Positions 1 to 64,000 of a stretch of 64,000 nucleotides of DNA are shown piece after piece (the stretch's first letter is position 1; each line of letters begins with the position of its first letter). Made by a program: the position numbers and the translations under genes. Below the pieces are notes generated by a model, which saw only the letters and a program-made list of their open reading frames with translations, searched no databases and was not told the origin of the DNA. Source of the stretch: an uncultured Candidatus Saccharibacteria bacterium (GTDB taxonomy: Bacteria > Patescibacteriota > Minisyncoccia > Phycocordibacterales > Phycocordibacteraceae); NCBI GenBank assembly GCA_964652615.1, contig CAZZAT010000002.1, positions 7,296 through 71,295 of the forward strand, written 5' to 3'.

Positions 1-471
1 GCGCACATCCGCACCCTCATCCTTACCTTGTTCTATCGCCACTTCCGCGCTGTCATCGATGGCGGCTTCGTATACATCGCACAGCCGCCCCTCTACAAGA
101 TTAAGCGCGGCAAAGAAGTGCACTATGCATACACGGACGAGGAGAAGTTTAAGATAGTAGGGAAAGATGCAGAGATAGAAACAGGAGAAGGAGAGGAGCC
201 GGAGGAGGAAGAGGAGGGTGCAGAAGAGGATACAAAGAAAAAGACCGCGTCCAAGAAGTTCTCCATTCAGCGCTATAAAGGTCTTGGAGAAATGAATGCG
301 TCAGAATTGTGGGAGACCACCATGGATCCAAAAGCACGTGTCTTGAAGCAGGTAGAAGTGGAGGATGCCGCCGAAGCAGATCGCATCTTTGATGTGCTTA
401 TGGGTACCGACGTTGCTTCGCGCAAGTCATTTATTCAATCAAACGCAAAGCTTGCGAATCTGGACGTGTAA
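1..471 (+). CDS. gyrB: DNA gyrase subunit B, C-terminal fragment (5' end outside window)
   Basis: The frame is open from nt 1 (AHIRTLILTLFYRHF...). It carries the conserved GyrB C-terminal motifs PLYKIKRGK, YKGLGEMN, LWETTMDP and DAAEAD, and includes an acidic insert. Confidence 0.9.
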   Translation, partial: AHIRTLILTLFYRHFRAVIDGGFVYIAQPPLYKIKRGKEVHYAYTDEEKFKIVGKDAEIETGEGEEPEEEEEGAEEDTKKKTASKKFSIQRYKGLGEMNASELWETTMDPKARVLKQVEVEDAAEADRIFDVLMGTDVASRKSFIQSNAKLANLDV

Positions 472-481
472 CATGACGAGC

Positions 482-512
482 CCCTCTTGCGAGGGGCTCT
501 GGGTTTTTAGGG
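482..512 (+). terminator. Intrinsic terminator downstream of gyrB
   Basis: Hairpin agcccctc-ttgc-gaggggct followed by ctgggttttt. Confidence 0.6.
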
Positions 513-629
513 CGTGCCGTGCGAGAAGGCGATCATGAAGGCAGCAATGCCTCCTGCAATTCCGACGTACAACACGGCGCGAGCGATGTGGCCGAGAAGC
601 GTGAGTTTCCCGTCTTTCGTCACAAGCAT
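507..629 (-). CDS. Small hydrophobic peptide (40 aa; MLVTKDGKLTLLGHIARAVLYVGIAGGIAAFMIAFSHGTP), absent from the ORF track because it is under 60 aa
   Basis: An ATG is preceded by AGGGAG at 6-7 nt spacing, with its own promoter-like element upstream and the stop inside a hairpin. The product has a single predicted TM helix. Confidence 0.3.
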   Translation of the reverse strand: MLVTKDGKLTLLGHIARAVLYVGIAGGIAAFMIAFSHGTP

Positions 630-655
630 AGGTTTCTCCCTGTTACCTGAATTTA

Positions 656-683
656 ATGATATCATAAATGAATATAAAGTCAA
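656..683 (-). promoter_or_regulatory. Putative sigma70-like promoter for the small ORF at 507-629
   Basis: On the minus strand, TTGACT (plus 678-683), a 16-nt spacer, then TATCAT (plus 656-661). Confidence 0.3.
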
Positions 684-720
684 GAAGAAACCGCCTCGGG
701 TATTCCGAGGCGGTTTCTTC
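684..720 (-). terminator. Strong hairpin (16-bp perfect stem) immediately downstream of the CARDB gene
   Basis: gaagaaaccgcctcgg-gtatt-ccgaggcggtttcttc, a perfect inverted repeat; on the minus strand it is followed by a T-rich stretch. Confidence 0.55.
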
Positions 721-729
721 GTTCTCCCG

Positions 730-1464
730 TTAGTCTATCTCAAGCTCGATAGAGCGGTCGTTGTTTCGCTCGTTAGACTCATCAACGCGGTCGTCGTAGT
801 CGACTTCAATGTCGATATCAATATCGCGATTCTCGCGAGGGTCTTCGATGCGAAGCGTGAAGTTCTGGTAGCCGTTTGGCATAAGGTAGCCGCCGTTGCC
901 GCGCACCGTATCCTCGCCCGTTACCTCTACCTGAACGCGCCAGCCGCTTGCGGCGTTGGTGCCAATGTTCTTTACGGTAAAGCGGACAGCGCCATCGCGG
1001 TTTGAAGGAACGGTATCATCTTCAACAAACGTCGAACCGCGGAAATAGCCTGCCTCAAGATCTGTTATGACAAGATCAGCGCGTCCGTAGAGTTCAGGTG
1101 TCTGCGGGTAATACACCGGAGTCTGGGGGTAATAGACTGGTGGGTTTGGAGAAACAGCAACGGGAGGCGTCACAACTTGTGGGCCACCTGTCTGTGGGGT
1201 GGAAGGAGTTTCTGGTGCAGGAGCCTCTTCCTCCTCTTCGACAGGAGCAGCAGGGGCCTCTTCCTCTTCAGGATTTTCCTCGTTGTCAGAAGAGAGAATA
1301 ACTGCAGAAGAAAGACGTGAAAGGGTTTCTGGAACGTAGCGTGCTGCGTAGATAGCAAGAAAGATGCCCGCTATGATGAGCGCGCCAAAACCAACGATAG
1401 CGAGGCCGTTTACGGCCGCTTTCTTCGTTTCTTCAGAGTTTGCCATACCAAAGGAGCGTACCAC
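730..1464 (-). CDS. Membrane-anchored CARDB-domain protein
   Basis: An N-terminal TM helix, a Pro/Glu-rich linker (PVYYPQTP repeats) and a C-terminal CARDB-like beta-sandwich (DLVITDLE...VKNIGTNAASG...ESNERNND). Confidence 0.7.
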   Translation of the reverse strand: MVRSFGMANSEETKKAAVNGLAIVGFGALIIAGIFLAIYAARYVPETLSRLSSAVILSSDNEENPEEEEAPAAPVEEEEEAPAPETPSTPQTGGPQVVTPPVAVSPNPPVYYPQTPVYYPQTPELYGRADLVITDLEAGYFRGSTFVEDDTVPSNRDGAVRFTVKNIGTNAASGWRVQVEVTGEDTVRGNGGYLMPNGYQNFTLRIEDPRENRDIDIDIEVDYDDRVDESNERNNDRSIELEID

Positions 1465-1534
1465 TGCAAGAGATACTTGTCAATAGCTACGAGAAAGCAG
1501 GGAGAGATGCTCTTGTGCTAGAGTAAAAAGCATC

Positions 1535-2185
1535 ATGGCTGAACAGAAGGGGTCAACTGCCTTTGAAAATGTCCTTCGCCGCAAGTGGAGCTTCCTTGCG
1601 CTCTTCACGCTTGTCTATTTCATCTCACTTTCTACACTTGCAGGCTTTGGCCTTGCGCCGTGGTCTTCAGAGCCTCCTTCATTTGTACCAAGCGAAGGGG
1701 AGACAGTAGTGGAGGGAAGTAATCCCATTGCGGTAGCACAGGGAGAATTGCCGCTTCGCATCGAGATACCAAAACTCGGCATTCGAACGACAGTTTCAAA
1801 CCCAACCTCTGCAGCTATCTCTGTCCTTGATGCTGAACTCACCAAAGGCGCTGTGCGCTATCCAGGTTCCGGTACTCCAGGGGAAGCAGGTAACGTCCTT
1901 ATTTTCGGCCACTCAAGCCAGCTGCCTGTGGTGCAGAATCAGGCGTACAAAGCATTCAACGACATCCAGAAACTGAACGCCGGAGATGTGATTTTTGTAC
2001 TTGGCGAAGAGCACGCCTACGTGTATGCGGTTGAGAGCGTGTCAGAAGCAAACACCGCATCAGACGCAGTGCCGCTTGCGGTCGATGGCGCAAAGCTTAC
2101 TCTTGCTACCTGCAATAACTTCGGCTCAAAAGAGGATAGATTTATCGTCGTTGCGAACTTGGTGAAGGTGGATGTGTTGCCGTAA
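1535..2185 (+). CDS. Sortase family transpeptidase
   Basis: An N-terminal TM anchor, a His-containing LIFGHS motif, the catalytic TLATC motif (sortase TLxTC) and the downstream conserved Arg. Divergent from the CARDB gene. Confidence 0.8.
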   Translation: MAEQKGSTAFENVLRRKWSFLALFTLVYFISLSTLAGFGLAPWSSEPPSFVPSEGETVVEGSNPIAVAQGELPLRIEIPKLGIRTTVSNPTSAAISVLDAELTKGAVRYPGSGTPGEAGNVLIFGHSSQLPVVQNQAYKAFNDIQKLNAGDVIFVLGEEHAYVYAVESVSEANTASDAVPLAVDGAKLTLATCNNFGSKEDRFIVVANLVKVDVLP

Positions 2186-2210
2186 AGATTTTTAGTAGAG
2201 GAGAGAATAC

Positions 2211-2237
2211 GCTTCTTTACAAGAAGCCGTTTTTCTT
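2211..2237 (+). terminator. Weak hairpin plus T-tract after the sortase gene
   Basis: gcttctt-tac-aagaagc followed by cgtttttctt. Confidence 0.35.
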
Positions 2238-2290
2238 ATACTGTCCAGTCGGAATCCTTCAACACTTCAACCTCGGAAAGGAGGACTCTA

Positions 2291-2995
2291 ATGAAGGATA
2301 GTGAACAAAACCAGAAGCTTTCTGGGTGGGTGAAGTTGAGTATCGGCATTGTTCTGGCACTCCTTTTTGGTGTTTCGTTCCAACTCGATCCTTTTGGAAC
2401 TGGAAACGGTCCAGAGGCACGAGTTGGAGGCATTCTTCCACAAATTCGTATTTGGATGGAAGAGCGCGAAACAGCAGAAAAAGAAAAACAGGAACGTGTT
2501 GAGCGAGACGTTGCTGAGGTTGTTGAGCCGGAGGCAAAAGCTACGCCACGCCCAAATCGAGCACGACGTGTTTCCACACAAAGAGAGCCGACACTACATG
2601 TCTTAAATGGGACATATGGCGACTTTGAAGCGACAGGCACGTTTGCCGATATAGGCACACACCGGCTCGCTCCTGGTTCACACGTATCAACTTCCATATA
2701 TCTGCCTTCGAGAAATGGAGTTGGGTCTGTTTCGATAGATTTTGGCCCGCGCAGAGTGGACGCAACTGGTATTTTCCATGCGAAACTGCCACGATACGTC
2801 CGAAATCTGCGAACGGGAGACTTCATCGATCTTGCTTCACGTCGCTATAGGCTTGTCATTTCAACTGATGACGAGAGATATCGAGGCTGTGGTGCTCGTT
2901 ACAACATTCTCGAGGAAGGCGACTCTACAGGCTGGTTTTATGGAGCAGACAGAATATTTTGTGCAAGAAATGAAGGGGTCCCCGACCTCTACTGA
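2291..2995 (+). CDS. Hypothetical membrane-anchored extracytoplasmic protein
   Basis: A strong SD (AAAGGAGG) and an N-terminal TM helix; no recognisable domain. Confidence 0.6.
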   Translation: MKDSEQNQKLSGWVKLSIGIVLALLFGVSFQLDPFGTGNGPEARVGGILPQIRIWMEERETAEKEKQERVERDVAEVVEPEAKATPRPNRARRVSTQREPTLHVLNGTYGDFEATGTFADIGTHRLAPGSHVSTSIYLPSRNGVGSVSIDFGPRRVDATGIFHAKLPRYVRNLRTGDFIDLASRRYRLVISTDDERYRGCGARYNILEEGDSTGWFYGADRIFCARNEGVPDLY

Positions 2996-2997
2996 AA

Positions 2998-3030
2998 CCT
3001 CCGGCGCATACGCGCCGGAGGATTTTCTAT
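2998..3030 (+). terminator. Intrinsic terminator
   Basis: cctccggcgc-atac-gcgccggagg followed by attttctat. Confidence 0.7.
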
Positions 3031-3045
3031 AGGATCCCGTAAGTA

Positions 3046-3074
3046 TTGACAATCGGTCATTATTGGTGTAGTAT
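3046..3074 (+). promoter_or_regulatory. Putative promoter for the gene at 3111
   Basis: TTGACA, a 17-nt spacer, then TAGTAT. Confidence 0.4.
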
Positions 3075-3110
3075 ATTTTCACAGTCGTACCCAACATAAG
3101 GAGGGAAGAA

Positions 3111-3635
3111 ATGGCTGAAGGTTCTAATTCATCGTACGGTTCCAAGATCGTCGCCATCATTACGACAGGGTTGATTGTCGTCGGCCTTATCGCTGCACTC
3201 GGATGGTATGTTCTGCCATTCATGTACAACGAAAGGATTCCGTTTGAGTCCGAAGCGGAGACTTCTTCCGTGCAGACTGCAACAGAAGCTTCAACATCTC
3301 CTGTCGTTGTTGTGCAGGTACCTCAACCACCGCAAGCTACAGTGTCCGCTCGGCAAGAAGTCAGAACAGCCTTCGCAGGCAACTCTGGCAATGCTGCTGT
3401 AGAAATGCAGCTTGGTGAACACTTGGGGAGCGGCGAAGTGCGTGCGTCCGATGTCGGAATCGACGTAGCAGGAACCATCGTCGACACGGGAACCGGTTAC
3501 CGCCACTACGGTCAGCCGGTTCGCCGTCCCAATGGCACGGTCTGTCGATCTCTGCCGTCAGGAGAAAGACAATGCGTTCCGGGGGTTTGCACTGCAGACC
3601 CTCAGTCAGGCCGACAAGTGTGCCGACCGACGTGA
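3111..3635 (+). CDS. Hypothetical membrane-anchored protein with a Cys-rich C-terminus
   Basis: SD AAGGAGGG, an N-terminal TM helix, and a C-terminal region with 6 Cys (CRSLPSGERQCVPGVCTADPQSGRQVCRPT). Confidence 0.6.
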   Translation: MAEGSNSSYGSKIVAIITTGLIVVGLIAALGWYVLPFMYNERIPFESEAETSSVQTATEASTSPVVVVQVPQPPQATVSARQEVRTAFAGNSGNAAVEMQLGEHLGSGEVRASDVGIDVAGTIVDTGTGYRHYGQPVRRPNGTVCRSLPSGERQCVPGVCTADPQSGRQVCRPT

Positions 3636-3650
3636 AGACACCTTAACTAA

Positions 3651-3686
3651 GGGCCAGAACACACGACGTGTTCTGGCCCTTTCTGT
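3651..3686 (+). terminator. Intrinsic terminator (12-bp stem)
   Basis: gggccagaacac-acgac-gtgttctggccc followed by tttctgt. Confidence 0.65.
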
Positions 3687-3691
3687 ACCTC

Positions 3692-3720
3692 TTGACATAT
3701 GTTTGCTAATAGTTTACAAT
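3692..3720 (+). promoter_or_regulatory. Near-consensus sigma70-type promoter
   Basis: TTGACA (3692-3697), a 17-nt spacer, then TACAAT (3715-3720). It lies about 105 nt upstream of the 3826 start, with a hairpin-rich leader in between. Confidence 0.5.
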
Positions 3721-3825
3721 ACTCTTTGTGTGGGAAGCTGTTTGCTTAGGAACGAAACGAGGCGTTTCCCAAGCAGTCAGCTCTCCGCTGGGAGAGTGTG
3801 TACAACAGAATGAAAGGAGGGGGCG

Positions 3826-4704
3826 ATGCTGAAGAAGCTCACCCTTATTCTGCTTGCGTTCGCGGGGATTACTTCTGCGACGCTTGCACCGGCAAACGCC
3901 GAGATTACGTGGACGACATGGGGGGAAGCCCCGTACGCTTCGTCGTACGACGAAGCGGTCAGGCGCCTCCCTGACGCGCTGCGTACTCTGAACATTCCGG
4001 AGTCTGTAAGGACTCTCTTTCTGGAAGAGGTGCGCCGCAATCCGCAAGGAGCGCGTGTGTATCTGACGCCAGGAAACCGCTTCACAGCAATGATGTCGGG
4101 TGGGCGTGCTCCGCACGCAATGCAAGACGTTGTTGTTGGACGCAATCCGGTTCGCCGGGGGGCTGTCCAAGCGGCTGAGGCACGCGAGTGGCGTGTGGAA
4201 TATCAGGGCCAGATCTATATCTTGGTTTTGCCGGAAATCTGTTTTAACTGGGCGTGGCGTCAAGAACCACGTCCGCAGGAGATTCCTGTTGAAGAACCAT
4301 GTGCGGTCGTCACGCTGACGATTGAGCAGGGACGAGGACAACTGCTTTTCGGCGGTCTCTCGCCCACAGCGTCGCCCCCGTCACGTTGTTTTGCTGTGAA
4401 GCAAGGCAGTGGTGAATGGGAAGCGCTTCCAGGCGGATGTATCGAATGCGTCCGCTGGCAACCGGTCTTAGCGAGACTTCCCGAATCTGCGGCTGCGGAC
4501 AGAAATGTCAGCATGCAAAGCAGAATCGTGATTCGCGCAACAACGGTACAAGTCAGAGTCCCGGTTTGGTTTGAATCCCACCACTTGGGTTTCTACTTGC
4601 TCGCGGAAGATGGCTTGTGTAGTTGGCTCGTTGTACAACCAACGGACTGGCGCTCGCATGCGTTCAGCTTCAGAGATTGGAGATGGCGGCCGCGAGGCCA
4701 CTAA
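3826..4704 (+). CDS. Secreted hypothetical protein
   Basis: SD AAAGGAGGGGG and a cleavable-looking signal peptide (MLKKLTLILLAFAGITSATLAPANA); no known domain recognised. Confidence 0.6.
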   Translation: MLKKLTLILLAFAGITSATLAPANAEITWTTWGEAPYASSYDEAVRRLPDALRTLNIPESVRTLFLEEVRRNPQGARVYLTPGNRFTAMMSGGRAPHAMQDVVVGRNPVRRGAVQAAEAREWRVEYQGQIYILVLPEICFNWAWRQEPRPQEIPVEEPCAVVTLTIEQGRGQLLFGGLSPTASPPSRCFAVKQGSGEWEALPGGCIECVRWQPVLARLPESAAADRNVSMQSRIVIRATTVQVRVPVWFESHHLGFYLLAEDGLCSWLVVQPTDWRSHAFSFRDWRWRPRGH

Positions 4705-4801
4705 ATCCCGTGTGGGACGACAGCGCATGCTGCTGTCGTCCCCCACGCTCTTTTTTGTACGGGCGTCCATTAATAGTAGTCGCACCGTTTATTAAAAAAT
4801 T

Positions 4802-6133
4802 ATGAACACCATTACTACCACTATGAAAAGTCCAATACTCGGCTATTCCGGTCTCTTTGGCATGCTTGTAGCGCTTGCGCTTGGCGTAGCGTTTGCTTTC
4901 GCGTCCGGTCTTGCAACCCCGCAACCTGCAAACGCGTACATCGCCGACTACGGTGATTGTTACGATTGTGGCGGATGGGAACAGGGCTACGACACGTACA
5001 TCCCGTACGACGACTATGGTTACGGATGGGAACAGGGCTACGACACGTACATCCCGTACGATGATTATGGCTACTATTGGGAGCAGGGATACGACACCTA
5101 CATTCCGTACGATGATTACGGGTACGACTACTACGACTACGGGTATTACGATGATTCGTACTACTACGACTACACCGACTACTACGCGTACGACTACTAT
5201 GACTACGGGTACTACGATTCGTACGACTACGACTGGTACTACGACTACGACTATGATTACGGCTGCTACAGCGGCTGCAATCCGCCCACCTTCGACTATT
5301 GTTCGAACATCCCAGGCAACCAGCCTGCAGGCTACAACTGCTACCCAGACAACGGCTGCCATAACCACTGCAACCCTCCGCACGACGAGTGTTCCAACAT
5401 TCCTGGCAACCAGCCTGATGGCTATGACTGCTACCCTGACCACGACACGGAACCCGTTTGTACGCTCTCTGCTGACGATAAGAACCTAGAGGAAGGGGAC
5501 TCAACAAAGCTTCGCTGGACGAGCGATAATGCAACGTCTGCAAGCCTTACCTCTTTCGGTTCTGTATCAACGGACGGCACTAAAACCGTATCGCCAACGT
5601 CTGATAAGACGTACACCCTTACGGTGCGCGACAATGATGGCGACACTGATACGTGTTCTGTAACCATTCGTGTCGAGGAAGAGGATGAAGATGAGGAGGA
5701 ACCATGGTGCCGCCTCACCGCATCTGACTCTCGTGTTGATGAAGGCGATCGCATTACCCTTGAATGGGATACGCGAAACGCAGACTACGCTTCTATCAAT
5801 CAGGGCATTGGCCGTGTTGATGAAGATGGCGGCGAAGAGCGCTTCACTATGGATGATGACGACATCACCTTCCGCATGACGGTTCGCAATAGCGACGGCG
5901 ACGAGGATACGTGTTCAACCACGGTTCGCGTTGACGAAGAGAACGATTTCTCTTCAGTCTCGTTCGAAGGTGAGCCGGTAAACAACCCTCCTGTGGTGTA
6001 CCTCTCGTCGCTGCCATACACGGGTATCGAAGACCTTTCACCTTCTATGATTGGCTTCCTCGCAACCCTTCTTGCCCTTATGGGTATGGGCGGCTACTAC
6101 TTCTTCGTGAAGCGTAAGCAGGTTATTGCCTAA
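4802..6133 (+). CDS. LPxTG-type cell-wall-anchored surface protein with a Tyr/Asp-rich repeat region
   Basis: A signal peptide; three tandem 17-aa repeats (GWEQGYDTYIPYDDYGY) followed by a long Y/D low-complexity tract; two Cys repeats (CNPPxxDxCSNIPGNQPxGYxCYPD); two approximately 80-aa Ig-like repeats; and a C-terminal LPYTG sorting signal with a hydrophobic segment and a KRK tail. Confidence 0.75.
   Translation: MNTITTTMKSPILGYSGLFGMLVALALGVAFAFASGLATPQPANAYIADYGDCYDCGGWEQGYDTYIPYDDYGYGWEQGYDTYIPYDDYGYYWEQGYDTYIPYDDYGYDYYDYGYYDDSYYYDYTDYYAYDYYDYGYYDSYDYDWYYDYDYDYGCYSGCNPPTFDYCSNIPGNQPAGYNCYPDNGCHNHCNPPHDECSNIPGNQPDGYDCYPDHDTEPVCTLSADDKNLEEGDSTKLRWTSDNATSASLTSFGSVSTDGTKTVSPTSDKTYTLTVRDNDGDTDTCSVTIRVEEEDEDEEEPWCRLTASDSRVDEGDRITLEWDTRNADYASINQGIGRVDEDGGEERFTMDDDDITFRMTVRNSDGDEDTCSTTVRVDEENDFSSVSFEGEPVNNPPVVYLSSLPYTGIEDLSPSMIGFLATLLALMGMGGYYFFVKRKQVIA
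4973..5125 (+). repeat. Three tandem 51-nt repeats inside the surface-protein gene
   Basis: Units at 4973-5023, 5024-5074 and 5075-5125 are near-identical (ggatgggaacagggctacgacacgtacatcccgtacga...). Confidence 0.85.
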
Positions 6134-6147
6134 CAAGCACACTAAAG

Positions 6148-6182
6148 AAAACCCCGAAGCAATACGCTTCGGGGTTTTCTTT
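6148..6182 (+). terminator. Intrinsic terminator after the surface-protein gene
   Basis: aaaaccccgaagc-aatac-gcttcggggtttt followed by cttttgg. Confidence 0.7.
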
Positions 6183-6197
6183 TGGTACACTCTACAC

Positions 6198-6488
6198 ATG
6201 GATACCCAAACGCTCCTCTACTACGGCGCCCTCGCTCTCTGGAGTGCCTTTATTGCCTATACGATTCTCTTCTCCTTCCGAAAGCAACAGAAGGAGACCG
6301 TACAAGCGCCCCCTCCTGCACTAGCGCCTGTTTCTTATGACGTACCGCGCAGCGTACCTTCTGTATATGAACCCACCCCCATCCCCGAGCATGCACGAGC
6401 ACTTGCTACTGATGGCTTTCGAGCCTTTCAGACAGGAGATGAACTCACCGTCGAAGATATTGTAAAGGGGCTTTCAAGAAACGAATAA
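6198..6488 (+). CDS. Small membrane protein (hypothetical)
   Basis: Begins MDTQTLLYYGALALWSAFIAYTILF downstream of the terminator; the listed ORF start at 6126 would run through the terminator. One TM helix and a Pro-rich tail. Confidence 0.45.
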   Translation: MDTQTLLYYGALALWSAFIAYTILFSFRKQQKETVQAPPPALAPVSYDVPRSVPSVYEPTPIPEHARALATDGFRAFQTGDELTVEDIVKGLSRNE

Positions 6489-6513
6489 ATCTCCCTTAGG
6501 GGAGATTTATTTC
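6487..6513. terminator. Bidirectional hairpin terminator
   Basis: aaatctccc-ttag-gggagattt, with A-tract and T-tract flanks. Confidence 0.6.
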
Positions 6514-6538
6514 CGCACAATTCTACACTTTTCCTAGT

Positions 6539-6754
6539 TTAGGAGAGCACATCAAGAGTGGCGTGGTTGTCTCGGCGAGATTTCAAGGCAATCTTGTGTT
6601 CACCCTCGGCATCGGCGTATGTGTATACCTTACCTTCCTCACCGTACATTTCAACGCGTCTCTTGAAAGTCTCGAGGTCGGGGATGTTGGAGTCTGCTCC
6701 CTCGGCAGTTACAAGGATTCCGGGGACATAATCTGGCTTTCCTTCAAATGGCAT
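6539..6754 (-). CDS. Hypothetical small acidic protein (71 aa)
   Basis: An ORF downstream of thrS on the same strand; weak SD; no domain recognised. Confidence 0.3.
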   Translation of the reverse strand: MPFEGKPDYVPGILVTAEGADSNIPDLETFKRRVEMYGEEGKVYTYADAEGEHKIALKSRRDNHATLDVLS

Positions 6755-6802
6755 GTGATATTAGGTTATTCCAATAACTGCACCTAATAAATCGTACTAT
6801 TT

Positions 6803-8062
6803 TTACTTGTGAGTGGTCTTACGGCTGTGTACATGTTCTAAGAACACATCAACGGTCATAGCGTCAAGTTTTCCTTCGTCGCGTCCCTCAACCGAAACCG
6901 TCTTCGCTTCAACTTCTGCATCTCCAACCACAAGGAGGTAGGGAACCTTCTCTTCTTTGCCGCTTCTAATCTTTTTTCCAAGCGATTCGTTTGAAGCATC
7001 ACACTCTACGCGTATATCCTTAGCGCGAAGCGTGTCTGCAACTTCTTTTGCATATGCAAGGTGTTTTTCAGAAACGGGAAGCACCTTTGCTTGTACTGGA
7101 GAGAGCCAGAGCGGAAATGCGCCTTTGTATTTCTCGATAAGGAAGGCCATAGTCCGCTCAATCGAGCCGATAGAGGAGCGGTGCACGACGAAAGTACGAT
7201 GCTCCTTGCCGTCCTCGCCTATGTACGAGAGATTGAACTTCACCGGAGAAGAGAGGTCGTACTGCACGGTAAACGCAGTATCTTCCTTGCCGTTGACGTT
7301 CTTCATCTGAATATCAATCTTGGGGCCATAGAAAGCGGCCTCGTCTTTTTCTTCAACGAACGCAACGCCGCGCTTGTGCATTGCTTCGCGAAGCAGTGTT
7401 TCGGCCTTCTCCCAGCCAGCATCATCCTTGAAGTACTTCTCGGTATTCGCGCGATCTCCAAGCGACAAACGATACGAATAGTCCTCGCCCATCTTGAGCC
7501 CGAGGACGCCGTTTGCGTATTCAATAAGATCGAGCGCCTTGTGTATCTCTTCAATAGCCTGCTCCTCGGAAGCGCAAATAATATGTGCGTCTGAAAGACA
7601 GAAACTGCGGACTCTTTGAAGGCCCATTAATTCTCCCGACTGCTCGTAGCGGTACAGCTTTGCAAGTTCTGCATAGCGGATAGGGAGTTCGCGGTAGCTG
7701 TGCGGCTCGCGAAGATAGAGTTCGAAGTGGTGCGGGCACGTCATCGGACGGAGCATGAACTGCTCGTCTTCGTCGGTGATAGGCGCGTACATCGAATCTT
7801 TGTAGTGCGGGTAGTGGCCTGACTTCTCATAGAGTCCAAGCTTCGCCATGTCCGGCGTAATCACATGCTGATATCCGCGGCGTATCTCCTCATCGACGAT
7901 AAAGCGCTCAAGCTCGCGGCGTATTGTTGCACCCTTTGGCGTAAAAAGCGGCAAGCCTTTGCCGACAACATCCGAGAAGGCAAAGAGGTCGAGCTCCTTG
8001 CCAAGCCTCTTATGGTCATTCTCCTTTCCTTGGTTAGGTTCCATACCAGTCGAGAATAACAC
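6803..8062 (-). CDS. thrS: Threonyl-tRNA synthetase, minimal form (catalytic core plus anticodon-binding domain; no N-terminal TGS or editing domains)
   Basis: Class II aaRS motifs (HKRLGKELDLF, PMTCPHH, FVVHRSSIGSIER) and a C-terminal anticodon-binding domain; only 419 aa. Confidence 0.9.
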   Translation of the reverse strand: MLFSTGMEPNQGKENDHKRLGKELDLFAFSDVVGKGLPLFTPKGATIRRELERFIVDEEIRRGYQHVITPDMAKLGLYEKSGHYPHYKDSMYAPITDEDEQFMLRPMTCPHHFELYLREPHSYRELPIRYAELAKLYRYEQSGELMGLQRVRSFCLSDAHIICASEEQAIEEIHKALDLIEYANGVLGLKMGEDYSYRLSLGDRANTEKYFKDDAGWEKAETLLREAMHKRGVAFVEEKDEAAFYGPKIDIQMKNVNGKEDTAFTVQYDLSSPVKFNLSYIGEDGKEHRTFVVHRSSIGSIERTMAFLIEKYKGAFPLWLSPVQAKVLPVSEKHLAYAKEVADTLRAKDIRVECDASNESLGKKIRSGKEEKVPYLLVVGDAEVEAKTVSVEGRDEGKLDAMTVDVFLEHVHSRKTTHK

Positions 8063-8072
8063 ACAACGCGCT

Positions 8073-11000
8073 TTAGAGCGGCTTTACGTTCTCAAGGGCA
8101 AGCGATATTTCTCCATTTCTTGAGGAAACTTTTGCCTTTATCAGCATGCAATTGCCGGCCGATAGAAGCTTGGCATGTTCCTTGAAAAGGCGCGGGAAGG
8201 CCACTGCTTCAATAGATCCTGTCTTATCCTCAAGCTTTAGAAACGCCATCTTCTCGCCGCCCTTGGTGAGTATCGCGCGCGCCTCAGTAATAAGGACAGG
8301 GAGTATGAGTGTCATGCCGACCACCGGTTCTTCAAGGAGCGCTGCAATCGTCGTACCTGCTTTCGATGACTTCTCGGCATGCGCATCAAGCGGATGCCCG
8401 GAGACATAGATACCAAGCAGTTCTTTTTCCCATGCAAGCTTGTCGATAAGGGAGGTAACGGAGTCTGCAGAAGGCAGGGTAAGCGTGGGCGGGGCAACGG
8501 CGCCAAACAAAGAGTCTTGCGCTTGGGGTGCTGTTGCGTCCCGATGGAAAGTGAGCAGGGTCTCGATGTGCGCAATGAGATGCGAGCGTTCGCCAAGCGC
8601 ATCAAGCGCACCGCACTTAATCAAGGACTCAAGCGACTTCTTATTCAGATTCTTCGATCCGATACGAACGAGAAACTCCGAAAGGGAAGCAAACGGACCC
8701 CTCTCACGCTCTTGCATGATACTTTCTGCAATACCTTCGCCAAAGTTCTTAATTGAAGAGAGGCCGAAGCGTATCTTTGTTCCCGCATCAACGATGGTAA
8801 AGGTAGAGCGACTTTCGTTGACGTCTGGAGGAAGCACTGGTATCGAAAGGCGCTCGCATTCAGCGGCAAGCACGGCAATCTTCTCAACATCGCCCGCGTC
8901 TGCGGTAAGAAGAGCGGCCATGTATTCAACAGGGTAGTTGGCCTTCATATAGGAAGTCTGATACGCCACTTTGCCGTAGCTTGCTGCGTGTGAGTTGTGC
9001 ACAATGATGTCGTTTGCAATGAAGTTTTGAAGAACAGACACAGAGAGGTCGTAGGTCATTTCTTCTCCATCAGGTTCAATACTGCGGATTTCATCCCAAA
9101 ACACGTCGCTTCTTGCATGCTCGGCAAGCGTCTTTGAAGAGAGGGCTACAGCAGTTTTCTCAAGCACTGCACGCGTATATCCGCGCTTTCGTGTGTCTTC
9201 ATAGAAAAGGCGTTCTGAAAGATTTGTACATCGTGCAAGTTCTGCTATAGGCACTCCTTGCCGTGCAGCTTCTGCACGTATGTGTTCGAGTATCTGCGCC
9301 GGAACAGTATCTGCTGTTCCTCGTCCTCGTGCATTGGTCCGTACGGAACAAAGGCGCACCAAAAGTGCGAGCGAATCGCGTTTTGTTCCGATAAGGTGTG
9401 CGCCAGCAGTTTTTTCAAACCGTGTAAGATTTTCTATACCCGTAACGGTAACGGTATACCCGATACGCAAGCTCCCGCGATACCAAAATTGTTTACGATG
9501 TATCGTTGAAAGTATTGAAAGGCGAAGAAGTACATGCTGTACGTCGTGCGCAAGGTGCTTAGAGCTGGTCGCATAGAACACCTGCTGATTTTTGAGGGAA
9601 ATAGCTCCATCTCCCTGCCACATCTTCCCGAGCATGAGTGCAAGAGAATCGTTGTTCCAGGTAAGCACTGAATCAGGAATTTCTTTCTCTGTAGCGCGCT
9701 TCCCTCGAATACCAAGTCTCTCTGCCCATACAAGCATGCCATTTTGTTCTTTCTGGGTACGTCTGCCTACATATGCGCTTATAGCAGCTTTTGAACGATT
9801 TAAGGTCACTTGTGTGCCCGGGAAGCAGAGCGCTGCACGCGAGAAATCTGCAATCTCATTTTCCTGTGTCGAGTACATGTATAAACCATGCGGATGGCAC
9901 AGATTTCCCTCCGAGAGCAAATATCCAAGCGCTGCCGCTTCGTGTGCTGGGGCTGCACAGGATTCCGTTGGTTCGGGGAGATGGCGTGGAACAGCGATAC
10001 GTGCGCCAGCAGACAGCTCGCCAAGCGGGCGCCACCCTGCAAATGTGAGCAGAGGATGATTGTCTGTTGCACGAATAGTACGGCCGGAACGGGTGGTAAG
10101 GCGGAAGACACGCTTTACGCCATTTTCTCTAACCCAAGAGCCTTGTCCCTCTACAAGCTTCTGGCCTTTCGACAAAGCGAGTACGGGCACTTTACCTTTC
10201 GTTTCAATAAGGGTTTTCAGTGATGTGCGAGAACCTGTTTTTGGATTGTAAATACACGTATCACCCGTTAAGCACTTATTAAACCCATACGCTGCAAAGG
10301 GTTCGATAAGTTTCCAAAGCTCTTCCGCACGCTTTTGTGGGAGCTTTCCATGCTCTACAAAGCCACTAATAAGCTTCTCGCGTTCCGCTTCCATCACTTC
10401 CGGAATCTTCTTACCCATCGCTTTGCGGAGCATGTCTGCCTGAAGCCACGAATAGCCGCCAAGCGTAATCGAGGTCAAAAGCACGTCGTCTTGGTACACC
10501 AGAAGGCCGTAGGAAGCGTCGAGGTAGTCTTTCATGCGCTCATCCATATACGTAATGAGCTTCGGGTTTCGTTTGCGCTCGATGTACTGCGGGATGGTTT
10601 CGATAGGGCCGGGGCGATAGAGCGCCACCATAGCGTTGATGTCATGGATGGTTGTAGGCCGGAGTTCCTTCAGATACCGAGTCATGCCCGAGCCGTTTAA
10701 CTGGAAGGTGCCTTCTGTTTCTCCGCGCGCAAGCATGGCAAAAGTCTTCTCGTCATCAAGCGGCACGTTTTCAATATCAATGACGATGCCGCGCGTTTCT
10801 CGCACGCGCTCCACCGAGTCTGCGAGAATGGCGAGGTTCTTGATGCCAAGGAAGTCGAACTTCAAAAGGCCCGCATCCTCAATGGAATGCATATCGTACT
10901 GGGTGATAAGCTTGCCTGTTTTTTGGTCGGTCTGAAGCGAGGTCCACTCGGTCAGCGGCGTAGGGGAAATAACGACGCCAGCGGCATGTACGCCCGTGTG

Positions 11001-12491
11001 GCGGGCAGAACCTTCAATACGCCGTGCAAGATCAATAATTTCCTTCACATCATCATCTTCTTGGTAGAGCTGCTTCAACTCTTCTTCCATCGTAAGCGCG
11101 CGGTCAATAGTCATAGGGAATCCTTGAGAGCCAAGGGGAATGAGCTTTGCAATGCGATCTCCCGTGCCGTATGCGTGTCCCAAAGCGCGCGCAACGTCGC
11201 GCACTGCCGCTCGCGCAAGCATGGTTCCAAAGGTGCCTATCTGCGCAACGTGGTCTTCACCATACTTTCTTTTTGCGTACGCAATCATCTCGTCGCGCCT
11301 ATCGTCGGCGAAGTCCATGTCGATGTCGGGCGCTGACGGACGCTCGGGGTTCAAGAAGCGCTCAAACGGCAGCTTGTATTTCATCGGGTCTACGTTGGTA
11401 ATGCGGGCAAGATAGGTAACTAGCGATCCTGCAACCGAGCCGCGAATGGTGGTTAGGATGTGGTTTTCGTGAGCGAAGTTGAGAAGGTCGGATACAACAA
11501 GGAAGTAAGGCGCATAACCCTTTTGCTTGATGACCGAGAGCTCGTATTCAATGCGTTTTTCAACTTCCGGTGTCTTCTCCATGCCGCGTGCAGACAATCC
11601 TGCATAGGCTTTTGCCCGAAGTTCTTCGTCGTGGTCGCTAAATCCTTCAGAGACCGCAAGCGCAGGGAACACCCATTTGCCAAGTTCAAATTCAAGAGTG
11701 CAGCGCTCTGCTATTTCTCCTGAACGGTCGACTGCCTCTCCCATATCTTTGAACCATGCGCGCATATTCTTTTCGGATACAAACGAGAAGTCTTCCTTTT
11801 CGTTGTATCCTTCGCTTCCTTGCTGGATGCGCCGCAATACCGCACATGCTTCGCGGTCATCAGGGGAGAGGTAGTACACATCATGCTGCGCAACGAGCGG
11901 CACGCCGCTTTCTTGCGAGAGCTTCTTAATCTGTTCCATCTTTTGCGCGTGCCCTTCTACCGATGGGTGGTGCGTAATTTCAAGGAAGACATTTTCTTTT
12001 CCGAAGATGCTTTGCCAATGAGCAAGAGCGGCCGCAGCTCCTTTTGCGTCGCCTCGTGAAAGCAATTGTGACGTGTCTCCTGCAAAAGAAGGAATGAGCG
12101 CAATGAGTCCTTTCGCATGTTTTTGCAGAAGCTCGCGGTCCATGCGCGGGCGCTCAAAAAAGCCATCGGTATACGAAGCAGTCACAAGCGCAAGCAAGTT
12201 CTTATACCCTTCCTGATTTTCAACAAGAAGCACGAGGCGCGAGCGCTTTTCATCTCGGTCGTGCACTAATCGTGATGCGGGAGCGATATAGGCATCAACA
12301 CCAAGCACTGCTTTAATGCCCGCCTTCTTCGCTTCTTTATAAAACTCAATTGCGCCATGCAGGTTGCCTTCATCGGTTAGGGCAAGCGCTTCCATGCCTT
12401 CCTTTTTTGCAGCCTCGACAAGCTCAGGCACTTTCGGAAGGGCTTTTAAGAAAGAGTAGTGGCTGTGGGTGTGTAGGTGAACGAATGCCAT
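8073..12491 (-). CDS. dnaE: DNA polymerase III alpha subunit (DnaE) interrupted by an in-frame intein
   Basis: An N-terminal PHP domain (MAFVHLHTHSHYSF), a polymerase core and a C-terminal OB fold. The conserved GFNK|SHAASY motif is split by a 427-aa insertion. Confidence 0.9.
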   Translation of the reverse strand: MAFVHLHTHSHYSFLKALPKVPELVEAAKKEGMEALALTDEGNLHGAIEFYKEAKKAGIKAVLGVDAYIAPASRLVHDRDEKRSRLVLLVENQEGYKNLLALVTASYTDGFFERPRMDRELLQKHAKGLIALIPSFAGDTSQLLSRGDAKGAAAALAHWQSIFGKENVFLEITHHPSVEGHAQKMEQIKKLSQESGVPLVAQHDVYYLSPDDREACAVLRRIQQGSEGYNEKEDFSFVSEKNMRAWFKDMGEAVDRSGEIAERCTLEFELGKWVFPALAVSEGFSDHDEELRAKAYAGLSARGMEKTPEVEKRIEYELSVIKQKGYAPYFLVVSDLLNFAHENHILTTIRGSVAGSLVTYLARITNVDPMKYKLPFERFLNPERPSAPDIDMDFADDRRDEMIAYAKRKYGEDHVAQIGTFGTMLARAAVRDVARALGHAYGTGDRIAKLIPLGSQGFPMTIDRALTMEEELKQLYQEDDDVKEIIDLARRIEGSARHTGVHAAGVVISPTPLTEWTSLQTDQKTGKLITQYDMHSIEDAGLLKFDFLGIKNLAILADSVERVRETRGIVIDIENVPLDDEKTFAMLARGETEGTFQLNGSGMTRYLKELRPTTIHDINAMVALYRPGPIETIPQYIERKRNPKLITYMDERMKDYLDASYGLLVYQDDVLLTSITLGGYSWLQADMLRKAMGKKIPEVMEAEREKLISGFVEHGKLPQKRAEELWKLIEPFAAYGFNKCLTGDTCIYNPKTGSRTSLKTLIETKGKVPVLALSKGQKLVEGQGSWVRENGVKRVFRLTTRSGRTIRATDNHPLLTFAGWRPLGELSAGARIAVPRHLPEPTESCAAPAHEAAALGYLLSEGNLCHPHGLYMYSTQENEIADFSRAALCFPGTQVTLNRSKAAISAYVGRRTQKEQNGMLVWAERLGIRGKRATEKEIPDSVLTWNNDSLALMLGKMWQGDGAISLKNQQVFYATSSKHLAHDVQHVLLRLSILSTIHRKQFWYRGSLRIGYTVTVTGIENLTRFEKTAGAHLIGTKRDSLALLVRLCSVRTNARGRGTADTVPAQILEHIRAEAARQGVPIAELARCTNLSERLFYEDTRKRGYTRAVLEKTAVALSSKTLAEHARSDVFWDEIRSIEPDGEEMTYDLSVSVLQNFIANDIIVHNSHAASYGKVAYQTSYMKANYPVEYMAALLTADAGDVEKIAVLAAECERLSIPVLPPDVNESRSTFTIVDAGTKIRFGLSSIKNFGEGIAESIMQERERGPFASLSEFLVRIGSKNLNKKSLESLIKCGALDALGERSHLIAHIETLLTFHRDATAPQAQDSLFGAVAPPTLTLPSADSVTSLIDKLAWEKELLGIYVSGHPLDAHAEKSSKAGTTIAALLEEPVVGMTLILPVLITEARAILTKGGEKMAFLKLEDKTGSIEAVAFPRLFKEHAKLLSAGNCMLIKAKVSSRNGEISLALENVKPL
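8994..10274 (-). mobile_element. Intein (427 aa) with LAGLIDADG-like homing endonuclease domain in dnaE
   Basis: Spans aa 740-1166 of DnaE. It starts with Cys1 (CLTGDTCIY, block A), has a TxxH block B (TDNH), LAGLIDADG-like motifs (LGYLLSEGNL and LALMLGKMWQGDGAI), and ends in VHN followed by a Ser +1 extein residue. Codons verified: 10272-10274 revcomp tgc (Cys) and 8994-8996 revcomp aac (Asn). Confidence 0.8.
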
Positions 12492-12511
12492 ACCTTCAGT
12501 ATACTTTTTCC

Positions 12512-13105
12512 ATGAAATATCTGCTCGGTGTGGATGAGGCAGGCAGAGGACCGCTTGCGGGCCCTGTTGCCGTGGGGGTTGTTGCGGTTCAAGAAGGCTT
12601 TGACATCCTTGCTGCGTTTCCTGGCCTAAACGACTCTAAAAAGCTCTCCGAAAAGAAACGCGAAGCATTGTATGAACTATTGCTTGTAGAAGGTAAGAGG
12701 GGAACTGTGCGCGCAACGGTATGCTTTGGAAGCGAGAAGACTATCGATGAGCGGGGCATTGCATACGCTGTCTTTAGCGCGCTCTCGCGCGGCGTACGTT
12801 CGCTCGCACCTCGACCTGAAGAAGTGAAGATAGTTCTTGATGGCTCACTTCGCGCTCCGAAAGCGTATGCGCAAGAAACTATTATCGGAGGCGACGCTTC
12901 TGTACCTGCCATCATGCTTGCCTCTGTTGCGGCAAAAGTTGCGCGCGACCGTCTCATGCACAAACTTTCAGCGGCATATCCGCAGTATGGATTTGAGACG
13001 CACAAAGGGTATGGGACCAAGGCGCACTTTGCCGCTATTGAAGAACACGGGCTCTCTCCAATACACAGAAGAAGTTTCGTACATCTGGAAGAGAAGGGAA
13101 GATAG
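12512..13105 (+). CDS. rnhB: Ribonuclease HII
   Basis: MKYLLGVDEAGRGPLAGPV is the RNase HII signature; the ATG at 12512 lies downstream of the longer listed ORF and is divergent from dnaE. Confidence 0.85.
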   Translation: MKYLLGVDEAGRGPLAGPVAVGVVAVQEGFDILAAFPGLNDSKKLSEKKREALYELLLVEGKRGTVRATVCFGSEKTIDERGIAYAVFSALSRGVRSLAPRPEEVKIVLDGSLRAPKAYAQETIIGGDASVPAIMLASVAAKVARDRLMHKLSAAYPQYGFETHKGYGTKAHFAAIEEHGLSPIHRRSFVHLEEKGR

Positions 13106-13145
13106 GCGTATACTGCACGCTTTGTTCTTTTTGGGAGAAGTTTCC

Positions 13146-13406
13146 GTGCCTGAAAGCTACTACCAGCGGCGTGCCCGCATGCGCAAGGAGCTTGAAAGCA
13201 AAGGGGTGCCCTGCGCTTCGTGTCCGAAGTTCGCTCTTGTTACAAGACGCCACATGGTATTTTGTGAAGTAAACGCAGGTTCAGGGGATTCGCGGGTACC
13301 CTCTGAAATTAGCCTCATACAGGCAAAAGAGTGTCCAGGAGCAGAGCTTCGTGCTCTCTTTCTTGGCGCTCCCGCCCACTACAAAAGCCGCTCAGGGTCC
13401 TCCTGA
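13146..13406 (+). CDS. Hypothetical small protein (86 aa) with Cys residues (CASC...C...EC)
   Basis: A GTG preceded by GGGAGAAG; the stop lies inside a terminator hairpin; it is the in-frame tail of the listed ORF 12837-13406. Weak call. Confidence 0.25.
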   Translation: MPESYYQRRARMRKELESKGVPCASCPKFALVTRRHMVFCEVNAGSGDSRVPSEISLIQAKECPGAELRALFLGAPAHYKSRSGSS

Positions 13407-13425
13407 GCGGTTCTTCTTTGCTTTT
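13388..13425 (+). terminator. Intrinsic terminator
   Basis: ccgctcagg-gtcct-cctgagcgg followed by ttcttctttgctttt. Confidence 0.5.
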
Positions 13426-13460
13426 GGACACGAGAAAGGCTCTGTGGTAAGGTAGCCCTC

Positions 13461-13814
13461 ATGTCCGTACGAATGCGCCACACCAGCTCGCATACGAGAA
13501 ACCGCCGAAGCCACCATGCTTTGAAGAACCGCGTTATCTTGAAAAACGAGGACGGTACGTCACGCCTTCCACACCGCATCGACGAAGCTACCGGCATGTA
13601 CCGCGGCAAGCAGATTGTCGAAAAACGCATCGTCAAGGAAAAGAAGAAGGATCATGAGAAGCGCCTCGCAGAGCACAAGCATGAGCACCCTGAAGGCGAA
13701 AAGGCCCCTATTCATACCGAAAAGGTTGAGGATGCTCCAAAGAAAGCTGGCGTTCTCGGTCGCGTCATGAAAGACAGAGCTCGCTCACGAAGCGGCATGG
13801 GCGGAGGAGCGTAA
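13461..13814 (+). CDS. rpmF: Ribosomal protein bL32 with a long Lys/Glu-rich C-terminal extension
   Basis: N-terminus MSVRMRHTSSHTRNRRSHHALK and the HRIDEATGMYRGKQIV motif match bL32; a KKKDHEKRLAEHKHEHPEGEK tail follows. Confidence 0.8.
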   Translation: MSVRMRHTSSHTRNRRSHHALKNRVILKNEDGTSRLPHRIDEATGMYRGKQIVEKRIVKEKKKDHEKRLAEHKHEHPEGEKAPIHTEKVEDAPKKAGVLGRVMKDRARSRSGMGGGA

Positions 13815-13838
13815 GCTTTCTTTTCCACATACTGTGCA

Positions 13839-13869
13839 CAGGAACGCGCGCCAAAGGCGCGCGTTCCTG
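13839..13869 (+). terminator. Strong hairpin (14-bp stem) after rpmF
   Basis: caggaacgcgcgcc-aaa-ggcgcgcgttcctg; the T-tract is weak. Confidence 0.45.
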
Positions 13870-13889
13870 CTACCGTGTACTTTAGATAC

Positions 13890-14786
13890 ATGGCAAACAG
13901 GCACCTTGCACGCTCGGTTGTTCTTCAGACCCTCTTTGAGTGGGATAGTGTTTCTGTACCGGAAGCCGAGGTGCCTGCCATTTTAGAGCGAAACGCCGCA
14001 GAATTTGGAGGCTCGGATACGGATAAGCCGTTCATGCAGGAGCTTCTCTCCGGAGTGCTTGCAAAGCATACCGATCTTGATGCCATCATCGTTAAGGCAG
14101 CGCCTGACTGGCCCCTTGAACGCATCGCTCCCATAGACCGCAATATTCTGCGCATCGGCCTCTACGAACTTCTCTTTTCTGATAGAGCGCAAGTGCCTCC
14201 TAAGGTTGCTATTAACGAAGCGATTGAGCTTGCAAAAGTGTTTGGCGGAGACTCCTCCGGAAGATTTATTAACGGCGTTTTGGGTGCGGTATATAAAGAG
14301 CTTGGAGAACCAGGCAAAGACGAGCAAGGAAAGAAAGAGAAGCAATCGCGCAAAGAACTCCCGCTTGAAAATCTTGCAGGCGCTATTGTCTACGCATACC
14401 ACGACGGCCAATACTATCTCGCGCTCGTTCATGACGTCTTTGGACGCTGGACGCTTTCAAAGGGCCATATTGGCGAAGGAGTAGCGCCTAAAGACGGCGT
14501 TGCAAAAGTGGTTAAAGATGAGATAGGGCTAGAAGGGAAGGTACTAGAGCAAATTGGCGAGAATGAGTACGTTGCTTCGCATCCCGAGAAAGGAAAAGTG
14601 CGAAAGCATGTGTACTTCTTCCTCGTTGAAGCTCCGTATGAGACGCTCGAACTTAAAAAGAGCGGCGGCCTCGATGATGCGAAGTGGTTTCGGCTCCCCG
14701 ACATCCTCGCCCTTAACTTCTATGACGACATGCTGCCGATAGTTACTGCAGCGGTGCAGAAGCTTTTGGATAAGAGTAGTGCTTAA
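13890..14786 (+). CDS. nusB: Transcription antitermination factor NusB fused to a C-terminal Nudix-like domain
   Basis: The N-terminal approximately 150 aa match NusB (LARSVVLQTLFEWD, INEAIELAKVFGGDSSGRFINGVLG). The C-terminal approximately 140 aa have a Nudix-like fold signature (GHIGEGVAPKDGVAKVVKDEIGLEG, with a degenerate Nudix box). Confidence 0.7.
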   Translation: MANRHLARSVVLQTLFEWDSVSVPEAEVPAILERNAAEFGGSDTDKPFMQELLSGVLAKHTDLDAIIVKAAPDWPLERIAPIDRNILRIGLYELLFSDRAQVPPKVAINEAIELAKVFGGDSSGRFINGVLGAVYKELGEPGKDEQGKKEKQSRKELPLENLAGAIVYAYHDGQYYLALVHDVFGRWTLSKGHIGEGVAPKDGVAKVVKDEIGLEGKVLEQIGENEYVASHPEKGKVRKHVYFFLVEAPYETLELKKSGGLDDAKWFRLPDILALNFYDDMLPIVTAAVQKLLDKSSA

Positions 14787-14845
14787 AAGTTGCTTTTCTT
14801 TATAGCGTTAGCTATTCTCGATGTCGGTTACCAAGGGAGCGACCG

Positions 14846-15013
14846 ATGCAGGAACAGAAGCTTTCAGATCGGCTTCTTGAAGACGCGATTGTATACGAAG
14901 CGACCATGCAGCAGCATCTCGAACAGGAAGAGTTCGGCAAGGCAGAAATCTTCGAGTCCGCCCGAGACGAAACGTTTGATGCTGCGCTCGCGGCAGAGCG
15001 GCAAGGAACGTAG
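14846..15013 (+). CDS. Small acidic ORF (55 aa), not in the ORF track
   Basis: An ATG preceded by AAGGGAG, followed 12 nt later by a terminator; sequence MQEQKLSDRLLEDAIVYEATMQQHLEQEEFGKAEIFESARDETFDAALAAERQGT. Confidence 0.25.
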   Translation: MQEQKLSDRLLEDAIVYEATMQQHLEQEEFGKAEIFESARDETFDAALAAERQGT

Positions 15014-15025
15014 TAGATACAAAGC

Positions 15026-15052
15026 GAACGCGTACGAAATTCGTACGCGTTC
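15026..15052. terminator. Bidirectional terminator formed by a 27-nt palindrome between convergent genes
   Basis: gaacgcgtacgaa-a-ttcgtacgcgttc is a perfect inverted repeat with 13-nt arms. Confidence 0.55.
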
Positions 15053-15056
15053 ATTG

Positions 15057-15578
15057 TTACTTACCGCGCAGGTGCGGCACGCCTTCGACTCTTATTCGAA
15101 CCTGAACTCCGTTGTGTTCGGTCGGATACGTTCCTTCTGGGACTTCGCAATACAGCCAGATAGAGACGTAATAGCTCGTCCCGTTTCTGCCGATGCCGCT
15201 TCCCATAAAGCTGTTCTTCCAGGGTTCTTGGGTTTTGAACTTTTCATCCAGTTGGTCTCGCGCTGCCAGAGCTTCTTTTCTAGTCGCTGCGTATTGGCGG
15301 AGTTTCGGGAATATGAGCTTAACGACTGCGACACTGAATAGATAGCATATGAATGAAACAGCGAGAGGCGCAAACGCGACAAACGGCAGTCGCGAGAACA
15401 AAACTGCCACTGTGAGGATTAGCATCAGCGGAATGGCCCATATTGCTATAAGAACGCATTGGGCACCCGCTCGGTACCATTCGCCGTAAAGGACATTGTC
15501 TTTGTTCATTTCTTCAATGAGGCGGTATTGGCTGTTGAAGGGCCAGAACCAGTCATTGTATTGAGGGCGCAAATCCAT
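15057..15578 (-). CDS. Hypothetical membrane protein (2 TM)
   Basis: An internal ATG (MDLRPQYNDWFW...) is preceded by AAGGAGGAG. The longer listed ORF would overlap the rnc start. Confidence 0.55.
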   Translation of the reverse strand: MDLRPQYNDWFWPFNSQYRLIEEMNKDNVLYGEWYRAGAQCVLIAIWAIPLMLILTVAVLFSRLPFVAFAPLAVSFICYLFSVAVVKLIFPKLRQYAATRKEALAARDQLDEKFKTQEPWKNSFMGSGIGRNGTSYYVSIWLYCEVPEGTYPTEHNGVQVRIRVEGVPHLRGK

Positions 15579-15677
15579 ATGCTCCTCCTTTCCATGCGAA
15601 CGGTAGCATGGCTCCATGAGAGCACCAAGTCGCAGGCCCCGCTTTATTTTTACCCGCAAGTAGGTCATAGTCTTCGT

Positions 15678-16361
15678 ATGGATTTCGCCACATACGCTAA
15701 GAAGCTCGGGCTTTCCTTCGCCAACCTCGACTTGCTTGAGGAGGCTTTGACGCACCGCTCGTACTTGAACGAGCATAAGAGCGCAAAGGCGCACAACGAG
15801 CGCCTTGAGTTTCTTGGAGACGCAGTCCTAGAACTCTCCGCTACTCGCTTTTTGTTTGACACGTATCCAGATAAGCCGGAAGGGGATTTGACCTCGTATC
15901 GTGCTGCGCTTGTGAATACCTACTCTATTTCAGAAGTGGCAGAAGCGCTTGGTATAAACGACATGCTGCTTCTTTCAAAAGGAGAGAAGCGCGATACGGG
16001 CCGTGCGCGCCAGATAATCCTTGCAAACGCATTTGAAGCGGTTGTGGGCGCCCTGTATCTCGACCAAGGGTATGAAGCAGCAGACGCGTTTCTTGGTAAG
16101 CACCTCTATCCAAAACTCGAAGGCATCATCAAGAAAGGCGCGTACCAAGATGCGAAGAGTCGCTTCCAAGAAGCAGCACAAGACAAACAGAGTGTTACCC
16201 CAAGCTATAAAACCATCCGCGAAGACGGTCCCGATCATGACCGTGAGTTCACCGTTGGTGTGTATTTGAAAAATGAAGAAGTGGCGAGAGGTTTAGGGAA
16301 GAGCAAGCAGGAAGCAGAGCAGAACGCTGCTGCAGTTGCTCTTGACAAGAAGGGTTGGTAA
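15678..16361 (+). CDS. rnc: Ribonuclease III
   Basis: Carries the RNase III signature HRSY...NERLEFLGDAVLEL and a C-terminal dsRBD. Confidence 0.9.
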   Translation: MDFATYAKKLGLSFANLDLLEEALTHRSYLNEHKSAKAHNERLEFLGDAVLELSATRFLFDTYPDKPEGDLTSYRAALVNTYSISEVAEALGINDMLLLSKGEKRDTGRARQIILANAFEAVVGALYLDQGYEAADAFLGKHLYPKLEGIIKKGAYQDAKSRFQEAAQDKQSVTPSYKTIREDGPDHDREFTVGVYLKNEEVARGLGKSKQEAEQNAAAVALDKKGW

Positions 16362-16414
16362 GATATAATACAAAGCGAACCTCGGCGTTGTGTCGAGGAA
16401 AAGAGGGGGCCGAA

Positions 16415-16768
16415 ATGGGCTTTCTTGAAAATCTGAACTGGGTTGTCTTTGCTTCGCTTAGCGTTGGCGCCGCCCTCATCTCGTGGGGGTGGACGCTCAC
16501 GAAGGTGCTATCTTCGTCGGGTAAAACGTGGGCGGAACCCGGCTATCTTACGGTGCGCCTGCCTGCGCTCTGGATGCTCTGCACAACAATGGCGTTTGCC
16601 TTCGTGGTTCCAGCGGCGTATTTCGCGCTCTTTGTGGACTACGTCGTTCCTCGCGAGTACGTGCAGTATGTCGTCTTTGGCGCCATACTTTCACTTTGCG
16701 CGGCGCTTATGTTTGCACTCGGAGCACTCCTTGTGTTCTTGGCGCCAGACGAAGCAAAAACCTTATAA
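16415..16768 (+). CDS. Hypothetical membrane protein (4 TM)
   Basis: An ATG after AGAGGGGG; hydrophobic throughout. Confidence 0.5.
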   Translation: MGFLENLNWVVFASLSVGAALISWGWTLTKVLSSSGKTWAEPGYLTVRLPALWMLCTTMAFAFVVPAAYFALFVDYVVPREYVQYVVFGAILSLCAALMFALGALLVFLAPDEAKTL

Positions 16769-16775
16769 ACGACAG

Positions 16776-16806
16776 CGGGGATTCCTGAAAAGGAATCCCC
16801 GTTTTG
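16776..16806 (+). terminator. Intrinsic terminator
   Basis: cggggattcct-gaaa-aggaatccccg followed by ttttg. Confidence 0.65.
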
Positions 16807-16827
16807 CATACGGTATACTATTTCCTA

Positions 16828-19044
16828 ATGCTCAAGCGGCTCGAAATAGCCGGATTTAAGTCCTTTGCGCGCAAGACTGCGTTGGACTTTTCCTCTGCAA
16901 CAACCGCAATCGTGGGACCAAATGGTTCTGGCAAATCAAACGTTGCTGAAGCGTTTCGCTTCGCGCTTGGCGAACAATCCATGAAGAGCATGCGCGGCAA
17001 GCGAAGCGAAGACCTCATCTTCGCGGGTTCCCACGACACCGCGCGCCAGAATCGAGGAGCGGTGCTCATTACGTTTGATAACCGCAAGCGTATCTTCCCA
17101 AGACTCGATTTCGACGAGGTATCGGTTGAGCGCGTAGTGTATCGAGATGGTGCGAGCGAATACTCGATAAACGGTTCAAGAGTACGACTACGCGATGTGC
17201 AGGAGCTTCTTGCCTCTGCAAACATTGGTGAGACAGGGCACCACATCATTTCCCAAGGCGAGGCAGATCGCATCCTTCTTGCAAACCCCAAGGAGCGCCG
17301 CCTCATGCTTGAAGACGCGCTTGGTCTTAAGGTGTATGAATTTAAGAAGCAGGAGGCAATACGCAAGCTTGAGAAGACGCGTGAGAACGTAAAGGAAGTA
17401 GAGAGCCTTCGAAGAGAACTCGCACCTCATTTGAAGTTTCTTCAAAAGCAGGTAGAGAAGCTTGAGCGTGCAGAAGAACTCATACGAGGCCTGCAGGAAG
17501 CTGCTCGCGAATACTTCGCTATTGAAGAGCGATACCTTGATGATGAGCGAGAAATAAATGAGCGTTCAACGCGAGATGCACGAGAACGCCTTTCTGTTGC
17601 AGAGCAGGAACTGGGCGCTTTTTCAGATGAAACTTCAAGCGAGAGCGAAGGAATGAAGCGCATCGAAGGTGTGCGGCTTGCAGAGCGCGAGGTAGATCGT
17701 GCGCTTGGCGAGCGCGCGGAACTCTCCCGAGAAATTGGGCGCGTAGAAGGAGCTTTGTCTGAAGCAAAGCGCCGCAGCGCAGCCCTTGCGCGAGAGCCGT
17801 ACGTGAAAGTCTCTCGCGAGCATCTTGAAGCACTTCGCGATGAAGCGGAGAAGCAGGGAAGCATTGAGACGGATGAGCCGTCAGCGCTGAAGGCAGCGCT
17901 TCGAGGACTCAAGACAGCAGTTTCTGCATTCTTTGAACGCTTTGCGCTTCCTTCAGACGATTACCTAGCCGAAGAAGAACAGGCAGTCTTTCGTCTTGAA
18001 AGCGAAAAAGAAAAGCTTCTTGAGCGTGACCGCACCCTTGAAGCAAAAACAGAAGAAGCAAAGACAAAGCTTGAAAAAGCGCGCGAAGCACGTACTGCAT
18101 ACGATGAGACCGGCCGCGAAACTAAAGCGCGCATTCTCGAGCTTGCCGAGACTCGTGCAAAAGAAGAGTCTGCGCTTACCCGCGAAGAGGCGCGCGGAAA
18201 AGAGCTTAGCTATCTTCGCGAAGAATTGACAAGGGAGCGCGCTGAAGTCTTGGCGCTTGCCGGCAGCGCCGCATTTTCATACGAACCACTCGCTTCACTT
18301 CCACAAGAAGAGAGAAAAGTGCAGGAAGACCGTAAGCGTGCCATGGATCGCCTTAAGATCCGTATTGAAGAAGCGGGAGGTACCGGAGAAGAGGTGCGCA
18401 CTGAATATAACGACACAAAGAGTAGGGAAGAGTTTCTTGCGCGCGAGCTTGAAGACCTTCGCAAGTCTGCAGAAGGCCTTGAAGAGCTCATCACCAACCT
18501 CGATGAAGAACTCTCAAAATCATTTGCAGAAGGCCTTGCGAAAGTGAATGAGTCCTTCCGTGAGTTCTTTGCTCTTATGTTCGGCGGCGGCGGCGCAAAG
18601 CTCACCCTTGAAGATCTTTCGCCAAAAGCAAAAGAGGAAGAAGATCTTGATGAAGAGGAAGGAGAAGAGACTCCTGAACGCGTTGAGCGTCCGGGACTTG
18701 AGATAAGTGTGAACTTACCGAAGAAGAAGCTTCAGTCATTGATGCAGCTTTCAGGAGGCGAGCGAGCGCTCACCTCCATCGCCCTTATCTTTGCGATGAG
18801 CCAGGTGAACCCGCCGCCATTTCTTATTCTCGACGAAACAGATGCGGCGCTCGACGAAGCAAACAGCCGACGCTACGGCGATATGGTTGAACAGCTTGCA
18901 AAGAAGTCTCAGCTTATCGTCATTACACACAACCGCGAGACGATGAGCCGTGCTGGCATCCTCTACGGCGTTACGATGGGCGGGGATGGTATCAGCAAGC
19001 TTCTTTCGGTGAAGTTTGAAGAGGCGATGCAGGTGGCGAAATAG
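16828..19044 (+). CDS. smc: SMC-family chromosome segregation ATPase (short, about 739 aa)
   Basis: An N-terminal Walker A (GPNGSGKSN), extensive coiled coil, and a C-terminal signature LSGGERALTSIALIFAM plus Walker B LILDETDAALD. Confidence 0.8.
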   Translation: MLKRLEIAGFKSFARKTALDFSSATTAIVGPNGSGKSNVAEAFRFALGEQSMKSMRGKRSEDLIFAGSHDTARQNRGAVLITFDNRKRIFPRLDFDEVSVERVVYRDGASEYSINGSRVRLRDVQELLASANIGETGHHIISQGEADRILLANPKERRLMLEDALGLKVYEFKKQEAIRKLEKTRENVKEVESLRRELAPHLKFLQKQVEKLERAEELIRGLQEAAREYFAIEERYLDDEREINERSTRDARERLSVAEQELGAFSDETSSESEGMKRIEGVRLAEREVDRALGERAELSREIGRVEGALSEAKRRSAALAREPYVKVSREHLEALRDEAEKQGSIETDEPSALKAALRGLKTAVSAFFERFALPSDDYLAEEEQAVFRLESEKEKLLERDRTLEAKTEEAKTKLEKAREARTAYDETGRETKARILELAETRAKEESALTREEARGKELSYLREELTRERAEVLALAGSAAFSYEPLASLPQEERKVQEDRKRAMDRLKIRIEEAGGTGEEVRTEYNDTKSREEFLARELEDLRKSAEGLEELITNLDEELSKSFAEGLAKVNESFREFFALMFGGGGAKLTLEDLSPKAKEEEDLDEEEGEETPERVERPGLEISVNLPKKKLQSLMQLSGGERALTSIALIFAMSQVNPPPFLILDETDAALDEANSRRYGDMVEQLAKKSQLIVITHNRETMSRAGILYGVTMGGDGISKLLSVKFEEAMQVAK

Positions 19045-19047
19045 AGA

Positions 19048-19482
19048 ATGAGATACGGCAAAAGTCCCGAGACGCATGGCGGCGAAAAAGCGACTATAGT
19101 AGATGCGCACCTCGCAGCCCTCATCATGCGCGAGATTCCGCAGATACAGGGAATCGAGGTATTTGGAAGCCTTGCGCGGTCTGGGAAGGGAAACGATATC
19201 GACTTACTTCTTCTTACCGATGACGTACTTTCCATTCAATTTTTCAATGAATGTGAGAAAGATGTGATAACAGTATTGGGTGCCTCCTCTCCAAAAGAGC
19301 GCCGCCGCCGCGCGGCAGCAAAGGTGCTCGGTCCTGCGTTTAACAAAATATTGAAGAGCCTGACTTCCGCGAAGAAGGCGGACTTCGACGTGTTCCTTGC
19401 TCCTCCCGACTGGCGCGACAGGACGCCTTCTACCCATCCATTCTGGTCGCAGTTAAACAGGGATGCCGTGCGCATTGCGTAG
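19048..19482 (+). CDS. Minimal nucleotidyltransferase (MNT) domain protein
   Basis: Carries the MNT signature GS...ARG...(S/N)DIDLL: VFGSLARSGKGNDIDLLLL. Confidence 0.65.
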   Translation: MRYGKSPETHGGEKATIVDAHLAALIMREIPQIQGIEVFGSLARSGKGNDIDLLLLTDDVLSIQFFNECEKDVITVLGASSPKERRRRAAAKVLGPAFNKILKSLTSAKKADFDVFLAPPDWRDRTPSTHPFWSQLNRDAVRIA

Positions 19483-19513
19483 GCAGAAGGTTCATTTGGT
19501 ATACTCTTCCTCT

Positions 19514-20059
19514 ATGCAGGCAACCAACCTAGAAGGAAAGAATGTACCCGCAGTCGTCTTTAAGACACGAGTACGCGATGAGTCTGTCGGAGGAGATAAC
19601 CCCTTCCGCTGGCAGGACTTGTCGTCTGATGAGATTTTCAAAGGAAAGAAGGTGGTTTTGTTTGCGCTCCCTGGCGCATTCACTCCTACCTGCTCCTCAA
19701 CGCACGCACCTGGCTATGAAGCCAAGTACGAAGAGTTCAAGGCGCTTGGCATCGATTCTGTCATCTGTCTTTCAGTCAATGACGCATTTACGATGTATCA
19801 ATGGGCAAAGAACTTGAATATATCAAAGGTCTTCATGCTTCCTGACGGCAACGCCGACTTTACGAAAGCAATTGGTGCCTTGGTGAAGAAAGAGAACCTT
19901 GGTTTCGGAGACCGCTCATGGCGCTACTCCTTGTATGTGGAAGACGGCACCATCAAGAAAGCATTCATCGAGGAAGGCTTTTCAGATAACTGTCCGGACG
20001 ATCCTTTTGCCGTATCTGATGCAGATACGATGCTTAGCTACTTGAAGGAAGCAAACTAG
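19514..20059 (+). CDS. Peroxiredoxin, Prx5-like (type II)
   Basis: PGAFTPTCSSTHAPGY with the peroxidatic Cys. Confidence 0.8.
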   Translation: MQATNLEGKNVPAVVFKTRVRDESVGGDNPFRWQDLSSDEIFKGKKVVLFALPGAFTPTCSSTHAPGYEAKYEEFKALGIDSVICLSVNDAFTMYQWAKNLNISKVFMLPDGNADFTKAIGALVKKENLGFGDRSWRYSLYVEDGTIKKAFIEEGFSDNCPDDPFAVSDADTMLSYLKEAN

Positions 20060-20060
20060 T

Positions 20061-21269
20061 ATGGCTGCATTCGAGCATTTTAAGCACCACCTGAAAAAGG
20101 CGGCAGATTTGCTCGATCTTAGCGAGGGAGAGCGCATAAAGCTTGCGACACCCGACCGCGTCCTTAGAAGTGAACTCACCATACCGCTTGATGCGGGAGG
20201 CACTGCCTCATTTCCGGCATACCGCGTGCAGTTTGATAACCGGCGCGGTCCGTACAAGGGAGGGATACGCTTTCATCCTGATGCGGATGAAGACGAAGTA
20301 TCTGCGCTTGCAGCGATGATGGCGATAAAGTGTGCGGTTGTCGATATACCCTTTGGCGGAGCGAAGGGCGGCGTTGCCGTTAATCCTAAAAAGCTTTCAG
20401 AGCATGAGCAGGAGGAGCTTGCGAGAGCATATGTGCGTGCGTTTGCAGAACATCTTGGCCCTGCTATCGATATTCCTGCTCCAGACATCGCAACAAATGC
20501 GCACCTCATGGCCGTTATGAAAGAAGAGTATGAGCGTCTTGTGGGCGTACCGTCTCCTGCCGTTATTACCGGAAAGCCTCTTTCTGACGGCGGGATAGCG
20601 GGGCGCGAGAGTGCGACTGCCGCGGGTGCTGTTCATGTTCTCTCTGCACTTCTTGCGGACAGACATACAAGTGCCGCAGGGCTTCGTGTGGCAATACAAG
20701 GAGCAGGAAACGCTGGAGCCGAAGCTGCGCGTCTGCTCTCGCATATGGACATGCGCATTGTCGCGCTTTCCGACTCAAAAGGAACGCTTCTGCGAGAGGA
20801 AGGTATCGAGATACAAGAGACGCTTCGCATAAAAGAAGAGCAAGGGTCAGTCATTTGCGCTGGAGTACATGAAAACCCCGAAGCAGTACTCTCTACTCCT
20901 TGCGATATTCTTGTGCCCGCTGCGCTTGAAGAGCAGATTCACAAAGACAACGTTGAACACATACCTGCAGGCATTGTGCTTGAGATAGCAAATGGGCCCA
21001 TAACACCAGGGGCTGATGATGTGCTTTCAGCAAAAGCAGTTGCTGTCGTGCCAGACGTGCTTGCAAATGCAGGAGGCGTCACCGTCTCATACTTCGAGTG
21101 GCTTCAAAATACGAGTGGTGAAGCGTGGGACTCGATGCGTGTTGCCAGTCGCCTTGAAGAGACGATGAAAGATGCATATCGGGATGTTGCTGACTTTGCG
21201 CTTGATAGGGGAACGACACTTCGGGAAGCCGCATACGCTCTCGCGCTCCTTCGTCTGACCGAAGAATAG
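20061..21269 (+). CDS. Glutamate dehydrogenase, or a member of the Glu/Leu/Phe/Val dehydrogenase family
   Basis: YRVQFDNRRGPYKGGIRFHP...FGGAKGG and a Rossmann GAGNAG motif. Confidence 0.85.
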   Translation: MAAFEHFKHHLKKAADLLDLSEGERIKLATPDRVLRSELTIPLDAGGTASFPAYRVQFDNRRGPYKGGIRFHPDADEDEVSALAAMMAIKCAVVDIPFGGAKGGVAVNPKKLSEHEQEELARAYVRAFAEHLGPAIDIPAPDIATNAHLMAVMKEEYERLVGVPSPAVITGKPLSDGGIAGRESATAAGAVHVLSALLADRHTSAAGLRVAIQGAGNAGAEAARLLSHMDMRIVALSDSKGTLLREEGIEIQETLRIKEEQGSVICAGVHENPEAVLSTPCDILVPAALEEQIHKDNVEHIPAGIVLEIANGPITPGADDVLSAKAVAVVPDVLANAGGVTVSYFEWLQNTSGEAWDSMRVASRLEETMKDAYRDVADFALDRGTTLREAAYALALLRLTEE

Positions 21270-21274
21270 AAAAA

Positions 21275-21298
21275 CTGCAGGCTAGGGATAGCCTGCAG
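21275..21298. terminator. Bidirectional hairpin terminator
   Basis: ctgcaggct-agggat-agcctgcag, flanked by aaaaa and tttcg. Confidence 0.55.
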
Positions 21299-21303
21299 TT
21301 TCG

Positions 21304-21603
21304 TTAAGCGCGTTTTTTAGGGCGCGTTGCTGATTTTTCTGGAGCATTCTCGCTTTCTGCAAGAATTCGTTCCACTTCAGCATTTGCTTTTGCAAGAATT
21401 GATCTGCGCGTCTGCGCCATTTCAATAAGGACTTCTGCAAGAGAAGCTTCATGGGGCGCAAAGAGATGGATACGCTGTCCATCTGCGGCAAGCACTGCGC
21501 GTCCCCAATCATCTTCTGTGCTCCACGGCCCAGGATGCTTTTCGACAAGCGCATCAAGGAGTGGCATGAGAGCTCGGAGTCTGCGAGCATACGATACTGT
21601 CAT
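21304..21603 (-). CDS. Hypothetical protein (99 aa)
   Basis: ORF only. Confidence 0.4.
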   Translation of the reverse strand: MTVSYARRLRALMPLLDALVEKHPGPWSTEDDWGRAVLAADGQRIHLFAPHEASLAEVLIEMAQTRRSILAKANAEVERILAESENAPEKSATRPKKRA

Positions 21604-21744
21604 GTATACCTCCGTACATCTTTTAGAAGACTAGCGCTTTTCAGTGCCTCTGCAAGTTATGCACCTACGCGCATTTCTCCTGCGTAAAAGATTCTATACT
21701 TTCCTCCATGCCGCGTTTAGCGGCTAAGAAAAGGAGACGGGGAC

Positions 21745-21930
21745 ATGTATCCCGAACATCCTGAAAAAAGATCCGTAGTTGCTGAATGGCTCATACCGGT
21801 TTGCTTGTGGGTGTTTGGCGTCCTCCCGATGGGGTGGCTCGCCTATGAATCCTCCAAACCGCGCGAACTGTTTGCCGAGTACGGCAGCGGGGTAACGACC
21901 GAAGAAGCAACTATTGCTTCAAATGAATAG
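21745..21930 (+). CDS. Small membrane protein (61 aa)
   Basis: A strong SD (AAAAGGAGACGGGG); one TM helix. Confidence 0.35.
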   Translation: MYPEHPEKRSVVAEWLIPVCLWVFGVLPMGWLAYESSKPRELFAEYGSGVTTEEATIASNE

Positions 21931-21961
21931 CTCCTCGTCCGCGCGGCAGAACGCCGCGCGG

Positions 21962-23944
21962 TTATTTCTTCACTAGTTCAAAATCAAGCTCTCGCTCGGG
22001 AATGCGCGCTGCAGTGAGGCGCACCTGCACGCGGTCGCCAAGCGCGTATTCGGTCTTGGTGCGCTCTCCCACAAGACGGTAGCGCTTCTGGTCATGGACG
22101 TAGTAGTCATCGCCAATGGTTGTGATGCGCACCATGCCATCTGCACGCGTCTCATCAAGTTCGACATAGAAGCCGCGGTCGGTGACGCCTGATATGACTC
22201 CTGAAAACTCTTCGCCAATTCTTCCTGCGAGAAACTCCACTTGCTTCATCTTTATAGAATCGCGCTCGGCTTCAGCTGCCGCTACCTCGCGTTCAGACGA
22301 GCGAAGCGCAAGAGTATCAAACTCTGCCATTGCCCCCGTACTCATCGGCTGGTTTGAGACATAGTGCTTTAGCATGCGGTGCACCAACACGTCTGGATAG
22401 CGCCTAATAGGGGAGGTGAAGTGCGTATAGAAATCGAAGGCGAGACCAAAGTGCCCGATGTTCTTTGTTGAGTAGATGGCTTTTGACATAGACCGGAGCG
22501 TTGCCATTTTGATGAGGTATTCCTCGGGAGTTCCCTTCGCTTTTCCAAGAAGCGTATTGAGGGCAGGACCTGCAACGCGTCCGCCAGGGCCTACCGGAAG
22601 GTCGTATCCCATAACCTTCAAAAACGCAGAGAGATTCACGATGCGCTCTGCGTCCGGTGCGTCGTGTATGCGGTAGATAGAAGGATTGCCGCCGTTTCGC
22701 TTGCCTTGCTGCGCAAGCTCTTCGGCAACTGCTACGTTTGCGAGAAGCATGAAATCTTCAATGAGGAGATTGGTTTCTTTGCGTTCCTTGAGGTGCACGG
22801 CGATAGGCTTCCCTTCGTCATTAAGCTCAATTTTCACTTCTGCAGTATCAAATTCGACTGCGCCGTGCGCGATGCGGCGCGCGCGCATCTTGCGAGCAAG
22901 ATCGCGAAGGATGTTGAGCTCGGTAAGCATCGGCCCACTCTGTGCGTCAATCACTTCTTGCGCTTCTTCGTAGGCAAACCGCTTGTCAGAGTGGATGATG
23001 GTTTCTCCAAACCAGCGTTCTTTAATGGTTCCTTCTGCATCAAGAACAAACACAGCGCTCATAGCAAGACGGTCCACATTCGGGTTTAAGGAACAGTAGT
23101 TCGTCGAAAGAACATGGGGGAGCATGGGAATAGTGCGGTCAACAAGGTATACGCTTGTTGCGCGGTTGCGGCCTTCAGCATCAATAACTGATCCAGGACG
23201 CACGAAGAAGGAAACGTCTGCAATATGCACGCCCACCTCCACATCGCCGTTTGAAAGGGGGCGCACCGAAAGCGCATCGTCAAAGTCCTTCGCGTCAACA
23301 GGGTCTATCGTAAACGTCGTGATACCTCTAAAGTCGCGGCGCACGCCTGTTGAAGGCGTGCCATCCCATACCGCTACGCCTTTTGCTTCTTCTGCAATCA
23401 TCGCTTCGCCTGTTTCTTCGAGCTTTTTTGCTTCGGCAACAACTCCAGGAGGGAAGTCAGAGGAGAAGCCTTGAGAGAGCGCAAGTGCGCGCATCTCAAC
23501 GTCATGCACGCCCGCCTCTCCAATAATTTCTTCAACGGTGCCCCAGGGGAAGCGCGCATCTTTTTCCCAGCCGCCAAGCGCGAGCACCACCTTACTGCCA
23601 AGCGGAAGCTTCTCTCCCTTTGCAAAGAAGGGGACGTACATTTTCTTCCAATCAGGTACGAGAATGACCTCGCCCTCTTCAGGACCCTCGCCAGCAACGA
23701 GTTTTCCTACGAACTTCTCACGGCTTCGAGAGATAATGCGCGCCACTGCTCCAGTCTTTCGCTTTTTCCCTGTCTTTGGATCTACGGACTCTCCTGTCTC
23801 CTCTATCTCAACAATGTCTCCAGGGAAGGCGGTGCCAAGAGCATCTTCGGGGATGTAGATGTCTTCCTCACCTTCTTTGTACGTGAAAAACCCCTTGCCG
23901 GTGCGGGTAATGAGTATCGGTCCTTCGTGTGTTGCGCCCTTCAT
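21962..23944 (-). CDS. rnr: Ribonuclease R (RNB family exoribonuclease)
   Basis: An RNB catalytic domain (ITTFTIDPVDAKDFDDALS...HIADVS) and a C-terminal S1 domain. Confidence 0.85.
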   Translation of the reverse strand: MKGATHEGPILITRTGKGFFTYKEGEEDIYIPEDALGTAFPGDIVEIEETGESVDPKTGKKRKTGAVARIISRSREKFVGKLVAGEGPEEGEVILVPDWKKMYVPFFAKGEKLPLGSKVVLALGGWEKDARFPWGTVEEIIGEAGVHDVEMRALALSQGFSSDFPPGVVAEAKKLEETGEAMIAEEAKGVAVWDGTPSTGVRRDFRGITTFTIDPVDAKDFDDALSVRPLSNGDVEVGVHIADVSFFVRPGSVIDAEGRNRATSVYLVDRTIPMLPHVLSTNYCSLNPNVDRLAMSAVFVLDAEGTIKERWFGETIIHSDKRFAYEEAQEVIDAQSGPMLTELNILRDLARKMRARRIAHGAVEFDTAEVKIELNDEGKPIAVHLKERKETNLLIEDFMLLANVAVAEELAQQGKRNGGNPSIYRIHDAPDAERIVNLSAFLKVMGYDLPVGPGGRVAGPALNTLLGKAKGTPEEYLIKMATLRSMSKAIYSTKNIGHFGLAFDFYTHFTSPIRRYPDVLVHRMLKHYVSNQPMSTGAMAEFDTLALRSSEREVAAAEAERDSIKMKQVEFLAGRIGEEFSGVISGVTDRGFYVELDETRADGMVRITTIGDDYYVHDQKRYRLVGERTKTEYALGDRVQVRLTAARIPERELDFELVKK

Positions 23945-23949
23945 TTGTT

Positions 23950-24145
23950 TTACTCTAGCAGATTACCGGCCTTCTGCTATCATGCGCGTGTCCGTACGAA
24001 AGGCAGGCTTTCCTGAAGTAGGTCGTATCAAGTCGCGTTGCGCGATCGAGGAGGGAGCCGCTTCGGGTACCGACGGCCGTATCTGTAACGGTCCTGAGCC
24101 TTTGCTCAGGTGCGCCAAGCCTTCGGGTTTGGCGCACTTTTCTTT
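23950..24145 (+). ncRNA. Candidate small structured RNA or leader element ending in an intrinsic terminator
   Basis: Multiple nested hairpins and no convincing CDS. It ends in a 12-bp helix capped by a UUCG tetraloop, followed by ttttcttt. It is bounded by the rnr start and the rpsP promoter-like element. Confidence 0.2.
24110..24145 (+). terminator. Intrinsic terminator with a UUCG-capped stem
   Basis: gtgcgccaagcc-ttcg-ggtttggcgcac followed by ttttcttt. Confidence 0.55.
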
Positions 24146-24150
24146 CGGGT

Positions 24151-24179
24151 TTGACTGAAACCGCTTATTTTGGTACTCT
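24151..24179 (+). promoter_or_regulatory. Putative rpsP promoter
   Basis: TTGACT, a 17-nt spacer, then TACTCT, ending 9 nt before the rpsP ATG (short or absent leader). Confidence 0.35.
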
Positions 24180-24187
24180 CGCGGGAC

Positions 24188-24646
24188 ATGTTGATGATTC
24201 GCTTCCAGAGGATAGGCCGCAAGAACGACCCGGCTTTTCGCATACTCGTCCTCGAAAAGACCTCAAGCCCTAAAGCCGGCACCTATGTCGAGCAGGTCGG
24301 CACCTATAACCCAAAGACCAAAGACTTCAGCGCAAACGCCGAGGCTATTAAAGGCTGGATAGCAAAAGGCGCACAGCTCTCTCCTTCACTCCAGAACCTC
24401 CTCATTCGCAAGGGCGTTATCGAAGGTAAGAAGAGTGCGTCGGTCGTGAAGAAGAAGAATCTTGAGAAGAACATTGCAAAGAAGGCCGCTGAAGAGGCTG
24501 CGGCAAAGGAAGCTGCAGAGAAAGCAGCGGCTGATGCGGCAGCTGTTGAGGTAGTAGCAGAGGCTCCTGCAGAAGAGCCTGTAGCTGAAGCTCCGGCTGA
24601 AGAGGTTGCAGAAGTGAAGGAAGAAGAGGTTCCTGCTGCTGCGTAG
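24188..24646 (+). CDS. rpsP: Ribosomal protein bS16 with an Ala/Glu/Lys-rich C-terminal extension
   Basis: MLMIRFQRIGRKNDPAFRI matches the bS16 N-terminus; the listed ORF start at 24170 is a TTG, whereas an ATG sits at 24188. Confidence 0.85.
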   Translation: MLMIRFQRIGRKNDPAFRILVLEKTSSPKAGTYVEQVGTYNPKTKDFSANAEAIKGWIAKGAQLSPSLQNLLIRKGVIEGKKSASVVKKKNLEKNIAKKAAEEAAAKEAAEKAAADAAAVEVVAEAPAEEPVAEAPAEEVAEVKEEEVPAAA

Positions 24647-24697
24647 TAAGTGCGCCTTTGGCGCTGTGTGCTTAATGGCTGAACTGACTGAAACGAT

Positions 24698-25012
24698 ATG
24701 AATGAAAAACATCCAGAAGAACTCTTTCTTGAATACGTGGTAACGGCACTCGTTGACCATCCGGAAGACATTTCCATTACACGCACCGTCGACAATCTCG
24801 GCGTTCTCCTTACCCTTACGGTGCATAAAGATGACATGGGCAAGGTGATAGGACGCGGCGGTAAGCTTGCAACGCAGGCAATACGCCCTCTTCTTTCTGC
24901 TGTTGGCATGAAGCACAATGCGCGCGTTTCTTTGAAGATAAACGAGCCTATGGGCGGGAAGCGTGAACAGGAATTCAAGAGTCTTGAAGAAACGCTCGAA
25001 AGCCTGAACTAA
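24698..25012 (+). CDS. KH-domain RNA-binding protein (KhpA/YlqC-like)
   Basis: Has the GRGGK...AIR KH motif and sits in the conserved position between rpsP and trmD. Confidence 0.8.
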   Translation: MNEKHPEELFLEYVVTALVDHPEDISITRTVDNLGVLLTLTVHKDDMGKVIGRGGKLATQAIRPLLSAVGMKHNARVSLKINEPMGGKREQEFKSLEETLESLN

Positions 25013-25668
25013 TGCTTCGCTTTCACCTCATCACCCTTTTCCCTGAAGCGTGCGACGCCTATCTAAACGCATCCATACTGGGGCGCGCCAGAAAGAACAA
25101 GAAGATTAGCGTCTCGTATCAGTCTCCGCGCGACTATGTCGATAACAAGTGGGGGAAGGTAGATGAGCGTCCCTATGGCGGCGGTCCTGGCATGGTGATG
25201 CAAGCACTCCCTATCGTACGCGCTGCAAAGAAAGCGGTAGGAAGAAAGAAAGGGAAGAAGGCGTTTGTTTGGTTCTCGCCTTCTGCTCCTGCTTTTACCA
25301 ACAAGGAAGCAGACAAGCTCGCAGCGTTTGATGACATCGTTCTCATCTGCGGCCGCTATGAAGGTATCGATGAGCGTGCAGCAAAAATACTAAAGACCAT
25401 GGGCACTCTGAAGCGGTATTCGGTGGGCGAGGCAACTCTGACGGGTGCTGAAGTTCCTGCTATGGCACTCGTGGATGCGGTTTCTCGCAGACTTACCGGA
25501 GTCCTTGGAAAGGATGAGTCAGTAGAAGAGCGCAGAGTTTCAAGCGGAGAAGTATATACGCGCCCTGAAGAAATCGTATTTGAAAAGAAGAAGTATCGCG
25601 TGCCGAAAGTGCTCATTTCAGGACATCAGGCGAAGATAGAGGAGTGGAAGAAGGGGAGGAAGAGCTAA
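25012..25668 (+). CDS. trmD: tRNA (guanine37-N1)-methyltransferase
   Basis: ITLFPE, PYGGGPGMVM, LICGRYEGIDER and the SPOUT knot motifs; its start overlaps the upstream stop (TAATG). Confidence 0.9.
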   Translation: MLRFHLITLFPEACDAYLNASILGRARKNKKISVSYQSPRDYVDNKWGKVDERPYGGGPGMVMQALPIVRAAKKAVGRKKGKKAFVWFSPSAPAFTNKEADKLAAFDDIVLICGRYEGIDERAAKILKTMGTLKRYSVGEATLTGAEVPAMALVDAVSRRLTGVLGKDESVEERRVSSGEVYTRPEEIVFEKKKYRVPKVLISGHQAKIEEWKKGRKS

Positions 25669-25687
25669 CGTATTTCAAATAGAAAGA

Positions 25688-25714
25688 GGGGGCAGGTTTA
25701 TCCTGCCCCCTCAC
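25688..25714 (-). terminator. Hairpin terminator (T-tract on the minus strand) downstream of the Cys-rich peptide ORF
   Basis: gagggggcagg-tttat-cctgccccctc; a tttctattt run follows it on the minus strand. Confidence 0.5.
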
Positions 25715-25734
25715 TGGGTGTAGTCGAGGTTCGA

Positions 25735-25854
25735 CTACTTCTTTTTATTGCACTTCGAGCACTGTCCGCAGTGCCCGCAACCGCTACCGCGGTGCCCACC
25801 AGAGCCGTGTTTTGACCCTGGGTGATTGCATTTGCGGCCGCTACCTTTACCCAT
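25735..25854 (-). CDS. 39-aa Cys/His/Gly-rich peptide (MGKGSGRKCNHPGSKHGSGGHRGSGCGHCGQCSKCNKKK), not in the ORF track
   Basis: An ATG preceded by an AAGGA-like SD; it has 6 Cys and 4 His, including a CxxCxxCxxC run; its own terminator follows. Translated codon by codon from the sequence. Confidence 0.35.
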   Translation of the reverse strand: MGKGSGRKCNHPGSKHGSGGHRGSGCGHCGQCSKCNKKK

Positions 25855-25987
25855 AGGAACATTCCTTCTTTCTCGTATCCCTCGCGCTCAACTGTACCAT
25901 TAGAAATATGGAAAGCAAGGAGCTGTGTGTAGGTGTATCAAAACACAACTACAAAAACAGGACGTCCAAAGACGTCCTGTTCCAGTT

Positions 25988-26662
25988 CTACGCAATTTTC
26001 AGCGTCTCTTTATTGTAAGCATCCGCTCTTTCTCGCGCCGCTTTTCCTGCACGCTCGGAGCGAGCAAAATGCTCCTCGATAAAAGCTCTGCCAGCTTTAC
26101 GGCCAAGCCACCACATAAGAGCATCCACAGCTACTCGGTCACGAAGAGTCGTTTCTTCAGGGTCGTGCCAGCAAGAATTGAACGGAAGAACCGTTCCTGT
26201 ATGGCCATCCTTGCACTTTTCACTACATATGTGCGTGAAGTGCATAACCATGTCATGAGATTCCCGCTTAAACAGGAGCGAGAACACTCTTTCAGGATGT
26301 GCTTCTTTAGAGCGGTACGCATCCAAAAGAAAACTGTTCCCGATATTCGTGCCAAGCCACTGCACTGTTGTCGACACGAGAGCGATGTCTCTGCTGTTGT
26401 ACGGCCGACCTTTGAATTCGAAGTCAGGCTTGAAGCGTCCCGTAAGCGTTCCCATTCCTGGGAGGATGCGGTGGATAATAACTTCAAGAGGGGTCGGTTC
26501 GGGAGCGTCAACGCGATGCGCGCGCTCCCACTGCTTTGCGATAACTCGCTCCGCATTGAACCCTCCGTATTCGGGTTTAGGTTCAAAGGCAAGTCTCTCC
26601 ACGTAGCGGGGAAAGACGAAACCATAGGGAGCGAGCGATTTGGTCGCTAGCGGATGTCGCAT
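25988..26662 (-). CDS. Hypothetical protein (224 aa)
   Basis: ORF with His/Cys-containing motifs (HFTHICSEKCKDGH); no family recognised. Confidence 0.5.
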   Translation of the reverse strand: MRHPLATKSLAPYGFVFPRYVERLAFEPKPEYGGFNAERVIAKQWERAHRVDAPEPTPLEVIIHRILPGMGTLTGRFKPDFEFKGRPYNSRDIALVSTTVQWLGTNIGNSFLLDAYRSKEAHPERVFSLLFKRESHDMVMHFTHICSEKCKDGHTGTVLPFNSCWHDPEETTLRDRVAVDALMWWLGRKAGRAFIEEHFARSERAGKAARERADAYNKETLKIA

Positions 26663-26798
26663 GTGAATGTTCCTTTCTGCTTATCCGGCGGGACTATAGC
26701 ACAGAACAAAAAAGAGGCTATTGTACCAGCAAAAAAGCAAGTATTGCAGAACACACTCCTTTCTGTACAGTGCGGGAGGGAAACAAAAGGAGAAGACA

Positions 26799-27116
26799 AT
26801 GGAAGAGCCTGAAGTTCTATCCGATGAGCGGTTTGCCGAGTTGTTTGGTTTTTGTCCTGTACGTCACACGAAAGAGCAAAAAGAAAAGGCCAGAGAGGTT
26901 AACTTACTTCTTGACGCTGTCTCTGATGAGCTTTCGATACCTGATCGATACTTTTTCGAGATTACTAGAAGGGAGGAAGAATACACTCAGTTTCTTTCTC
27001 GCGTGATCAATTGCCCCGAAGACATTATACGGAGGGCGCAGCATATGCTGAAACCTGATTCTCCAGAAAGACGAAGCCTGGCGCTCATACAAGCCTTTCG
27101 GAAGGGCAAGCGATAG
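26799..27116 (+). CDS. Hypothetical protein (105 aa)
   Basis: The ATG at 26799 follows AAAGGAGAAG; no domain recognised. Confidence 0.5.
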   Translation: MEEPEVLSDERFAELFGFCPVRHTKEQKEKAREVNLLLDAVSDELSIPDRYFFEITRREEEYTQFLSRVINCPEDIIRRAQHMLKPDSPERRSLALIQAFRKGKR

Positions 27117-27120
27117 GTAA

Positions 27121-27151
27121 AGAACCAGCGTTAAAACGCTGGTTCTTTTCA
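27121..27151 (+). terminator. Intrinsic terminator
   Basis: aagaaccagcg-ttaaaa-cgctggttctt followed by ttc. Confidence 0.65.
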
Positions 27152-27167
27152 TATCCCCAACTCTCCT

Positions 27168-27196
27168 TGACGCCCTCGTATAGTGGGCATATACTC
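27168..27196 (+). promoter_or_regulatory. Putative rpoBC promoter
   Basis: TTGACG, a 17-nt spacer, then TATACT; a structured leader of about 150 nt lies between it and the rpoB ATG. Confidence 0.45.
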
Positions 27197-27351
27197 CTCC
27201 ATACCAGAACAGATTGAGTGGCGGCGGCACTCTGGCGGGCGACATACGAAGATTTTTAGAAGCGTCCCGGGAAACCGGAACGCGGCTCGTTGCGCACGAG
27301 CCCATTTGGCGTTTCCATGCCTCACTATTACTACACTGACGTATTCACCAC

Positions 27352-30300
27352 ATGAAGACCAACAAAGCCCTCCCGCAGAAGACCTTTGCTGCGTACCAGA
27401 AGCCCCGTGTTGCGTTCCCTGACCTCGTTGCCCACCAGCGCGATTCATTTGAATGGCTTGTGAAGGAGGGCCTTGCCGAACTCTTTAAGGAGTTCTCTCC
27501 AATACCAGACTACTCTGGAAAGAAGTTCGAGCTTCGCTTCGATGGCTTTGAGCTTGGTGAGCCTAAATGCGATATAGACTTCGCACGCGACAACATGCGC
27601 ACCTACGAAGTGCCGGTGAAGGCGCAAGTGACGCTCTTGAACAAGACGCTTGGAACCGAGAAGTCGCAGGACCTCTTCCTCGCTGATCTTCCTATGATGA
27701 CCCCGCACGGGTCCTTTATCGTATCTGGCGTTGAGCGCGCCATCGTCCCCCAGCTTGCGCGAAGCTTCGGGGCGTTCTTCATTTCTGAAGATATAAAAGG
27801 CAAGCAGTTCTTCGGTGCAAAAATCATTCCCGCACGCGGCGTCTGGATTGAAATAGACTCTGAAGCAGACGGCGCTATCTTCGTGAAGATAGACCGCAAG
27901 CGCAAGTTCCCAATCACCAACCTTCTCTCGGTATTTGGCGCAGGCGTTGGCGAAGAGCTTGCAAAGCACTTCAAGGGCGATAAGGTTGCGCTCGCAGCGC
28001 TTGCCGCAACCCGTGCGCACGACACAACTGAATCAGTCGAAGATGCATACGTTGAAATACACCGCCGCATGCGCGATGGGGATCTTGCTACCGCAGACAA
28101 CGCAAAGTCGTACGTTAAACAGCTCTTTGCTGCTGAACGCTATGACCTTTCTAAAGTAGGTCGCCACCGCTTGAACCAGCGCTTTGCGCTTCCTACCGAT
28201 GCAAAGGCTCTCAAAGAGCGCGCACTCACTCTCCCTGACCTTATCCGCATCGTCGCTGAAATCGCACGCTTGAACGTAACGCCAAACTCGGTTCCAGACG
28301 ATATCGACCACCTTGGCTTCCGCCGCGTTCGTTTCGTCGGGGAACTCCTACAGGCCCGCATGCGTGTGGGTATGTCGCGCATGAAGCGCAATATCCAAGA
28401 TCGCATGTCGACTATTGAGAGCGAGACCGCGCTCCCTATGGCGCTCGTGAACCCGCGTCCGCTTCAGGCATCTATTCGCGAATTCTTCACCGCAAACCAG
28501 CTCTCGCAGTTCATGGATCAGCAGAACATCCTTGCTGAACTTGAAAGCATGCGCACCCTCTCCGCTCTCGGCCCTGGAGGCCTTACCCGTGAGCGCGCCG
28601 GCTTTGAGGTGCGCGACGTGCATCCGTCGCATTACGGACGCCTCTGTCCTATTCACACACCTGAAGGAGCGAACATCGGCCTTATCCTTCGCATGGCGCT
28701 TCACTGCCGCACTAACGAATTCGGCGTCATCGAAACTCCCTACGCTGTCGTAAAGAAAGGCGTGGTAACAGAGGAAGTGGTGCACTTGAACGCTCTTGAA
28801 GAGGAGAACCAGATCATCGTGCACGCTGCAACGCCAGTAGATGAGAAGGGACGCATCGTTCCTGAAATGGTGGAGGCGCGCCGCAACGGTGAGCCAGCAG
28901 TTGTCTCACGCGATGAGGTTACCCTTATCGACGCTTCGACATACCAGATGTTCTCTGCTGCAACTGCAATGATTCCGTTCGTTGACCACGACGACGCAAA
29001 CCGCGCACTCATGGGTTCAAACATGCAGAAGCAGGCAACTCCTGTGCTTATTCCTGAAGCACCGCTTGTTGCTACGGGCATCGAAGAGCATGCAGCACGC
29101 AACACTGGCCGCCTCATCCTTGCTGAAGAAGCAGGCGACGTCACGTATGTTGATGCAAAGAAGATTATCGTCACGAACAAGGATAATAAGAAGAGGGAGT
29201 ACCGCCTTCAGGAACTCATTCAGACCAACCAGAACTCCGCACAGCGCCAGCGTCCGGCTGTCTCTACCGGCGACAAGGTGAAGAAGGGTGAAGTCTTGGC
29301 GGACGCTTCAAGTTCCGCACATGGTCAGATGGCGCTCGGGCAAAACGTGCGCGTCGCCTTCATGAGCTGGTCTGGCGCAAACTACGAAGACGCCATCATC
29401 GTCTCCGAGCGCCTTGTGCAGCAGTCTAAGTTCACCACTATCCATATCGAAGACTTCGAGTGCGCCGTGCGCGACACCAAGCTCGGTCCTGAAGTAACAA
29501 CGCACGACATTCCAAACGTCGGAGAACTTCGTTTGAAGAACCTTGATGAGGATGGCGTCATTCGTATCGGTGCAGAAGTGCGCCCTGGCGACATTCTTGT
29601 CGGAAAGGTAACGCCAAAGGGCGAGACCCAGCTTACTCCTGAAGAGCGCCTCCTTCGCTCTATCTTCGGCGATAAGGCAAAGGACGTGAAAGATACCTCG
29701 CTTCGCATGGAAGGCGGCAAGCGTGGTCGTGTCATTGGCGTGAAGGTTTTCTCACGCGAACAGGGCGATCAGCTTGAAAGCGGCATCATCAAGAAGATTG
29801 TCGTAACAGTTGCGCAGGTACGAAACGTCTCCGTGGGAGACAAGCTTGCCGGACGCCACGGAAACAAGGGCGTTATCTCCCGCGTGCTTCCTGCTGAAGA
29901 GATGCCATACGACAAGGATGGTAATCCGGTTGACGTTATCTTGACGCCCCTTGGCGTGCCGTCTCGTATGAACCTTGGTCAGATTCTTGAAATGCATCTT
30001 GGTCTTGCAGCAAATGCGCTTAACTATCAGGCAGTGGTTCCGCCGTTTGCAGGCGCAACCTCTGATGAAATTCGCGATGAGCTTGTTGCGGCGGGCTTTG
30101 ACCGTTCCGGCAAGATGCAGCTCTTTGACGGCCGTACCGGCGAAGCATTCGCACAGCCTATTTCAGTCGGATACATGTACATCTTGAAACTCCATCACAT
30201 GGTGGAGGACAAGATCCATATGCGCTCCATTGGTCCGTACTCGCTCATCACCCAGCAGCCGCTTGGCGGAAAAGCACAAAACGGTGGTCAGCGCTTTGGA

Positions 30301-30534
30301 GAAATGGAAGTGTGGGCGCTCCTTGGCTACGGCAGCGCCTATACCCTTCGCGAAATGCTTACCATCAAGTCTGACGATATCCAGGGCCGCTCGGCTACCT
30401 TCGATGCGATTGTGAAGGGCGAGTCGGTCGTGCATTCTGGCACCCCTGCTTCGTTCTCCGTACTTACTAACCAAATCCGCGGCCTTGCGCTTGATATCGA
30501 GCCTATGGAGCGTCCTAACGACGTTGACGCGTAA
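27352..30534 (+). CDS. rpoB: RNA polymerase beta subunit
   Basis: Full-length collinear RpoB conserved regions (for example GSFIVSGVERAIV, NMQRQA-like and the C-terminal motifs); 1060 aa. Confidence 0.95.
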   Translation: MKTNKALPQKTFAAYQKPRVAFPDLVAHQRDSFEWLVKEGLAELFKEFSPIPDYSGKKFELRFDGFELGEPKCDIDFARDNMRTYEVPVKAQVTLLNKTLGTEKSQDLFLADLPMMTPHGSFIVSGVERAIVPQLARSFGAFFISEDIKGKQFFGAKIIPARGVWIEIDSEADGAIFVKIDRKRKFPITNLLSVFGAGVGEELAKHFKGDKVALAALAATRAHDTTESVEDAYVEIHRRMRDGDLATADNAKSYVKQLFAAERYDLSKVGRHRLNQRFALPTDAKALKERALTLPDLIRIVAEIARLNVTPNSVPDDIDHLGFRRVRFVGELLQARMRVGMSRMKRNIQDRMSTIESETALPMALVNPRPLQASIREFFTANQLSQFMDQQNILAELESMRTLSALGPGGLTRERAGFEVRDVHPSHYGRLCPIHTPEGANIGLILRMALHCRTNEFGVIETPYAVVKKGVVTEEVVHLNALEEENQIIVHAATPVDEKGRIVPEMVEARRNGEPAVVSRDEVTLIDASTYQMFSAATAMIPFVDHDDANRALMGSNMQKQATPVLIPEAPLVATGIEEHAARNTGRLILAEEAGDVTYVDAKKIIVTNKDNKKREYRLQELIQTNQNSAQRQRPAVSTGDKVKKGEVLADASSSAHGQMALGQNVRVAFMSWSGANYEDAIIVSERLVQQSKFTTIHIEDFECAVRDTKLGPEVTTHDIPNVGELRLKNLDEDGVIRIGAEVRPGDILVGKVTPKGETQLTPEERLLRSIFGDKAKDVKDTSLRMEGGKRGRVIGVKVFSREQGDQLESGIIKKIVVTVAQVRNVSVGDKLAGRHGNKGVISRVLPAEEMPYDKDGNPVDVILTPLGVPSRMNLGQILEMHLGLAANALNYQAVVPPFAGATSDEIRDELVAAGFDRSGKMQLFDGRTGEAFAQPISVGYMYILKLHHMVEDKIHMRSIGPYSLITQQPLGGKAQNGGQRFGEMEVWALLGYGSAYTLREMLTIKSDDIQGRSATFDAIVKGESVVHSGTPASFSVLTNQIRGLALDIEPMERPNDVDA

Positions 30535-30545
30535 CTTCCACGACT

Positions 30546-33500
30546 ATGCCTACCTCACGAAACGATTCTGCAAAGCCGTTTGGCCGCCGTCCGCAGGGAC
30601 CCCGCCAAGACTGGAACGCATTGCGCCTTTCGCTCGCGTCTCCCGAGCGCATCCTTGAATGGTCGCGTGGTGAAATCACGAAGCCAGAAACCATTAACTA
30701 CCGCACCCAGCGCTCTGAAAAGCACGGACTTTTCGACGAAAAGATCTTCGGTCCTGAACGCGATTACGAATGCTACTGCGGTAAGTACAAGGGTATCCGC
30801 TATAAGGGCATCACGTGCGATAAGTGTGGTGTTGAAATAACCCGCTCCATCGTGCGCCGCGAGCGCATGGGCCACATCGAGCTTGTTACCCCTGTCGCAC
30901 ACATCTGGTTCTTGCGCTCCATGCCAAGCCGCATGGCGCTTGTCCTTGGTATTCCTTCGGGCGATCTTGAGAAGGTTGTCTACTTCGCTGGCTACATCAT
31001 CACGAAAGTGAATGAAGACGTGAAGAAGCGACTTCTCTCCGAGCTTGAAGGCGAGTACAAGACCAAGCACAAGGCAGCGAAAAACGACAAGGAGCGCGAT
31101 GCACTCAAAGAGCGCATGACGCTTGCAAAGGGTGAAATCGATTCCGTCATTGTCGGCAAGGTCTTCGATGAAATCGCCTACCACCGCTTCTCGGTGAAGT
31201 ACGGAACCTTGTTTGAGGCGAAGATAGGCGCGGAAGCCATTTACGATATTTTCCGCAACATTAACCTTGAGGACTTGAAGAGCACTCTTGAAGCCCGCTA
31301 CCAGAATGCAGCGTCTGCCGAGCGCGAGAAGCTTGCAAAGCGCATTTCACTCTTGGCTTCTATGATTGCATCGAAGGTGCGTCCTGAATGGATGTTCATG
31401 ACGAAGATTCCAGTTATTCCGCCAGCACTTCGTCCGATGGTCGCGCTTGATGGCGGCCGCCATGCAACGTCAGACGTAAACGACCTCTATCGTCGTGTGA
31501 TTAACCGCAATAACCGCTTGCGCAAGCTTCTTGATATTCATGCGCCAGAAGTCATCTTGCGCAACGAGAAGCGCATCTTGCAGGAAGCAGTTGACGCTCT
31601 CCTTGATAACTCTATTCGCAAGTCGGGAGCTTCAGGAGGTGCGCTCACCCCAAGCCAGCGCCGCCCGCTCAAGTCTCTTGCAGACTACCTGAAGGGTAAG
31701 CAGGGTTATTTCCGCCAGAACCTTCTTGGAAAGCGCGTCGACTACTCTGGCCGCTCCGTTATCGTCGTTGGTCCTGACCTTGAGCTTGATGAATGCGGTA
31801 TTCCAAAGCACATGGCGCTCGAGCTCTTCCGTCCGTTTGTTATTGCAGGCCTCCTTGAGCGCGAGCTTGCCTTCAACATCCGCGGTGCAGGACGCCTTAT
31901 CGAAGACAGCGTGCCTGAAGTCTGGGAAATTCTTGAAGAAAAGATCCAGGGCAAGTATGTCCTCTTAAACCGCGCGCCAACGCTTCACCGCCAAGGTATC
32001 CAGGCATTTCGTCCGCGCCTTATCGAAGGTGATGCTATCCAGCTTCATCCGCTTGTCTGTCCTGCCTTTAACGCAGACTTCGACGGCGACCAGATGGCTA
32101 TTCACGTGCCGCTTTCAGAAGAAGCGCAGTGGGAGGCACGCGAAGTGATGAGTGCAAACAAGAACATCTTGAAGCCAGGTTCTGGAGCTCCTGTTATTGC
32201 AACCTCGCACGATATCGCGCTTGGCTGCTACTGGCTTACGAAAGTCATTGAAGGAGCAAAGGGCGAAGGCTCGCACTTCCCATCGCCAAACGCCGCTATC
32301 CTCGCTCATGACTACGGCGCTGTCGATCTTCGCGCAAAAGTCTCTATCTTGCCGATGCAGGATAAGGCGAAGTACGCAGGCTTTGACGGAAAGATCTTCG
32401 AGACTACGGTTGGCCGCCTTCTCTTCAACACGGTTCTTCCTTCTGACTATCCGTACGTCAATGACGCTATTACGAAGAAAGTCTTCGGCAATATCATTAA
32501 GGACTGCATCGTCCGCTACGGTCTCGATCGCATTCCGGACATTGTGAACAAGATTAAGGAGTTCGGCTTCGAGTACGCAACAAAGTCCGGTATCACGTGG
32601 AGTTTGGACGACGTATCCGTTCCTTCCGAGAAGGAAGCAGTGGTTGCCGCAGCGCGCACCAAGGTAGAGCGCCTTGAGAATGACTTCAAGGAAGGTCTTC
32701 TTTCTGAAGAAGAGAAGCGCCGCATCGTCATTGAAACGTGGCACGGCACCAAGACTGAAGTCGAGAAGCTTGTCGATAAGGGATTGAACCCAAAGAGTCC
32801 GGTGTCTGACATCATCAGCTCTGGTGCCCGCGGTTCTATCGGCAACCTTACCCAGATGGTTGGTATGAAGGGTCTTATCCAGAGCACCTCAGGAGAGACC
32901 ATCGAGCTTCCTATCGTTTCATCCATGATGGAAGGCTTGAACCCGATTGAATACTTCATGTCGACCCACGGTTCTCGCAAAGGTTTGACTGACACTGCGC
33001 TTGGAACGGCACGCGCCGGCTACCTTACCCGCCGTCTCTTCGACGTTGCGCAGGACTCTATCGTCACTGAAGCTGACTGTGGTACGAAGAAGGGTATTAA
33101 CATCGGACGCGTTTCTGCTTCTGGTATCACGATTGACTTTGCTGAAGCAATACGCGGACGCGTACTTGCTGAAAGCGTTGGCGAGTTGAAGCGCGGAACA
33201 TACCTCTCTGCAGATGATGCAAAGGCACTTGCTAGCGATGAGAGCATCACGAGCGTTCCGGTGCGTTCTCCGATGAGCTGTGAGACACGCTTTGGTATCT
33301 GTGCAGCCTGCTACGGTATGGATCTCACCACGCAGGAAATCGTCGATCTTGGTGAAGCAGTGGGAACTGTTGCTGCTCAAGCAATTGGCGAGCCAGGAAC
33401 CCAGCTCACTATGCGTACCTTCCATGCCGGCGGTACCGCATCAGTTGGTGGCGACATCACCTCTGGTCTTCCACGCGTTGAAGAAGTACTTGAAAAGCGT

Positions 33501-34304
33501 ACACCGAAAGTGCCAGCAGTCGTTTCAAAGACTGACGGCATGGTGGTTGAAATCAAAGAAGAAGGACGCGAGAAGTACATCGTAGTTGCGCACGAAGCAG
33601 GGCAGAGCGCGAAGAAGTCCACGAAGAAAGCTAAGAACACCGAGGAAGCTATTGAGTACCTCGTCACGTATCCGCGCATGCCGCTTGTGAAAGCAGGAAG
33701 CGCAGTCAAAAAGGGCCAGCTCTTGACTGACGGTTCTGCAGATCTTGATGAGCTCTTTGAGTTCGCAGGACGTGCAGCAACCCAGGAATACATCATTGCT
33801 GAAACCTCTAAGATTTATGAACTCCAAGGAGCTTCCGTGTCCCGCAAGCACCTTGAAGTCGTAGTGAAGCAGATGTTCTCGCGCATGAAAGTAACGGATG
33901 TAGGAGACTCTGATTATTCGGTAGGGGATGTCCTTGAAGACTGGGAATACAACGAGGCAGTGAAGACAGCTGAAGCGGAAGGGAAGCTTCCGGTGAAGGC
34001 TCGCGAGATGGTGCTCGGTATCAAGGAGTCTGCGCTCTCGCGCCGTTCCTTCCTCTCCGCAGCATCCTTCGAGCAGACAACGAAGATTCTCATCGGTGCA
34101 GCCTTGAAGGGCTCTGTCGATACGCTTCGCGGTCTTAAGGAGAACGTTATCCTTGGTCGCCTCATTCCTGCTGGTACTGGCTTTGCAGGCTCTAAAAAGC
34201 GCACTGCTATCGAAGGCCTCCAGAAGGAGCGCGAGGCAGAGCGCATGGAGCGTGCTTCAGAAGATGCGCCTGTGGGTGTTACCGAGCTTGGTGCACGTCG
34301 GTAA
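30546..34304 (+). CDS. rpoC: RNA polymerase beta' subunit
   Basis: A zinc-binding CYCGKYKGIRYKGITCDKCG region, the NADFDGDQM catalytic motif, and a trigger loop or helix region; 1252 aa. Confidence 0.95.
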   Translation: MPTSRNDSAKPFGRRPQGPRQDWNALRLSLASPERILEWSRGEITKPETINYRTQRSEKHGLFDEKIFGPERDYECYCGKYKGIRYKGITCDKCGVEITRSIVRRERMGHIELVTPVAHIWFLRSMPSRMALVLGIPSGDLEKVVYFAGYIITKVNEDVKKRLLSELEGEYKTKHKAAKNDKERDALKERMTLAKGEIDSVIVGKVFDEIAYHRFSVKYGTLFEAKIGAEAIYDIFRNINLEDLKSTLEARYQNAASAEREKLAKRISLLASMIASKVRPEWMFMTKIPVIPPALRPMVALDGGRHATSDVNDLYRRVINRNNRLRKLLDIHAPEVILRNEKRILQEAVDALLDNSIRKSGASGGALTPSQRRPLKSLADYLKGKQGYFRQNLLGKRVDYSGRSVIVVGPDLELDECGIPKHMALELFRPFVIAGLLERELAFNIRGAGRLIEDSVPEVWEILEEKIQGKYVLLNRAPTLHRQGIQAFRPRLIEGDAIQLHPLVCPAFNADFDGDQMAIHVPLSEEAQWEAREVMSANKNILKPGSGAPVIATSHDIALGCYWLTKVIEGAKGEGSHFPSPNAAILAHDYGAVDLRAKVSILPMQDKAKYAGFDGKIFETTVGRLLFNTVLPSDYPYVNDAITKKVFGNIIKDCIVRYGLDRIPDIVNKIKEFGFEYATKSGITWSLDDVSVPSEKEAVVAAARTKVERLENDFKEGLLSEEEKRRIVIETWHGTKTEVEKLVDKGLNPKSPVSDIISSGARGSIGNLTQMVGMKGLIQSTSGETIELPIVSSMMEGLNPIEYFMSTHGSRKGLTDTALGTARAGYLTRRLFDVAQDSIVTEADCGTKKGINIGRVSASGITIDFAEAIRGRVLAESVGELKRGTYLSADDAKALASDESITSVPVRSPMSCETRFGICAACYGMDLTTQEIVDLGEAVGTVAAQAIGEPGTQLTMRTFHAGGTASVGGDITSGLPRVEEVLEKRTPKVPAVVSKTDGMVVEIKEEGREKYIVVAHEAGQSAKKSTKKAKNTEEAIEYLVTYPRMPLVKAGSAVKKGQLLTDGSADLDELFEFAGRAATQEYIIAETSKIYELQGASVSRKHLEVVVKQMFSRMKVTDVGDSDYSVGDVLEDWEYNEAVKTAEAEGKLPVKAREMVLGIKESALSRRSFLSAASFEQTTKILIGAALKGSVDTLRGLKENVILGRLIPAGTGFAGSKKRTAIEGLQKEREAERMERASEDAPVGVTELGARR

Positions 34305-34330
34305 GAGATAGCGGAGATATATACAAGAAT

Positions 34331-34357
34331 CGCGGCCACCTTTTTGAGGTGGCCGCG
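34331..34357. terminator. Hairpin after rpoC
   Basis: cgcggccacct-ttttg-aggtggccgcg. Confidence 0.45.
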
Positions 34358-34363
34358 GGTCGT

Positions 34364-34609
34364 TTAGTCTTTTCGTTGCCAGTGAGTCCACTGCATGTGG
34401 TGTCCAAGTGGCACGTACGTTGCGATCACGACGCCAAAAAAAGCGAGGACTGCACCCAAGGCTGCGGACGCGCCCTCTGCTTCGACGAAAAGTTTCGTGC
34501 CGAACAAAATCAGAAGGGTCGCCATGGCCGTCGATGCAAGTAAGGCCCATCGAGCCCAGACTGGAACCACTGCTTCTTTGTCGTCAAGAACAGCACTTTC
34601 TTCGGCCAT
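34364..34609 (-). CDS. Small membrane protein (81 aa, 2 TM)
   Basis: An internal ATG after GAGGAG; hydrophobic. Confidence 0.45.
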   Translation of the reverse strand: MAEESAVLDDKEAVVPVWARWALLASTAMATLLILFGTKLFVEAEGASAALGAVLAFFGVVIATYVPLGHHMQWTHWQRKD

Positions 34610-34727
34610 CAGATTTCTCCTCAATAAGCCGGTTAGTGAAGATTTAATAATACCATATATATTAATTTTATGCAAGTTCTCGTAAAACGCTAGCAGGGAT
34701 ACGCTAAACGCTATAAGCTATGCAGTA

Positions 34728-36389
34728 ATGGCCGACACCGCGCAGAAAATAAAGGAAAAGCTCTCCATCGTAGACGTGGTGTCACCCTACGTGAAGCTCG
34801 TCAAAGCAGGACGCTACTACAAAGGTCTCTCTCCCTTTAATAAGGAGAAGACCCCCTCTTTTTATGTAAACCCCGAGCGCGGCAGCTACTACTGCTTCTC
34901 CTCAAGCCAAGGAGGCGACCATTTCACCTTCATCGAAAAGATGGAAGGACTCGACTTCAAAGGAGCTTTGAAGGTACTTGCCGAGAAAGCGGGCGTACCG
35001 CTTGAGTACTCGGCAGGGAAGAAGAATACCGAGAAGACAGATCGTCTTCGAGAAGCGATGGCGCGCGCCGAAGCCTTTTACATGCGAAACCTTGATGAGA
35101 AAGGAGAGGCATATCAGTACGCTCTTTCACGCGGCCTCACCAAGGAAACCATTACTGCGTGGAGCATCGGCTACGCTCCTGATGGCTGGCGAACTCTCCT
35201 TGAAGAGCTAACCGCCGCAGGCTTCACCATCGAGGAACTCGTTGCCGCAGGCCTTATCAAAGAAGCAGACGGCAAGCAGGGCACCTACTACGACCGCTTC
35301 AGAAACCGCCTCATGTTTCCTCTAAAAGACAGCGCTGGCAGAACCGTCGCATTCTCTGGCCGAGCGCTTTCTCCTGAAGATCCGGCAAAGTATTTGAATA
35401 GCCCTGAAACAGAGCTCTTCAAGAAGTCAGAAGTTCTCTTTGGCATGCACTTTGCAAAAGATGCGATACGCACGAGGGGATTTGCGCTTCTTGTTGAAGG
35501 ACAGTTCGATCTCGTGCTCCTGCATCAGATTGGATTCGGGAATGCTATCGCCCTTTCAGGAACTGCTCTGTCAGACACGCACCTTTCGCTCGTCAAACGA
35601 TATGCGGACAATCTGATGCTTGCCTTAGACGGCGATCGCGCAGGTCTTGCTGCAAGCGCAAAGAACGCACACGCAGCACTTCGCTCCGGCATGCGCGTCA
35701 AGGCAGTCAGATTGCCGCTCGGGAAAGACCCTGCAGATCTTGCAAAAGACACTCCGCAAGACCTCACCCGAAGAATTAAGGAAGCAGAGCCCATTGTTGA
35801 GTTCTTCCTCTCGGTACTTGCTTCGTCTGAAAGCGATCAGCATCGGCTTGTCGTTGCATCAGAGCGACTGGTGCTTCCGCTTATCCGCGCCATGAAAAGC
35901 CCTATGGAGCGGGAGCACTTCGTAAGCGTGGTTGCCCGATCGCTTGGCTCATCTGCCGAAGCGGTGCGCGCCTCTCTTGGGAAGGCTGAACCCTCTCCAG
36001 AGGTACTGTCAAAAGAGGAGAGGGAAGCGGCTCTTCCGGAAGAAACATCGCGCGCGCTCCTCATTAGAGCCACGATTGCCTGCTATCCAGACACCCTCCT
36101 TGCGAAAAGGCTCAAAGAGGAGTACGCTCGTATTACTGGAGTGTCGCTTGAGGAGACCGAGGTCCCCGAGCGCTCCCTTTTTGAGGCGGGACTTCTCTTC
36201 GGAGAGACGCCAAGCGAGAGTGCAGGAGACGACTTACTAAACGCATTCGAGCGGACGGTACTCGCCGACCGTTTACGAGAAGCAACACATGCTCTGCGCA
36301 TAGCAGAGGCAGCTAAAGACGAAGACGGCATACACAAGGCACTTGCCGCGTGCAAAGACATTTCACAAGAACTCGCTCGTCTCGCTTAA
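34728..36389 (+). CDS. dnaG: DNA primase with a degenerate zinc-binding domain
   Basis: A TOPRIM domain ([10 protein letters not shown]...LDGDRAG). In the N-terminal ZBD, positions equivalent to CPFH/CFGCG read SPFN/CFSSS, so only one of the four CHC2 ligands remains. Confidence 0.9.
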
Positions 36390-36409
36390 CTACCATTACT
36401 TTCCGTACT

Positions 36410-37663
36410 ATGGCTAAAAAAACTACCAAGAAGAAAGCAAAAAAAGTCGCAAAGAAACCTGCGAAGGGCAAGAAGGCTATAAAGAAGAAGTCGGTAAAGA
36501 AGGCTGCCAAGCGCCCTGCAAAGAAAGTATTGAAGGGCAAGAAAGGCATGAAGGCAGTAGTTCGTGCAGGCGCACTCTCTGCACGCCAGAAGGCCAAAGT
36601 AGCGCAGGAGGATAAGGCGGAAGCCCTTATTCGCAAGGGACGCGATCGCGGCTACATAACGTACAGCGAAATCCTTCGCGAATTCCCGCACATCGAAGAG
36701 GACGTCTCCTTTCTCGATGAGCTCTATGAGCGCTTCTCAACCTGCGGTATCGACATTCTTGAAGGCGGTATGCTCGAGGATAATGCTGATGAGTATCTTG
36801 CAACAAGAAACATCAAAGGCCGCGACTCCGCTTCCTATGACTCCATCCAAATTTATCTTCGCGAAATCGGCCAGTACCCGCTTTTGACTGCGGCTGAAGA
36901 GCGCGAGCTCGCAAAGCGCATTGAAAAGGGAGATGATGAGGCGCGCAACATTCTTGCTCGCTCAAACCTTCGTCTCGTCGTCTCTATCGCAAAGAAGTAT
37001 GTGGGCCGCTCTCCTGACCTCACGCTTCTCGACCTTATCCAAGAAGGAAACCTTGGCCTCTTTAAGGCGGTTGATAAGTTTGATTGGAACAAAGGCTTCA
37101 AGTTCTCAACGTATGCAACGTGGTGGATTCGCCAGGCGATTACGCGCGCACTTGCAGACCAGTCCCGCACCATCCGCATTCCCGTGCACATGGTCGAGAC
37201 TATTGCTAAATACAAGCAGGTCTCTCGCCGCCTTGCCCAAGCGCTTGGACGCGACCCGCAGCCTGAAGAGGTTGCTATTGAGATGGGCCTTGAGGTGGAT
37301 AAGATTTATCAGATTGAGAAAATAAACCAAGATACCCTCTCTCTTGAAAGCCCCATCGGTTCAGATGACGACGAGAAGTCTTCTCTTGGCGACTTTATTG
37401 CAGACGATAAGATCCCGTCTCCGGTACAGGAGTCTTCGGAGCGTATCTTGACTGAACAGGTGCGAGATATTTTGGACGACCTCTCTCCCAAGGAGCGCAA
37501 AATTCTCGAGATGCGCCACGGCCTTATGGATGGCATCTATCACACCCTTGAGGAAGTGGGGCGCGAGTTCGGCGTTACGCGCGAGCGCATTCGCCAAATA
37601 GAAGCGAAAGCGCTTGAGAAGATACGCACGCACGAGAAGGCGCGGCGTCTCAAAAGCTATTAG
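36410..37663 (+). CDS. rpoD: Primary sigma factor (sigma-70 family) with a Lys-rich N-terminal extension
   Basis: Region 2.4 ([13 protein letters not shown]), region 3, and region 4.2 ([24 protein letters not shown]); it lies directly downstream of dnaG. Confidence 0.9.
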
Positions 37664-37708
37664 TTTCTCGTACTTGCAACTCCCCCGCGGTGGGGTAGGA
37701 TACGCTCT

Positions 37709-37728
37709 TGCCGTGCATTCGCACGGCA
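37709..37728 (+). terminator. Hairpin after rpoD (weak T-tract)
   Basis: tgccgtgc-attc-gcacggca. Confidence 0.3.
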
Positions 37729-37757
37729 GTCGTATTGCCTTATAAAAGGGAAGACTG

Positions 37758-38837
37758 ATGCAAACAGCACCCGTACGAAACCTACACAAAACCATGCGCG
37801 TCACAGATGAAATCCTTGAACGGTACCGCACGCAAAGCGCGGCGTTCATGTCGCCCGACCAAGCCGGCGCCCGCCGGTTCTACCGCTCGCAGCACCGCAC
37901 CGAAATAGCGGTGTTGAAGTGCATGGACGGCAGGCTCAACTTGGCGCTCATGACGAATACGCCGCCCGGCATTCTCTCGCCGTTTCGCACGATGGGAGGA
38001 AAGTTCAACATGGGGTGGCCGTGGTTTGGCGACCTCATCGATGAATGGGTGAAGCATGCGTGGGAGAAGCAGCGCAGCGCGGTCATTCTGGTGACCTACC
38101 ACTTTTCGCGCTCCCATAATTCGCATCTCGGATGCAAAGGATGGGGGTACGACCAAGCGGCTGCACAGGATGCGGCGCATGCGCTCGTGAACGACATTGG
38201 GCGCATCTATGGCGTCGGGCACGATGGCGTTCGCGCTATCGTAGTCGGTATTGAAACGGATGAAGACGCACTCGTTTTTCACGGAAATGGAACGCTCGAC
38301 TTGGCACAAGAGGCGGACACCGCTGAATTTGAGCTTCTCGAGAAGTTTCGCGTTCTTTTCCCTGGCATGGGACTTCAAGTTCTTTCCGATGTGTTTGAAC
38401 TCGTGAAAGGCAATATTGCGCATATCGCCGAGATTCGCGCCAAAAAGCGCGAACCTATCGACATGGACCATCGCGAAAACATCATCGGGGTGGGCCGCGG
38501 TTTCGATTCGCTCCATATGCCCAACCGAGCGCTCATCATCGGCCCCTTCGATCATGGGTGGCCAAACGAAGTGGCAGTCGCAGGAAAGATTGTTAAAAGC
38601 AATCTTGAAGCGGGCCGCATCAACGTCGAGGACGGCTTCCTTTTGCTGTGCTCGTCTGCGTTTCGCAAGGACCGCGGCACGGGCCTTGAACGGCACCGCT
38701 CTGAATTCCGAGCGAAGGAAATTGCGAAGTACGCTCAAAAGGCGCTTACCGAGGCAGTTCCCGATCTTACATTCGATGTCGTTATCGGCACTGTCGATAT
38801 GGATACTCGCGAACTCTACGTTCTCGAGCGGTCATAG
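37758..38837 (+). CDS. Hypothetical protein (359 aa) with a CxDxR ... HxxC motif pair
   Basis: VLKCMDGR at aa 52-59 and SHLGCKG at aa 122-128 resemble the zinc-site spacing of beta-carbonic anhydrase, but overall similarity is not established. Confidence 0.5.
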   Translation: MQTAPVRNLHKTMRVTDEILERYRTQSAAFMSPDQAGARRFYRSQHRTEIAVLKCMDGRLNLALMTNTPPGILSPFRTMGGKFNMGWPWFGDLIDEWVKHAWEKQRSAVILVTYHFSRSHNSHLGCKGWGYDQAAAQDAAHALVNDIGRIYGVGHDGVRAIVVGIETDEDALVFHGNGTLDLAQEADTAEFELLEKFRVLFPGMGLQVLSDVFELVKGNIAHIAEIRAKKREPIDMDHRENIIGVGRGFDSLHMPNRALIIGPFDHGWPNEVAVAGKIVKSNLEAGRINVEDGFLLLCSSAFRKDRGTGLERHRSEFRAKEIAKYAQKALTEAVPDLTFDVVIGTVDMDTRELYVLERS

Positions 38838-38902
38838 GCGGCAGAGCACTTCATTTGGAGCTGGCACCTTGGTGCCAGCTCTTTTTGCTACACTATGGCC
38901 GT

Positions 38903-39727
38903 ATGCCGCGACGCAAGAAGAAATATCCCATAACGCACTGGAGCTACTCCTCCTTGATGGCGTATTTGCGCAACCCTCTGGCGTGGTATAAGCACTACGT
39001 TCTTAAGATATACGACACGCCGCGCGGTCCCTCTGCCATTGTGGGCGTTGCAGGCCATCTTGCGCTCGAGCATTTCTATACCGGCTTTTCAAAAGAGCAG
39101 GCAATTGAGCAGGGGCTCGTCTATCTTCGCAGCGTTCCTGATTTTGAAATAAACTTCGGTGTTGCTTCAACGCGCCTCGCTAAAAAAGCAAAGCGCCTTT
39201 CCATGGAGCGCGACTATCTTCAAGCCATCGGCTTCTATCTCGCTCGTCCGCCGCGTCATCGCGTGCTTGCTGCAGAAGCGAAGGGACTTGCTAAAGTACA
39301 AGGCCTTCCGCTTCAGGTCAAAGCGGTCGCAGATCTTGTCGTCGAGTCGAAAGGAAACAAGGGATGCGTTGATGTTGTGGATCATAAGTTTGTCGAGACG
39401 TTTAGTAAGGCAAAGGGCGCAAAACCACTCTTCATGCTCCAAGCAGTCTTTAACTACTATGTCGTCTCCTCACTGTACGGGAAGCCGGTGAAGCGCTTTA
39501 TGGTCTATGAGTGCAAGAAGTCCAAAAACAAAGACGGGAAGCCCCAGCTTCGAAAGTACGTCCTCCACTATGACGACATGGCAGATGCCTTTGACGTCTT
39601 TCACCGGCTCGTGAAGGAAGCGAGCGCGGAAATAGCAACGCGCCGCACGTATCTTCCTAACCCTTCAGACATGTTTGAAGGAGAAGATTCGTTTGAACTC
39701 TACCGTCTTCGACTTACCGAAGACTAA
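38903..39727 (+). CDS. Putative PD-(D/E)xK nuclease of the Cas4/RecB-like family, without the C-terminal Cys cluster
   Basis: An N-terminal SYSSLxxYxxNPxxWY motif (cf. RecB-family SxSxLxxYxxCP); candidate motif II ADLVVE and motif III VVDHK; no C-terminal CxxC...C. Confidence 0.45.
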   Translation: MPRRKKKYPITHWSYSSLMAYLRNPLAWYKHYVLKIYDTPRGPSAIVGVAGHLALEHFYTGFSKEQAIEQGLVYLRSVPDFEINFGVASTRLAKKAKRLSMERDYLQAIGFYLARPPRHRVLAAEAKGLAKVQGLPLQVKAVADLVVESKGNKGCVDVVDHKFVETFSKAKGAKPLFMLQAVFNYYVVSSLYGKPVKRFMVYECKKSKNKDGKPQLRKYVLHYDDMADAFDVFHRLVKEASAEIATRRTYLPNPSDMFEGEDSFELYRLRLTED

Positions 39728-40407
39728 CGTACGCGCGAGATTGCCTCTTCAATGACTTGCTTCAAAGGCTCGTAGGGAAGAGCACCCGTTACGGGAATAG
39801 GGTCTGCGCCGCGAACCAAAATTACGATGTAGGGAGTGCCGCCAGCTCCTGCATCCTTTGCATTTTGTATATCGTTTGCAACACGCTCAACAAAACGGTC
39901 GCTCTCCATACACTGCGTAAACACATCTTGTGAGAGTCCGAGACTTGAAACTACAGCCCCATAGCCATTTGGATTGAACTGGTCGCTTCCAGGAGCTGCC
40001 TGCTGAAGCGCATCTATGAAGCTAAAGAAAAGAGGGTCGCCTCCTTGCTCTGCAACGCACTCGGCAGCTTCAGCGTGGAGTCCTGCGTTTGGGTGTACAG
40101 GAATGAGAGGAAGGTGGCGGTATACCCATGCCACTTGGCCTCCTTCACCATATTCGCTCATGAGCTGGGCCATGGTTGCTTGGAAGCTTTTGCAGTATGC
40201 GCAATCAATATCAGAGTATTCAACGACAATAACAGGAGCTTCTGGGTTGCCAATCATATGGTCGTCCGGAGAGACAGGACGCACGGATGCGGCTGCTTCA
40301 AGAGGTGATACCGACACATCGGTGCGCACGACATAAATAGCTATCGCAAGCAGGGCGCCAGCGATAAGGATGGTAATAGGGATGAGATACGGGTGGCGGT
40401 CATTCAT
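39724..40407 (-). CDS. DsbA/thioredoxin-fold thiol-disulfide oxidoreductase, membrane anchored
   Basis: An N-terminal TM helix and a CAYC active-site CxxC in a thioredoxin-like context. Confidence 0.7.
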   Translation of the reverse strand: MNDRHPYLIPITILIAGALLAIAIYVVRTDVSVSPLEAAASVRPVSPDDHMIGNPEAPVIVVEYSDIDCAYCKSFQATMAQLMSEYGEGGQVAWVYRHLPLIPVHPNAGLHAEAAECVAEQGGDPLFFSFIDALQQAAPGSDQFNPNGYGAVVSSLGLSQDVFTQCMESDRFVERVANDIQNAKDAGAGGTPYIVILVRGADPIPVTGALPYEPLKQVIEEAISRVR

Positions 40408-40434
40408 ATATGCAGTATATCGTCCCGTCTTTCT

Positions 40435-41013
40435 CTAGAGACCAAGCGTGTGGGTAAGGGCGTGGGTGTCGCCTGGCGCTTCCCACGAAGAAGTATCGAG
40501 TTTAATCTCACGCTTTTGCGAGAAGTCCTTGTATTTCACATGCCCATGCTCCTTCGCATAGTCATAGAGTTCTCTTGTGAGCCGCACATCTTCGATGCAG
40601 TACTCGCGCACTTTGTCGTAGAGCCCTTCGTCCCACCACTTCATTGCATCTAGGCCTGCCCCTTTCTTGCCTTTACCAAGCGTCGCTTCCGCAAGCGACT
40701 GAAGGCGTATGCGCCGTCCAAGCGACTTATATACCTCGGAGAGAAGGTCGAGCGAGCGAATCTTGGTGAGGTCGCCTGGGTAGTAGCGGTTTAAGAGGGG
40801 AATATCGAAGGTGTCCGAGTTAAAGCCGATAAGCATGTCTGCGCCCTCAAGAATAGGCCAGAGCTTCGGCAGATCCTCCATAAGGTATGAAGAGTATTCT
40901 CCTGTCGAAGAGTCGTGTACGCCAACCACCGTAAGCTCCATCTGGTTTACGTCGAGCCTGCCGCCAACGGCGGATGTCATCTTTGTTTCAATGTCGAAAG
41001 TAATCGCTCGCAT
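40435..41013 (-). CDS. DEDD-family 3'-5' exonuclease domain protein
   Basis: ITFDIET...LIGFNSDTFDIPLL...YCIEDVRLT matches the Exo I/II/III motifs. Confidence 0.65.
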   Translation of the reverse strand: MRAITFDIETKMTSAVGGRLDVNQMELTVVGVHDSSTGEYSSYLMEDLPKLWPILEGADMLIGFNSDTFDIPLLNRYYPGDLTKIRSLDLLSEVYKSLGRRIRLQSLAEATLGKGKKGAGLDAMKWWDEGLYDKVREYCIEDVRLTRELYDYAKEHGHVKYKDFSQKREIKLDTSSWEAPGDTHALTHTLGL

Positions 41014-41020
41014 ATCCGCA

Positions 41021-42286
41021 CTAGTGCCTTGCGATATAGGATGGAGCGTCTTTCACCTTGACTTCCTTTTCCTTGCTTTTCGTAAGCTCTTTCACGCGTA
41101 CTTTCTTTTTCTTCTGCTCCTCTTTACCAAACGCTATGAAGAAGGGAATGCCGCGACGTACCGCTTCTTTTACCTGATCGCCAAGTCCTTTCGTACCGGA
41201 AGCGACCATACTTGCTACGCCTTCCTTGCGAAGCGTCTCAGCAAAAGCTTGCGCGAGAGCCATATCGTCCTCATCAGGCACGCCTACATATACCGTAGGG
41301 GCGCTTGCACTATTCTTGTGAAGCTTGTGCGTCTCAAGAAAATCAAGAAGTGTCGTCACCCCTACCGCAAAGCCAACTGCAGGGAGCTCTTCGCCGCCGA
41401 AAAGGGAAACGAGTCCGTCATAGCGGCCGCCTCCAAGCAAGGCTCGTGGGTTTTCTGCATTTGTGTCGTACACCTCAAAGACGATGCCCGTGTAGTAGAG
41501 GAACCCGCGTACAACCGTAGGGTCAAAGACAACGTTATCCATGCCGCGTTCCTTGAAAGCATGTAAGAGACCCGCAAGCTTCTCGCGTTCCTCGATGACT
41601 GCTTCGTGCGCATCAGCTTCAATAAGTTCAAGCGGGTCAGTGCCGTTTCTGCGGTAGGGTGCGCGTGCAGTCTCGAATACATCAGCAGGCATCTTGTCTT
41701 TTCTATCAAGCACGGCGCAATACGCCGTTACTTCATCTTTTGAAAGGCCAAGTGCTTCGCACGCAGCATCCAAGAGCGCTCTCGAGTTTATCTTTATGCG
41801 AAAGTCTGCATTCTTTGCGCCATATGCTCGCAGAAGCTCGTAGGCAGTGACGACTGCTTCTCCTTCAGCTTGTGCGCCGCTAAAGCCCACAATATCCACG
41901 TCTATTTGATAGAACTCGCGCTCGCGCCCCTTTTGCGGACGCTCATAACGGAAGCGGTTGCCGATAGAAAACCAGCGAAGCGGGTAGACAAGCTCACGGC
42001 GCTTTCCCGCTACCATGCGCGCAAGCGTAGGCGTCATTTCAGGACGGAGCGTCACACGACGCTCGCCTCTATCAGTGAAGGTATAGGTCTGTTCATTCAC
42101 TATTTCCTCCGATGTCTTGCTTTCGTAAAGCTCCGCTCGTTCAAGCGGGGAGGCGTTGTATTCGGAAAAGCCGCGTAGTGTGAGCGTTTTGCGGGCAGTC
42201 TGGAAAATATCCTGCATGCGCGCCCAATCTTCCGGGTAGAAGTCGCGCACTCCTTTATACGGCTCAGTCGACAAATGCTCCTTCAT
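41021..42286 (-). CDS. hisS: Histidyl-tRNA synthetase
   Basis: RPEMTPTLARMVAG, REFYQIDVDIVG and GGGRYDGL motifs, plus a C-terminal anticodon-binding domain. Confidence 0.9.
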   Translation of the reverse strand: MKEHLSTEPYKGVRDFYPEDWARMQDIFQTARKTLTLRGFSEYNASPLERAELYESKTSEEIVNEQTYTFTDRGERRVTLRPEMTPTLARMVAGKRRELVYPLRWFSIGNRFRYERPQKGREREFYQIDVDIVGFSGAQAEGEAVVTAYELLRAYGAKNADFRIKINSRALLDAACEALGLSKDEVTAYCAVLDRKDKMPADVFETARAPYRRNGTDPLELIEADAHEAVIEEREKLAGLLHAFKERGMDNVVFDPTVVRGFLYYTGIVFEVYDTNAENPRALLGGGRYDGLVSLFGGEELPAVGFAVGVTTLLDFLETHKLHKNSASAPTVYVGVPDEDDMALAQAFAETLRKEGVASMVASGTKGLGDQVKEAVRRGIPFFIAFGKEEQKKKKVRVKELTKSKEKEVKVKDAPSYIARH

Positions 42287-42313
42287 ACGCCCTAGTGTAG
42301 CAGAAAGGGGAGA

Positions 42314-42886
42314 TTAAAGCCCCGCCCGAGCCGCCAAAGGACGCTCATTCTCATGCCTCGAGGCCTCCCGCAGTATCACATCTCGCACATGCTCGGGACG
42401 CGCAAGACCGGTCATGCGTATGCGGTTCACTTCAGCGCCCGCAGACTCAACCGATACGGTACCAAACCCAAAGATGGTATGGAAGAAGCCCGTGACATCC
42501 GTCTCTACGTTTTGCACACGATGCAAGAATAAGGAAGACACCTCGCGGCTCCAGAAACTCTTCTGGTTCACATCAATGATGCGCTCGGTCGTGACAATCC
42601 ATTTATCAAGATAGTAGTCGGTAAAGACACCAAACGCCCCCATCCATACAAAGAGCCAGTAGATGCCGACGATAAAGCGCACCCACGGGTTATCAAACGA
42701 AAGCGTCGCGGCGATATCAATAGTTGCTGACGGATTCATCTGCGCTATATACCTTCCCGCAGCAGGAATGAGATACGGAATGTAATCAAGGATGGCAAAG
42801 GGAATGAGCTTTCCCACAAGAATAAGCGGGTGCTTGCTTAGCTTCAGAATCACTTTCTCGCCTGCGTGAAGGTGTACGGTATCCAT
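42314..42886 (-). CDS. Bacterial PH-domain (bPH_2/DUF304, YdbT-like) membrane protein
   Basis: The start is coupled to the upstream small ORF (TAAcATG); two TM helices followed by a bPH-like domain (YYLDKWIVTTERIIDV). Confidence 0.6.
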   Translation of the reverse strand: MDTVHLHAGEKVILKLSKHPLILVGKLIPFAILDYIPYLIPAAGRYIAQMNPSATIDIAATLSFDNPWVRFIVGIYWLFVWMGAFGVFTDYYLDKWIVTTERIIDVNQKSFWSREVSSLFLHRVQNVETDVTGFFHTIFGFGTVSVESAGAEVNRIRMTGLARPEHVRDVILREASRHENERPLAARAGL

Positions 42887-42887
42887 G

Positions 42888-43130
42888 TTAGTGAAGGCCG
42901 CCGGTTGCAAAGACGAATATCCATATCGATACGGCAAAGTGCACGGCCATAGCAGGTACCGCAATCATGTTGTCGCGCGAGTACTTGAACCAGTGGTACA
43001 GCACTACGAGCGTAAATACGGCCCACCAGATGAAAACGATGGTAATAATGACCGCGAGTACCGCTTCAATGCTTGCAGCAGGGAACAAGGACAGGGGATT
43101 AGGAATGACCGGTACTGGCGCTTCAGGCAT
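42888..43130 (-). CDS. Small membrane protein (80 aa, YdbS-like partner)
   Basis: The start overlaps the prmC stop (TAATG); two TM helices. Confidence 0.45.
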   Translation of the reverse strand: MPEAPVPVIPNPLSLFPAASIEAVLAVIITIVFIWWAVFTLVVLYHWFKYSRDNMIAVPAMAVHFAVSIWIFVFATGGLH

Positions 43131-43846
43131 TAGGGATAGTATGCCACGAGAAGGCGGGGCCTGCCGTACTGGTCGGTGCGTATCTCGCCTCCTATAAGCT
43201 TGTGTGCCTCGTTTATATTCTCTATGTCGCACTCCATCCATAGTTCACCTCCTTTCAGGTACTCTGGCGCTTCCGACGCTATGGCACGTATCAAAGAAAG
43301 GCCATCCTCTCCGCCAAAGAGCGCTTCTTTTGGTTCAAAGCGCATAACGCTCTCGGGCAGTTCTCGTGAGGAAGGAATATAGGGAGGGTTGGTAGCAATA
43401 CTGTCGAACATCTCGCCCTGAAAGCTCTCAAAGAGATCGCTCACGCGCACCTCACTCCTTGAAGCATCGAGATTATTTCTTTCGATGTTTTCCTGTATCT
43501 GGCGGCAATGTAGAGGAGAGATTTCACCAAATGACACTCGCGCATTTGGACAGTGTTTCAGCACCGAAAGCCCTATGGCTCCCGAGCCAGCGCACAGATC
43601 AAGTACGCGAAGCGGCCGTTCTCCAATATGTGTACAGAGTTCTTCTGCCCACCATTCAGTCTCGGGACGGGGGATGAGCGGCTTTGACGCTAGCTCTATC
43701 GAAAGCCCTAAAAAGGGAATATGCCCTATGACATACGCCAAAGGCTCTCCAGCAGCAAGCCTTGCTTCGTCAGCTTTAGTCGCGTCTGGCTTCTCGAGAT
43801 ACAGGGCTTTTATATCGTCCATATCCATACGGTATACTACGAGCAT
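43130..43846 (-). CDS. prmC: Release-factor glutamine N5-methyltransferase (HemK/PrmC), short form
   Basis: A SAM-binding VLDLCAGSGAIG motif and the NPPY motif (IATNPPYIP). The exact start is uncertain because its start codon abuts the divergent gene. Confidence 0.8.
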   Translation of the reverse strand: MLVVYRMDMDDIKALYLEKPDATKADEARLAAGEPLAYVIGHIPFLGLSIELASKPLIPRPETEWWAEELCTHIGERPLRVLDLCAGSGAIGLSVLKHCPNARVSFGEISPLHCRQIQENIERNNLDASRSEVRVSDLFESFQGEMFDSIATNPPYIPSSRELPESVMRFEPKEALFGGEDGLSLIRAIASEAPEYLKGGELWMECDIENINEAHKLIGGEIRTDQYGRPRLLVAYYP

Positions 43847-44308
43847 ATGAAATCTGCATTTTGGAATATCGTATTTGGTCTTTTCTTTGCATTCATCGTC
43901 TTGAAGGGCTCATGGCTTTTGACGGACGGCGGACGCTCTCTGCCTGTCCTTTCGTTCTTTGAGCTTTCCTTGATGACGCTCGCTATTTTCCGCCTCGTGC
44001 GCCTTGTGAGCTATGACGTCATTACGAAATTCATCCGTGATGCGGTTGCGGGTGCTCCCAGAGATTCCTTCCTTGGCACCTTCTCGCAGCTCATTAATTG
44101 CCCATGGTGCACTGGCCTTTGGTTTTCGTTCTTTGTTGTCTTCGCCTACTTTGCGACGCCGGTTGCATTCCCGATAATCGTGATTCTCGCGCTTGCAGGC
44201 GTTGCTTCCTTTATTCAAATACTTTCGAACCTTGTAGGCTGGCATGCAGAAGGGAAGAAGCGCGAGGTGCTTGGTTCTTCAGAGCAGTCAGTAACAAAAT
44301 GTGGGTAG
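43847..44308 (+). CDS. DUF1360-family membrane protein
   Basis: Has the characteristic CPWCTGLW motif and 3-4 TM helices. Confidence 0.6.
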   Translation: MKSAFWNIVFGLFFAFIVLKGSWLLTDGGRSLPVLSFFELSLMTLAIFRLVRLVSYDVITKFIRDAVAGAPRDSFLGTFSQLINCPWCTGLWFSFFVVFAYFATPVAFPIIVILALAGVASFIQILSNLVGWHAEGKKREVLGSSEQSVTKCG

Positions 44309-44325
44309 CGCAATAACCTGTACGC

Positions 44326-44505
44326 ATGTCACACGAAACACCAGCCTGGAAGAAACGAGATATTCAAGTGCTTCTTGAAGGGTTGCGAGGGTCGGGGAGA
44401 ATAAGCGATGAGGAAGCACGTCAAATTGAGGAGCGGGCGCACCATGCAAATGACAACGAACTTGACGTTATTAAAGAAGCGCTTACAAAGCGAAACTCCG
44501 CATAA
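44326..44505 (+). CDS. Small ORF (59 aa), weak
   Basis: An ATG with no SD; followed by a terminator. Confidence 0.2.
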   Translation: MSHETPAWKKRDIQVLLEGLRGSGRISDEEARQIEERAHHANDNELDVIKEALTKRNSA

Positions 44506-44538
44506 GGGACTCGTGCGAACTCTGTATATAAAGAAAAA

Positions 44539-44563
44539 CCCCGCCGAAGCGGGGAATTTCTTT
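44539..44563. terminator. Bidirectional terminator
   Basis: aaaaa-ccccgc-cgaa-gcgggg-aatttcttt. Confidence 0.55.
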
Positions 44564-44573
44564 ACGGAGCTAC

Positions 44574-44909
44574 TTAATAGCCGCCGCCGTAGCCGCCGCG
44601 ATCATTACCGTAACCACCGCGGTTACCGTAGCCGCCTCCCTGACGGGGAGGACGCTCGCCCTGTGGGCGTGCAAGGGAAACCGAGAGCGAACGCCCATCG
44701 AAGTCCTTACCGTCCCAACGGTCGATAGCCGCCTGCGCCGAGGCCTCATCAGCCATTTCGACGAAGCCGAATCCGCGTGAGCGGTTCGTCATGCGGTCCA
44801 TAATAATGCTTGCGGACGTAACCTGTCCTGCCTCTTCAAAGGCAGTGCGAAGCTGGTCCTCGGTCGTGCTGTAGGGAATACCGCCGACGTAGAGTTTTGT
44901 GTTAGCCAT
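44574..44909 (-). CDS. RRM-type RNA-binding protein with a Gly/Arg/Tyr-rich tail
   Basis: RNP-2 LYVGGI, RNP-1 RGFGFVEM, and a C-terminal GGYGN repeat region. Confidence 0.85.
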   Translation of the reverse strand: MANTKLYVGGIPYSTTEDQLRTAFEEAGQVTSASIIMDRMTNRSRGFGFVEMADEASAQAAIDRWDGKDFDGRSLSVSLARPQGERPPRQGGGYGNRGGYGNDRGGYGGGY

Positions 44910-45062
44910 GAATCTTCTTTATCTGTAACCTCGCCGATACCGAACACTTTTCAGGTTTAGGCCGTGAAGCTCCTGCCACCCGCGAGTTAGGGTCATAATC
45001 CCACAGACTTCATAAAAAAGCAATGTTGTCGGCCGTTCCTGTGGATTACAGGGCCCAGATAC

Positions 45063-45090
45063 TTGACATTTTGTATATACATGATACTGT
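45063..45090 (+). promoter_or_regulatory. Putative promoter
   Basis: TTGACA, a 16-nt spacer, then TACTGT. Confidence 0.3.
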
Positions 45091-45115
45091 AGATTGCGGG
45101 AAAGGAGGTGAGCAT

Positions 45116-45337
45116 ATGAACAAAGCTCATCAATTGATTCGCAAACTGCATCAGTGGCCGTATCTGCTCTCAGGGGCAGGTGGCGGTTATGTAATCTTGC
45201 AGGGCTCGCAAACGGCCGACAGCATGACCGGCGGCGCCTTCATGCAGCTGCCCTTCGTTGGGCCGGCTGTGTGCTTGATCGGCGTGCTGGCTCTCTACTG
45301 TCTCGGGCGCCTTTGCTGGCCGCTCTTGACTCGCTGA
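45116..45337 (+). CDS. Small membrane protein (73 aa)
   Basis: A strong SD (AAAGGAGGTG) 6 nt before the ATG; a GGG-rich middle region and a hydrophobic C-terminus. Confidence 0.45.
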   Translation: MNKAHQLIRKLHQWPYLLSGAGGGYVILQGSQTADSMTGGAFMQLPFVGPAVCLIGVLALYCLGRLCWPLLTR

Positions 45338-45388
45338 TCAAACGCGAATCCCCGACGGGGTGTGTCCACTACGGGCGCACCCCGTTTA

Positions 45389-47779
45389 TTACATCCCCCG
45401 AATCATATCCTTTTCAATATCTGCAAACGTACCACCTACTTTCTTTCCCGGATTCAAGATATTCAAAGGATCAAAGATACGCTTCGTCTCTTCAAAGAGA
45501 GCCATCATATCCGGACCAAACATATGGGGCAGATAGGGCGTTCGTATGATGCCGTCATTGTGCTCTCCAGTGGTTGAGCCGCCATACTCCATCACCAACT
45601 CATATACGCGCGGGGAAAGTTCGAGGATAATTCTATGCGACTCTTCCTTTGCAAGATCCATAAGCGGGATGATGTGGAAGTTGCCGTTGCCGATATGGCC
45701 TGCAATGGTGTAGATGAGATCGTACTCGGCAAGGAGTTTGTTTAGGCGCGGCAGAAACTCGGGATAACTGTCTGGCGGTACAACAAAGTCATCGATAAAA
45801 GGGGCAGCGTATAAGCCCTTTAGGTTCTTGCGAAGCAGCGAGAAGCTCTCCCGTCGCACTATCCAGTACTTTTCTGCACCTGCCTCATTCTTTTTGACGC
45901 TCGTAGGAAGTCCCATATCGGCAAGCGCTGCTTTTGCTTCTTCCGCCTTGCGTACCGCCTCTTCAGGCGTATCTTCGGAGAACTCTGCCATGAGAACGAG
46001 CTTTGGTACGCCGCCCTGAAGCGCCATCATAACTTCTGGAATAAAAGAAATACCAAGGCGTGCGGCGCGTACAAAGCCCATCTGCGAGAGCATCTGCGGC
46101 AAGTACTTTAGGGCAAGCGAGAAAGTATGGTCGTCATAGGATTCAAATGATTCAGGATTTGATTTTAAGACCCTGCGTACAATTTCCGGCAAGGGCGCAA
46201 GGTCTTTCAAGAAGATGACGAGCATGGCGCGCGATGGTTGTGGCGTCACCAGTTTCAAGGTCATAGAGGTGGTGAGTGCAAGCGTTCCTTGCGCACCACA
46301 CAGGAGCTTCGCAAGATTGAAGGTTCCGTTCTCAACGTCAAAGACATTCCAGAGCGCATAGCCCGCAGAGTTCTTTGAGACGGTAGGTCGATGTGCCTCT
46401 ATGACCTCGCGATTCTTTACGATAAGGTCGCTCATCCTGCGATAGATATCACCCTCAAGGGTAGGGAGCTTCTTCTTTTCAAGAAGCTCGTCTGGCCCAA
46501 GCTCTCCAAAGGTTGCAAGCGAACCGTCTGAAAGCACCACCTCTGTTGAGACGACATAGTTCTCGGTCTTGCCGTATTCAAGGGTCCGCTCTCCGCCTGA
46601 ATTGTTGTTGAATATGCCTCCCATCGCAGCAATAGAGCGCGAAGCAGGGTAGGAGGGGAGGATGAGGTTTTTAGCGAGCGTTGCTTTCTCAAAGTCTCGG
46701 TAGTAGACCCCTGGTTCGGTTGTTGCCTGTCCTTTTTCAATCGTCCCAATATGGTTCATATACTTCGTAAACACGGCAACAACCGAACGGGTCAAAGGAC
46801 CGCCGCTCATATCAGTACCTGCGCTTCGTGCTGTTATCGACACTTCTTCTCCAGCACTCTTTGCGTCATGTATCTTTTTCACAAGCGCTCCCACTTCCTC
46901 CTTGTTCTTTGGAAACACCACAAGAGAAGGCGTGCGCTCAAACACGCTCGTATCGCGCGCGTATTTCTTGCGCACCTCAAGAGCATCTTCTGCTTCAATG
47001 CCAGCTTCTTGAAGCAAGGAACGAAGCGGGCTGCCGATAAGCTCCTCGATAAGTGCAGCGGTCTCTTCGGGGCCTTTAACCGCATGCGTTGTGATGCCGG
47101 TTGTCTTTACGATTTCGTCATTGCCGCCTGGAAAGAGAGCATCTCCCGTGTAGAGCATTTCAGAAACAGGGATGCCAGTCATTTTCGAAAGCTCCTCTAC
47201 GCCATACGCTTTGGTCATTCCTTCCTTTGTTATATCTATCGAACTCATTGCATTTACGCGTACCGAGAACCCTGGAAGCGCCTTTCGAAGTATCTTTGCA
47301 AGCGGTTCGCGCTTCTTCTTGTCAGGATCCCATGTTTGTTTTTCTTCAGGAGGAGCTTCTTGTCCCAACCCCGAGAACGTAATCTGTGCACCGCGATCTT
47401 CAATGCGCTCACCCCATACCTTTTCAGGGGGCGTATCCATGCCCGTTTTTTTGAGTCCGTCATCAAGAGCGGTAAGCACCTTTTCGCGCTCCTGTTTGGT
47501 AAAGCGGTGCGTATAGACGGTTTTCCATCCAGAGCCCGTGTACTGCAGGCACTCCGCAGCACTTACGGGGAAGAGATAGAGTTTTTCAAAGCGCGCAGTT
47601 TTCGGTATGGCAGAGATGAGCTGTGTTTCAATTTGCTCCCAAGAACCTCCGGTCATCACTGCGACCGGCATCTTTTCAAGAAGGCGGGCAAGCAAAGCGC
47701 CCATGTCTTTTTCAACAGGGGACTTGCTCTTTGCAAGCGTTCCATCAAGATCAAATATTGCTATGCGCGGCTTTTCCAT
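45389..47779 (-). CDS. Fusion protein: eukaryotic-type phosphomannomutase (HAD) N-terminal domain joined to an FAD-linked oxidase (GlcD/D-LDH-like)
   Basis: At the N-terminus, IAIFDLDGTLA and YTGDALFPGGNDEIV match PMM-family HAD motifs. At the C-terminus there is a PCMH-type FAD-binding domain (VVFPKNKEEVGALVKKIHDA...ARSAGTDMSGGPL) plus an FAD-oxidase C-terminal domain. The start was moved to M41. Confidence 0.7.
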   Translation of the reverse strand: MEKPRIAIFDLDGTLAKSKSPVEKDMGALLARLLEKMPVAVMTGGSWEQIETQLISAIPKTARFEKLYLFPVSAAECLQYTGSGWKTVYTHRFTKQEREKVLTALDDGLKKTGMDTPPEKVWGERIEDRGAQITFSGLGQEAPPEEKQTWDPDKKKREPLAKILRKALPGFSVRVNAMSSIDITKEGMTKAYGVEELSKMTGIPVSEMLYTGDALFPGGNDEIVKTTGITTHAVKGPEETAALIEELIGSPLRSLLQEAGIEAEDALEVRKKYARDTSVFERTPSLVVFPKNKEEVGALVKKIHDAKSAGEEVSITARSAGTDMSGGPLTRSVVAVFTKYMNHIGTIEKGQATTEPGVYYRDFEKATLAKNLILPSYPASRSIAAMGGIFNNNSGGERTLEYGKTENYVVSTEVVLSDGSLATFGELGPDELLEKKKLPTLEGDIYRRMSDLIVKNREVIEAHRPTVSKNSAGYALWNVFDVENGTFNLAKLLCGAQGTLALTTSMTLKLVTPQPSRAMLVIFLKDLAPLPEIVRRVLKSNPESFESYDDHTFSLALKYLPQMLSQMGFVRAARLGISFIPEVMMALQGGVPKLVLMAEFSEDTPEEAVRKAEEAKAALADMGLPTSVKKNEAGAEKYWIVRRESFSLLRKNLKGLYAAPFIDDFVVPPDSYPEFLPRLNKLLAEYDLIYTIAGHIGNGNFHIIPLMDLAKEESHRIILELSPRVYELVMEYGGSTTGEHNDGIIRTPYLPHMFGPDMMALFEETKRIFDPLNILNPGKKVGGTFADIEKDMIRGM

Positions 47780-47781
47780 AG

Positions 47782-49701
47782 CTAGTTCCAGGTAAGTGCT
47801 TTCATGATGCGCGAAAGAGAGGCAGTTGCAACGCCAACCACTTTGTCTGCACCTCCGTAGTACATAAAGAGGGTATCGCCACGAAGTACGAGGCCGCACG
47901 GAAAGACAACGTTTCCAATCTCACCCACTTTCTCGTAGTCAGTTTCAGGCTCAAATATTGGGTCTGCGCTTCGGGCAAGTACGGTGGTGCCGTGCTCATC
48001 AAGGAGTGCCGCACCCACGCGATAGCGGGAGCGATGTGAGACGCCATGATAGAGCATGAGCCAGCCGCCCTTCACTTTAACGGGCGGCGCTGCAATACCC
48101 ACCTTCGCTGCGTCCCAGAGCCCCTCTCGTGGTCCCATAATTTCAATACACTTTGAGACGCGCTTTCCAGAATGGAGATCAGGAAGCACATCTGCGCAAA
48201 TGCGCCTTGATACGCGGTGATACAGAAGATAGCCATCTTCCCGTTTCTCTGGCAGGAGCGCCAAGTCTTTATCATCAACATCATCCGGCGTCACAAGAAG
48301 CGGCTCCGTCCACTTGTCGAACTCTTTATTGCGGAACTCTTCGAGAGAGAGCGACGTAATGGCGCCAATAGGGGCATGCACGCCATCATAGGCGGTATAC
48401 GTCATATAGATGCGATCATCGATGACAACGGTGCGCGGATCCTCACACCCTGAATTGCCGTCCGGTTTTCCTTGCTTCATCTCAAAAGGAGCGCGCGGTC
48501 CATAGATAGGTACAGAAAGCCGCTCACTAATCTGGAGCCCATCTTCGCTTCGTGCATAGCCAACAGTGGAAGTATTCGGGTTGTCCATCGCTCTATAGAA
48601 AATATGTACGGAACCATCGAGCTCAAACGCTGCAGGATTAAAGACCAGCTTTTCTTCAAAGGTATTTTCAGGCTGCGGAGAGAGTATAGGGTTTCCGGGG
48701 AAGCGGACAAACAAAGGATCTTCTTTTGCAGTGAGTGCTTCAAGCAAGTCCGGCAAATGAAGTGCGGCCCGTGCGCATGTGGTATCGGCTGCGCCATAGT
48801 AGAGATCGAGCGTGTCTCCGCGCAGAAGCGCTCCGGAAGGGAAGACGATGTTTGGGATAAGGCCGAAGCGCTCATACACTTCTTCAGCTACCATGAAGGG
48901 GTAGGTTCGACTCTTTAAGATGCGCGGGTCCTCTAGATCAAGAAGAAGCGCCTCAACGCCAAACATACGCTCCTTTTCGTTGTAGTAGCGCTGGGTATAG
49001 GAATAGAGGAGAAGCCAGCCTTCATCTGTCTTTACGGGCGGCGCCCCTATCTCTACATGGTCATCATCGCTGCGGCGCAAGTTCGGCAGCGCATGCTCGC
49101 TCAAGTGCTCGTGCCACTCTCGCCAGAAGTCATGGTTCCAGAAATCTTCCATGTTTTTGACGCGCGCAATGCCAATGGTTGGACGCGGATGCTCTGGCGT
49201 GAAATCGGTATGCACTGTTACGAGCGCAACATACTCGCCATTAATCTTTTCTGGAAACAAAGCAAACGCTTTTGCATTAAAGGGAGTAAGCAGGTGGCGC
49301 TCATCAAAGTCTTCGCCGTTATGGGAAATAGCGAGCGCTGCCTTAATGTTGTCTGGTCCGTACGGGTGTCCGCCAAGAGCTGTGTAGGAAAGATACGTGA
49401 TGCCATCGATGATGGTTGCGCGCGGATCTTCGCACCCAAACGCTTCCCAGTCGTGCATAGGCGCTATGACCTGCCGATGGTGGGAGAAGTGCGTACCGTC
49501 TCTGGACTCTGCCATGCCTATCGTCGATTCAGGAGAAAAGGGCGCGATGATAGCCTGCGGGTTTGCAAGCGCGCGATAGTACATGCGCAGCTTTCCGTGC
49601 TCTTTCACCACTGACGGATTGAATGCAGCAAGCGCTTCCCATGGATGCTCGCGCCGTGGCGCAAGGAGCGGGTTTTCAGGATCTCGTTTGACGATAAACA
49701 T
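47782..49701 (-). CDS. Glycoside hydrolase family 130 protein with two tandem GH130 domains
   Basis: Two copies of the approximately 300-aa GH130 (DUF377) fold, each with AFNP...YRA, CEDPR and YYGGAD motifs. Confidence 0.8.
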   Translation of the reverse strand: MFIVKRDPENPLLAPRREHPWEALAAFNPSVVKEHGKLRMYYRALANPQAIIAPFSPESTIGMAESRDGTHFSHHRQVIAPMHDWEAFGCEDPRATIIDGITYLSYTALGGHPYGPDNIKAALAISHNGEDFDERHLLTPFNAKAFALFPEKINGEYVALVTVHTDFTPEHPRPTIGIARVKNMEDFWNHDFWREWHEHLSEHALPNLRRSDDDHVEIGAPPVKTDEGWLLLYSYTQRYYNEKERMFGVEALLLDLEDPRILKSRTYPFMVAEEVYERFGLIPNIVFPSGALLRGDTLDLYYGAADTTCARAALHLPDLLEALTAKEDPLFVRFPGNPILSPQPENTFEEKLVFNPAAFELDGSVHIFYRAMDNPNTSTVGYARSEDGLQISERLSVPIYGPRAPFEMKQGKPDGNSGCEDPRTVVIDDRIYMTYTAYDGVHAPIGAITSLSLEEFRNKEFDKWTEPLLVTPDDVDDKDLALLPEKREDGYLLYHRVSRRICADVLPDLHSGKRVSKCIEIMGPREGLWDAAKVGIAAPPVKVKGGWLMLYHGVSHRSRYRVGAALLDEHGTTVLARSADPIFEPETDYEKVGEIGNVVFPCGLVLRGDTLFMYYGGADKVVGVATASLSRIMKALTWN

Positions 49702-49704
49702 AGA

Positions 49705-50853
49705 TTAGGCAGTTGCGTAGGCAGGAGCGAGCATGCCAGAAACTTTTTGTGGCGCGACAAGCTTCCCGAGCAGTTTTGAAAGAGACGTTTGTGCCGTGCA
49801 GACAACCTGATCACCGCCTCCGTAATAGACGCGGAGCATGTCGTTTTCAACCGTTGCCCCGCATGCGTACACGATGCCTGGCTTCCCATGGTTTTCATAC
49901 CACGCATCCGGTTCAAGAACAGGCACCGGAGAACGCGCAAGCACCTTTGAAGGATTCAACAGGTCAAGCAGCAGCGCACCAAGCTTATAGCGATGCGGCT
50001 CGCGCGCATCATTTGCGTGATACAAAACAAGCCACCCATGCTTTGTTTTAAGGGGAGGAGGACCTGCGCCGCGTAGCTGTGAATCCCAGACGGTAGCATC
50101 AACGACAGGATTGTACGGACTCTCGATGCCCACATCATCTTTCAATTCTTCAAGATGTTCAACCAAGACGCTTTCTCGCGAGCCTGAATGCAAACTGTGC
50201 AAAAGCGAGAAGCGTCCCTGCATCTTTTGCGGGAACAGTACCCAGTTCTTGTGCACTTGTCCCTCGGGAGAAAGGTATGCTGGCTTCGTCCACTTCCAGC
50301 GCTTGTTCAAAAGATCATCAAGTGAAAGAGAAGTAACGGCAACACGAAGCGATCCCCATCCAGAGAATGCATTAAAGGTGAGGTAGACACGATTCTCTAT
50401 CACGACTGCGCGCGGATCTTCAACGCCCGCAAATGCGTAGCTTCCGCCAGACTCTGCAAGCCCCTCGTGTCCGGAAAATGCTTCGCGCCCCCCCGCATCT
50501 GTCTGGAGCGCAAATACAGGGTAGGGAGGACGTTCGTCTATATGTACGCCATCTTTACTTTTTGCATACCCGATACGTGAGACGCCGTCTGCGCCCACGG
50601 CTCTATAAAACATATGGGTGTGTCCGCCTGCGCGCACCACCGCAGGATTCATGACCCCGCCGCGCTCCCACGACTGTTCTCTGGCTTCGAGTATCGGATT
50701 CATCTCTTCGCGCGTAAGGCCAAGAGCACGAAGCAGGTCTTTAATGCGTTCAGGAAGCGAGAGTGCGCGTACAATCTTCCATACGCCGTACAAGAATATG
50801 CCGGTTGTCGTAAGAGCCCCAGCGAGTGCGAGATAGAAGAGAAAGAGTCCCAT
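49705..50853 (-). CDS. Glycoside hydrolase family 130 protein with an N-terminal TM anchor
   Basis: A single GH130 domain (MNPAVV...MFYRA, VEDPR, YYGGGD). Confidence 0.8.
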   Translation of the reverse strand: MGLFLFYLALAGALTTTGIFLYGVWKIVRALSLPERIKDLLRALGLTREEMNPILEAREQSWERGGVMNPAVVRAGGHTHMFYRAVGADGVSRIGYAKSKDGVHIDERPPYPVFALQTDAGGREAFSGHEGLAESGGSYAFAGVEDPRAVVIENRVYLTFNAFSGWGSLRVAVTSLSLDDLLNKRWKWTKPAYLSPEGQVHKNWVLFPQKMQGRFSLLHSLHSGSRESVLVEHLEELKDDVGIESPYNPVVDATVWDSQLRGAGPPPLKTKHGWLVLYHANDAREPHRYKLGALLLDLLNPSKVLARSPVPVLEPDAWYENHGKPGIVYACGATVENDMLRVYYGGGDQVVCTAQTSLSKLLGKLVAPQKVSGMLAPAYATA

Positions 50854-50856
50854 ACT

Positions 50857-51216
50857 TTAGGCAGCGCGCCCGAAGTCATCTTCGAGCCGCTCGATATCTT
50901 CTTCATTAAACTCACCAAACGCTATCTCAAGAACCGTAATGCCTTCAGGTCCTCCGGTGAGCCTATGCGCCATCCCTATCTTCACCAGTGTCTCATCACC
51001 CACCTGCAATGTACGTGCTTCACCCTCAAGCTCAAGCGTGCCGCTTCCGCGTATAACGCGCCAGAACTCTTCGCGTCCTCTGTGTCGCTGCAGCGAGAAG
51101 CGTTTATCCGGCGCAACATGCAGAAACTTCACGGTGCACTGCTCATTCTCTACAAAGCGCTCAAACGAACCCCACGGGCGCTCCTCTTTGTAATAGGTAT
51201 CTAAAGGGTGGGCCAT
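50857..51216 (-). CDS. Mannose-6-phosphate isomerase type II cupin domain protein
   Basis: ERPWGSFE, KVKFLHVAPDKRFSLQRHRGREEFWRV, GMAHRL and LEIAFGEFNEEDIERLEDDFGR match the PMI C-terminal cupin. The start is at M89, after AGGAGG. Confidence 0.75.
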   Translation of the reverse strand: MAHPLDTYYKEERPWGSFERFVENEQCTVKFLHVAPDKRFSLQRHRGREEFWRVIRGSGTLELEGEARTLQVGDETLVKIGMAHRLTGGPEGITVLEIAFGEFNEEDIERLEDDFGRAA

Positions 51217-51325
51217 GCTCCTCCTATAATACCGCATCCTCTCCCTATACTTCCCGTGGATTGCTCCATGAAAGTGAAAGGTATATAAAGGTCTCACACC
51301 TGACGCTAGCACTAGGAGGTTGGGT

Positions 51326-51799
51326 ATGGAAGAACGCACGAAGAAAGCAGCGACAGCTGTTGCTCGGGCACTTCTTGAAGATTCCGAGTTGAGTTTTTCG
51401 GCGGCTTGCGTAGCTGCAGAAATTGCATCTGGCACCCTGAAGCGATATGTAAAGCACGACACACCGGAAACCTTCCTCAAGAAGTGGGGAGGATCACTTG
51501 CTACTCCGGAACGGGTGAAGCTTGTTCTTCAAGGAACGTTGCGCAGACTGCACGAGATTGCAAGGCGAGCCGCTAAAGCAAAGGAGCGCGAAGAAGCGCG
51601 AGCGGCGGCAAAAGAAATACTAGTACCGCTGCCTAAGCCGCAGCGAGCGCTCGGAAGCCATGAGTGTCAGTGGGTGGTCAATCCGAAAGGTCCGGACTAC
51701 TACTGCACAGCAGCGGTTATGGGTTTGTACTGCGTGAAGCATGATCTGATAGCGCAACAGCAGGCCGAGCGTCGATTTAAGATTCTACGCACGGCGTAA
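51326..51799 (+). CDS. Hypothetical protein (157 aa)
   Basis: AGGAGG 6 nt before the ATG; a C-terminal Cys cluster (HECQWVV...YYCTAAVMGLYCVKHD). Confidence 0.5.
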   Translation: MEERTKKAATAVARALLEDSELSFSAACVAAEIASGTLKRYVKHDTPETFLKKWGGSLATPERVKLVLQGTLRRLHEIARRAAKAKEREEARAAAKEILVPLPKPQRALGSHECQWVVNPKGPDYYCTAAVMGLYCVKHDLIAQQQAERRFKILRTA

Positions 51800-51806
51800 C
51801 GAAATA

Positions 51807-51839
51807 AGGAGCACGCTTAGGCGTGCTCCTCCTTTTTTG
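51807..51839 (+). terminator. Intrinsic terminator
   Basis: aggagcacgc-ttag-gcgtgctcct followed by ccttttttg. Confidence 0.75.
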
Positions 51840-51856
51840 CTATACTGCCTCTCTCT

Positions 51857-52621
51857 ATGCCTCCAGCAATTGAAGTGAAAGGGGTTAAGAAGACCTATAA
51901 AAAGAGCGGGCGCTCTGCAACTGCTACCGAAGCTCTGAAAGGAGTGTCTCTTGCTGTGCCTTCAGGTGAGTTCTTTGCGCTTCTTGGCCCAAACGGCGCA
52001 GGCAAGACGACGCTTATTGGAATACTCACCGGCCTTGTTGAAAAGAGCGAAGGGGAAGTGCGCGTGAACGGCATTTCTATAGACGAAGACCCAGACACAG
52101 CAAAGACCTATATAGGTGTCGTCCCGCAGGAGATGAACTTCAACATCTTCGAGAAAGTCATTGATATTATTCTCGACCAAGCAGGGTACTACGGCATAGA
52201 GCGCAGCGTTGCGCTCCCGCGCGCAGAGCAGCTCCTGAAAGATCTTGGCCTTTGGGAGAAGCGAAGCGAGAAGTCGCAGAACCTTTCAGGAGGGATGAAG
52301 CGCCGCCTTATGATTGCGCGTGCTCTTATTCATGAACCAAAGATTCTTTTGCTCGATGAACCTACCGCAGGCGTTGATGTGGAGCTACGGCGCGGCATGT
52401 GGGAGTACTTGCGGCGCATCAACAGCGAAGGAACGACCATCGTCCTTACCACCCACTACCTTGAAGAAGCTGAACAGCTTTCGCGCCATGTTGCCATTAT
52501 CAATAAGGGGGAAGTGGTGGTTGATGAAGCAACGAAAGCGCTGATGGCGCGCCATGAAGGCAAGCGCCTCGAAGATATCTTCCTCGATATTATCGGTGAA
52601 GAGAAAACGACCATAGCATGA
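51857..52621 (+). CDS. ABC transporter ATP-binding protein (ABC-2 type)
   Basis: Walker A GPNGAGKTT, the LSGGMKRR signature and Walker B LLLDEPTAGVD. Confidence 0.9.
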   Translation: MPPAIEVKGVKKTYKKSGRSATATEALKGVSLAVPSGEFFALLGPNGAGKTTLIGILTGLVEKSEGEVRVNGISIDEDPDTAKTYIGVVPQEMNFNIFEKVIDIILDQAGYYGIERSVALPRAEQLLKDLGLWEKRSEKSQNLSGGMKRRLMIARALIHEPKILLLDEPTAGVDVELRRGMWEYLRRINSEGTTIVLTTHYLEEAEQLSRHVAIINKGEVVVDEATKALMARHEGKRLEDIFLDIIGEEKTTIA

Positions 52622-53391
52622 TGAAGAACCCCGCACTCGTTGGTTTGTATACGATGGTCCGCAAGGACACCATTCGCATTTTCCGTATCTGGTCGCAGAC
52701 GCTTCTGCCGCCCGTCGTGACAACCGCACTCTACTTTGCAGTGTTTGGCGGCTTTATCGGCAGCCAAGTCGATCCTATCGACGGCTTCTCCTATATGCAG
52801 TTCATCATGCCGGGACTCGTGATGCTCACCATCATCACCTCTGCATACATGAATACGGTTTCCACCTTCTACTTCTCAAAGTTCATCAAGACCATCGAAG
52901 AGCTTCTCGTCTCTCCGATGCCGTCATGGGCTATTGTCACAGGGTTTGTCTTAGGCGGCGTGGTGCGTGCTTTCTTAACAGGCTTTCTCGTCGTTATTAC
53001 CTCGCTCTTCTTCACACACCTCACTATTCATAGCCTTGTCTTTGTATTTGCTGCGGCATTTCTAACTGCACTCCTGTTCTCGCTTGCAGGACTCGTGAAT
53101 GGATTCTTTGCAAAGAGCTTTGATGCTATTAGCATCATTCCGACCTTCGTACTGACGCCCCTTACGTACCTTGGCGGCGTCTTCTACTCTATCGACCTTC
53201 TCCCAGAACCATTTCGCACCCTCTCTCTGTTTAACCCTATCCTCTATATGGTGGACGCGTTCCGCTACGGAATACTCGGCATTTCAGATGTGGGCGTGGG
53301 TCTCTCGTTTGCTGTGCTTGGCGGCCTTACCGTTCTCTTTTTCCTCATTACGCTCTTTATGTTTATTAAAGGAACAGGCTTCAAGAATTAA
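52618..53391 (+). CDS. ABC-2 family transporter permease
   Basis: Six TM helices; its start overlaps the ATPase stop (ATGA). Confidence 0.8.
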   Translation: MMKNPALVGLYTMVRKDTIRIFRIWSQTLLPPVVTTALYFAVFGGFIGSQVDPIDGFSYMQFIMPGLVMLTIITSAYMNTVSTFYFSKFIKTIEELLVSPMPSWAIVTGFVLGGVVRAFLTGFLVVITSLFFTHLTIHSLVFVFAAAFLTALLFSLAGLVNGFFAKSFDAISIIPTFVLTPLTYLGGVFYSIDLLPEPFRTLSLFNPILYMVDAFRYGILGISDVGVGLSFAVLGGLTVLFFLITLFMFIKGTGFKN

Positions 53392-53392
53392 A

Positions 53393-53426
53393 GACAAACC
53401 GCCCCTTTTGAGGGCGGTTTGTTGTT
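53393..53426. terminator. Intrinsic terminator
   Basis: caaaccgccc-cttttga-gggcggtttg followed by ttgtttt. Confidence 0.65.
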
Positions 53427-53708
53427 TTACGCAGGCCAGTGCCCATGTCGTATGTAGTAGCCAAGCCAGATAAGTCCGATACAAAACCAAACCAAAAGCA
53501 AGGCGACGAAATGGTGTGTTCGAAACTCATAGGTACCGTAGGATGTAGGCTGTCCCATAAGCATTGCAAAGGTAAGTCCACCGCCCACCAGTGCCGTGAG
53601 GAACATAATCAAAAGCGCAGAAGAGAAGAACCCTATCCCCACATACGCCAGTAACACCACGAGTACGAATACGCCTATAAAAAGGACATCTTTTGTTAAA
53701 ATACTCAT
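53427..53708 (-). CDS. Small membrane protein, paralog A (93 aa, 3 TM)
   Basis: Hydrophobic; shares a TY[EK][EF]...WIGY..RHG..P C-terminal pattern with the ORF at 53786-54061. Confidence 0.5.
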   Translation of the reverse strand: MSILTKDVLFIGVFVLVVLLAYVGIGFFSSALLIMFLTALVGGGLTFAMLMGQPTSYGTYEFRTHHFVALLLVWFCIGLIWLGYYIRHGHWPA

Positions 53709-53746
53709 GAGTACCTCCTCTGACGCGACTATACCCTCTCATTCTT

Positions 53747-53779
53747 AAAAAGAAAACAGACCGCCCATATAGGGCGGCC
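53747..53779 (-). terminator. Minus-strand intrinsic terminator
   Basis: ccgccc-atata-gggcgg; a ttttctttttaa run follows it on the minus strand. Confidence 0.5.
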
Positions 53780-53785
53780 CAAAGT

Positions 53786-54061
53786 TTACGTGACTGGAAG
53801 CGTGCCGTGTCGTGCGAGGTATCCGATCCAGACGACGCTGAACAGGCACCACGCAATTGCATTCACTGCAGCAATTTCTTTGTACGTTCTTCCGTCGTAC
53901 AAACCCTCGAAGGAAATAGCGAGGATAAACGATGCGAGAAAAAGTGTCGCAAGGAACACGACAATCGATTCTTCTGCGCTGTATCCAATGAATGCGCAGA
54001 ACAAAACGATGAAGGAGAGCACAGCGGCTAAGGGACCGCGTCTTTTGAGAGTAGCGTACAT
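53786..54061 (-). CDS. Small membrane protein, paralog B (91 aa, 3 TM)
   Basis: See paralog A. Confidence 0.5.
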   Translation of the reverse strand: MYATLKRRGPLAAVLSFIVLFCAFIGYSAEESIVVFLATLFLASFILAISFEGLYDGRTYKEIAAVNAIAWCLFSVVWIGYLARHGTLPVT

Positions 54062-54107
54062 GAGCTTTCCCTTTCTATTTTCGAATATACCGTGCGAGAA
54101 GATGATG

Positions 54108-54143
54108 GGCTAGTGGATAAAAAGAAAACGGGCCGCCCATGTG
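54108..54143 (-). terminator. Minus-strand intrinsic terminator
   Basis: cgggccgccc-atgt-gggcggcccg; a gttttcttttt run follows it on the minus strand. Nearly the same sequence as the terminator at 53747. Confidence 0.5.
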
Positions 54144-54159
54144 GGGCGGCCCGTCATGC

Positions 54160-54567
54160 CTATGCCGGCAAAAGTTGGCTTTTGAGAAACTTGTCGAGCA
54201 TTGCTTGCGATGATGCTGTCGTCTGCAGCTCAAGTCGAATCGCCGAGACAGCGCACTGCATGAGCTCGCCTGCAAGTTCGACGTCCCATGCGGTTCCAAG
54301 AGCAGGTTCTTTGTTGTGCGCGGCCGCAGAAAACGTATTTCTTCCATACGGGCCGCGAAGCATTGCTTGTACATCGATATACATCCACGAGTTTCCGTTC
54401 CTGATAGTGAACGTAATCGAGTCGACAGACACAATGTCACGCATGGGACGCATGCGGTTTATGAAAAGCCGCGCCGCTCCCATGATGCCTGCAATCGTTG
54501 TTGCTGGCACATCAAGGTATACATCCGCTTCGTGTGCACGGATGATGATATTGGGGCCAAGACCCAT
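54160..54567 (-). CDS. Hypothetical protein (135 aa)
   Basis: An ATG 6 nt after AGGAGG; divergent from nrdA. Confidence 0.55.
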   Translation of the reverse strand: MGLGPNIIIRAHEADVYLDVPATTIAGIMGAARLFINRMRPMRDIVSVDSITFTIRNGNSWMYIDVQAMLRGPYGRNTFSAAAHNKEPALGTAWDVELAGELMQCAVSAIRLELQTTASSQAMLDKFLKSQLLPA

Positions 54568-54834
54568 CAGTTCCTCCTAGAGCTACGTCTCCCGCCACCT
54601 TACGCCTCACCTCGTCTTCGTGTCAAACTTCATACAAAGGCCATCAAAGCAACCATATGCTGGATATTTTGAAGGGCATAGGTTGAAAGACTCTCAAAAC
54701 GTGTCGCAAGGAACCCTGTCCACAGTGCTTCATCTTCCCGACGGCGGTATCATAAACCTCCAAAAGCCCGTCTGGAAAGAAGCTCTTTGTCGCTCTTCTC
54801 CCAGTCGAATTATTGAGCCTAACTGTCGACCACC

Positions 54835-57720
54835 ATGCGCCAAATCAAGAAAAGGAACGGAGAAATAGTTGATTTCAATACCGAAAAGATTACGAATGCG
54901 ATGCGTAAAGCGTTCCTCTCCATGAACGTTGCGATTTCCGAGAGCCAACTCTCTGATATGACAGGCCTTGTGGTGCAAGACATAGGGCGCTCGTTCCCTG
55001 AAGCGACTCCATCAGTCGAGCATGTGCAAGACCGCGTAGAGCTCGCACTCATGCGTGCCGGTTTTCATGAAGTTGCGAAGCATTACATCGTTTACCGCTA
55101 CGAGCACACGAAGATTCGCGAGGTAGAGCGACAAGAAGTGCTCGAGAAGATAGAAGAGGAGGGACTCCACATCACCACACGAAGCGGTGCGCTTGAGAAA
55201 TATTCGGAAGAACCGATTCGCAAAGTGCTTGCAAAGTGTATTGCAGAAGAGCACGCATCAGTCATCGATGTTGATGCGATTATGGCGCAGCTGAAGTACG
55301 AACTCTACGAAGGTATTGCAACGAAAGACCTAATGAAAGCGCTCATCATGGTGGTGCGCTCCATGATTGAACGCGATCATGCGTACTCAAAGCTCGCGGC
55401 GCGCATTCTCCTTCGCCAGATTTATGAAGAAGTGCTCGGTAAAGATGTATCTGATAAAGAACTTGCCGCAGCGCACGCTGCTGCATTTCGTCCATTGCTT
55501 TCGCGCGGTGTCGACATAGGGCGCATCGATGAGCGTCTGCTTTCGTTTAATGTTGAAGCACTTGCTGAAAAGATGGATCTCTCGCGCGACCTCCACTTTG
55601 ATTACTTGGGACTTCAAACACTCTACGATCGTTACTTCGTGCGCGATGACTCTACCAAGAAGGTGATTGAAACACCGCAGATGTTCTGGATGCGCGTTGC
55701 TATGGGTACGGCAGTACTTGAAAAGGAAGAGGTGCGCGAGGCACAAACCGAGGAGTTCTATCGCATCATGAGCGATTTCTACTACACGCCCTCAACGCCA
55801 ACCCTCTTCCATGCCGGAACGCCAAAACCCCAGCTTTCTTCCTGCTATCTGAACACGGTGCCAGATGACCTTAACGCTATTTTCAAGAGCTATGCGGACA
55901 ACGCACAGCTCTCAAAGTGGTCGGGAGGCATTGGTACTGACTGGACCTCGCTTCGTGCTACGGGCGCCTTTATTAAAGGTACCGGCGTTGAAAGCCAGGG
56001 CGTCATTCCGTTCCTTAAGATCGCAAACGATGTAACGGTTGCCATAAACCGTTCAGGAAGACGCCGCGGGGCAGCCTGCGTATACCTTGAAGTCTGGCAC
56101 TATGACTTCCTCGACTTCGCAGAGCTTCGTAAAAACACAGGCGATGAGCGCCGCCGCACTCATGACATGGATACGGCAAGCTGGATTCCTGACCTGTTTA
56201 TGAAGCGGGTTCGTGAGGGAGGGGACTGGACGCTCTTTTCTCCAGATGAGACGCCAGAACTTCATGAGATATACGGTGCAGCGTTTGATAAGCGCTATAT
56301 GGAGTACGAGGCGATGGCAGAGCGCGGCGAGATAAAGCTCTTCAAGAAGATTCCTGCAGGAGACGTATGGAAGAAAATAATCTCTATGCTCTTTGAAACG
56401 GGCCATCCATGGATTACGTGGAAGGATCCTTCAAACGTGCGCAGCCCGCAAGACCATGTGGGAGTCGTGCATAACTCAAACCTCTGCACGGAAATAACGC
56501 TCAACACGTCCGCAAACGAAACAGCAGTCTGTAACCTAGGCTCTTTGAACTTTGCGAAGTTCGTAACACCTGATGCGTCCGGCAAGCTTCGTTTCGACCA
56601 TGAGCTCACCGCATCTGTCGTGCGCACCTCGATGCGCATGCTCGATAACGTTATCGATATCAACTACTATCCAACTGAAGACGCAAAGCGAAGCAACATG
56701 CGTCATCGTCCTGTAGGACTTGGTCTTCGCGGGTTGCATGACGCGCTCTACCTTCTTGATATCAACTTCGATTCAGAAGCAGCAGTGGAATTCTCCGATC
56801 AGAGCATGGAAGTGGTTGCGTACTATGCGATACTTGCTTCCTCTGAACTTGCGAAAGAACGCGGTACCTATGAGACGTACAAAGGTTCGAAGTGGGATCG
56901 CGATATCTTCCCGCAGGACACCTTGAACCTGCTTGAAAAAGAGCGCGGCGAAGCAATTCCAACGCCTCGCGGTGGGAAGCTCGACTGGTCGCCGGTGCGC
57001 GCGCATGTGCGCCAGTACGGTATGCGCAACTCAAACACTATGGCGATAGCACCTACCGCAACAACCGCAAACATCGTAGGCTGTATCCCGACGACCGAGC
57101 CTATCTACAAGAACCTGTATGTGAAAAGCAACCAAGCGGGAGACTTCGTTATTATCAACAAGTATCTCGTCGAGGAATTGAAGAAGCACAATCTCTGGAA
57201 TGTAGGCATCTTGAACCGCATCAAGTATGCCGACGGTTCGGTCCAAGATATTGAAGAGATTCCAGCTACGGTACGCGCAAAGTACAAGGAAGTGTTTGAA
57301 ATCGACTCGAAGTGGCTTATCGATGCAGCAGCGAGAAGGAGTAAGTGGATAGACCAGTCGCAAAGCTTGAACATCTTCTATGCAGGCTCGTCTGGTAAGG
57401 ATCTTTCCGACATCTACTTCTACGCATGGAAGCTCGGCCTTAAGACCACCTACTACCTACGTACCCTAGGTGCATCACAGGTAGAGAAGTCGACGGTCTC
57501 CACCGCAGAATACGGCTCAACCCACACCAGAGGCGCAAAAATCATGTCTGCGGCTATGGCATCAATTGAAACACCAGAAGCGTCTACTGCTGTCGATGAA
57601 GTAGCTCCAAAGGTTGCACTCCCTATTCCTTCTGGATTCACTGCAGAAGAATGGAATGCAAAGCTTGCGCGAGTAGCAGCAGGAGAGGAGAGCGGCACGT
57701 GCGAGAGTTGCGAGGGATAG
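54835..57720 (+). CDS. nrdA: Ribonucleotide reductase class I large subunit with an N-terminal ATP cone
   Basis: An ATP cone (IKKRNGEIVDFNTEKITNA), the RNR catalytic barrel motifs (NLCTEI) and a C-terminal CESC redox pair. Confidence 0.9.
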   Translation: MRQIKKRNGEIVDFNTEKITNAMRKAFLSMNVAISESQLSDMTGLVVQDIGRSFPEATPSVEHVQDRVELALMRAGFHEVAKHYIVYRYEHTKIREVERQEVLEKIEEEGLHITTRSGALEKYSEEPIRKVLAKCIAEEHASVIDVDAIMAQLKYELYEGIATKDLMKALIMVVRSMIERDHAYSKLAARILLRQIYEEVLGKDVSDKELAAAHAAAFRPLLSRGVDIGRIDERLLSFNVEALAEKMDLSRDLHFDYLGLQTLYDRYFVRDDSTKKVIETPQMFWMRVAMGTAVLEKEEVREAQTEEFYRIMSDFYYTPSTPTLFHAGTPKPQLSSCYLNTVPDDLNAIFKSYADNAQLSKWSGGIGTDWTSLRATGAFIKGTGVESQGVIPFLKIANDVTVAINRSGRRRGAACVYLEVWHYDFLDFAELRKNTGDERRRTHDMDTASWIPDLFMKRVREGGDWTLFSPDETPELHEIYGAAFDKRYMEYEAMAERGEIKLFKKIPAGDVWKKIISMLFETGHPWITWKDPSNVRSPQDHVGVVHNSNLCTEITLNTSANETAVCNLGSLNFAKFVTPDASGKLRFDHELTASVVRTSMRMLDNVIDINYYPTEDAKRSNMRHRPVGLGLRGLHDALYLLDINFDSEAAVEFSDQSMEVVAYYAILASSELAKERGTYETYKGSKWDRDIFPQDTLNLLEKERGEAIPTPRGGKLDWSPVRAHVRQYGMRNSNTMAIAPTATTANIVGCIPTTEPIYKNLYVKSNQAGDFVIINKYLVEELKKHNLWNVGILNRIKYADGSVQDIEEIPATVRAKYKEVFEIDSKWLIDAAARRSKWIDQSQSLNIFYAGSSGKDLSDIYFYAWKLGLKTTYYLRTLGASQVEKSTVSTAEYGSTHTRGAKIMSAAMASIETPEASTAVDEVAPKVALPIPSGFTAEEWNAKLARVAAGEESGTCESCEG

Positions 57721-57741
57721 CAAGGACTCTATACAAGAAAT

Positions 57742-57768
57742 CGGACCGCCCCCTAGTGGGGCGGTCCG
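57742..57768 (-). terminator. Hairpin terminator (T-tract on the minus strand)
   Basis: cggaccgcccc-ctagt-ggggcggtccg. Confidence 0.5.
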
Positions 57769-57773
57769 AAGTA

Positions 57774-58295
57774 TTACCGGATGAAGCAGAGTTCACCATC
57801 AGCCCTATCAGGACTGTCCATCCAAGCTTGGTACGCCATGCCAATAAGCATTTCAGCGACCATGCCGGAAATCATCTTGTCGAGCCATGGCTTTACGCCA
57901 GAGCACGCAACCACGATGCCGCCGCGCTTTACGCCGCCCCAAAACGGGGTGTCACCGCCCATAAGGAGGTGCGGCATGATGTCGGTCTGCTCGATGTTCT
58001 GGCCTTGCCAAAGCTGCAGCGCCTTCGATCGTGCGATTTCCTTGAATGGATACGGAAACTTTTGCGGATTTCCGTAGGACGCTTCGTGGAGTAGGGCAGG
58101 CTCGATGATTGCGCCTTTGGGCCAGAACGGCGCCTGCATCGATGCTTGGTTTTGTATATCCGGCACAAGCACCACGATATGTGCTTGCATGCGGTGAGGT
58201 TTCAAGCCGCTTGAAGGCGTCTCGAAGACGATGTCGCATACGGACGTAATGGCCCGCTCTGCCATGTTTTTTGTAAGGAACCGAGGAGTACTCAC
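57774..58295 (-). CDS. GlcG/HbpS-like (DUF336) protein
   Basis: GGDTPFWGGVKRGGIVVACSG resembles the DUF336 GG.P...GG..IG.SG signature; GTG start after AAGGAG. Confidence 0.45.
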   Translation of the reverse strand: MSTPRFLTKNMAERAITSVCDIVFETPSSGLKPHRMQAHIVVLVPDIQNQASMQAPFWPKGAIIEPALLHEASYGNPQKFPYPFKEIARSKALQLWQGQNIEQTDIMPHLLMGGDTPFWGGVKRGGIVVACSGVKPWLDKMISGMVAEMLIGMAYQAWMDSPDRADGELCFIR

Positions 58296-58366
58296 GTTTC
58301 TCTCCTTAAGCGCTCCATGCGCTGTGAGGGGATATAACCATTTGAGAAGAGGATAGTCAAAAGAAA

Positions 58367-58393
58367 CCGCCGCAGGCTGAAAGCCTGCGGCGG
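58367..58393 (-). terminator. Minus-strand intrinsic terminator
   Basis: ccgccgcaggct-gaa-agcctgcggcgg; a tttcttttgac run follows it on the minus strand. Confidence 0.5.
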
Positions 58394-58400
58394 GAAGTCT

Positions 58401-58862
58401 TTATGCGACCGATTTGCGCAGTATCGGAAGATCGAGCCGCAACAGACCGCCTCGGATTATTTGCACCTGTCTTTGGAAGTCTGGGTGCGTAATAGCCCGC
58501 TTTGTAAAGTCAGGATCTTTCACGTACATGTTTTTCCACGGAGTACACCATGCGGTGTATAAGAGACTTGCCGAAGCACCTGCTACCGGATACATGTCTG
58601 CAATTACGAGACTGTTTTCGCCGTCCTCTTCGAACGTGCGGCGCTGTAGTACGAGCCAGCTATGTTGCGAGCTCCTATCAAAGCGACCATCAACGACTTC
58701 GACATCGAAGATTCCTGCAAGCGCATGACATATGTGATGACAGGAAATCAGCGTCCCGTCGAGCAGGTTGTCGGGAAGGTTTTCTACCCGTGCTCGCATG
58801 TTCTTGAACATCTCGAAGTCTTCTCTCGAAATGTCCCCGTTTTCCACTGCATAAGGCGTCAT
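58401..58862 (-). CDS. Hypothetical protein (153 aa)
   Basis: ORF only. Confidence 0.45.
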   Translation of the reverse strand: MTPYAVENGDISREDFEMFKNMRARVENLPDNLLDGTLISCHHICHALAGIFDVEVVDGRFDRSSQHSWLVLQRRTFEEDGENSLVIADMYPVAGASASLLYTAWCTPWKNMYVKDPDFTKRAITHPDFQRQVQIIRGGLLRLDLPILRKSVA

Positions 58863-58928
58863 ATTCGCCCTCCTTTCTGTCCGTTTCGCATCCTACCCGA
58901 CCCGCCTTCGAAAGGGAAGTAAAATGCT

Positions 58929-59198
58929 ATGCTGTCCTTTATGGAAATGAGCCAAGAAGAAGCGATGCGCCTTGCGAGAGAGCGCATGAAAAGGGAAGCC
59001 GCTCTTCAGGGACGTCTCGCGATGCATCTTTATAAAGGGGAAGAGAACGCTCTCATGCGCTGGTCAGAGGATGTGCCGAACTCTCCTTCAGATAGATTCC
59101 GTGCGTATATTTCAGACCATCCTGAAGTAAATCTCAATGCCTCTTCCCCTGAAGAGTTAGAGGCAGTGCTTAAAGCTGCTGGTATCACGATTCATTAA
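58929..59198 (+). CDS. Hypothetical small protein (89 aa)
   Basis: GAAAGGGAAG upstream of the ATG. Confidence 0.4.
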   Translation: MLSFMEMSQEEAMRLARERMKREAALQGRLAMHLYKGEENALMRWSEDVPNSPSDRFRAYISDHPEVNLNASSPEELEAVLKAAGITIH

Positions 59199-59347
59199 TA
59201 TAGAGTAAATACAGCATATTTTTCATATGCCACAGAATGTGTCGTACTAGACGCTTTCCACATTGCGTAGAGGACCCTCTAGAGGGAAAATAGGGGGACT
59301 AACCCCGAGATTACGAACTCGAATTATTCCATAACCTGTACCTTCGT

Positions 59348-60382
59348 ATGCCCATCAATAAAGGAGCCCCAGCGGTCGACATTAATGCACGCCGCATTAT
59401 TAATGGAAAAGACGCTGACGTCATGCAGCTCTATCCCATGCGCTACAAGTTTGCGTGGGAAGCGTATATGGCTGGAAATGCCAACCACTGGCTCCCAACA
59501 GAGATTGGTATGCAGCGTGATATCGAGCAGTGGAAGAGTCCGACCGCTCTAACTCCAGACGAGCGCCGCGCATTTGAAACCGTACTTGGTTTCTTTACAA
59601 CCGCAGACTCTATCGCTGCAAATAACGTGGTGCTTGCCCTCTATAAGCACATCACGGCACCCGAGTGCCGCATGTATCTTCTTCGCCAAGGATACGAAGA
59701 GGCGATACACACCCATGCCTACCAGTACATCGTGGAGTCGCTTGGCATGGACGAGTCTCGCGTCTTCAATATGTACCGCGAGATAGACGCTATCTACCAG
59801 AAAGACAACATGGTGCTTTCTCTAAACGAAGGCATTTTTGATCCGGCGTTTAAGACAGGCACTCTAGAAAACGATCAGAAGTTCCTTGAGAACCTCATTG
59901 TCTTCTCGCTCGTCATGGAAGGCATCTTCTTCTACTCATCGTTTGCGGTTATGTTCGGCTTCCAGCGCCAGAACAAGCTCACGGGCTCTGCAGAGCAGAT
60001 CCAGTACATCATGCGCGATGAATCCCAGCACTTGAACTTCGGCATCAACATGATTAATGCCATCAAAGAAGACCAGCCAGAGCTGTGGTCGCCAGCCTTC
60101 CAGGCGCACGTCATTGATCTTATAAAGCGTGCGGTCGCCCTCGAATACACGTTTGCAACCGAAGTCTTCCCGAAGGGAATCTTTGGCATGAACGCACAGG
60201 GCTTCAAGCAGTACATCGAGCACATTGCTGATCGCCGTCTTGGGGCAGTGGGGCTTCCACCCCAGTACAAGGTAGAGAACCCGTTCACGTGGATGAGCGA
60301 GGCTGTCGACCTGAACAAGGAGAAGAACTTCTTTGAGACGAGAGTAACCGAGTACAAAGTGGGCGGCCAGCTCTCTTGGTAA
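59348..60382 (+). CDS. nrdB: Ribonucleotide reductase class I small subunit (R2)
   Basis: Di-iron ligand motifs (EAIHTHAY, MRDESQHLNFG) and the radical-site region FSLVMEGIFFYSSFA. Confidence 0.9.
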   Translation: MPINKGAPAVDINARRIINGKDADVMQLYPMRYKFAWEAYMAGNANHWLPTEIGMQRDIEQWKSPTALTPDERRAFETVLGFFTTADSIAANNVVLALYKHITAPECRMYLLRQGYEEAIHTHAYQYIVESLGMDESRVFNMYREIDAIYQKDNMVLSLNEGIFDPAFKTGTLENDQKFLENLIVFSLVMEGIFFYSSFAVMFGFQRQNKLTGSAEQIQYIMRDESQHLNFGINMINAIKEDQPELWSPAFQAHVIDLIKRAVALEYTFATEVFPKGIFGMNAQGFKQYIEHIADRRLGAVGLPPQYKVENPFTWMSEAVDLNKEKNFFETRVTEYKVGGQLSW

Positions 60383-60385
60383 GCC

Positions 60386-60412
60386 AAAAGCCCCGCCGCA
60401 GCGGGGCTTTTG
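60386..60412 (+). terminator. Intrinsic terminator
   Basis: aaaagccccgc-cgca-gcggggctttt. Confidence 0.75.
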
Positions 60413-60602
60413 CTATAGGTGCATGGTAGAAAAGGCTAGATTTTCGTAAAAAGGCCAGTTATCAAGGGCCGTAGCTCCCTTTATACAAAATCAACCCAGA
60501 AGATTTGATGAAGTCCCTTTTCGGGGGTGTTAATATATGGCTTATTTACTGCATATTATGGCATTTCTACTCTTGACATAAAGAATAAGAATGTCATGGG
60601 TA

Positions 60603-60631
60603 TTGACTTTTTGGCTTGATTTTGCTATCCT
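60603..60631 (+). promoter_or_regulatory. Putative promoter for the 3D-domain gene
   Basis: TTGACT, a 17-nt spacer, then TATCCT. Confidence 0.35.
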
Positions 60632-60666
60632 CTCCTGCAAGAGACGGCGAAAGCCGTTTCGTCTTT

Positions 60667-61281
60667 ATGCCAGTTATCACCGTAGCCCTTATGGGCTTTT
60701 TTGCTTTCGCAGGCGGCCCCGCAGCCCCCGTGGAAGCAATACCTGAAAGCGTCATGAGCGAGACGGCAGCAGAAGCTGCTATCGCGCTCCACGAGACGCC
60801 GGTGCTTGCGCGTAACTCGGTTGAAGACGTCTACACCGTTAAGCTCACCTCATATAACGCGGTGCCAGAGCAGACTGACAGTACGCCAGACGTTACTGCT
60901 TCGGGCCTTGCTACAAACCCTGAAGTCGTTGCTGCCCGTTCGGTAGACCTTAAGGGCGAGCTTCCGTGGGGTACCGTTATTGCCCTTACGCGTACTGCAG
61001 GCGACACGGAGAACTGCCGCTTTAACAAGGTAGAGCACCTCATTGGCTACCGCGTCATTGCCGACTCCATGCATTCAAGAAAGCGTAACCAAATCGACGT
61101 GCTTCTCGACCAGAAGGATACCGTCGAGGTGCATGGCAAGGAGACGAACCCTTCGGTTGCTCTTGGCGTATGTGATGAAGTGACGATGCGCGTTATCGGC
61201 CAGCTCCGCCTAAGCGATATTCCAAAGACGCAGGAGGAACTCCGCCGCATTGTTGAGGGCGACAAGTTCGCACTTCGCTAA
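60667..61281 (+). CDS. 3D-domain (YuiC/MltA-like) cell-wall-binding protein
   Basis: A signal anchor followed by a 3D-domain pattern (VKLTSYNAVPEQTDSTPDVTASGLATNPEVVAARSVDLKGELPWGTVIAL). Confidence 0.6.
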   Translation: MPVITVALMGFFAFAGGPAAPVEAIPESVMSETAAEAAIALHETPVLARNSVEDVYTVKLTSYNAVPEQTDSTPDVTASGLATNPEVVAARSVDLKGELPWGTVIALTRTAGDTENCRFNKVEHLIGYRVIADSMHSRKRNQIDVLLDQKDTVEVHGKETNPSVALGVCDEVTMRVIGQLRLSDIPKTQEELRRIVEGDKFALR

Positions 61282-61390
61282 AAGCATAACGACACCGGCC
61301 AAAAGGCCGGTGTCTTGCTTTATATAGAAAGTACGGTATGGTGCTTCTTGTATTCAGCTACGATGGCTGGTGCTAAGAGAGGTAGGAACT

Positions 61391-61567
61391 ATGATCTTTC
61401 GAGGTAACAGAACGACAACTCCTGCCGTGCGTGAGCTTAAGAAGCCGCGACGGAATTTCGGGCCGTACCGCCCCGCCTATTTACACAACGGCGAAGATGA
61501 GCGGCTCCGGCGCGAAATGGAGGAAGAACACATCTTGAGGTTTAGAGAGCGTACGCGCTCTTTGTAA
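61391..61567 (+). CDS. Small basic protein (58 aa)
   Basis: GAGAGGTAGG upstream of the ATG; a terminator follows. Confidence 0.35.
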   Translation: MIFRGNRTTTPAVRELKKPRRNFGPYRPAYLHNGEDERLRREMEEEHILRFRERTRSL

Positions 61568-61578
61568 GCCAGTCATCG

Positions 61579-61614
61579 AAAAAGGCGCCAGCAACCTGCT
61601 GGCGCCTTTTAGTT
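61579..61614. terminator. Bidirectional terminator
   Basis: aaaaa-ggcgccagca-acc-tgctggcgcc-ttttagtttt. Confidence 0.65.
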
Positions 61615-62484
61615 TTAATCAAAGAAATCTATGAGGTATTCGTCGAGTGTGCGCTGATCGAGGTCGTAGAAATGCTTGCCGTCATCATGGAGGTCATCGG
61701 CAAGCTCTCTGCCGACGAAACGCCAATGCCATGGCTCATAGACGTAGTACGCGTTTCCCTTAGGGTAGGAGAGGGCAAAGCCATACTTATGGCCGTTTTC
61801 GCTAAGCCACTTGAAGCCCTCGGAGTCTTCAAAGGAAGACGTCCAGCCGGAGCCTAGTTCTTCGGTAGTAAAATCAAGCGTAATGCCTAGCTGGTGCTCG
61901 GAGTACCCCTGGTCTGCGGAAAATGCGTTTGCGCCGCTGCCGTAGCGCACAAGATAGTTTCCCTTCAAAATTGCTTGTGTTTCAAATGAGCGGTAGGCAG
62001 AAACGACGCGAAGCGAGACGCCGTCGTCTTCCGCATCCTCGAGCAGGGACTCAAGGTGCGGCCAGACTTCCGTATGGAAATACTCCTCTTGGCCGCCGTA
62101 GGTCCACTTCGTAGGGATTTGCGTGAGACCAGAGGGGACATAGTTCTCATTCAAGAAATACACTTTCGAGTACTTCTGCAGCAGTTCGGGATCGGTCTTT
62201 GCGAGCTTATCAAGTCTTCCTACCGTGCCTGAAATATCTTGGATACGCTCTTCAAAAGCATCATTTCGCTTCTGCTCGGAAGCAAGCGCTTCAGAAAGCT
62301 CCTTATTGTCATACTGTGCCTTAACAAGCTCTGCTTCAAGAGACGCAGCAGTAGACGAGGCGTGGGAGAGCTCGCCTTCGGTTTTCGTAAGCTTTTCGTA
62401 CCCAAGGAAGAGCGCTCCGAGACTTCCAAGCAGAGCAACTCCGAGGACGACGAGACCATGCTTCGCTTTCATATACTCGGGCAT
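61615..62484 (-). CDS. D-alanyl-D-alanine carboxypeptidase (peptidase M15B, VanY-like), membrane anchored
   Basis: SAYRSFETQ, SEHQLGITLD and YEPWHWRFVG motifs. The listed ORF starts at a GTG that overlaps the upstream gene, so the start is placed at an internal Met and is uncertain. Confidence 0.7.
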   Translation of the reverse strand: MPEYMKAKHGLVVLGVALLGSLGALFLGYEKLTKTEGELSHASSTAASLEAELVKAQYDNKELSEALASEQKRNDAFEERIQDISGTVGRLDKLAKTDPELLQKYSKVYFLNENYVPSGLTQIPTKWTYGGQEEYFHTEVWPHLESLLEDAEDDGVSLRVVSAYRSFETQAILKGNYLVRYGSGANAFSADQGYSEHQLGITLDFTTEELGSGWTSSFEDSEGFKWLSENGHKYGFALSYPKGNAYYVYEPWHWRFVGRELADDLHDDGKHFYDLDQRTLDEYLIDFFD

Positions 62485-62501
62485 CCTAGCACATATTCCC
62501 C

Positions 62502-63125
62502 CTAGGTACGCGGATCTGACTTTTCCCACTCGATACGGTCAAGCGAGGAGCGCTCAAAAGAGGTTGCAGGACGGATGCGTCGTTTATTTATTTCGGGGAT
62601 AAGGGGGAAGTGGTTTGACGCGCGCAGCTGGTAGGCAAAATCCCAAAGCTCTCCATCGTGCGTGACCCATGCATAGGAGCGCGGCAGCCGAAAAGGTTTT
62701 GAGTATGCTCGCAACGTCTTTATTCCATACTCGAAGCTGAAGTACTCGTGGAAGTACGAGAGTGCAAGCTCGCGCAGCGTCTTATACACCGGATCGCGAT
62801 AGCGCAGCACCGCATGGTTTGTTTTTGAGAGCGCTCCCCAGTACCCATTTTCTTTAAAGAGAGCAACGGCATGGTCTTCATCGCCAGGGGCGGTATAGAA
62901 GTTCATAAGGAGAGCGGGGCGGCCATGGAAAGCGAGAACTGCTGCTCCAAACAAAGCCCCTTCAAGGCAGTGTATTTTTCGATGCTCCATAACCAGTCGC
63001 GGAGAGTAGCAGGTTTCTCCGCCCTTCTCGTGGTTTATTGGCAGCTCATCAAGAAAGTCTTGTATCTTCTCTGGTGTTTTGAGCTTTTGAAAGAGCGCTC
63101 GTTCTGCGCTTGTGAGTGCGTCCAT
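62502..63125 (-). CDS. Hypothetical protein (207 aa), possibly a papain-like Cys/His fold
   Basis: ORF; conserved-looking Cys (ETCYSP) and His (DEDHAV) residues; no family assigned. Confidence 0.45.
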   Translation of the reverse strand: MDALTSAERALFQKLKTPEKIQDFLDELPINHEKGGETCYSPRLVMEHRKIHCLEGALFGAAVLAFHGRPALLMNFYTAPGDEDHAVALFKENGYWGALSKTNHAVLRYRDPVYKTLRELALSYFHEYFSFEYGIKTLRAYSKPFRLPRSYAWVTHDGELWDFAYQLRASNHFPLIPEINKRRIRPATSFERSSLDRIEWEKSDPRT

Positions 63126-63194
63126 ATCTCTACGGTAGCACGGTGCATGTAAGAAACATGGCGCAGATGCGTCATAGTACGTATACTACCTACA

Positions 63195-64000
63195 ATGAAT
63201 CGCTTCGTACTTATCGCGCTTCTCTTTGCGCTTATGCTTCCTGCGCCTACGTCAGCTGCTTCGTTTGAAGTATCTGGCTGGATACCGTACTGGGCATCGT
63301 CAGACGGTACGCGTTCAGCACGCAAAAACCTTGATTCACTTACTGCAGTCATGCCGTTTTCACATACCGTTAAGAGCGACGGTACGCTAAACGATCTCGC
63401 AAAACTCTCAAAGAGCACATGGAAGCGCCTTATAAGCGATGCAAAGCGTGATGGTGTGCGTGTGACGCCTACCATCATGACAAGTGATGGTGCGCTGGTA
63501 CATACGCTTCTTTCAAATGAGAAGCTTCGTGAGAAGCATATTGAGGAAATAGTCGAGATGGTCCGCAAGGGAAAGTATGATGGCGTCGATATAGATTATG
63601 AGGGCAAGCGCTCTGCAAGTCGCCCCTACTTCTCCCTTTTTCTAAAAGAGCTTAAGGAAGAGCTCGATGGCAAGTTTCTTTCGTGCGCCATAGAAGCGAG
63701 AACGCCGCCAGATTCCCTCTACCGCACGGTGCCAGCAGTCATTGAATATGCAAATGACCTTAAGGAGATAGGGAAATACTGTGACCGCGTTAACGTCATG
63801 ACCTATGACCAGCAACGAGCAGACTTGAAGCTTAACGATGCACGCAAAGGTTCTCCCTACTATCCTGTTGCCGATCCTGAATGGGTGAAGAAGGTTATCG
63901 AGTACATGGCACGCGATATTTCAAAAGATAAGCTTGTCATAGGTGTTGCAAGCTATGGACGCGAAGTCGCGCTCACGGTTGCACCTGACTGGTTTCAGTC
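63195..64000 (+). CDS. Glycoside hydrolase family 18 domain protein (3' end outside window)
   Basis: Absent from the ORF track because there is no in-window stop. It has a signal peptide (MNRFVLIALLFALMLPAPTSAAS), GWIPYW, and the GH18 catalytic motif DGVDIDYE. The frame stays open to the window end; this was checked by manual translation. Confidence 0.7.
   Translation, partial: MNRFVLIALLFALMLPAPTSAASFEVSGWIPYWASSDGTRSARKNLDSLTAVMPFSHTVKSDGTLNDLAKLSKSTWKRLISDAKRDGVRVTPTIMTSDGALVHTLLSNEKLREKHIEEIVEMVRKGKYDGVDIDYEGKRSASRPYFSLFLKELKEELDGKFLSCAIEARTPPDSLYRTVPAVIEYANDLKEIGKYCDRVNVMTYDQQRADLKLNDARKGSPYYPVADPEWVKKVIEYMARDISKDKLVIGVASYGREVALTVAPDWFQ

Follow-up and report, generated by a model that had tools for sequence, protein, structure and literature searches.

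The window, by which we mean the whole analysed stretch of 64,000 nucleotides, carries a sortase gene together with a gene for an LPYTG-bearing surface protein. The open reading frames between 730 and 6133 lie where the initial annotation had placed them, with the sortase gene divergent from that of a CARDB-domain protein. Absent from that annotation was a small gene at 6198-6488: the open reading frame listed at 6126-6488 overruns the terminator of the substrate gene (6144-6184), and the conserved gene begins only behind it. The locus comprises the following features:

730..1464, minus strand: CARDB-domain type II membrane protein (Pfam CARDB, 1.4e-9), divergent from the sortase
1535..2185, plus strand: sortase, an N-terminal transmembrane anchor followed by the catalytic domain (Pfam Sortase, 1.3e-20)
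2211..2237, plus strand: terminator-like hairpin and T-run after the sortase gene (terminator scan)
2291..2995, plus strand: u1, 234-aa N-terminally anchored protein, lineage-specific, with a strong AGGAGG ribosome-binding site
2998..3028, plus strand: intrinsic terminator after u1, 10-bp G+C-rich stem, then ATTTTCT
3046..3074, plus strand: promoter-like TTGACA-17-TAGTAT upstream of u2, 10/12 matches
3111..3635, plus strand: u2, 174 aa, anchored at its N-terminus and Cys-rich at its C-terminus; orthologue in L009
3649..3688, plus strand: terminator hairpin after u2, 14-bp stem and T-rich tail
3692..3720, plus strand: promoter-like TTGACA-17-TACAAT upstream of u3, 11/12 matches
3826..4704, plus strand: u3, locus-specific secreted protein of 292 aa with Cys residues, two beta-sandwiches and one helical lobe
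4709..4758, plus strand: terminator hairpin and T6 after u3 (terminator scan)
4802..6133, plus strand: sortase substrate, 443 aa, with signal peptide, Y/D tract, Cys modules, Ig1, Ig2 and sorting signal
4972..5261, plus strand: tandem DNA repeats beneath the Tyr/Asp tract, three units of 51 bp followed by degenerate ones of the TACGAC type
6011..6025, plus strand: LPYTG sortase recognition pentapeptide, residues 404-408 of the substrate
6144..6184, plus strand: intrinsic terminator of the substrate gene, perfect 17-bp stem and T-run
6198..6488, plus strand: small 96-aa membrane protein, a transmembrane segment and 'module S' (...DGFRAFQTGDELTVEDIVKGLSR), homologous to the tail of relatives
6489..6512, plus strand: terminator after the small gene (terminator scan)

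The sortase scores 73.9 bits against PF04203 (cutoff 26.6). It retains the Cys/His/Arg triad, as its His in GHSS, Cys in TLATC and Arg in DRF align in register with GHRN, TIVTC and DRY of the solved sortase 4d70, and also with 2kw8. It remains below the cutoff of TIGR01076 (31.3 against 39.35) and of every curated NCBIfam class model (A-F and GN; NF0337xx and TIGR03784), with scores of 53.5 against 160 for class E, the best, 40.4 against 165 for D, 33.7 against 166 for F, 26.2 against 160 for C and 18.3 against 158 for GN. Judged by these profiles, it is an unclassified sortase that belongs to no curated class.

The 443-aa protein bears the signal peptide, LPYTG motif, transmembrane segment and KRK of an LPXTG-type substrate, in agreement with its initial description as a classical sortase substrate. 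It consists of a signal peptide (residues 1-45), a Tyr/Asp tract (46-154; nucleotides 4937-5263), two Cys modules (155-215, the modules proper at about 159-182 and 190-212), Ig1 (216-295), Ig2 (296-380) and a sorting signal (381-443), in which LPYTG at 404-408 is followed by a membrane-spanning hydrophobic segment (412-436), KRK (437-439) and the end of the chain at 443. The start at 4802 is backed by MNTITTT in two homologues (P0002 and P0003), while the NCBI start corresponds to M8 (P0001). The architecture described beforehand, a Tyr/Asp-rich tract, duplicated Cys modules and two Ig-like repeats, is borne out: Y and D make up 65% of residues 54-153, and AF2 yields two confident Ig-like sandwiches at 219-292 and 302-378 (pLDDT >90), with the Y/D tract disordered (pLDDT about 32). 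Foldseek finds tandem Ig proteins at E about 1e-6, and the Big_9 and K319L-like PKD HMMs score 20.1 against a cutoff of 23.6 and 19.1 against 27; the protein is an Ig-like/PKD-like member at the fold level only. The anchor HMMs end marginally under their cutoffs (TIGR01167, 15.2 against 15.9; PF00746, 15.5 against 20). There is no other LPxTG-type open reading frame in the 64 kb window. An Rfam search of positions 1-9000 returned nothing above gathering; a sub-threshold Thr_leader match at 6144-6184 was discarded as being the substrate terminator alone.

What is the small gene behind this terminator? In about 45 of 73 family members, the transmembrane segment of the substrate is followed by a tail of 240-466 aa with two conserved modules, S and H. 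Comparing the small-protein family with these tails, hhalign reports a probability of 99.8% (E 1.9e-27), the homology starting directly after PYTGxxxG; this profile-profile comparison is decisive, as pairwise alignment and phmmer detect the relationship only weakly. Orthologues of the small gene lie directly downstream of the substrate gene in L001, L003, L006, L008 and L009, and among 31 matches in the library one, P0157, is a fused form, while P0149 and P0152 are stand-alone TM-S-H proteins. The small gene is a detached counterpart of the cytoplasmic tail, which in most relatives forms part of the PYTG protein itself. The small protein matches neither Pfam nor NCBIfam, the tail profile matches nothing among PDB sequences or in Pfam, and tblastn finds modules H and B nowhere else in the 64 kb window.

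The CARDB protein, with an N-terminal transmembrane segment, scores 38.5 bits against PF07705 (cutoff 22.7); the true start of its gene is probably the ATG at 1446. Orthologues with 53-61% identity occupy the same position in L001, L003 and L006. In some relatives (P0086, P0088) it bears an Ig domain about 75% identical to Ig2 of the substrate, and in L004 it carries an aromatic/acidic tract.

Of the three secreted or signal-anchored proteins reported after the sortase, u1 and u2 have an N-terminal transmembrane segment and u3 has a signal peptide (cleavage ANA|E) and no sorting signal. None of them matches Pfam or NCBIfam. They are nevertheless real genes, and each has homologues of similar length in related genomes. 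For u1 this is a single database homologue of equal length (P0164, 57%), whose locus L011 carries u1, u2 and u3; for u2 it is one protein in L009, 45% identical and sharing the C-terminal ...PNGTVCR...GER.CVPGVCT.DPQ..R..CRPT, with positional analogues in L003 and L008. A search with u3 gave 11 matches, itself included.

The initial annotation had these genes transcribed independently, each from its own promoter and with its own terminator; the terminators are borne out, the promoters only in part. A strong hairpin with a T-run lies 3' of every gene in the locus, and a scan gives 18 terminator-like sites as compared to 6.8 +/- 2.6 in shuffled sequences. Promoter-like sites, by contrast, are not above chance (6 in the region, 3.8 +/- 1.9 expected), and just two are convincing, those at 3046 and 3692. 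The long 5'-UTR hairpin before u3 is no more stable than shuffles (z = -1.2).

Neither the substrate nor its locus is an isolated case. There are 117 substrate homologues, all from Paceibacterota/Parcubacteria and all with the same plan, among them one that NCBI has already annotated as an 'LPXTG cell wall anchor domain-containing protein'; sortases were moreover known to be enriched in CPR (PMC6744442). The architecture, formerly described as unprecedented-looking, is therefore shared, and the whole locus is kept in dozens of species. Going by the names of the homologues (Paceibacterota, Parcubacteria or Minisyncoccia), the organism belongs to the CPR, in line with the earlier suggestion of a reduced-genome lineage. 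The gene order in L001-L008 is gyrB, CARDB (minus), sortase (plus), variable genes, PYTG (plus), thrS (minus) and dnaE (minus). Across 78 species-level loci, a sortase lies upstream of the PYTG gene in 69, directly abutting it in about 17, a CARDB-like partner is present in 58 and thrS in 64, and the number of variable genes between sortase and PYTG gene ranges from 0 to 3; most of the loci that lack a sortase end at a contig end. As this single position between gyrB and thrS-dnaE recurs in dozens of species, we regard the locus as a conserved, single-copy and, as far as synteny can tell, vertically inherited part of the Paceibacterota core genome. The conserved synteny leads us to reject a horizontally acquired island, as does the GC content, which is uniform across the window and gives no sign of foreign origin. 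In the literature on PYTG motifs and on CPR, Parcubacteria or Patescibacteria sortases or LPXTG proteins we found no study of the PYTG family; it is an undescribed but widespread protein family.

Within the family, a motif search with the third position left free finds [LIVM]PYTG in all 73 on-target open reading frames of species genomes, in each a few residues ahead of the transmembrane segment and between conserved flanking residues; among protein matches, with the same freedom, the motif picked up is PYTG in all but two, one of which has an IPYTG as well. Conservation reaches 64-73% in Ig2 and the sorting signal, and C303 and C371 are invariant, while Ig1, the Cys modules and the tract are present in some members and missing from others. 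Even close relatives differ strongly in how long the distal tip is, which unit it repeats and which modules it contains, and the cassette between sortase and substrate is likewise variable.

What can be concluded about the function of this system? We consider it probable that a bacterium of the Paceibacterota (Parcubacteria, CPR) has here a dedicated sortase-substrate locus, passed on by vertical inheritance and displaying an Ig stalk with a variable aromatic/acidic tip, with the CARDB protein as a conserved partner that swaps modules with the substrate in related genomes. The 443-aa protein would leave the cytoplasm through Sec and stay in the membrane by means of the C-terminal transmembrane segment and the KRK stop-transfer signal. 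The adjoining membrane-anchored sortase would then read V-Y-L-S-x-[LIV]-P-Y-T-G-[LIVF]-[ED], cut between T and G, and move the ectodomain onto the cell wall. The displayed product would present a conserved membrane-proximal stalk of disulfide-bonded Ig-like domains, bearing a fast-evolving distal tip of Cys modules and a disordered, strongly acidic, Tyr-rich tract that arises from DNA tandem repeats. This tip is the likely ligand-contacting part, be the ligand an envelope polymer or the surface of a host or partner cell, and u1-u3 would constitute a variable set of accessory proteins, either secreted or anchored. The small gene encodes a transmembrane-plus-cytoplasmic module, which the sortase cut would release in fused relatives and which the lineage of the window makes separately. 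Gene content, folds, the invariant motif, synteny and the tail homology are observed facts in this picture, whereas the cleavage, the attachment to the wall and the binding of a ligand are inferred. The window also contains a DsbA-like gene and a VanY D-Ala-D-Ala carboxypeptidase gene, in keeping with disulfide formation outside the cytoplasm and with a wall of peptidoglycan, respectively; VanY and the adjacent sortase are also the only indirect pointers to the putative T|G cleavage and amide linkage to peptidoglycan. The sub-cutoff anchor HMMs, a sortase outside all curated classes, the long tails of most family members, the generic folds and the core-genome position count against this reading. 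An adhesin or host-attachment role of the putative surface protein is plausible, with the generic Ig sandwich folds pointing to nothing specific to adhesion.

The same anchored protein could possibly, if somewhat doubtfully, be a housekeeping component of the envelope, and not a host adhesin. It would then be the major wall-anchored structural or spacer protein, with an acidic, Tyr-rich tract that binds cations or wall polymers of the same cell; anchoring by the sortase would be unchanged. The core-genome position suggests such a role rather than a host-specific one, although position as such fits a housekeeping function as well as an adhesin. The conserved stalk and sorting signal and the lack of a recognizable lectin or adhesin domain argue in the same direction, whereas a hypervariable tip and a varying cassette are rather what one expects of interaction surfaces that are under pressure to diversify. 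A more radical departure from the sortase-anchored surface protein is that PYTG is no sortase site at all, and that the protein is an uncleaved type I membrane protein next to a sortase serving substrates elsewhere in the genome. With 240-466 aa behind the transmembrane segment, the tails of most relatives depart from classical cell-wall sorting signals, which might point to uncleaved bitopic proteins, and the anchor HMMs stay under their cutoffs. However, an invariant P-Y-T-G just ahead of the membrane, the adjacency of the sortase and the lack of a second LPxTG open reading frame in the window make this improbable, and the split forms are most simply understood if the two halves normally part at that point. 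Even less probable, and in our view to be rejected, is that the locus builds a sortase-assembled pilus, the PYTG protein alone or with u3 being polymerized into a covalent fibre. The tandem Ig-like architecture of the substrate does resemble that of pilins, but the ectodomain has neither a conserved Lys nor a YPK-like or E-box-like (Y.L.E[TS]) motif, the class C sortase model reaches just 26 bits, u3 has no sorting signal, and the Ig domains carry conserved disulfide Cys pairs, with no isopeptide-type CnaB domain in Pfam or NCBIfam.

The tails also raise the question whether the anchored ectodomain is the principal product. In an alternative that we hold to be unlikely, the sortase cut serves processing or signalling: it would free the ectodomain from the conserved membrane-anchored cytoplasmic module (S, with H in relatives), and the remnant, encoded separately at 6198-6488 in the lineage of the window, would be the functional output. 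The prevalence of the tails speaks for this, as does a stand-alone gene that resumes directly after PYTGxxxG, and the fused and stand-alone forms indicate that the modules work in several arrangements. A precedent exists in Streptococcus gordonii, where the LPXTG remnant 'C-pep', a short peptide, is sensed by a histidine kinase (summarized in PMC11326707). C-pep is the closest parallel to the tail and small-gene module, being a post-cleavage membrane fragment with a function of its own; the PYTG remnant, however, would measure 90-460 aa and consist of conserved unannotated modules, its function is inferred, and the locus encodes no kinase or regulator. Furthermore, the window substrate has just the canonical short KRK tail, module H is missing from the window, and since the tail modules have no Pfam or PDB match, no signalling function can be named for them.

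The split and fused tails suggest that what sortase processing leaves behind in the membrane is functional in its own right. A broader and rather speculative proposal is that the PYTG family forms a Paceibacterota-specific 'sortase-split' bitopic system, in which a wall-destined Ig ectodomain and a conserved 250-450 aa cytoplasmic domain (S, H), in most species joined in one polypeptide, are cut apart by the adjacent sortase, coupling surface display to a membrane-anchored cytoplasmic factor, while the lineage of the window encodes both as separate genes. If true, this would be a previously undescribed use of a sortase, and the cytoplasmic domain would represent a family that lacks annotation so far. 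Among uncultured bacteria, the Paceibacterota are some of the most abundant, and to our knowledge hardly anything has been learned about the assembly of their envelope or their contacts with partner cells. With its sortase, a single cognate surface protein, the CARDB partner and the tail module, the locus is compact and conserved, and a good candidate for a system by which the surface of these cells is built or used. Since the motif is invariant and the pairing one-to-one, the prediction is directly testable with recombinant sortase and a peptide (VYLSSLPYTGIED), and the PYTG family could serve to tag or pull down cells or hosts.

How does the locus compare with known surface systems? Pam pili are CPR-specific surface structures of Ig-like domains, thought to mediate host contact, and share these domains and the CPR surface with the PYTG locus; they differ in being assembled by donor-strand exchange with membrane-anchored chaperones and no sortase, and they occur in Saccharimonadia and Microgenomatia and not at the Paceibacterota locus treated here (bioRxiv 10.64898/2026.03.03.709456). 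With the housekeeping sortase A of Firmicutes and Actinobacteria, our sortase shares the membrane anchor and the Cys transpeptidase type with its His/Cys/Arg triad, and the substrate shares the signal peptide, LPXTG, hydrophobic segment and basic tail, as well as an Ig-like stalk with a variable distal region. In contrast to sortase A, which has many dispersed substrates and a class model that our enzyme, as with all curated classes, does not reach, it appears to have one adjacent substrate, in which x is invariantly Tyr between conserved flanks and which in most family members has a large conserved cytoplasmic tail. Dedicated pairs of a sortase and a single target are exemplified by SrtB-IsdC and by the 'marine' sortase of class GN and the target encoded next to it (TIGR03784). 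Like these, the PYTG locus places one sortase beside one cognate substrate with a specialized motif, the two being inherited together. It is set apart from them by a PYTG motif instead of NPQTN or the GN target motif, by a TIGR03784 score of 18 bits against a cutoff of 158, by other substrate domains, and by the conserved CARDB partner, the tail module and the site in a CPR core genome.

What kind of system surrounds the sortase gene? The locus is probably a dedicated sortase-substrate pair. It is set apart by an invariant tyrosine in the sorting motif, by a conserved partner protein with a CARDB domain, and by a cytoplasmic tail module that is either split off or fused. ORF calling placed the reading frames where the initial annotation had described them, and the locus includes:

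730-1464 (-), CARDB protein with an N-terminal transmembrane segment (TM; Pfam 1.4e-9)
1535-2185 (+), sortase (Pfam 1.3e-20)
4802-6133 (+), 443-aa substrate
6198-6488 (+), 96-aa protein consisting of a TM and tail module S, directly after the substrate

The sortase reaches the cutoff of none of the curated class models, class E being best with 53 bits vs 160. Its GHSS histidine, TLATC cysteine and DRF arginine align with the catalytic residues of the solved sortases 4d70 and 2kw8. No LPxTG-type ORF occurs in the 64 kb besides the substrate, which comprises a signal peptide, a tract of 65% Tyr and Asp over residues 54-153, and two CNPP...CSNIPGNQP.GY.CYPD modules. Its C-terminus carries the sorting signal previously described, LPYTG (404-408) being followed by a hydrophobic stretch (412-436) and KRK; the predicted target is the peptide VYLSSLPYTGIEDL, in which the cut would fall after T. 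The two Ig-like repeats proposed for it were recovered by AlphaFold2 (56-sequence alignment) as confident sandwiches at 219-292 and 302-378 (pLDDT >90), with a disordered Tyr/Asp tract (pLDDT about 32), Cys modules of low confidence and a C-terminal TM helix. Foldseek returned only generic tandem-Ig proteins (titin, SiiE, GhpA, invasin). The DNA underlying the tract consists of tandem repeats, 51 bp x 3 followed by degenerate TACGAC repeats. Cysteines C303 and C371 are invariant. The window also encodes a DsbA-like protein (39724-40407) and a VanY carboxypeptidase (61615-62529), both consistent with extracellular disulfide formation and a peptidoglycan wall. The CSNIPGNQP.GY.C module (window 5300-5460), which no Pfam model matches, has a C-x-N-[ILVM]-x-G-x-Q pattern common to repeats of other Paceibacterota PYTG proteins, for instance DVCPNISGVQTSVPAGL x3 in the neighbourhood L074 (6265-6540 (+)).

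The observations of the initial annotation and its pairing of the sortase with a cognate substrate stand, but that part of its interpretation which held the architecture to be unprecedented does not. Altogether 117 homologues share the plan of signal peptide, aromatic/acidic repeat tract, optional Cys modules, Ig-like domains, ...VYLSxLPYTG and TM; those with names are all Paceibacterota, Parcubacteria or Minisyncoccia, and NCBI already annotates one as an LPXTG anchor protein. At just 36-65% identity among homologues, the neighbourhoods still match, in the order pheT, gyrB, CARDB-like(-), sortase(+), 0-3 variable genes, PYTG protein(+), in some cases a small TM gene, thrS(-), dnaE(-), rnhB, rpmF, nusB. 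Scanning one genome per species yielded 78 loci from Kaiser-, Campbell-, Taylor- and Nomurabacteria and other Paceibacterota MAGs, with a same-strand upstream sortase in 69, a CARDB-like partner in 58 and thrS in 64; most of the sortase-less loci are truncated by a contig end. With a search pattern that left the third motif position open, each of the 73 on-target ORFs showed [LIVM]PYTG, with conserved flanks V-Y-L-S-x upstream and [FLIV]-[ED] downstream. The shared synteny, together with a GC content that is even throughout the window, marks this as a vertically inherited core locus; a genomic island was rejected on these grounds.

Comparison with six relatives portrays the substrate as a conserved stalk with a variable tip: Ig2 and the sorting region are 61-73% identical, while Ig1 and the Cys modules come and go and the repeat unit of the tract changes. 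The MAG CAZIEY01 holds two PYTG loci, one with a sortase (L088) and one without (L063), and at a further locus (L078) no sortase lies within 6 kb of the gene for an IPYTG protein; thus, in some lineages PYTG paralogues occur apart from the sortase.

About 45 of the 73 species-level PYTG proteins run on for 240-466 residues beyond the TM, the tail containing conserved modules, namely S (...YSxYDGF[KR]SFA..LT[IV]DDIVKGLSRE), H (about 105 aa, ...F[IV]xALLxGDR...LDDAYRAR...) and, in some proteins, an alternative module B; the tail found no match in Pfam or among PDB sequences. With its short KRK tail, the substrate of the window represents the minority form, and the window contains no module H. 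When the small protein encoded behind it was used as a query in a library-wide HMMER search, the 31 matches were mostly stand-alone proteins of 80-125 aa, but included a fused PYTG protein of 609 aa (P0157) and two TM-S-H proteins (P0149, P0152). A profile-profile comparison matched the stand-alone family to the fused tails (probability 99.8%, E 1.9e-27), the alignment beginning right behind PYTGxxxG. The lineage of the window thus splits into two genes what most relatives fuse into one. As the split point coincides with the predicted sortase cut, it lends indirect support to cleavage at PYTG. The split further suggests a function of its own for the membrane remnant; LPXTG remnants, sensed in Streptococcus gordonii by one account (PMC11326707), offer a precedent.

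The CARDB partner, too, is linked to the substrate. In some relatives (P0086, P0088) it bears a C-terminal Ig domain ~75% identical to substrate Ig2, and in a distant relative (L004, 4682-5581 (-)) the CARDB-like partner has its own Trp/Tyr/Asp/Glu-rich tract (…WDAEDWFDWYQDTWDTDSD…), so that this aromatic/acidic module moves between partner and substrate. In a 325-aa protein (P0155), an N-terminal TM resembling that of the partner (..AAVGF...YVP..) is followed by a degenerate 'LSAVPGPIG' and then by modules S and H behind the tail TM; its ectodomains appear to be deleted, a layout which hints at partner and tail lying together in the membrane.

Between sortase and substrate lie u1 (2291-2995), u2 (3111-3635) and u3 (3826-4704), all real genes given their homologues: one of 57% identity and identical length for u1, an orthologue at 45% with a conserved Cys-rich C-terminus for u2, and 11 database matches, itself counted, for u3, several of these on contigs whose lengths equal those of PYTG-bearing contigs. 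Across loci the spacing ranges from 0 to 2.4 kb and often contains the gene of a single secreted, Cys-rich protein about 320-350 aa long; the cassette of the window is the biggest seen. Their proposed independent transcription is borne out for termination, with a strong hairpin and T-run downstream of every gene in the locus (18 terminator-like sites vs 6.8 +/- 2.6 in shuffles), but only partly for initiation, as just two promoter-like sites (3046 and 3692) are convincing and their number in the region is not above chance. One terminator (6144-6184) falls within the mechanically listed ORF 6126-6488, placing the true start of the downstream gene at the ATG at 6198. An AGGAGG is found for each of u1, u2 and u3, whereas the substrate gene (TTTATTAAAAAATT ATG, window 4785-4801) and the sortase gene lack a Shine-Dalgarno sequence; the latter may have almost no leader behind a TGCTAGAGT extended -10-like element.

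What, then, might the pair do? Assembly of a pilus by the sortase is unlikely: the ectodomain lacks a conserved Lys as well as any pilin motif or E-box, the score for the class C sortase model stays far under its cutoff, and u3 has no sorting signal. The Pam pili of CPR bacteria are assembled by donor-strand exchange and belong to other classes (bioRxiv 10.64898/2026.03.03.709456), in contrast to this sortase-based locus of Paceibacterota. A receptor that stays uncleaved would fit poorly with the invariant PYTG motif, the strict sortase adjacency and the split forms. The substrate may be a housekeeping wall protein, favoured by the core-genome position, or a host adhesin, favoured by the hypervariable tip and cassette. 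CPR genomes are enriched in sortases, with one family in more than half of them (PMC6744442), and sortase motifs have been mentioned for CPR surface proteins (PMC5220378); we found no paper on the PYTG family or on a PYTG motif in CPR.

Downstream of thrS, a 71-aa ORF (6539-6754 (-)) without a family match has short ORFs called at the matching place in L009 and L010. With 419 aa, the ThrRS (6803-8062 (-)) is a short form like those of L001, L003 and L008 (409-416 aa), compared to 584 aa in L006 and reading frames of about 1.75-1.9 kb at many genome loci; the enzyme of this clade probably lacks an N-terminal region. DnaE (8073-12491 (-)) measures 1472 aa vs 1016-1120 aa in syntenic relatives, and its surplus of ~420 aa, starting ...NKCLTGDT and ending ...IIVHNSHAASYG, resembles an intein carrying an insert the size of an endonuclease. 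A 359-aa ORF (37758-38837 (+)) gives a weak partial match (5e-7) to the catalytic domain of carboxysome shell carbonic anhydrase, odd in a CPR genome. Finally, two GH130 mannoside phosphorylase-like genes and a mannose-6-phosphate isomerase-like gene are clustered at 47782-51480 (-), adjoined by a fused phosphomannomutase-like/FAD-oxidase ORF (45389-47899).

Follow-up and report, generated by a model that had tools for sequence, protein, structure and literature searches.

The tract described here lies in a stretch of 64 kb (the whole of the DNA that was analysed, hereafter the window) and is encoded by a gene for a secreted, very acidic protein. The gene and its surroundings consist of the following features, given with their coordinates in the window and, in brackets, their strand:

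730-1464 (-): membrane protein with a CARDB domain, divergently transcribed (Pfam CARDB, E = 1.4e-9)
1535-2185 (+): sortase of 216 aa with an N-terminal membrane segment and the catalytic motif TLATC (Pfam Sortase, E = 1.3e-20, 73.9 bits against a cut-off of 26.6)
3826-4704 (+): orf292, a secreted protein of 292 aa with a pI of 8.8, kept beside the tract-bearing gene in closer relatives
4710-4757 (+): strong hairpin with a U-run, likely an intrinsic terminator, between orf292 and the tract-bearing gene
4802-6133 (+): gene for the tract-bearing surface protein, 443 aa, secreted and very acidic (ORF list)
4670-5443 (-), 4821-5543 (-) and 4893-5489 (+): three spurious overlapping ORFs, spanning 4670-5543 (ORF list)
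6126-6488 (+): orf120, a membrane protein of 120 aa, overlapping the stop codon of the tract-bearing gene by 8 nt

The sortase gene is situated 2.6 kb upstream of the tract-bearing gene, and the arrangement recurs in other genomes: a sortase precedes a homologous PYTG gene in 51 of the 58 species-level Paceibacteria loci, mostly at a distance of ~1.3-3 kb, and the loci share a conserved order of sortase, CARDB protein, orf120 and ThrRS. The CARDB protein adjoins the sortase in 40 loci and, in P0086, P0088, P0093 and P0094, bears a C-terminal copy of the Ig-like domain that characterizes the family of the tract-bearing protein. Homologues of orf120 are encoded immediately downstream in 31 loci, and those of orf292 occupy the equal position in 12 loci and are also present on the contig of the ortholog P0002; searches of Pfam and NCBIfam returned no family for either protein. 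A role of orf292 as a basic electrostatic partner of the tract was considered and set aside, as the basicity of the protein is mild (pI 8.8, net charge +4) and co-location is the sole point in favour. The RNA hairpin downstream of orf292 folds at a predicted -30.3 kcal/mol (z = -5.2, with 0 of 200 shuffles as stable) and was missed in the consensus scan because its U-run begins a few bases past the stem. As a likely terminator it implies that the tract-bearing gene has its own transcription start; a promoter consensus scan upstream of this gene yielded nothing convincing. Sortases as such have been found in more than half of the CPR genomes (PMC6744442), and a preprint on CPR pili mentions sortase only as background.

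The 443-aa protein has a computed pI of 4.05, with 87 D+E against 20 K+R, and contains 14 Cys. From N- to C-terminus it comprises a signal peptide, a CxxC motif, the Tyr/Asp tract, two Cys motifs, two Ig-like domains and an LPYTG motif with a hydrophobic segment and a KRK tail, which are laid out as follows:

4802-4936 (+): predicted signal peptide, aa 1-45 (AlphaFold model with a hydrophobic helix, aa 16-38; A-x-A read by eye)
4937-4972 (+): predicted mature N-terminus with a GDCxxCGGW motif (CYDC, aa 53-56; from the sequence)
4973-5125 (+): tandem array of three in-frame 51-nt units encoding [G/Y]WEQGYDTYIPYDDYGY (Tandem Repeats Finder and translation)
5126-5275 (+): irregular Tyr/Asp/Gly low-complexity tract, aa 109-158
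5276-5446 (+): Cys-rich linker with CxxxC pairs, in which the motif CSNIPGNQPxGYxCYPD occurs twice (nt 5300 and nt 5390; motif scan)
5447-5677 (+): Ig-like domain 1, aa 216-292, between Cys218 and Cys287 (AlphaFold pLDDT >90, strands 219-292)
5678-5701 (+): acidic inter-domain linker EEDEDEEE (from the sequence)
5702-5935 (+): Ig-like domain 2, aa 301-378, containing the motif INQGIGRVDEDGG, which is invariant in the family (AlphaFold pLDDT >90)
6011-6130 (+): sorting signal, i.e. LPYTG (6011-6025), a hydrophobic segment and a KRKQVIA tail (motif scan)

We recovered 117 homologues of the protein, and those that are named or could be traced all derive from Patescibacteria/Paceibacteria MAGs. 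One of them is an NCBI protein that is 100% identical but was called from Met8; the MNTITTT start of the longer form is kept in P0002 and P0003. Cleavage of the signal peptide is predicted after PANA and before YIADYG, at a site that was read by eye and of which the P and the A are near-invariant in the family alignment. The GDCxxC motif recurs in P0002, P0003, P0005, P0016, P0048 and P0062, and the CSNIPGNQPxGYxCYPD motif is common to P0003, P0007, P0016, P0036 and P0042; the Cys-rich linker that contains the latter has no Pfam match and a low pLDDT. The window also encodes a DsbA-like oxidoreductase (39724-40407), in agreement with the paired Cys of the 443-aa protein.

The two Ig-like domains were matched by Foldseek to Ig-fold chains with a probability of 1.0 (e.g. 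titin, SiiE BIg and GhpA) and are confidently predicted to have the beta-sandwich of the bacterial Ig-like domain adhesins (Big/PKD-type); the Pfam scores stay below threshold (Big_9 20.1 bits vs 23.6, PKD 19.1 vs 27). Both DxDGD and DEDGG loops occur in these domains. The region of domain 2 matches 5,041 representative proteins and has invariant columns at I332, G337, V339, E341, G344 and C371 in the family alignment. At the C-terminus, LPYTG is followed by IEDLSPSMIGFLATLLALMGMGGYYFFV and KRKQVIA, with a helix at 414-442 in the AlphaFold model. P405, Y406, T407 and G408 do not vary among 51 sequences, and both anchor models fall slightly short of their cut-offs (Pfam Gram_pos_anchor 15.5 bits vs 20, TIGR01167 15.2 vs 15.9). 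In a motif scan of the 64 kb, this LPYTG was the sole credible sorting signal. The protein combines features of a sortase substrate, namely a signal peptide (with its site assigned by eye), an LPXTG-like pentapeptide that precedes a hydrophobic stretch and a basic tail, and a linked sortase, and its identity as an anchored surface protein is well supported.

The first 113 residues of the predicted mature protein (aa 46-158) include 44 Tyr and 26 Asp and are devoid of Lys, Arg and His, and their net charge is -29. The Tyr content (44/113) compares with a background of 3.0% in the 9,437 residues of the window's confident genes (binomial P = 6e-37), and none of the frames of the 64 kb contains a second tract of this kind. 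An acidic residue precedes Tyr directly in 14 cases, follows it directly in 19 and lies within two residues in 40 of the 44. The window protein shows no significant strict alternation of Tyr and acid (z = 0.4, lag-2 autocorrelation against shuffles), so that an amphipathic beta-strand of alternating Tyr and acidic residues was dropped for this protein; in some relatives the alternating aromatic/acidic periodicity is significant (z up to 6).

According to the preliminary description, the first part of this coding low-complexity region is built from 51-nt tandem repeats, which is borne out by the translation and by Tandem Repeats Finder (period 51, 3.0 copies, 4972-5126, 87% matches, zero indels). 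The three units had been called near-identical, and this applies to units 1 and 2 (94% DNA identity, three differing sites that are all synonymous, and a longest exact common run of 38 nt) but not to unit 3, which is 78% identical to unit 1 and 82% to unit 2. Similarly, the peptide said to occur three times is indeed the same in units 1 and 2 (GWEQGYDTYIPYDDYGY, at 4973-5023 and again at 5024-5074), whereas the third unit (YWEQGYDTYIPYDDYGY, 5075-5125) begins with Y and not with G. Overall, the units differ at 3-11 sites, synonymous save for one codon. The Tyr residues are spaced by strictly three positions within the 17-residue unit (6, 9, 12 and 15), a spacing that is also kept in the units of P0002, L004 and P0005. 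The array is followed, as had been described, by some 50 residues that are almost purely Y, D and G (25 Y, 14 D, 4 G and 3 S in 50). This part (aa 109-158) is not made of the 51-nt unit and has only degenerate TAC/GAC periodicities of 15, 18 and 33 nt (61-68% matches in Tandem Repeats Finder); its C-terminal stretch, SYDYDWYYDYDYDYGC, aligns with the equivalent Y-x-Y stretches of the orthologues.

The coding frame is set by the homologues, by the presence of the signal peptide and the LPYTG in one and the same frame, and by the differences between the repeats, almost all of which are synonymous in this reading. The two ORFs earlier regarded as spurious, 4670-5443 (-) and 4893-5489 (+), are present as given, and the overlapping ORFs translate into V-rich, T-rich and R/S-rich strings; they exist because the runs of TAC and GAC codons provide no stops. 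A third overlapping ORF, 4821-5543 (-), accompanies these two.

A fold could not be predicted for the tract. In the full-length AlphaFold model aa 44-205 have a pLDDT of ~34 and no secondary structure, and a model of the tract alone, made with a focused alignment, likewise lacks structure (pLDDT 44, pTM 0.15). Low AlphaFold confidence is in itself no proof of disorder, as low-complexity regions align poorly and this by itself lowers the confidence. The absence of a predicted fold is strongly supported, and the tract is probably disordered. Similarity searches gave a corresponding picture: the tract alone (115 aa) retrieved nothing at E <= 0.001 from a large protein database, not even the identical protein, because the composition correction of HMMER discards such matches; Pfam contained no family at E <= 10 for the tract or for the three units alone, and no metal-binding family for the tract or the 443-aa protein; and a PDB sequence search with the tract gave a single chance match (E = 1.8). 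The literature search found no paper that joins tyrosine-rich with Patescibacteria, Parcubacteria or CPR.

The repeat units carry a signature of selection on the peptide. The core GYDTYIPYDDY is identical in six units (those of the window and of P0002), and among the codons of these units 8 of the 11 third positions vary and none of the first and second positions do, which points to purifying selection on the peptide. P0002, an ortholog with 60% identity, has the same three-unit layout with synonymous differences of its own, and L004 has two units; other unit sequences are found at the equivalent position in P0005, P0070, P0077, P0014 and others. The preliminary description had considered the repeats unstable and their copy number variable. 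The two units of L004 against three in the window and P0002 agree with such variability, but the identity between the units is modest, and the retention of three copies in a 60%-identical ortholog, together with the synonymous differences, indicates purifying selection rather than a mere product of slippage. It had also been proposed that the region is a phase-variable length module. Phase variation in the on/off sense is contradicted by the unit itself: since 51 nt equal 17 codons, gain or loss keeps the frame and leads to variation in length only, all changes seen in the relatives are in frame, and neither the frame shift nor the change in promoter spacing that defines a contingency locus was found. 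A relative at a greater distance has two proteins that differ by one Y/D unit of 20 aa and are 100% identical otherwise, for which the collapse of an assembly is a possible cause; the 60-nt repeat is perfectly identical there, and the two copy numbers come from two low-coverage contigs. The number of Ig domains also differs between near-identical proteins. In the JGI metagenomes, a degenerate DNA pattern for GYDTYIPYDDY matched the contig of P0002 alone, and this match is not independent, as the ENA and JGI contigs of P0002 are identical over 3,818 bases. For copy number at the strain level, the exact protein and its NCBI version gave no match in the contig index. The compared sequences strongly support the view that the tract evolves through in-frame duplication and loss of short units, of which the core is held constant by selection.

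Where a tract is present it starts at around residue 49, with 25-44% Tyr and K+R near 0. A Tyr-rich head occurs in 10 of the 57 syntenic orthologues and in 4 of 133 unbiased representatives, and it is thus a minority feature, shared by 3-18% of the family; its rarity implies that it is unnecessary for the core role of the family. The higher fraction of 77 tract-bearing proteins among 118 matches is inflated, because the search selects candidates by shared 5-residue words. The tracts of P0027, P0063 and P0080 are Tyr-rich with few acidic residues (D+E 1-10%).

We put the probability at roughly 0.5 that the tract constitutes the mature N-terminus, i.e. the wall-distal end, of an LPYTG cell-wall-anchored protein of the Paceibacteria (Patescibacteria/CPR) and acts there as a disordered acidic-aromatic adhesive tip. 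A sticky, fast-evolving attachment tip is the most likely reading, the adhesive role being suggested by position and composition. In such a scheme the protein would be exported via Sec, after which its disulfides would form, and sortase would cut LPYT|G and join the protein to the peptidoglycan. The acidic stalk of Ig-like domains, which Ca2+ may stiffen, would then project a flexible, polyanionic and Tyr-rich tip that could serve as a multivalent adhesive or ligand-binding module. The many Tyr side chains might make promiscuous contacts by stacking and hydrogen bonding, and the Asp residues would maintain solubility and an extended chain and may link it to partners via divalent cations. Through duplication and divergence of its units, the tip could be adjusted in length and specificity from one lineage to the next. 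Tyr is plausible as the binding residue in the tract, since it dominates among the contact residues of antibody paratopes and minimalist binding codes based on Tyr are known to work (PMC3498902 and references there). The net charge counts against an adhesive tip, as it should cause repulsion from anionic cell surfaces unless cations form a bridge.

The same charge raises the possibility, which we regard as doubtful, that the tract sequesters or senses Ca2+, Mg2+, Fe3+ or minerals through carboxylate and phenolate ligands and collapses or assembles upon binding. (This explanation partly overlaps with the adhesive tip.) It would account for the 113 residues without a basic one and for the acidic neighbours of 40 of the 44 Tyr, and it is in line with the low pI of the whole protein, the DxDGD/DEDGG loops in the Ig-like domains, the presence of the Ca2+-binding adhesin SiiE among the fold matches and the periodicity in some relatives. 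The window protein itself, however, lacks that periodicity and any match to a metal-binding family, the strict conservation of T, I/V and P in GYDTYIPYDDY goes beyond what charge alone explains, and P0027, P0063 and P0080 maintain Tyr-rich tracts that are poor in acid. The conserved core also argues against a passive role, in which the tract would be a tolerated, fast-evolving spacer or shield (e.g. against phage, proteases or host recognition) for variation in length or antigenicity and have no specific ligand. The wide variation in unit sequence and number between orthologues, the lack of a tract in most family members, the absence of predicted structure and the variable number of Ig domains would all fit such a module, but the invariance of 11 residues in six diverged DNA copies from two species points to a sequence-specific constraint, the extreme bias to a single aromatic residue, where spacers usually consist of Ser, Thr, Pro and Gly, needs a reason, and the tract is placed at the distal tip instead of linking a ligand domain to the wall. 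We therefore consider a passive module unlikely.

A constraint on sequence would also be expected if the three 17-residue units folded as beta-hairpin or PPII repeats, in the manner of choline-binding proteins, and formed aromatic pockets for a wall polymer or sugar. The GW at the start of the unit and the Tyr spacing of three that is kept in P0002, L004 and P0005 are suggestive in this respect, and the Tyr-rich Y region of Sbi from Staphylococcus aureus provides a precedent, as it binds the envelope polymer lipoteichoic acid non-covalently (PMC3378709). Yet neither Pfam (E <= 10) nor the PDB sequences provided a match, two AlphaFold runs gave no secondary structure, and three units are few for a solenoid, which makes a folded repeat very improbable. 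Alternatively, the modified form of the tyrosines could be the functional one, through sulfation, O-glycosylation or dityrosine cross-linking as in spore coats and extensins. Sulfation of tyrosine classically takes place at Tyr with acidic neighbours, and this is the context found here (14 Tyr with D/E at -1 and 19 at +1), just as a Tyr content of 38% would allow dense cross-linking. Domains of a sulfotransferase, a tyrosinase, laccase or peroxidase, or a glycosyltransferase were nevertheless absent from the scanned ORFs of >=150 aa in the 64-kb window or the conserved locus, and the supply of PAPS seems doubtful given the reduced metabolism of Patescibacteria; we judge modification to be improbable. 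Finally, an assembly artefact or a non-coding repeat has to be considered, as the source is evidently a metagenome-assembled genome and the perfect 60-nt repeat of the distant relative shows how one copy can separate two low-coverage contigs. The units of the window differ at too many sites (3-11) to be collapsed or expanded identical copies, P0002, an independent species, shows an equal layout with its own synonymous differences, and the frame is open across the tract into conserved domains, so that this explanation deserves hardly any credence.

A more far-reaching form of the adhesive tip, which is speculative and in our view unlikely, is that the tract represents a natural 'minimalist paratope', that is, a repeat-generated and fast-diversifying Tyr recognition tip that lets these ultrasmall, host-dependent bacteria find and hold partner cells, in which the sequence of the unit would set host specificity and the sortase locus would be a class-wide attachment system. 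If true, it would provide a sequence-readable host-range marker for an uncultivated lineage. In more general terms, many Paceibacteria have a conserved locus of a sortase and its substrate, with a constant Ig-like stalk and anchor and a highly variable distal head, and one clade has as its head an extreme tract of Tyr/Asp repeats that is under selection at the peptide level. Most work on host attachment and host choice in Patescibacteria has so far been on type IV pili; if the head mediates attachment, it would be a concrete candidate for host recognition and an unusual natural example of a disordered adhesive dominated by tyrosine. Should it be no more than a tolerated low-complexity spacer, it would be an ordinary feature of a surface protein.

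The overall design resembles that of the LPXTG proteins of Gram-positives, in particular the MSCRAMM-type proteins with Ig-like stalks, in having a signal peptide, Ig-like domains, a pentapeptide/hydrophobic/basic tail and a nearby sortase, and also in having a variable distal N-terminus, the usual place of the ligand-binding part of MSCRAMMs. It differs from them in that the host is a Patescibacteria MAG, the motif is a family-specific [LIV]PYTG and the anchor models stay just below their cut-offs, and in that the distal part is a low-complexity tract of ~110 Tyr/Asp-rich residues instead of a folded A-domain. With the SD repeats of the staphylococcal Sdr/Clf proteins the tract has in common an acidic low-complexity composition, a sortase-anchored carrier and short tandem DNA repeats, of which the number is strain-variable in Sdr/Clf. 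The SD repeats, however, form a glycosylated stalk beside the wall anchor, whereas the tract is distal (aa 46-158, N-terminal) and the region before LPYTG is non-repetitive; moreover, Tyr takes the place of Ser and a conserved 17-residue unit that of a dipeptide. Bacillus subtilis also has a surface layer that is very rich in Tyr and Asp, namely the spore coat with CotC and CotU, yet these are small, Tyr/Lys/Asp-rich proteins that are assembled intracellularly and cross-linked, whereas the tract is free of Lys and part of a secreted, anchored protein. Short Tyr-rich tandem units that start with G-W are shared with the choline-binding/CW_binding_1 repeats and the GW modules, which bind wall polymers via aromatic pockets; in contrast, there are only three units here with far more Asp, and we found no CW_binding_1 profile match and no predicted beta-hairpins. 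Sbi is likewise a surface protein with a Tyr-rich region, but its Y region is C-terminal and holds Sbi on its own envelope in the absence of an LPXTG, whereas the tract is N-terminal, strongly acidic and built from repeats, and no sequence similarity between the two was detected. A purely chemical analogy, which involves no homology, is with antibody paratopes and the minimalist synthetic binders made of Tyr, Ser, Asp and Ala: the composition of Tyr, Asp, Gly and Ser corresponds to the residues responsible for most contacts with antigen, and Tyr alone can give most of the binding energy (PMC3498902), but paratopes are short loops on a folded scaffold, whereas the tract is a long and apparently unstructured chain.

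The Tyr/Asp repeats lie in the ORF at 4802-6133 (+), whose product of 443 residues we identify with high confidence as a sortase-type anchored Ig-domain surface protein. Judged from its sequence and from structure models, it is adhesin-like and carries an unusual, probably disordered Tyr/Asp repeat head.

Features of the protein and its genomic neighbourhood (window positions unless marked aa)
730-1464, -, CARDB-domain membrane protein, divergent
1535-2185, +, sortase (Pfam Sortase, E = 1.3e-20; TLATC motif)
2291-2995, 3111-3635 and 3826-4704, secreted or membrane proteins without annotation
aa 1-45 of ORF 4802-6133, +, signal peptide ending in PANA (sequence)
between signal peptide and Tyr/Asp tract, +, short CYDC motif (sequence)
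4973-5023, +, repeat unit 1, encodes GWEQGYDTYIPYDDYGY in the frame of ORF 4802-6133
5024-5074, +, repeat unit 2, encodes GWEQGYDTYIPYDDYGY in the frame of ORF 4802-6133
5075-5125, +, repeat unit 3, encodes YWEQGYDTYIPYDDYGY in the frame of ORF 4802-6133
5300-5350 and 5390-5440, +, Cys-rich linker, two copies of CSNIPGNQPxGYxCYPD (motif scan)
within ORF 4802-6133, +, two Cys-bracketed domains with EEDEDEEE between them (sequence)
6011, +, sorting signal LPYTG, then hydrophobic segment, then KRKQVIA (motif scan)
6126-6488, +, small membrane protein
6803-8062, -, ThrRS, convergent

The motif scan found no credible sorting signal in the window other than LPYTG at nt 6011; both anchor profiles score slightly under their cut-offs, and with sequence profiles Big_9, PKD, Gram_pos_anchor and TIGR01167 gave sub-threshold matches only. 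In an AlphaFold2 model of the full-length protein, built from a 51-sequence alignment, aa 219-292 and aa 302-378 are beta-sandwiches (pLDDT >90) and the signal and anchor segments are helices. Against the PDB, Foldseek retrieved Ig-fold modules, among them those of titin, of SiiE (an adhesin that binds Ca2+) and of the grappling hook GhpA. With a pI of 4.05 and 87 D+E vs 20 K+R, the entire protein is strongly acidic. The CSNIPGNQPxGYxCYPD motif, which matched no Pfam family, has counterparts of the pattern C-x-N-[ILV]-x-G-x-Q-x(3-4)-Y-x-C in many relatives and is probably a small disulfide-closed module; the window also encodes a DsbA-like oxidoreductase and a redoxin. As to the start codon, the identical database protein (P0001) begins at Met8, i.e. 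at 4823, and this deposited start is probably 7 codons short, because the MNTITTT read from the upstream ATG at 4802 is kept in the homologues P0002 and P0003.

The Tyr/Asp feature itself is real and non-random. The preliminary description had reported three tandem 51-nt units, and these are present as a period-51 array at 4972-5126 (3.0 copies, 87% matches, 0 indels; Tandem Repeats Finder). The 3 base differences (of 51) between units 1 and 2 are all synonymous; unit 3 differs from unit 1 at 11 bases and from unit 2 at 9, of which 3 make up a single Gly-to-Tyr codon change and the remainder are synonymous. The composition described for the 50 or so residues that follow, almost entirely Y, D and G, was likewise recovered (25 Tyr and 14 Asp in 50 residues), their DNA holding only degenerate 15/18/33-nt periodicities according to the same program. 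The mature N-terminal stretch, aa 46-158, contains 44 Tyr, 26 Asp, 14 Gly and 4 Trp, has a net charge of -29, and is devoid of Lys, Arg, His, Phe, Leu, Val and Met; given 3.0% Tyr in the confident genes of the window, its Tyr excess has a binomial P of 6e-37, and no comparable second stretch occurs in any ORF frame of the 64 kb. The long ORFs in other frames, earlier called spurious, both exist (4670-5443, -, and 4893-5489, +), as does a third at 4821-5543 (-); all three have monotonous V-, T- or R/S-rich translations and owe their length to TAC/GAC runs free of stops.

The protein belongs to a family that is encoded at a conserved locus. The protein database holds 117 homologues, and all named or traced ones stem from Patescibacteria/Paceibacterota MAGs; one, an NCBI protein on a 108-kb contig, is 100% identical and called from Met8. 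Searched exhaustively with HMMER, 1.84 billion representatives yielded 5,041 proteins at E <= 0.001, including 395 at E <= 1e-30. Among the best 150 of the 5,041 matches, nearly all had their best match region within aa 170-442 (mostly ~215-440), the span of the Ig-like domains and anchor, the exceptions being P0027 and P0023, which match from aa 46 and 96; some of these proteins have many matching stretches (up to 33). Scanning one genome per species yielded 58 loci; wherever a record title is informative, the lineage it gives belongs to the Patescibacteria (Kaiser-, Campbell-, Taylor-, Nomura- and Liptonbacteria, Minisyncoccia, Paceibacterota), many TPA MAGs being labelled 'uncultured Candidatus Saccharibacteria'. 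In 51 of the 58 the match has a sortase upstream, mostly ~1.3-3 kb away; a CARDB protein adjoins in 40, ThrRS is convergent in 48, and a homologue of the small membrane protein follows in 31. Across dozens of species-level Paceibacteria genomes (window 730-8062, L004-L061) the order is CARDB (-), sortase (+), variable small secreted proteins, the P-Y-T-G substrate (+), small membrane protein (+) and ThrRS (-). This synteny, together with the invariance of P-Y-T-G across the 51-sequence alignment, indicates a sortase-plus-substrate locus conserved in the class; more than half of CPR genomes contain a sortase (PMC6744442). Between orf292 (3826-4704) and the gene, a strong hairpin (-30.3 kcal/mol, z = -5.2) followed by a U-run points to separate transcription of the gene.

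Several members of the locus have peculiarities of their own. The variable ORFs between sortase and substrate (orf234, orf174 and orf292) have no family assignment. Sortase substrates normally stop a few basic residues past the membrane segment; many homologues (P0007, P0011, P0014, P0016, P0036, P0042, P0047, P0048, P0062) have an unusual tail of ~100 residues beyond PYTG and the membrane segment, with a conserved IPxFAFA...EGH...AAxxGxxxEExL, which may be a membrane-retained fragment with a role of its own, or these proteins may stay uncleaved. In some relatives (P0086, P0088, P0093, P0094) the CARDB protein of the locus ends in the same Ig-like domain (INQGxGRVDEDGG) as the PYTG protein, at 74-78% identity, which suggests domain exchange between neighbouring genes; the CARDB protein of the window is without it. 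The ThrRS has only 419 aa, in which just the class II core domain and the anticodon-binding domain are recognised and neither a TGS nor an editing domain was detected, and this short form aligns end to end across 48 related loci.

The remaining window encodes housekeeping functions (DnaE, NusB, RNase III, SMC, RpoB/C, DnaG, RpoD, HisRS, RNR). The DNA polymerase III alpha subunit gene (8073-12491, -; 1,472 aa) contains an intein (Intein_splicing, aa 755-1165) with a LAGLIDADG homing-endonuclease domain (LAGLIDADG_3, aa 949-1027), and the ORF at 13875-14786 (+) joins a NusB domain (aa 12-141) to a NUDIX hydrolase domain (aa 183-286). The ORFs at 45389-47899 (-) and 47782-50853 (-) are part of a compact mannoside-use cluster, in which an 836-aa ORF, a phosphomannomutase/HAD-like part fused to an FAD-linked oxidase, adjoins two GH130 mannoside phosphorylase genes and a mannose-6-phosphate isomerase-type cupin. 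The ORF at 37758-38837 (+; 359 aa) weakly matches (E = 5e-7) the catalytic domain of CsoSCA, the carboxysome-shell carbonic anhydrase, surprising in such a genome.

Where relatives have the tract, it always directly follows the signal peptide (median start residue 49), contains about 25-44% Tyr, is practically free of Lys and Arg, and is built from different units: GWEEGYDTYIPYDDYDY three times in P0002, GWEPEYEVYNTYDYYDY three times in P0005, an 18-mer four times in P0070, YPEYDSTF twelve times in P0077, GGWETPYYADTSSINY four times in P0014, and still others in further lineages. It was found in 77 of 118 matches, an upward-biased figure because that search picks candidates via shared 5-residue words; in less biased samples, 10 of 57 syntenic orthologues and, from the exhaustive search, 4 of 133 representatives have a 50-residue stretch with 30% Tyr or more, so the Tyr-rich head is an addition, limited to a clade and present in a minority of members, to a stalk and anchor that stay constant. 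The window protein and P0002 are 60% identical overall, and all six of their units share the 11-residue core GYDTYIPYDDY without a change. Of its 11 codons, 8 vary in the third position across these units and none in the first or second, so that the peptide itself is constrained, beyond composition. Unit number changes too: the window and P0002 have three units, and L004, which among the species representatives is closest (its sortase is 72% identical), has two. In the collections searched, no strain-level data turned up for the lineage of the window itself.

P0039 and P0072, from a more distant branch, align over 574 residues with 100% identity, their only differences being one Y/D unit of 20 residues and one Ig-like domain of 84. 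This pair fits strain variation and assembly collapse alike, because the 60-nt Y/D repeat of that branch has 100% identity and one contig ~3x coverage. As an account of the tract in the window, an assembly artefact was considered and is very unlikely. One Ig-like domain of 84-86 residues also separates the near-identical pairs P0029/P0066 and P0064/P0081, its DNA repeat being 252 nt at 94% identity (L062, 968-1475); either stalk length varies too or assemblers collapse this repeat. The phase-variable length module once proposed stands as length or sequence variation among relatives and falls as on/off phase variation, all unit changes being in frame.

Since a sortase joins the C-terminal Thr of its substrate to peptidoglycan, the distal end of such a protein is its N-terminus, and the tract sits where these proteins usually bind ligands. 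We favour, at about even odds, an adhesive or recognition tip as its function. A flexible chain of 38% Tyr could make many weak, versatile contacts, interspersed Asp would keep it soluble and extended and might couple binding to divalent cations, and unit duplication and divergence would diversify such a multivalent tip. Tyr is the largest contributor to antibody-antigen contacts and dominates binders from four-amino-acid codes (PMC3498902). That the tip, generated by repeats and based on Tyr, serves specifically in host recognition is the furthest-reaching reading and a rather unlikely one.

Other roles were weighed against the same observations. A small folded aromatic repeat would agree with the Tyr positions in the 17-residue unit (6, 9, 12 and 15, by inspection retained in the diverged P0005 unit); the tract is without a predicted fold, aa 44-205 having pLDDT ~34 and no secondary structure in the full-length model and a tract-only second model reaching pLDDT 44 and pTM 0.15. 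The Asp content might suggest a primary role in binding cations or minerals, and the changing unit number a passive variable spacer or shield; the constrained core speaks against both. For a substrate of Tyr modification the residues abound, and the larger window ORFs scanned contain no sulfotransferase, tyrosinase/laccase or glycosyltransferase domains.

The genomic and protein context of the tract is now clear, and by the tested features the protein is, and works like, a sortase-type anchored Ig-domain surface protein. No described family fits the tract itself. An SD-repeat stalk was rejected, position and chemistry both being wrong; CW_binding_1 or GW repeats were rejected, the tract having neither profile match nor predicted hairpins, as was a contingency-locus switch. 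The literature searched holds no paper that combines 'tyrosine-rich' with Patescibacteria, Parcubacteria or CPR terms. In Paceibacteria parasitic on methanogens, Ig-like/PKD-fold surface proteins are reported to be highly expressed candidate adhesion factors, with no mention of a tract of this type (PMC10936435). The nearest analogies in function, neither of them homologous, are the Y region of S. aureus Sbi, which is rich in Tyr and binds lipoteichoic acid (PMC3378709), and Tyr-dominated paratopes.

Follow-up and report, generated by a model that had tools for sequence, protein, structure and literature searches.

The closest characterised relatives by sequence of the intein described here are DnaB inteins of the Ssp DnaB / Mtu DnaB type (PRK07773; structures 1mi8, 6frg and 4o1r), and the closest solved sequences are the Ssp DnaB and Npu DnaB mini-inteins and the Mtu RecA intein. 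Inteins of the PRK07773 type match the dnaE intein over all 427 amino acids, endonuclease included, and metagenomic DnaB inteins share ~33% identity with it at 100% coverage. Cys1, the TxxH motif, an ending of the form ...NF[VI]ANDIIVHN|S and Ser+1 are common to both. However, the host sites differ, being ...RESG|...|SIEQD for the DnaB inteins and ...GFNK|...|SHAA for the dnaE intein. Since homology is shared between the inteins while host protein and site are not, we propose an ancient transfer from one replisome gene to another and not a DnaB allele of the PRK07773 type, an assignment for which intein homology is the sole link.

The cyanobacterial split DnaE intein (Ssp/Npu DnaE) shares both the host protein and the fingers motif with the dnaE intein, and sits at the site listed by Novikova et al. 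2016 as PolIII-alpha insertion point 'a'. It is encoded by two genes, lacks an endonuclease and uses Cys+1, and its sequence similarity to the dnaE intein is marginal (7qil, E=0.04). In structure 1zde the split site reads KFAEY|intein|CFN, which places the FNK|SH site 4 residues downstream (G, F, N and K) instead of the 3 given in the original prediction. Being contiguous, displaced by these 4 residues and followed by Ser+1, the dnaE intein does not represent the cyanobacterial split allele. The suggestion of a distinct insertion allele therefore holds with regard to the cyanobacterial site, but the allele itself is common in public genomes.

Four solved full-length inteins, TliVMA (7qss), PI-PfuI (1dq3), PI-PkoII (2cw7) and PI-SceI (1vde), have the same architecture, in which a double-motif LAGLIDADG endonuclease, together with an accessory domain, is set into a HINT domain (Foldseek E=1e-23 to 1e-9, TM up to 0.75), but they are only 10-18% identical to the dnaE intein and are archaeal or yeast elements hosted by VMA, RNR or PolB. 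Other inteins of the DnaE fingers are inserted at FQ[FL]E|C...VHN|S[SD]GM (loci L033, L035 and L037), at TYGT|C (P0053) and at YGVF|C...VVHN|CFQE (dnaE of the Paenarthrobacter plasmid pYJN5-1), and all of these points are empty in the DnaE of the window, by which we mean the whole 64,000-nucleotide stretch analysed. Bacterial intein-like (BIL) domains are HINT domains whose host proteins are variable or not conserved, and they usually lack both a +1 nucleophile and an endonuclease; the conserved essential host site, Ser+1 and the endonuclease rule out this assignment. Novikova et al. 2016 (PMC4760082) describe the DnaE fingers as an intein hot spot with several insertion points spanning 75 residues; their main text lists no residues by which one of the published PolIII-alpha letters (a-d, g) could be matched to FNK|SH. 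Literature searches on DnaE inteins and on inteins in CPR/Patescibacteria yielded nothing specific to the FNK|SH site.

Intein boundaries and splicing residues

We identified the dnaE insert, with high confidence, as a contiguous class 1 intein of full size, with a LAGLIDADG endonuclease nested inside, that belongs to a family inserted at FN[K/R]|SH. The precursor CDS (8073..12491, minus strand; 1472 amino acids plus stop, from the list of open reading frames) has one intein inside and encodes PHP, DNA_pol3_alpha, DNA_pol3_finger, HHH_6 and OB-fold domains (Pfam), with a match to the DNA polymerase III alpha subunit model PRK05673 at 1102 bits (NCBIfam). All three parts lie on the minus strand: the N-extein (10275..12491; amino acids 1-739), ending in ...EPFAAYGFNK with the Lys-1 codon AAG at 10275-10277; the intein (8994..10274; 427 amino acids, precursor residues 740-1166; 47.3 kDa, calculated pI 9.5); and the C-extein (8073..8993; amino acids 1167-1472 plus stop), which follows the intein directly, reads SHAASYG... 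and begins with Ser+1 (codon TCA at 8991-8993, in SHAASYGKVAYQTSYMKANYP). The interval 8994..10274 coincides exactly with the one originally predicted, for which no strand had been stated. Many stop codons across its plus strand rule out a plus-strand reading and place the feature on the minus strand, where translation gives the open 427-residue segment CLTGDTCIYN...NFIANDIIVHN. An identical DnaE protein is encoded in two or more independent Logan assemblies, among them SRR15237804 and SRR15237806. A six-frame phmmer search of the window matched only this intein and no second copy, and Rfam and tRNA scans returned no matches.

Removal of the insert restores the fingers motif YGFNKSHAA, and the spliced sequence aligns without gaps through F-A-x-Y-G/A-F-N-K-S-H to the Pol III alpha structures of Taq, M. 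tuberculosis and E. coli, a comparison proposed along with the original prediction. The insertion point corresponds to K758|S759 in E. coli numbering, and the reconstituted intein-less junction reads ...TATGGGTTTAATAAG|TCACACGCAGCAAGC..., or ...GAACCCTTTGCAGCGTATGGGTTTAATAAG|TCACACGCAGCAAGCTACGGCAAAGTGGCG... as duplex sequence.

The insert matches the Pfam profiles Intein_splicing (E=6e-20) and LAGLIDADG_3 (E=2e-14) far from chance, and PRK07773 (intein-containing DnaB) covers all 427 amino acids (E=4e-79, NCBIfam). Its HINT N-terminal lobe (intein residues 1-100; 9975..10274, minus strand; TIGR01445 intein_Nterm, E=1.7e-10) aligns with the Ssp DnaB mini-intein over residues 2-103 and contains block A (Cys1-LTGDT; 10257-10274, minus strand) and block B (TDNH, T70 to H73; within 10047-10073, minus strand). 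The C-terminal lobe (residues 388-427; 8994..9113, minus strand; TIGR01443 intein_Cterm) aligns with Ssp DnaB residues 116-159 and carries block F (...TYD409LSVSVLQ416NF) and block G (IANDIIVH426N427). Blocks A, B, F and G are thus all present, with Cys1 and the terminal Asn at the intein ends, and the originally noted CLTGDT start, TDNH motif, two LAGLIDADG-like motifs and VHN ending before Ser+1 were all recovered. Conservation was assessed in a 50-sequence alignment that took 49 of 53 same-site loci, namely those of sufficient length in which neither junction was broken. Although these family members are only 30-73% identical to one another, Cys1 (precursor C740), T70, H73, D409, H426 and N427 are each found in 50/50, and Ser1167 (TCA), the first C-extein residue, supplies the +1 nucleophile. 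Position 416 of block F is Gln here versus His in 41/50 members, a replacement that could slow the C-terminal step.

The AlphaFold2 model of the intein (pLDDT 94.4, pTM 0.93) agrees with the profiles, the residues and the extein restoration in supporting a full-size class 1 LAGLIDADG intein at GFNK|SH, as originally predicted. Structural superposition places its splicing lobes on the Ssp DnaB, Npu DnaB and Mtu RecA mini-inteins, the N-terminal lobe fitting at 0.8-1.2 A over ~97 columns for Ssp DnaB and Mtu RecA. Among the Foldseek matches listed, the TliVMA intein (7qss) was best and extended over the whole chain (E=1e-23, TM 0.75), the others being PI-PfuI (also whole chain), PI-PkoII, PI-SceI, I-DmoI and I-Tsp061I.

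Since dnaE is an essential gene and the intein has kept its active-site residues intact, we infer that it splices autocatalytically. Following translation of the 1472-aa precursor, Cys740 (intein C1) would perform an N-S acyl shift at Lys739, aided by Thr70 and His73 of block B, and the hydroxyl of Ser1167 (+1) would then attack the thioester to form a branched ester. Cyclisation of Asn1166, aided by His426 and Asp409, would release the 47-kDa intein, and an O-N shift would yield a 1045-aa DnaE with the YGFNKSHAA motif restored.

The endonuclease domain and its distribution

The LAGLIDADG endonuclease domain (intein residues 110-311; 9342..9947, minus strand; the segment matched by LAGLIDADG_3) lies between the two splicing lobes, and in the model this part matches I-DmoI as well as the corresponding regions of PI-PfuI and the TliVMA intein (Foldseek). 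Motif 1 is LGYLLSEGN (residues 116-124; 9903-9929, minus strand) with catalytic Glu122, and motif 2 is LGKMWQGDG (residues 215-223; 9606-9632, minus strand) with catalytic Asp222; the two predicted LAGLIDADG helices, 110-122 and 208-222, terminate at precisely these residues. A small helical domain (residues 323-387; 9114..9308, minus strand) separates the endonuclease from the C-terminal lobe, with confidently predicted helices at 328-338, 343-350, 354-357, 368-378 and 381-387, and may represent a DNA-binding, 'stirrup'-like accessory module.

The original prediction held that the first LAGLIDADG motif lacks its acidic residue and that the endonuclease may be decaying. However, motif 1 has an acid, Glu122, at its catalytic position, and the family has 49 Glu and 1 Asp at position 122 and Asp in 50/50 at position 222. 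Mean pairwise identity is 0.49 for the LAGLIDADG domain, which is free of gaps, versus 0.42 for the N-terminal splicing lobe, and intein length is 421-439 aa in all members, none of which has shrunk to a mini-intein. With its catalytic acids conserved and the domain as conserved as the splicing domain, the endonuclease appears to be intact rather than decaying. Among relatives, locus L052 is frameshifted, and the metagenomic relative P0001 has WQGGG instead of WQGDG in motif 2.

An intein at the same site was found at 53 loci, which come from 52 species-representative genomes; most of these carry the label Patescibacteria (CPR). At the level of protein clusters (50% clustering), ~59 of the best 149 representatives have an intein exactly at FN[K/R]|SH, and these clusters include members labelled Chloroflexota and Actinomycetota. 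The allele is therefore not rare, with 50 or more other sequenced species carrying it, the majority from the same bacterial group. Intein-free fragments also exist (at most 71% identical), including the syntenic locus L058. The listed homologous-protein matches were all below ~1.75x the query length and thus represent gene fragments, which makes them unusable for estimating the fraction of genomes with the intein. Ser+1 is present in 50/50 intein-containing alleles versus 14/108 intein-free fragments, and in 87% of close intein-free relatives the +1 residue is Ala. With no relative above 54% identity, it is not possible to point to a donor or to a recent transfer. A scan of viral contigs yielded no relative that could act as a vector, and tblastn searches of phages and plasmids retrieved only distant inteins (at most 31% identity) in terminase, helicase and other dnaE sites.

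Distances among inteins are correlated with those among exteins (Mantel r=0.57, 0/2000 permutations), the L034/L037 pair being an outlier (intein 69% identical, extein 51%), which suggests mostly vertical inheritance in this group with some lateral transfer. The GC3 of the intein is 0.417 versus 0.560 in the exteins, below all 67 other-gene windows of 427 codons (mean 0.562, sd 0.045, minimum 0.433); this could stem from the amino-acid and codon make-up of the intein and not from recent acquisition. Site-specific cleavage and homing are indirectly supported because the catalytic residues are conserved, the distribution is patchy, GC3 is atypical and one intein/extein pair is discordant. The free intein would act as a double-motif LAGLIDADG endonuclease with Glu122 and Asp222, its most likely target being intein-less dnaE alleles cut across the junction ...TATGGGTTTAATAAG|TCACACGCAGCAAGC..., and recombinational repair of the cut allele would copy the intein in.

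Alternative explanations and implications

That the intein is real but carries a degenerate endonuclease, as suggested in the original prediction, and is thus an immobile, purely vertical passenger is in our view unlikely. The correlated intein and extein divergence is as vertical descent predicts, and the altered motif 2 of P0001 and the frameshift of L052 also count in its favour. However, the acidic catalytic residues at positions 122 and 222 are present here and kept throughout the family, the domain exceeds the N-terminal splicing lobe in conservation and has no indels, and no member is a mini-intein; the patchy presence among close relatives and the atypical GC3 likewise speak against this reading.

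Regulation by conditional splicing has been proposed in general for replisome inteins, and the intein could correspondingly have been co-opted to control DnaE maturation, and/or its endonuclease to serve a host function. We consider this quite improbable, since no sequence sign of a sensor was found (the extra Cys7 near Cys1 is not conserved in relatives), many close relatives lack the intein, and ongoing homing explains the conservation of the endonuclease more simply; nevertheless, the intein has persisted in intact form through deeply diverged CPR lineages, for the most part by vertical descent, and it sits in a functional fingers motif, part of the hot spot that Novikova et al. (PMC4760082) describe. 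That the segment is instead an insertion domain specific to the DnaE of this lineage, a BIL domain or a chimera of the assembly drew no supporting evidence and is scarcely conceivable given blocks A, B, F and G with a +1 nucleophile, boundaries that restore the host motif exactly, a predicted fold of HINT plus LAGLIDADG domains, an identical protein in independent assemblies and the same junctions in 50 genomes; all three were rejected on these grounds.

This intein, a class 1 element with an apparently intact endonuclease, is of an ordinary, known kind and leaves the current understanding of inteins unchanged. For annotation, it means that the mature polymerase would comprise 1045 aa and not 1472, the 427-aa insert being an intein with an endonuclease. 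The contiguous, compact-lobed, DnaB-like Ser+1 intein could also interest protein engineers. The FN[K/R]|SH site is a further instance of the known concentration of inteins in the DnaE fingers and reveals a large, diverse intein family at this site in CPR/Patescibacteria, a group absent from the 2016 intein survey (Novikova et al., PMC4760082).

The perfect linkage of Ser+1 with the intein, as opposed to the mostly Ala+1 intein-free alleles, provides a natural data set on invasion and resistance. A more speculative and on balance doubtful reading is that the intein is an old, mostly vertical resident of Patescibacteria with its endonuclease still under purifying selection and Ala+1 as an 'immunity' allele, which, by eliminating the splicing nucleophile and changing the target site, would make invasion lethal or block it; the alternative is retention as a splicing switch on replication. 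If true, the immunity reading would imply a long cycle of homing and resistance in an essential replication gene across the whole radiation of ultra-small bacteria.

Identity and predicted function of the dnaE insert

The interval 8994..10274 is meaningful on the minus strand only, its plus-strand translation being full of stops. On that strand, a single-frame ORF of 1472 aa (8073..12491) encodes DNA polymerase III subunit alpha (NCBIfam PRK05673, 1102 bits), with PHP, DNA_pol3_alpha, DNA_pol3_finger, HHH_6 and OB-fold domains (Pfam). In its middle lies an in-frame insert of 427 aa (residues 740-1166, CLTGDTCIYN...NFIANDIIVHN), flanked by ...EPFAAYGFNK on the N side and SHAASYGKVAYQTSYMKANYP on the C side. 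The coordinates and peptides of the original prediction, which left the strand unstated, are exact. Contigs from two independent sequencing runs encode an identical 1472-aa protein, and the intein-bearing dnaE is therefore no artefact.

The proposal that this insert is an intein is borne out by profiles, clean excision, splicing residues, predicted fold and structure matches. Searched by itself, the insert scores against Pfam Intein_splicing (E=6e-20) and LAGLIDADG_3 (E=2e-14) and against NCBIfam intein_Nterm and intein_Cterm; PRK07773, an NCBIfam model of DnaB with an intein, aligns through its intein part to the full insert (E=4e-79). Among proteins of solved structure, those nearest in sequence are the DnaB mini-inteins of Ssp and Npu and the Mycobacterium tuberculosis RecA intein. 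With the insert deleted, DnaE aligns without gaps through ...F-A-x-Y-G/A-F-N-K-S-H-A/S-A... to the Pol III alpha crystal structures of T. aquaticus, M. tuberculosis and E. coli, so that the junction corresponds to K758|S759 of E. coli and K815|S816 of Taq. The class 1 splicing residues are complete (Cys1, block B Thr70/His73, block F Asp409, His426-Asn427 and Ser+1); a further block F position is occupied by Gln416, where 41/50 relatives in the family alignment (the window intein plus 49 GTDB loci) carry His.

AlphaFold2, given 34 homologues, modelled the intein with very high confidence (pLDDT 94.4, pTM 0.93). The modelled chain runs from a beta-rich lobe (intein residues 1-100) through an alpha/beta domain (110-311) and then a small helical domain (323-387) to a beta lobe (391-427). 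Foldseek searches of the PDB returned full-length endonuclease-containing inteins as top matches, namely the TliVMA intein (7qss, E=1e-23, TM 0.75), PI-PfuI, PI-PkoII and PI-SceI, with the splicing lobes superposing to about 1 A on the mini-inteins of DnaB and RecA and the central domain matching I-DmoI-type LAGLIDADG enzymes. The dnaE insert is a real and canonical intein that probably retains full function.

Read in the light of what is known of class 1 intein splicing and of LAGLIDADG enzymes, the residues, fold, junctions, conservation and distribution reported here suggest the following cycle of splicing and homing. Cys740 would undergo an N-S acyl shift, followed by transesterification onto Ser1167, cyclisation of Asn1166 and an O-N shift, yielding a DnaE of 1045 aa (116 kDa) and a free basic 47-kDa intein. 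The latter could then recognise and cut the intein-less junction ...TATGGGTTTAATAAG|TCACACGCAGCAAGC..., and would be copied into the cut allele by homologous repair.

Insertion site and distribution of the allele

The Ssp DnaE split intein with native extein residues (PDB 1zde) has a site reading KFAEY|intein|CFN, between Tyr and the equivalent of Gly in YGFNK. The window site lies four residues (G, F, N, K) further downstream, rather than the three first proposed. Novikova et al. (PMC4760082) identify the PolIII-alpha fingers as a hot spot for inteins, with insertion points a-d and g spread over 75 residues and the split intein at point 'a'; they name no CPR hosts. FNK|SH may be one of these lettered points or a separate one.

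Three further DnaE sites occupied elsewhere are empty in the window protein. A second intein of ~375 aa accompanies the FNK|SH intein in three CPR loci (L033, L035 and L037; FQ[FL]E|C...VHN|S[SD]GM), at the equivalent of window DnaE aa 598 (about 10698), and finger-site inteins occur in the protein P0053 (TYGT|C) and in a Paenarthrobacter plasmid dnaE (YGVF|C...VVHN|CFQE). A related full-size intein (31% identity) is found in a dCTP-deaminase-like protein (P0044; ICFNK|CLTGDT...IIVHN|STY), whose site shares the N-side flank FNK with that of DnaE.

The window intein has no close relative, its best matches being 48-54% identical; the eight best metagenomic matches are all DnaE pieces with ...YGFNK|CLT[GA]DT or ...IIVHN|SHAA. 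A pattern scan of GTDB species-representative genomes yielded 55 loci in 54 genomes. The junction YGFN[K/R]|C...HN|SH is present in 53 loci, belonging to 52 genomes. These include L052, with the N-terminal junction alone before a frameshift, and L047 and L053, which hold the copy of a single genome in two pieces, each on its own contig. Of the remaining two loci, L050 has the N-terminal junction, with its C-terminal end unverified, and L057 is an unrelated weak match. The 49 loci with both junctions intact and sufficient length entered the family alignment. Most of the GTDB loci are labelled Patescibacteria/CPR (Kaiser-, Taylor-, Nomura-, Yonath-, Uhr-, Moran-, Yanofsky-, Magasanik-, Staskawicz- and Harrisonbacteria, 'Saccharibacteria').

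An exhaustive HMMER search over 1.84 billion cluster representatives gave 6585 matches at E<=1e-3 and 546 at E<=1e-30. About 59 of the best 149 are DnaE with the FN[K/R]|SH junction, the rest being mostly DnaB inteins at two sites, and members of the DnaE-intein clusters bear the NCBI labels Chloroflexota (MBI5711861.1) and Actinomycetota (MGH2829945.1). The rarity implied by the original prediction does not hold. The window intein is new and divergent, its allele has many members, and the site falls in a hot spot already described.

Endonuclease state, descent and genomic setting

Decay of the endonuclease was suggested as a possibility, on the ground that its first LAGLIDADG motif lacks the acidic residue. 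Motif 1 (L-G-Y-L-L-S-E-G-N) in fact carries Glu122 directly before the glycine, the canonical catalytic position, as the last residue of predicted helix 110-122, and Asp222 of motif 2 (LGKMWQGDG) ends predicted helix 208-222. Among the 50 aligned inteins, 49 have Glu and one has Asp at position 122, and Asp222 is invariant. Mean pairwise identity is 0.49, without gaps, in the LAGLIDADG domain, 0.42 in the N-terminal splicing lobe and 0.35 in the accessory helical domain. We therefore see no visible decay, and since all members are 421-439 aa long there has been no reduction to a mini-intein in the family. The copy in L052 (103..1357 of a 2.6-kb MAG contig) loses its reading frame: the tblastn frame contains 27 stops, and the copy is either decaying or an assembly error.

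Patchy presence, atypical composition and the pattern of descent bear indirectly on whether the element still moves. Across the junction region, intein-free DnaE fragments reach 71% identity; the nearest intein-containing extein reaches 72%. The intein-free locus L058 has the gene order of the window (nusB-NUDIX, rnhB, dnaE, thrS). Third-position GC content (GC3) is 0.417 in the intein versus 0.560 in the exteins, below all 67 sampled 427-codon stretches of the window's other genes (mean 0.562, sd 0.045, min 0.433). Mostly vertical descent is suggested by the correlation between the pairwise identities of inteins and those of exteins (Mantel r=0.57, 0/2000 permutations as high); at least one pair is discordant (L034/L037, intein 69% versus extein 51% identical). 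A viral carrier of the intein was looked for and none was found.

The neighbouring threonyl-tRNA synthetase (6803..8062, minus strand) is just 419 aa long; it has a class II core plus anticodon domain and lacks a SAD/editing domain. The enzyme of L058 has 581 aa and a tRNA_SAD domain. The window's lowest GC3 (0.383; mean 0.554) belongs to a 234-aa ORF without Pfam match (2291..2995, plus strand), which may be foreign or not a real gene. Also without Pfam match is a Tyr/Asp-rich protein of 443 aa (4802..6133, plus strand; 12.6% Y, 14% D), with three 'WEQGYDTYIPYDDYGY' repeats, two Cys-bounded repeats of ~85 aa and a C-terminus of LPYTG (aa 404), a hydrophobic stretch and KRK; it looks like a sortase-anchored surface protein. 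An 836-aa fusion (45389..47899, minus strand) joins an N-terminal phosphomannomutase/HAD-like hydrolase to an FAD-linked oxidase (FAD_binding_4 and FAD-oxidase_C). The 64-kb window includes rpoB, rpoC, dnaG and genes for an SMC protein and a ribonucleotide reductase; scans of 1..64000 for tRNA genes and Rfam families gave none above threshold.

Serine and alanine at the +1 position

All 50 intein-containing alleles have Ser+1, encoded by TCN in 49 and AGT in one, versus Ala (FNK-A-H) in 94 and Ser in 14 of 108 junction-spanning intein-free fragments (among proteins P0121-P0240, plus L058 4522 and L059 3867). The association with intein presence has a Fisher p of about 1e-28, uncorrected for phylogeny. 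Since Ser is obligatory for splicing, an Ala allele is unable to host a functional intein in the essential dnaE, and the Ala codon GCN also alters the presumed endonuclease target. Ala+1 may be a derived resistance allele; alternatively, Ala may be ancestral in the group, with Ser having come with the intein by co-conversion. This Ser/Ala polymorphism across CPR DnaE is the most interesting by-product of the analysis.
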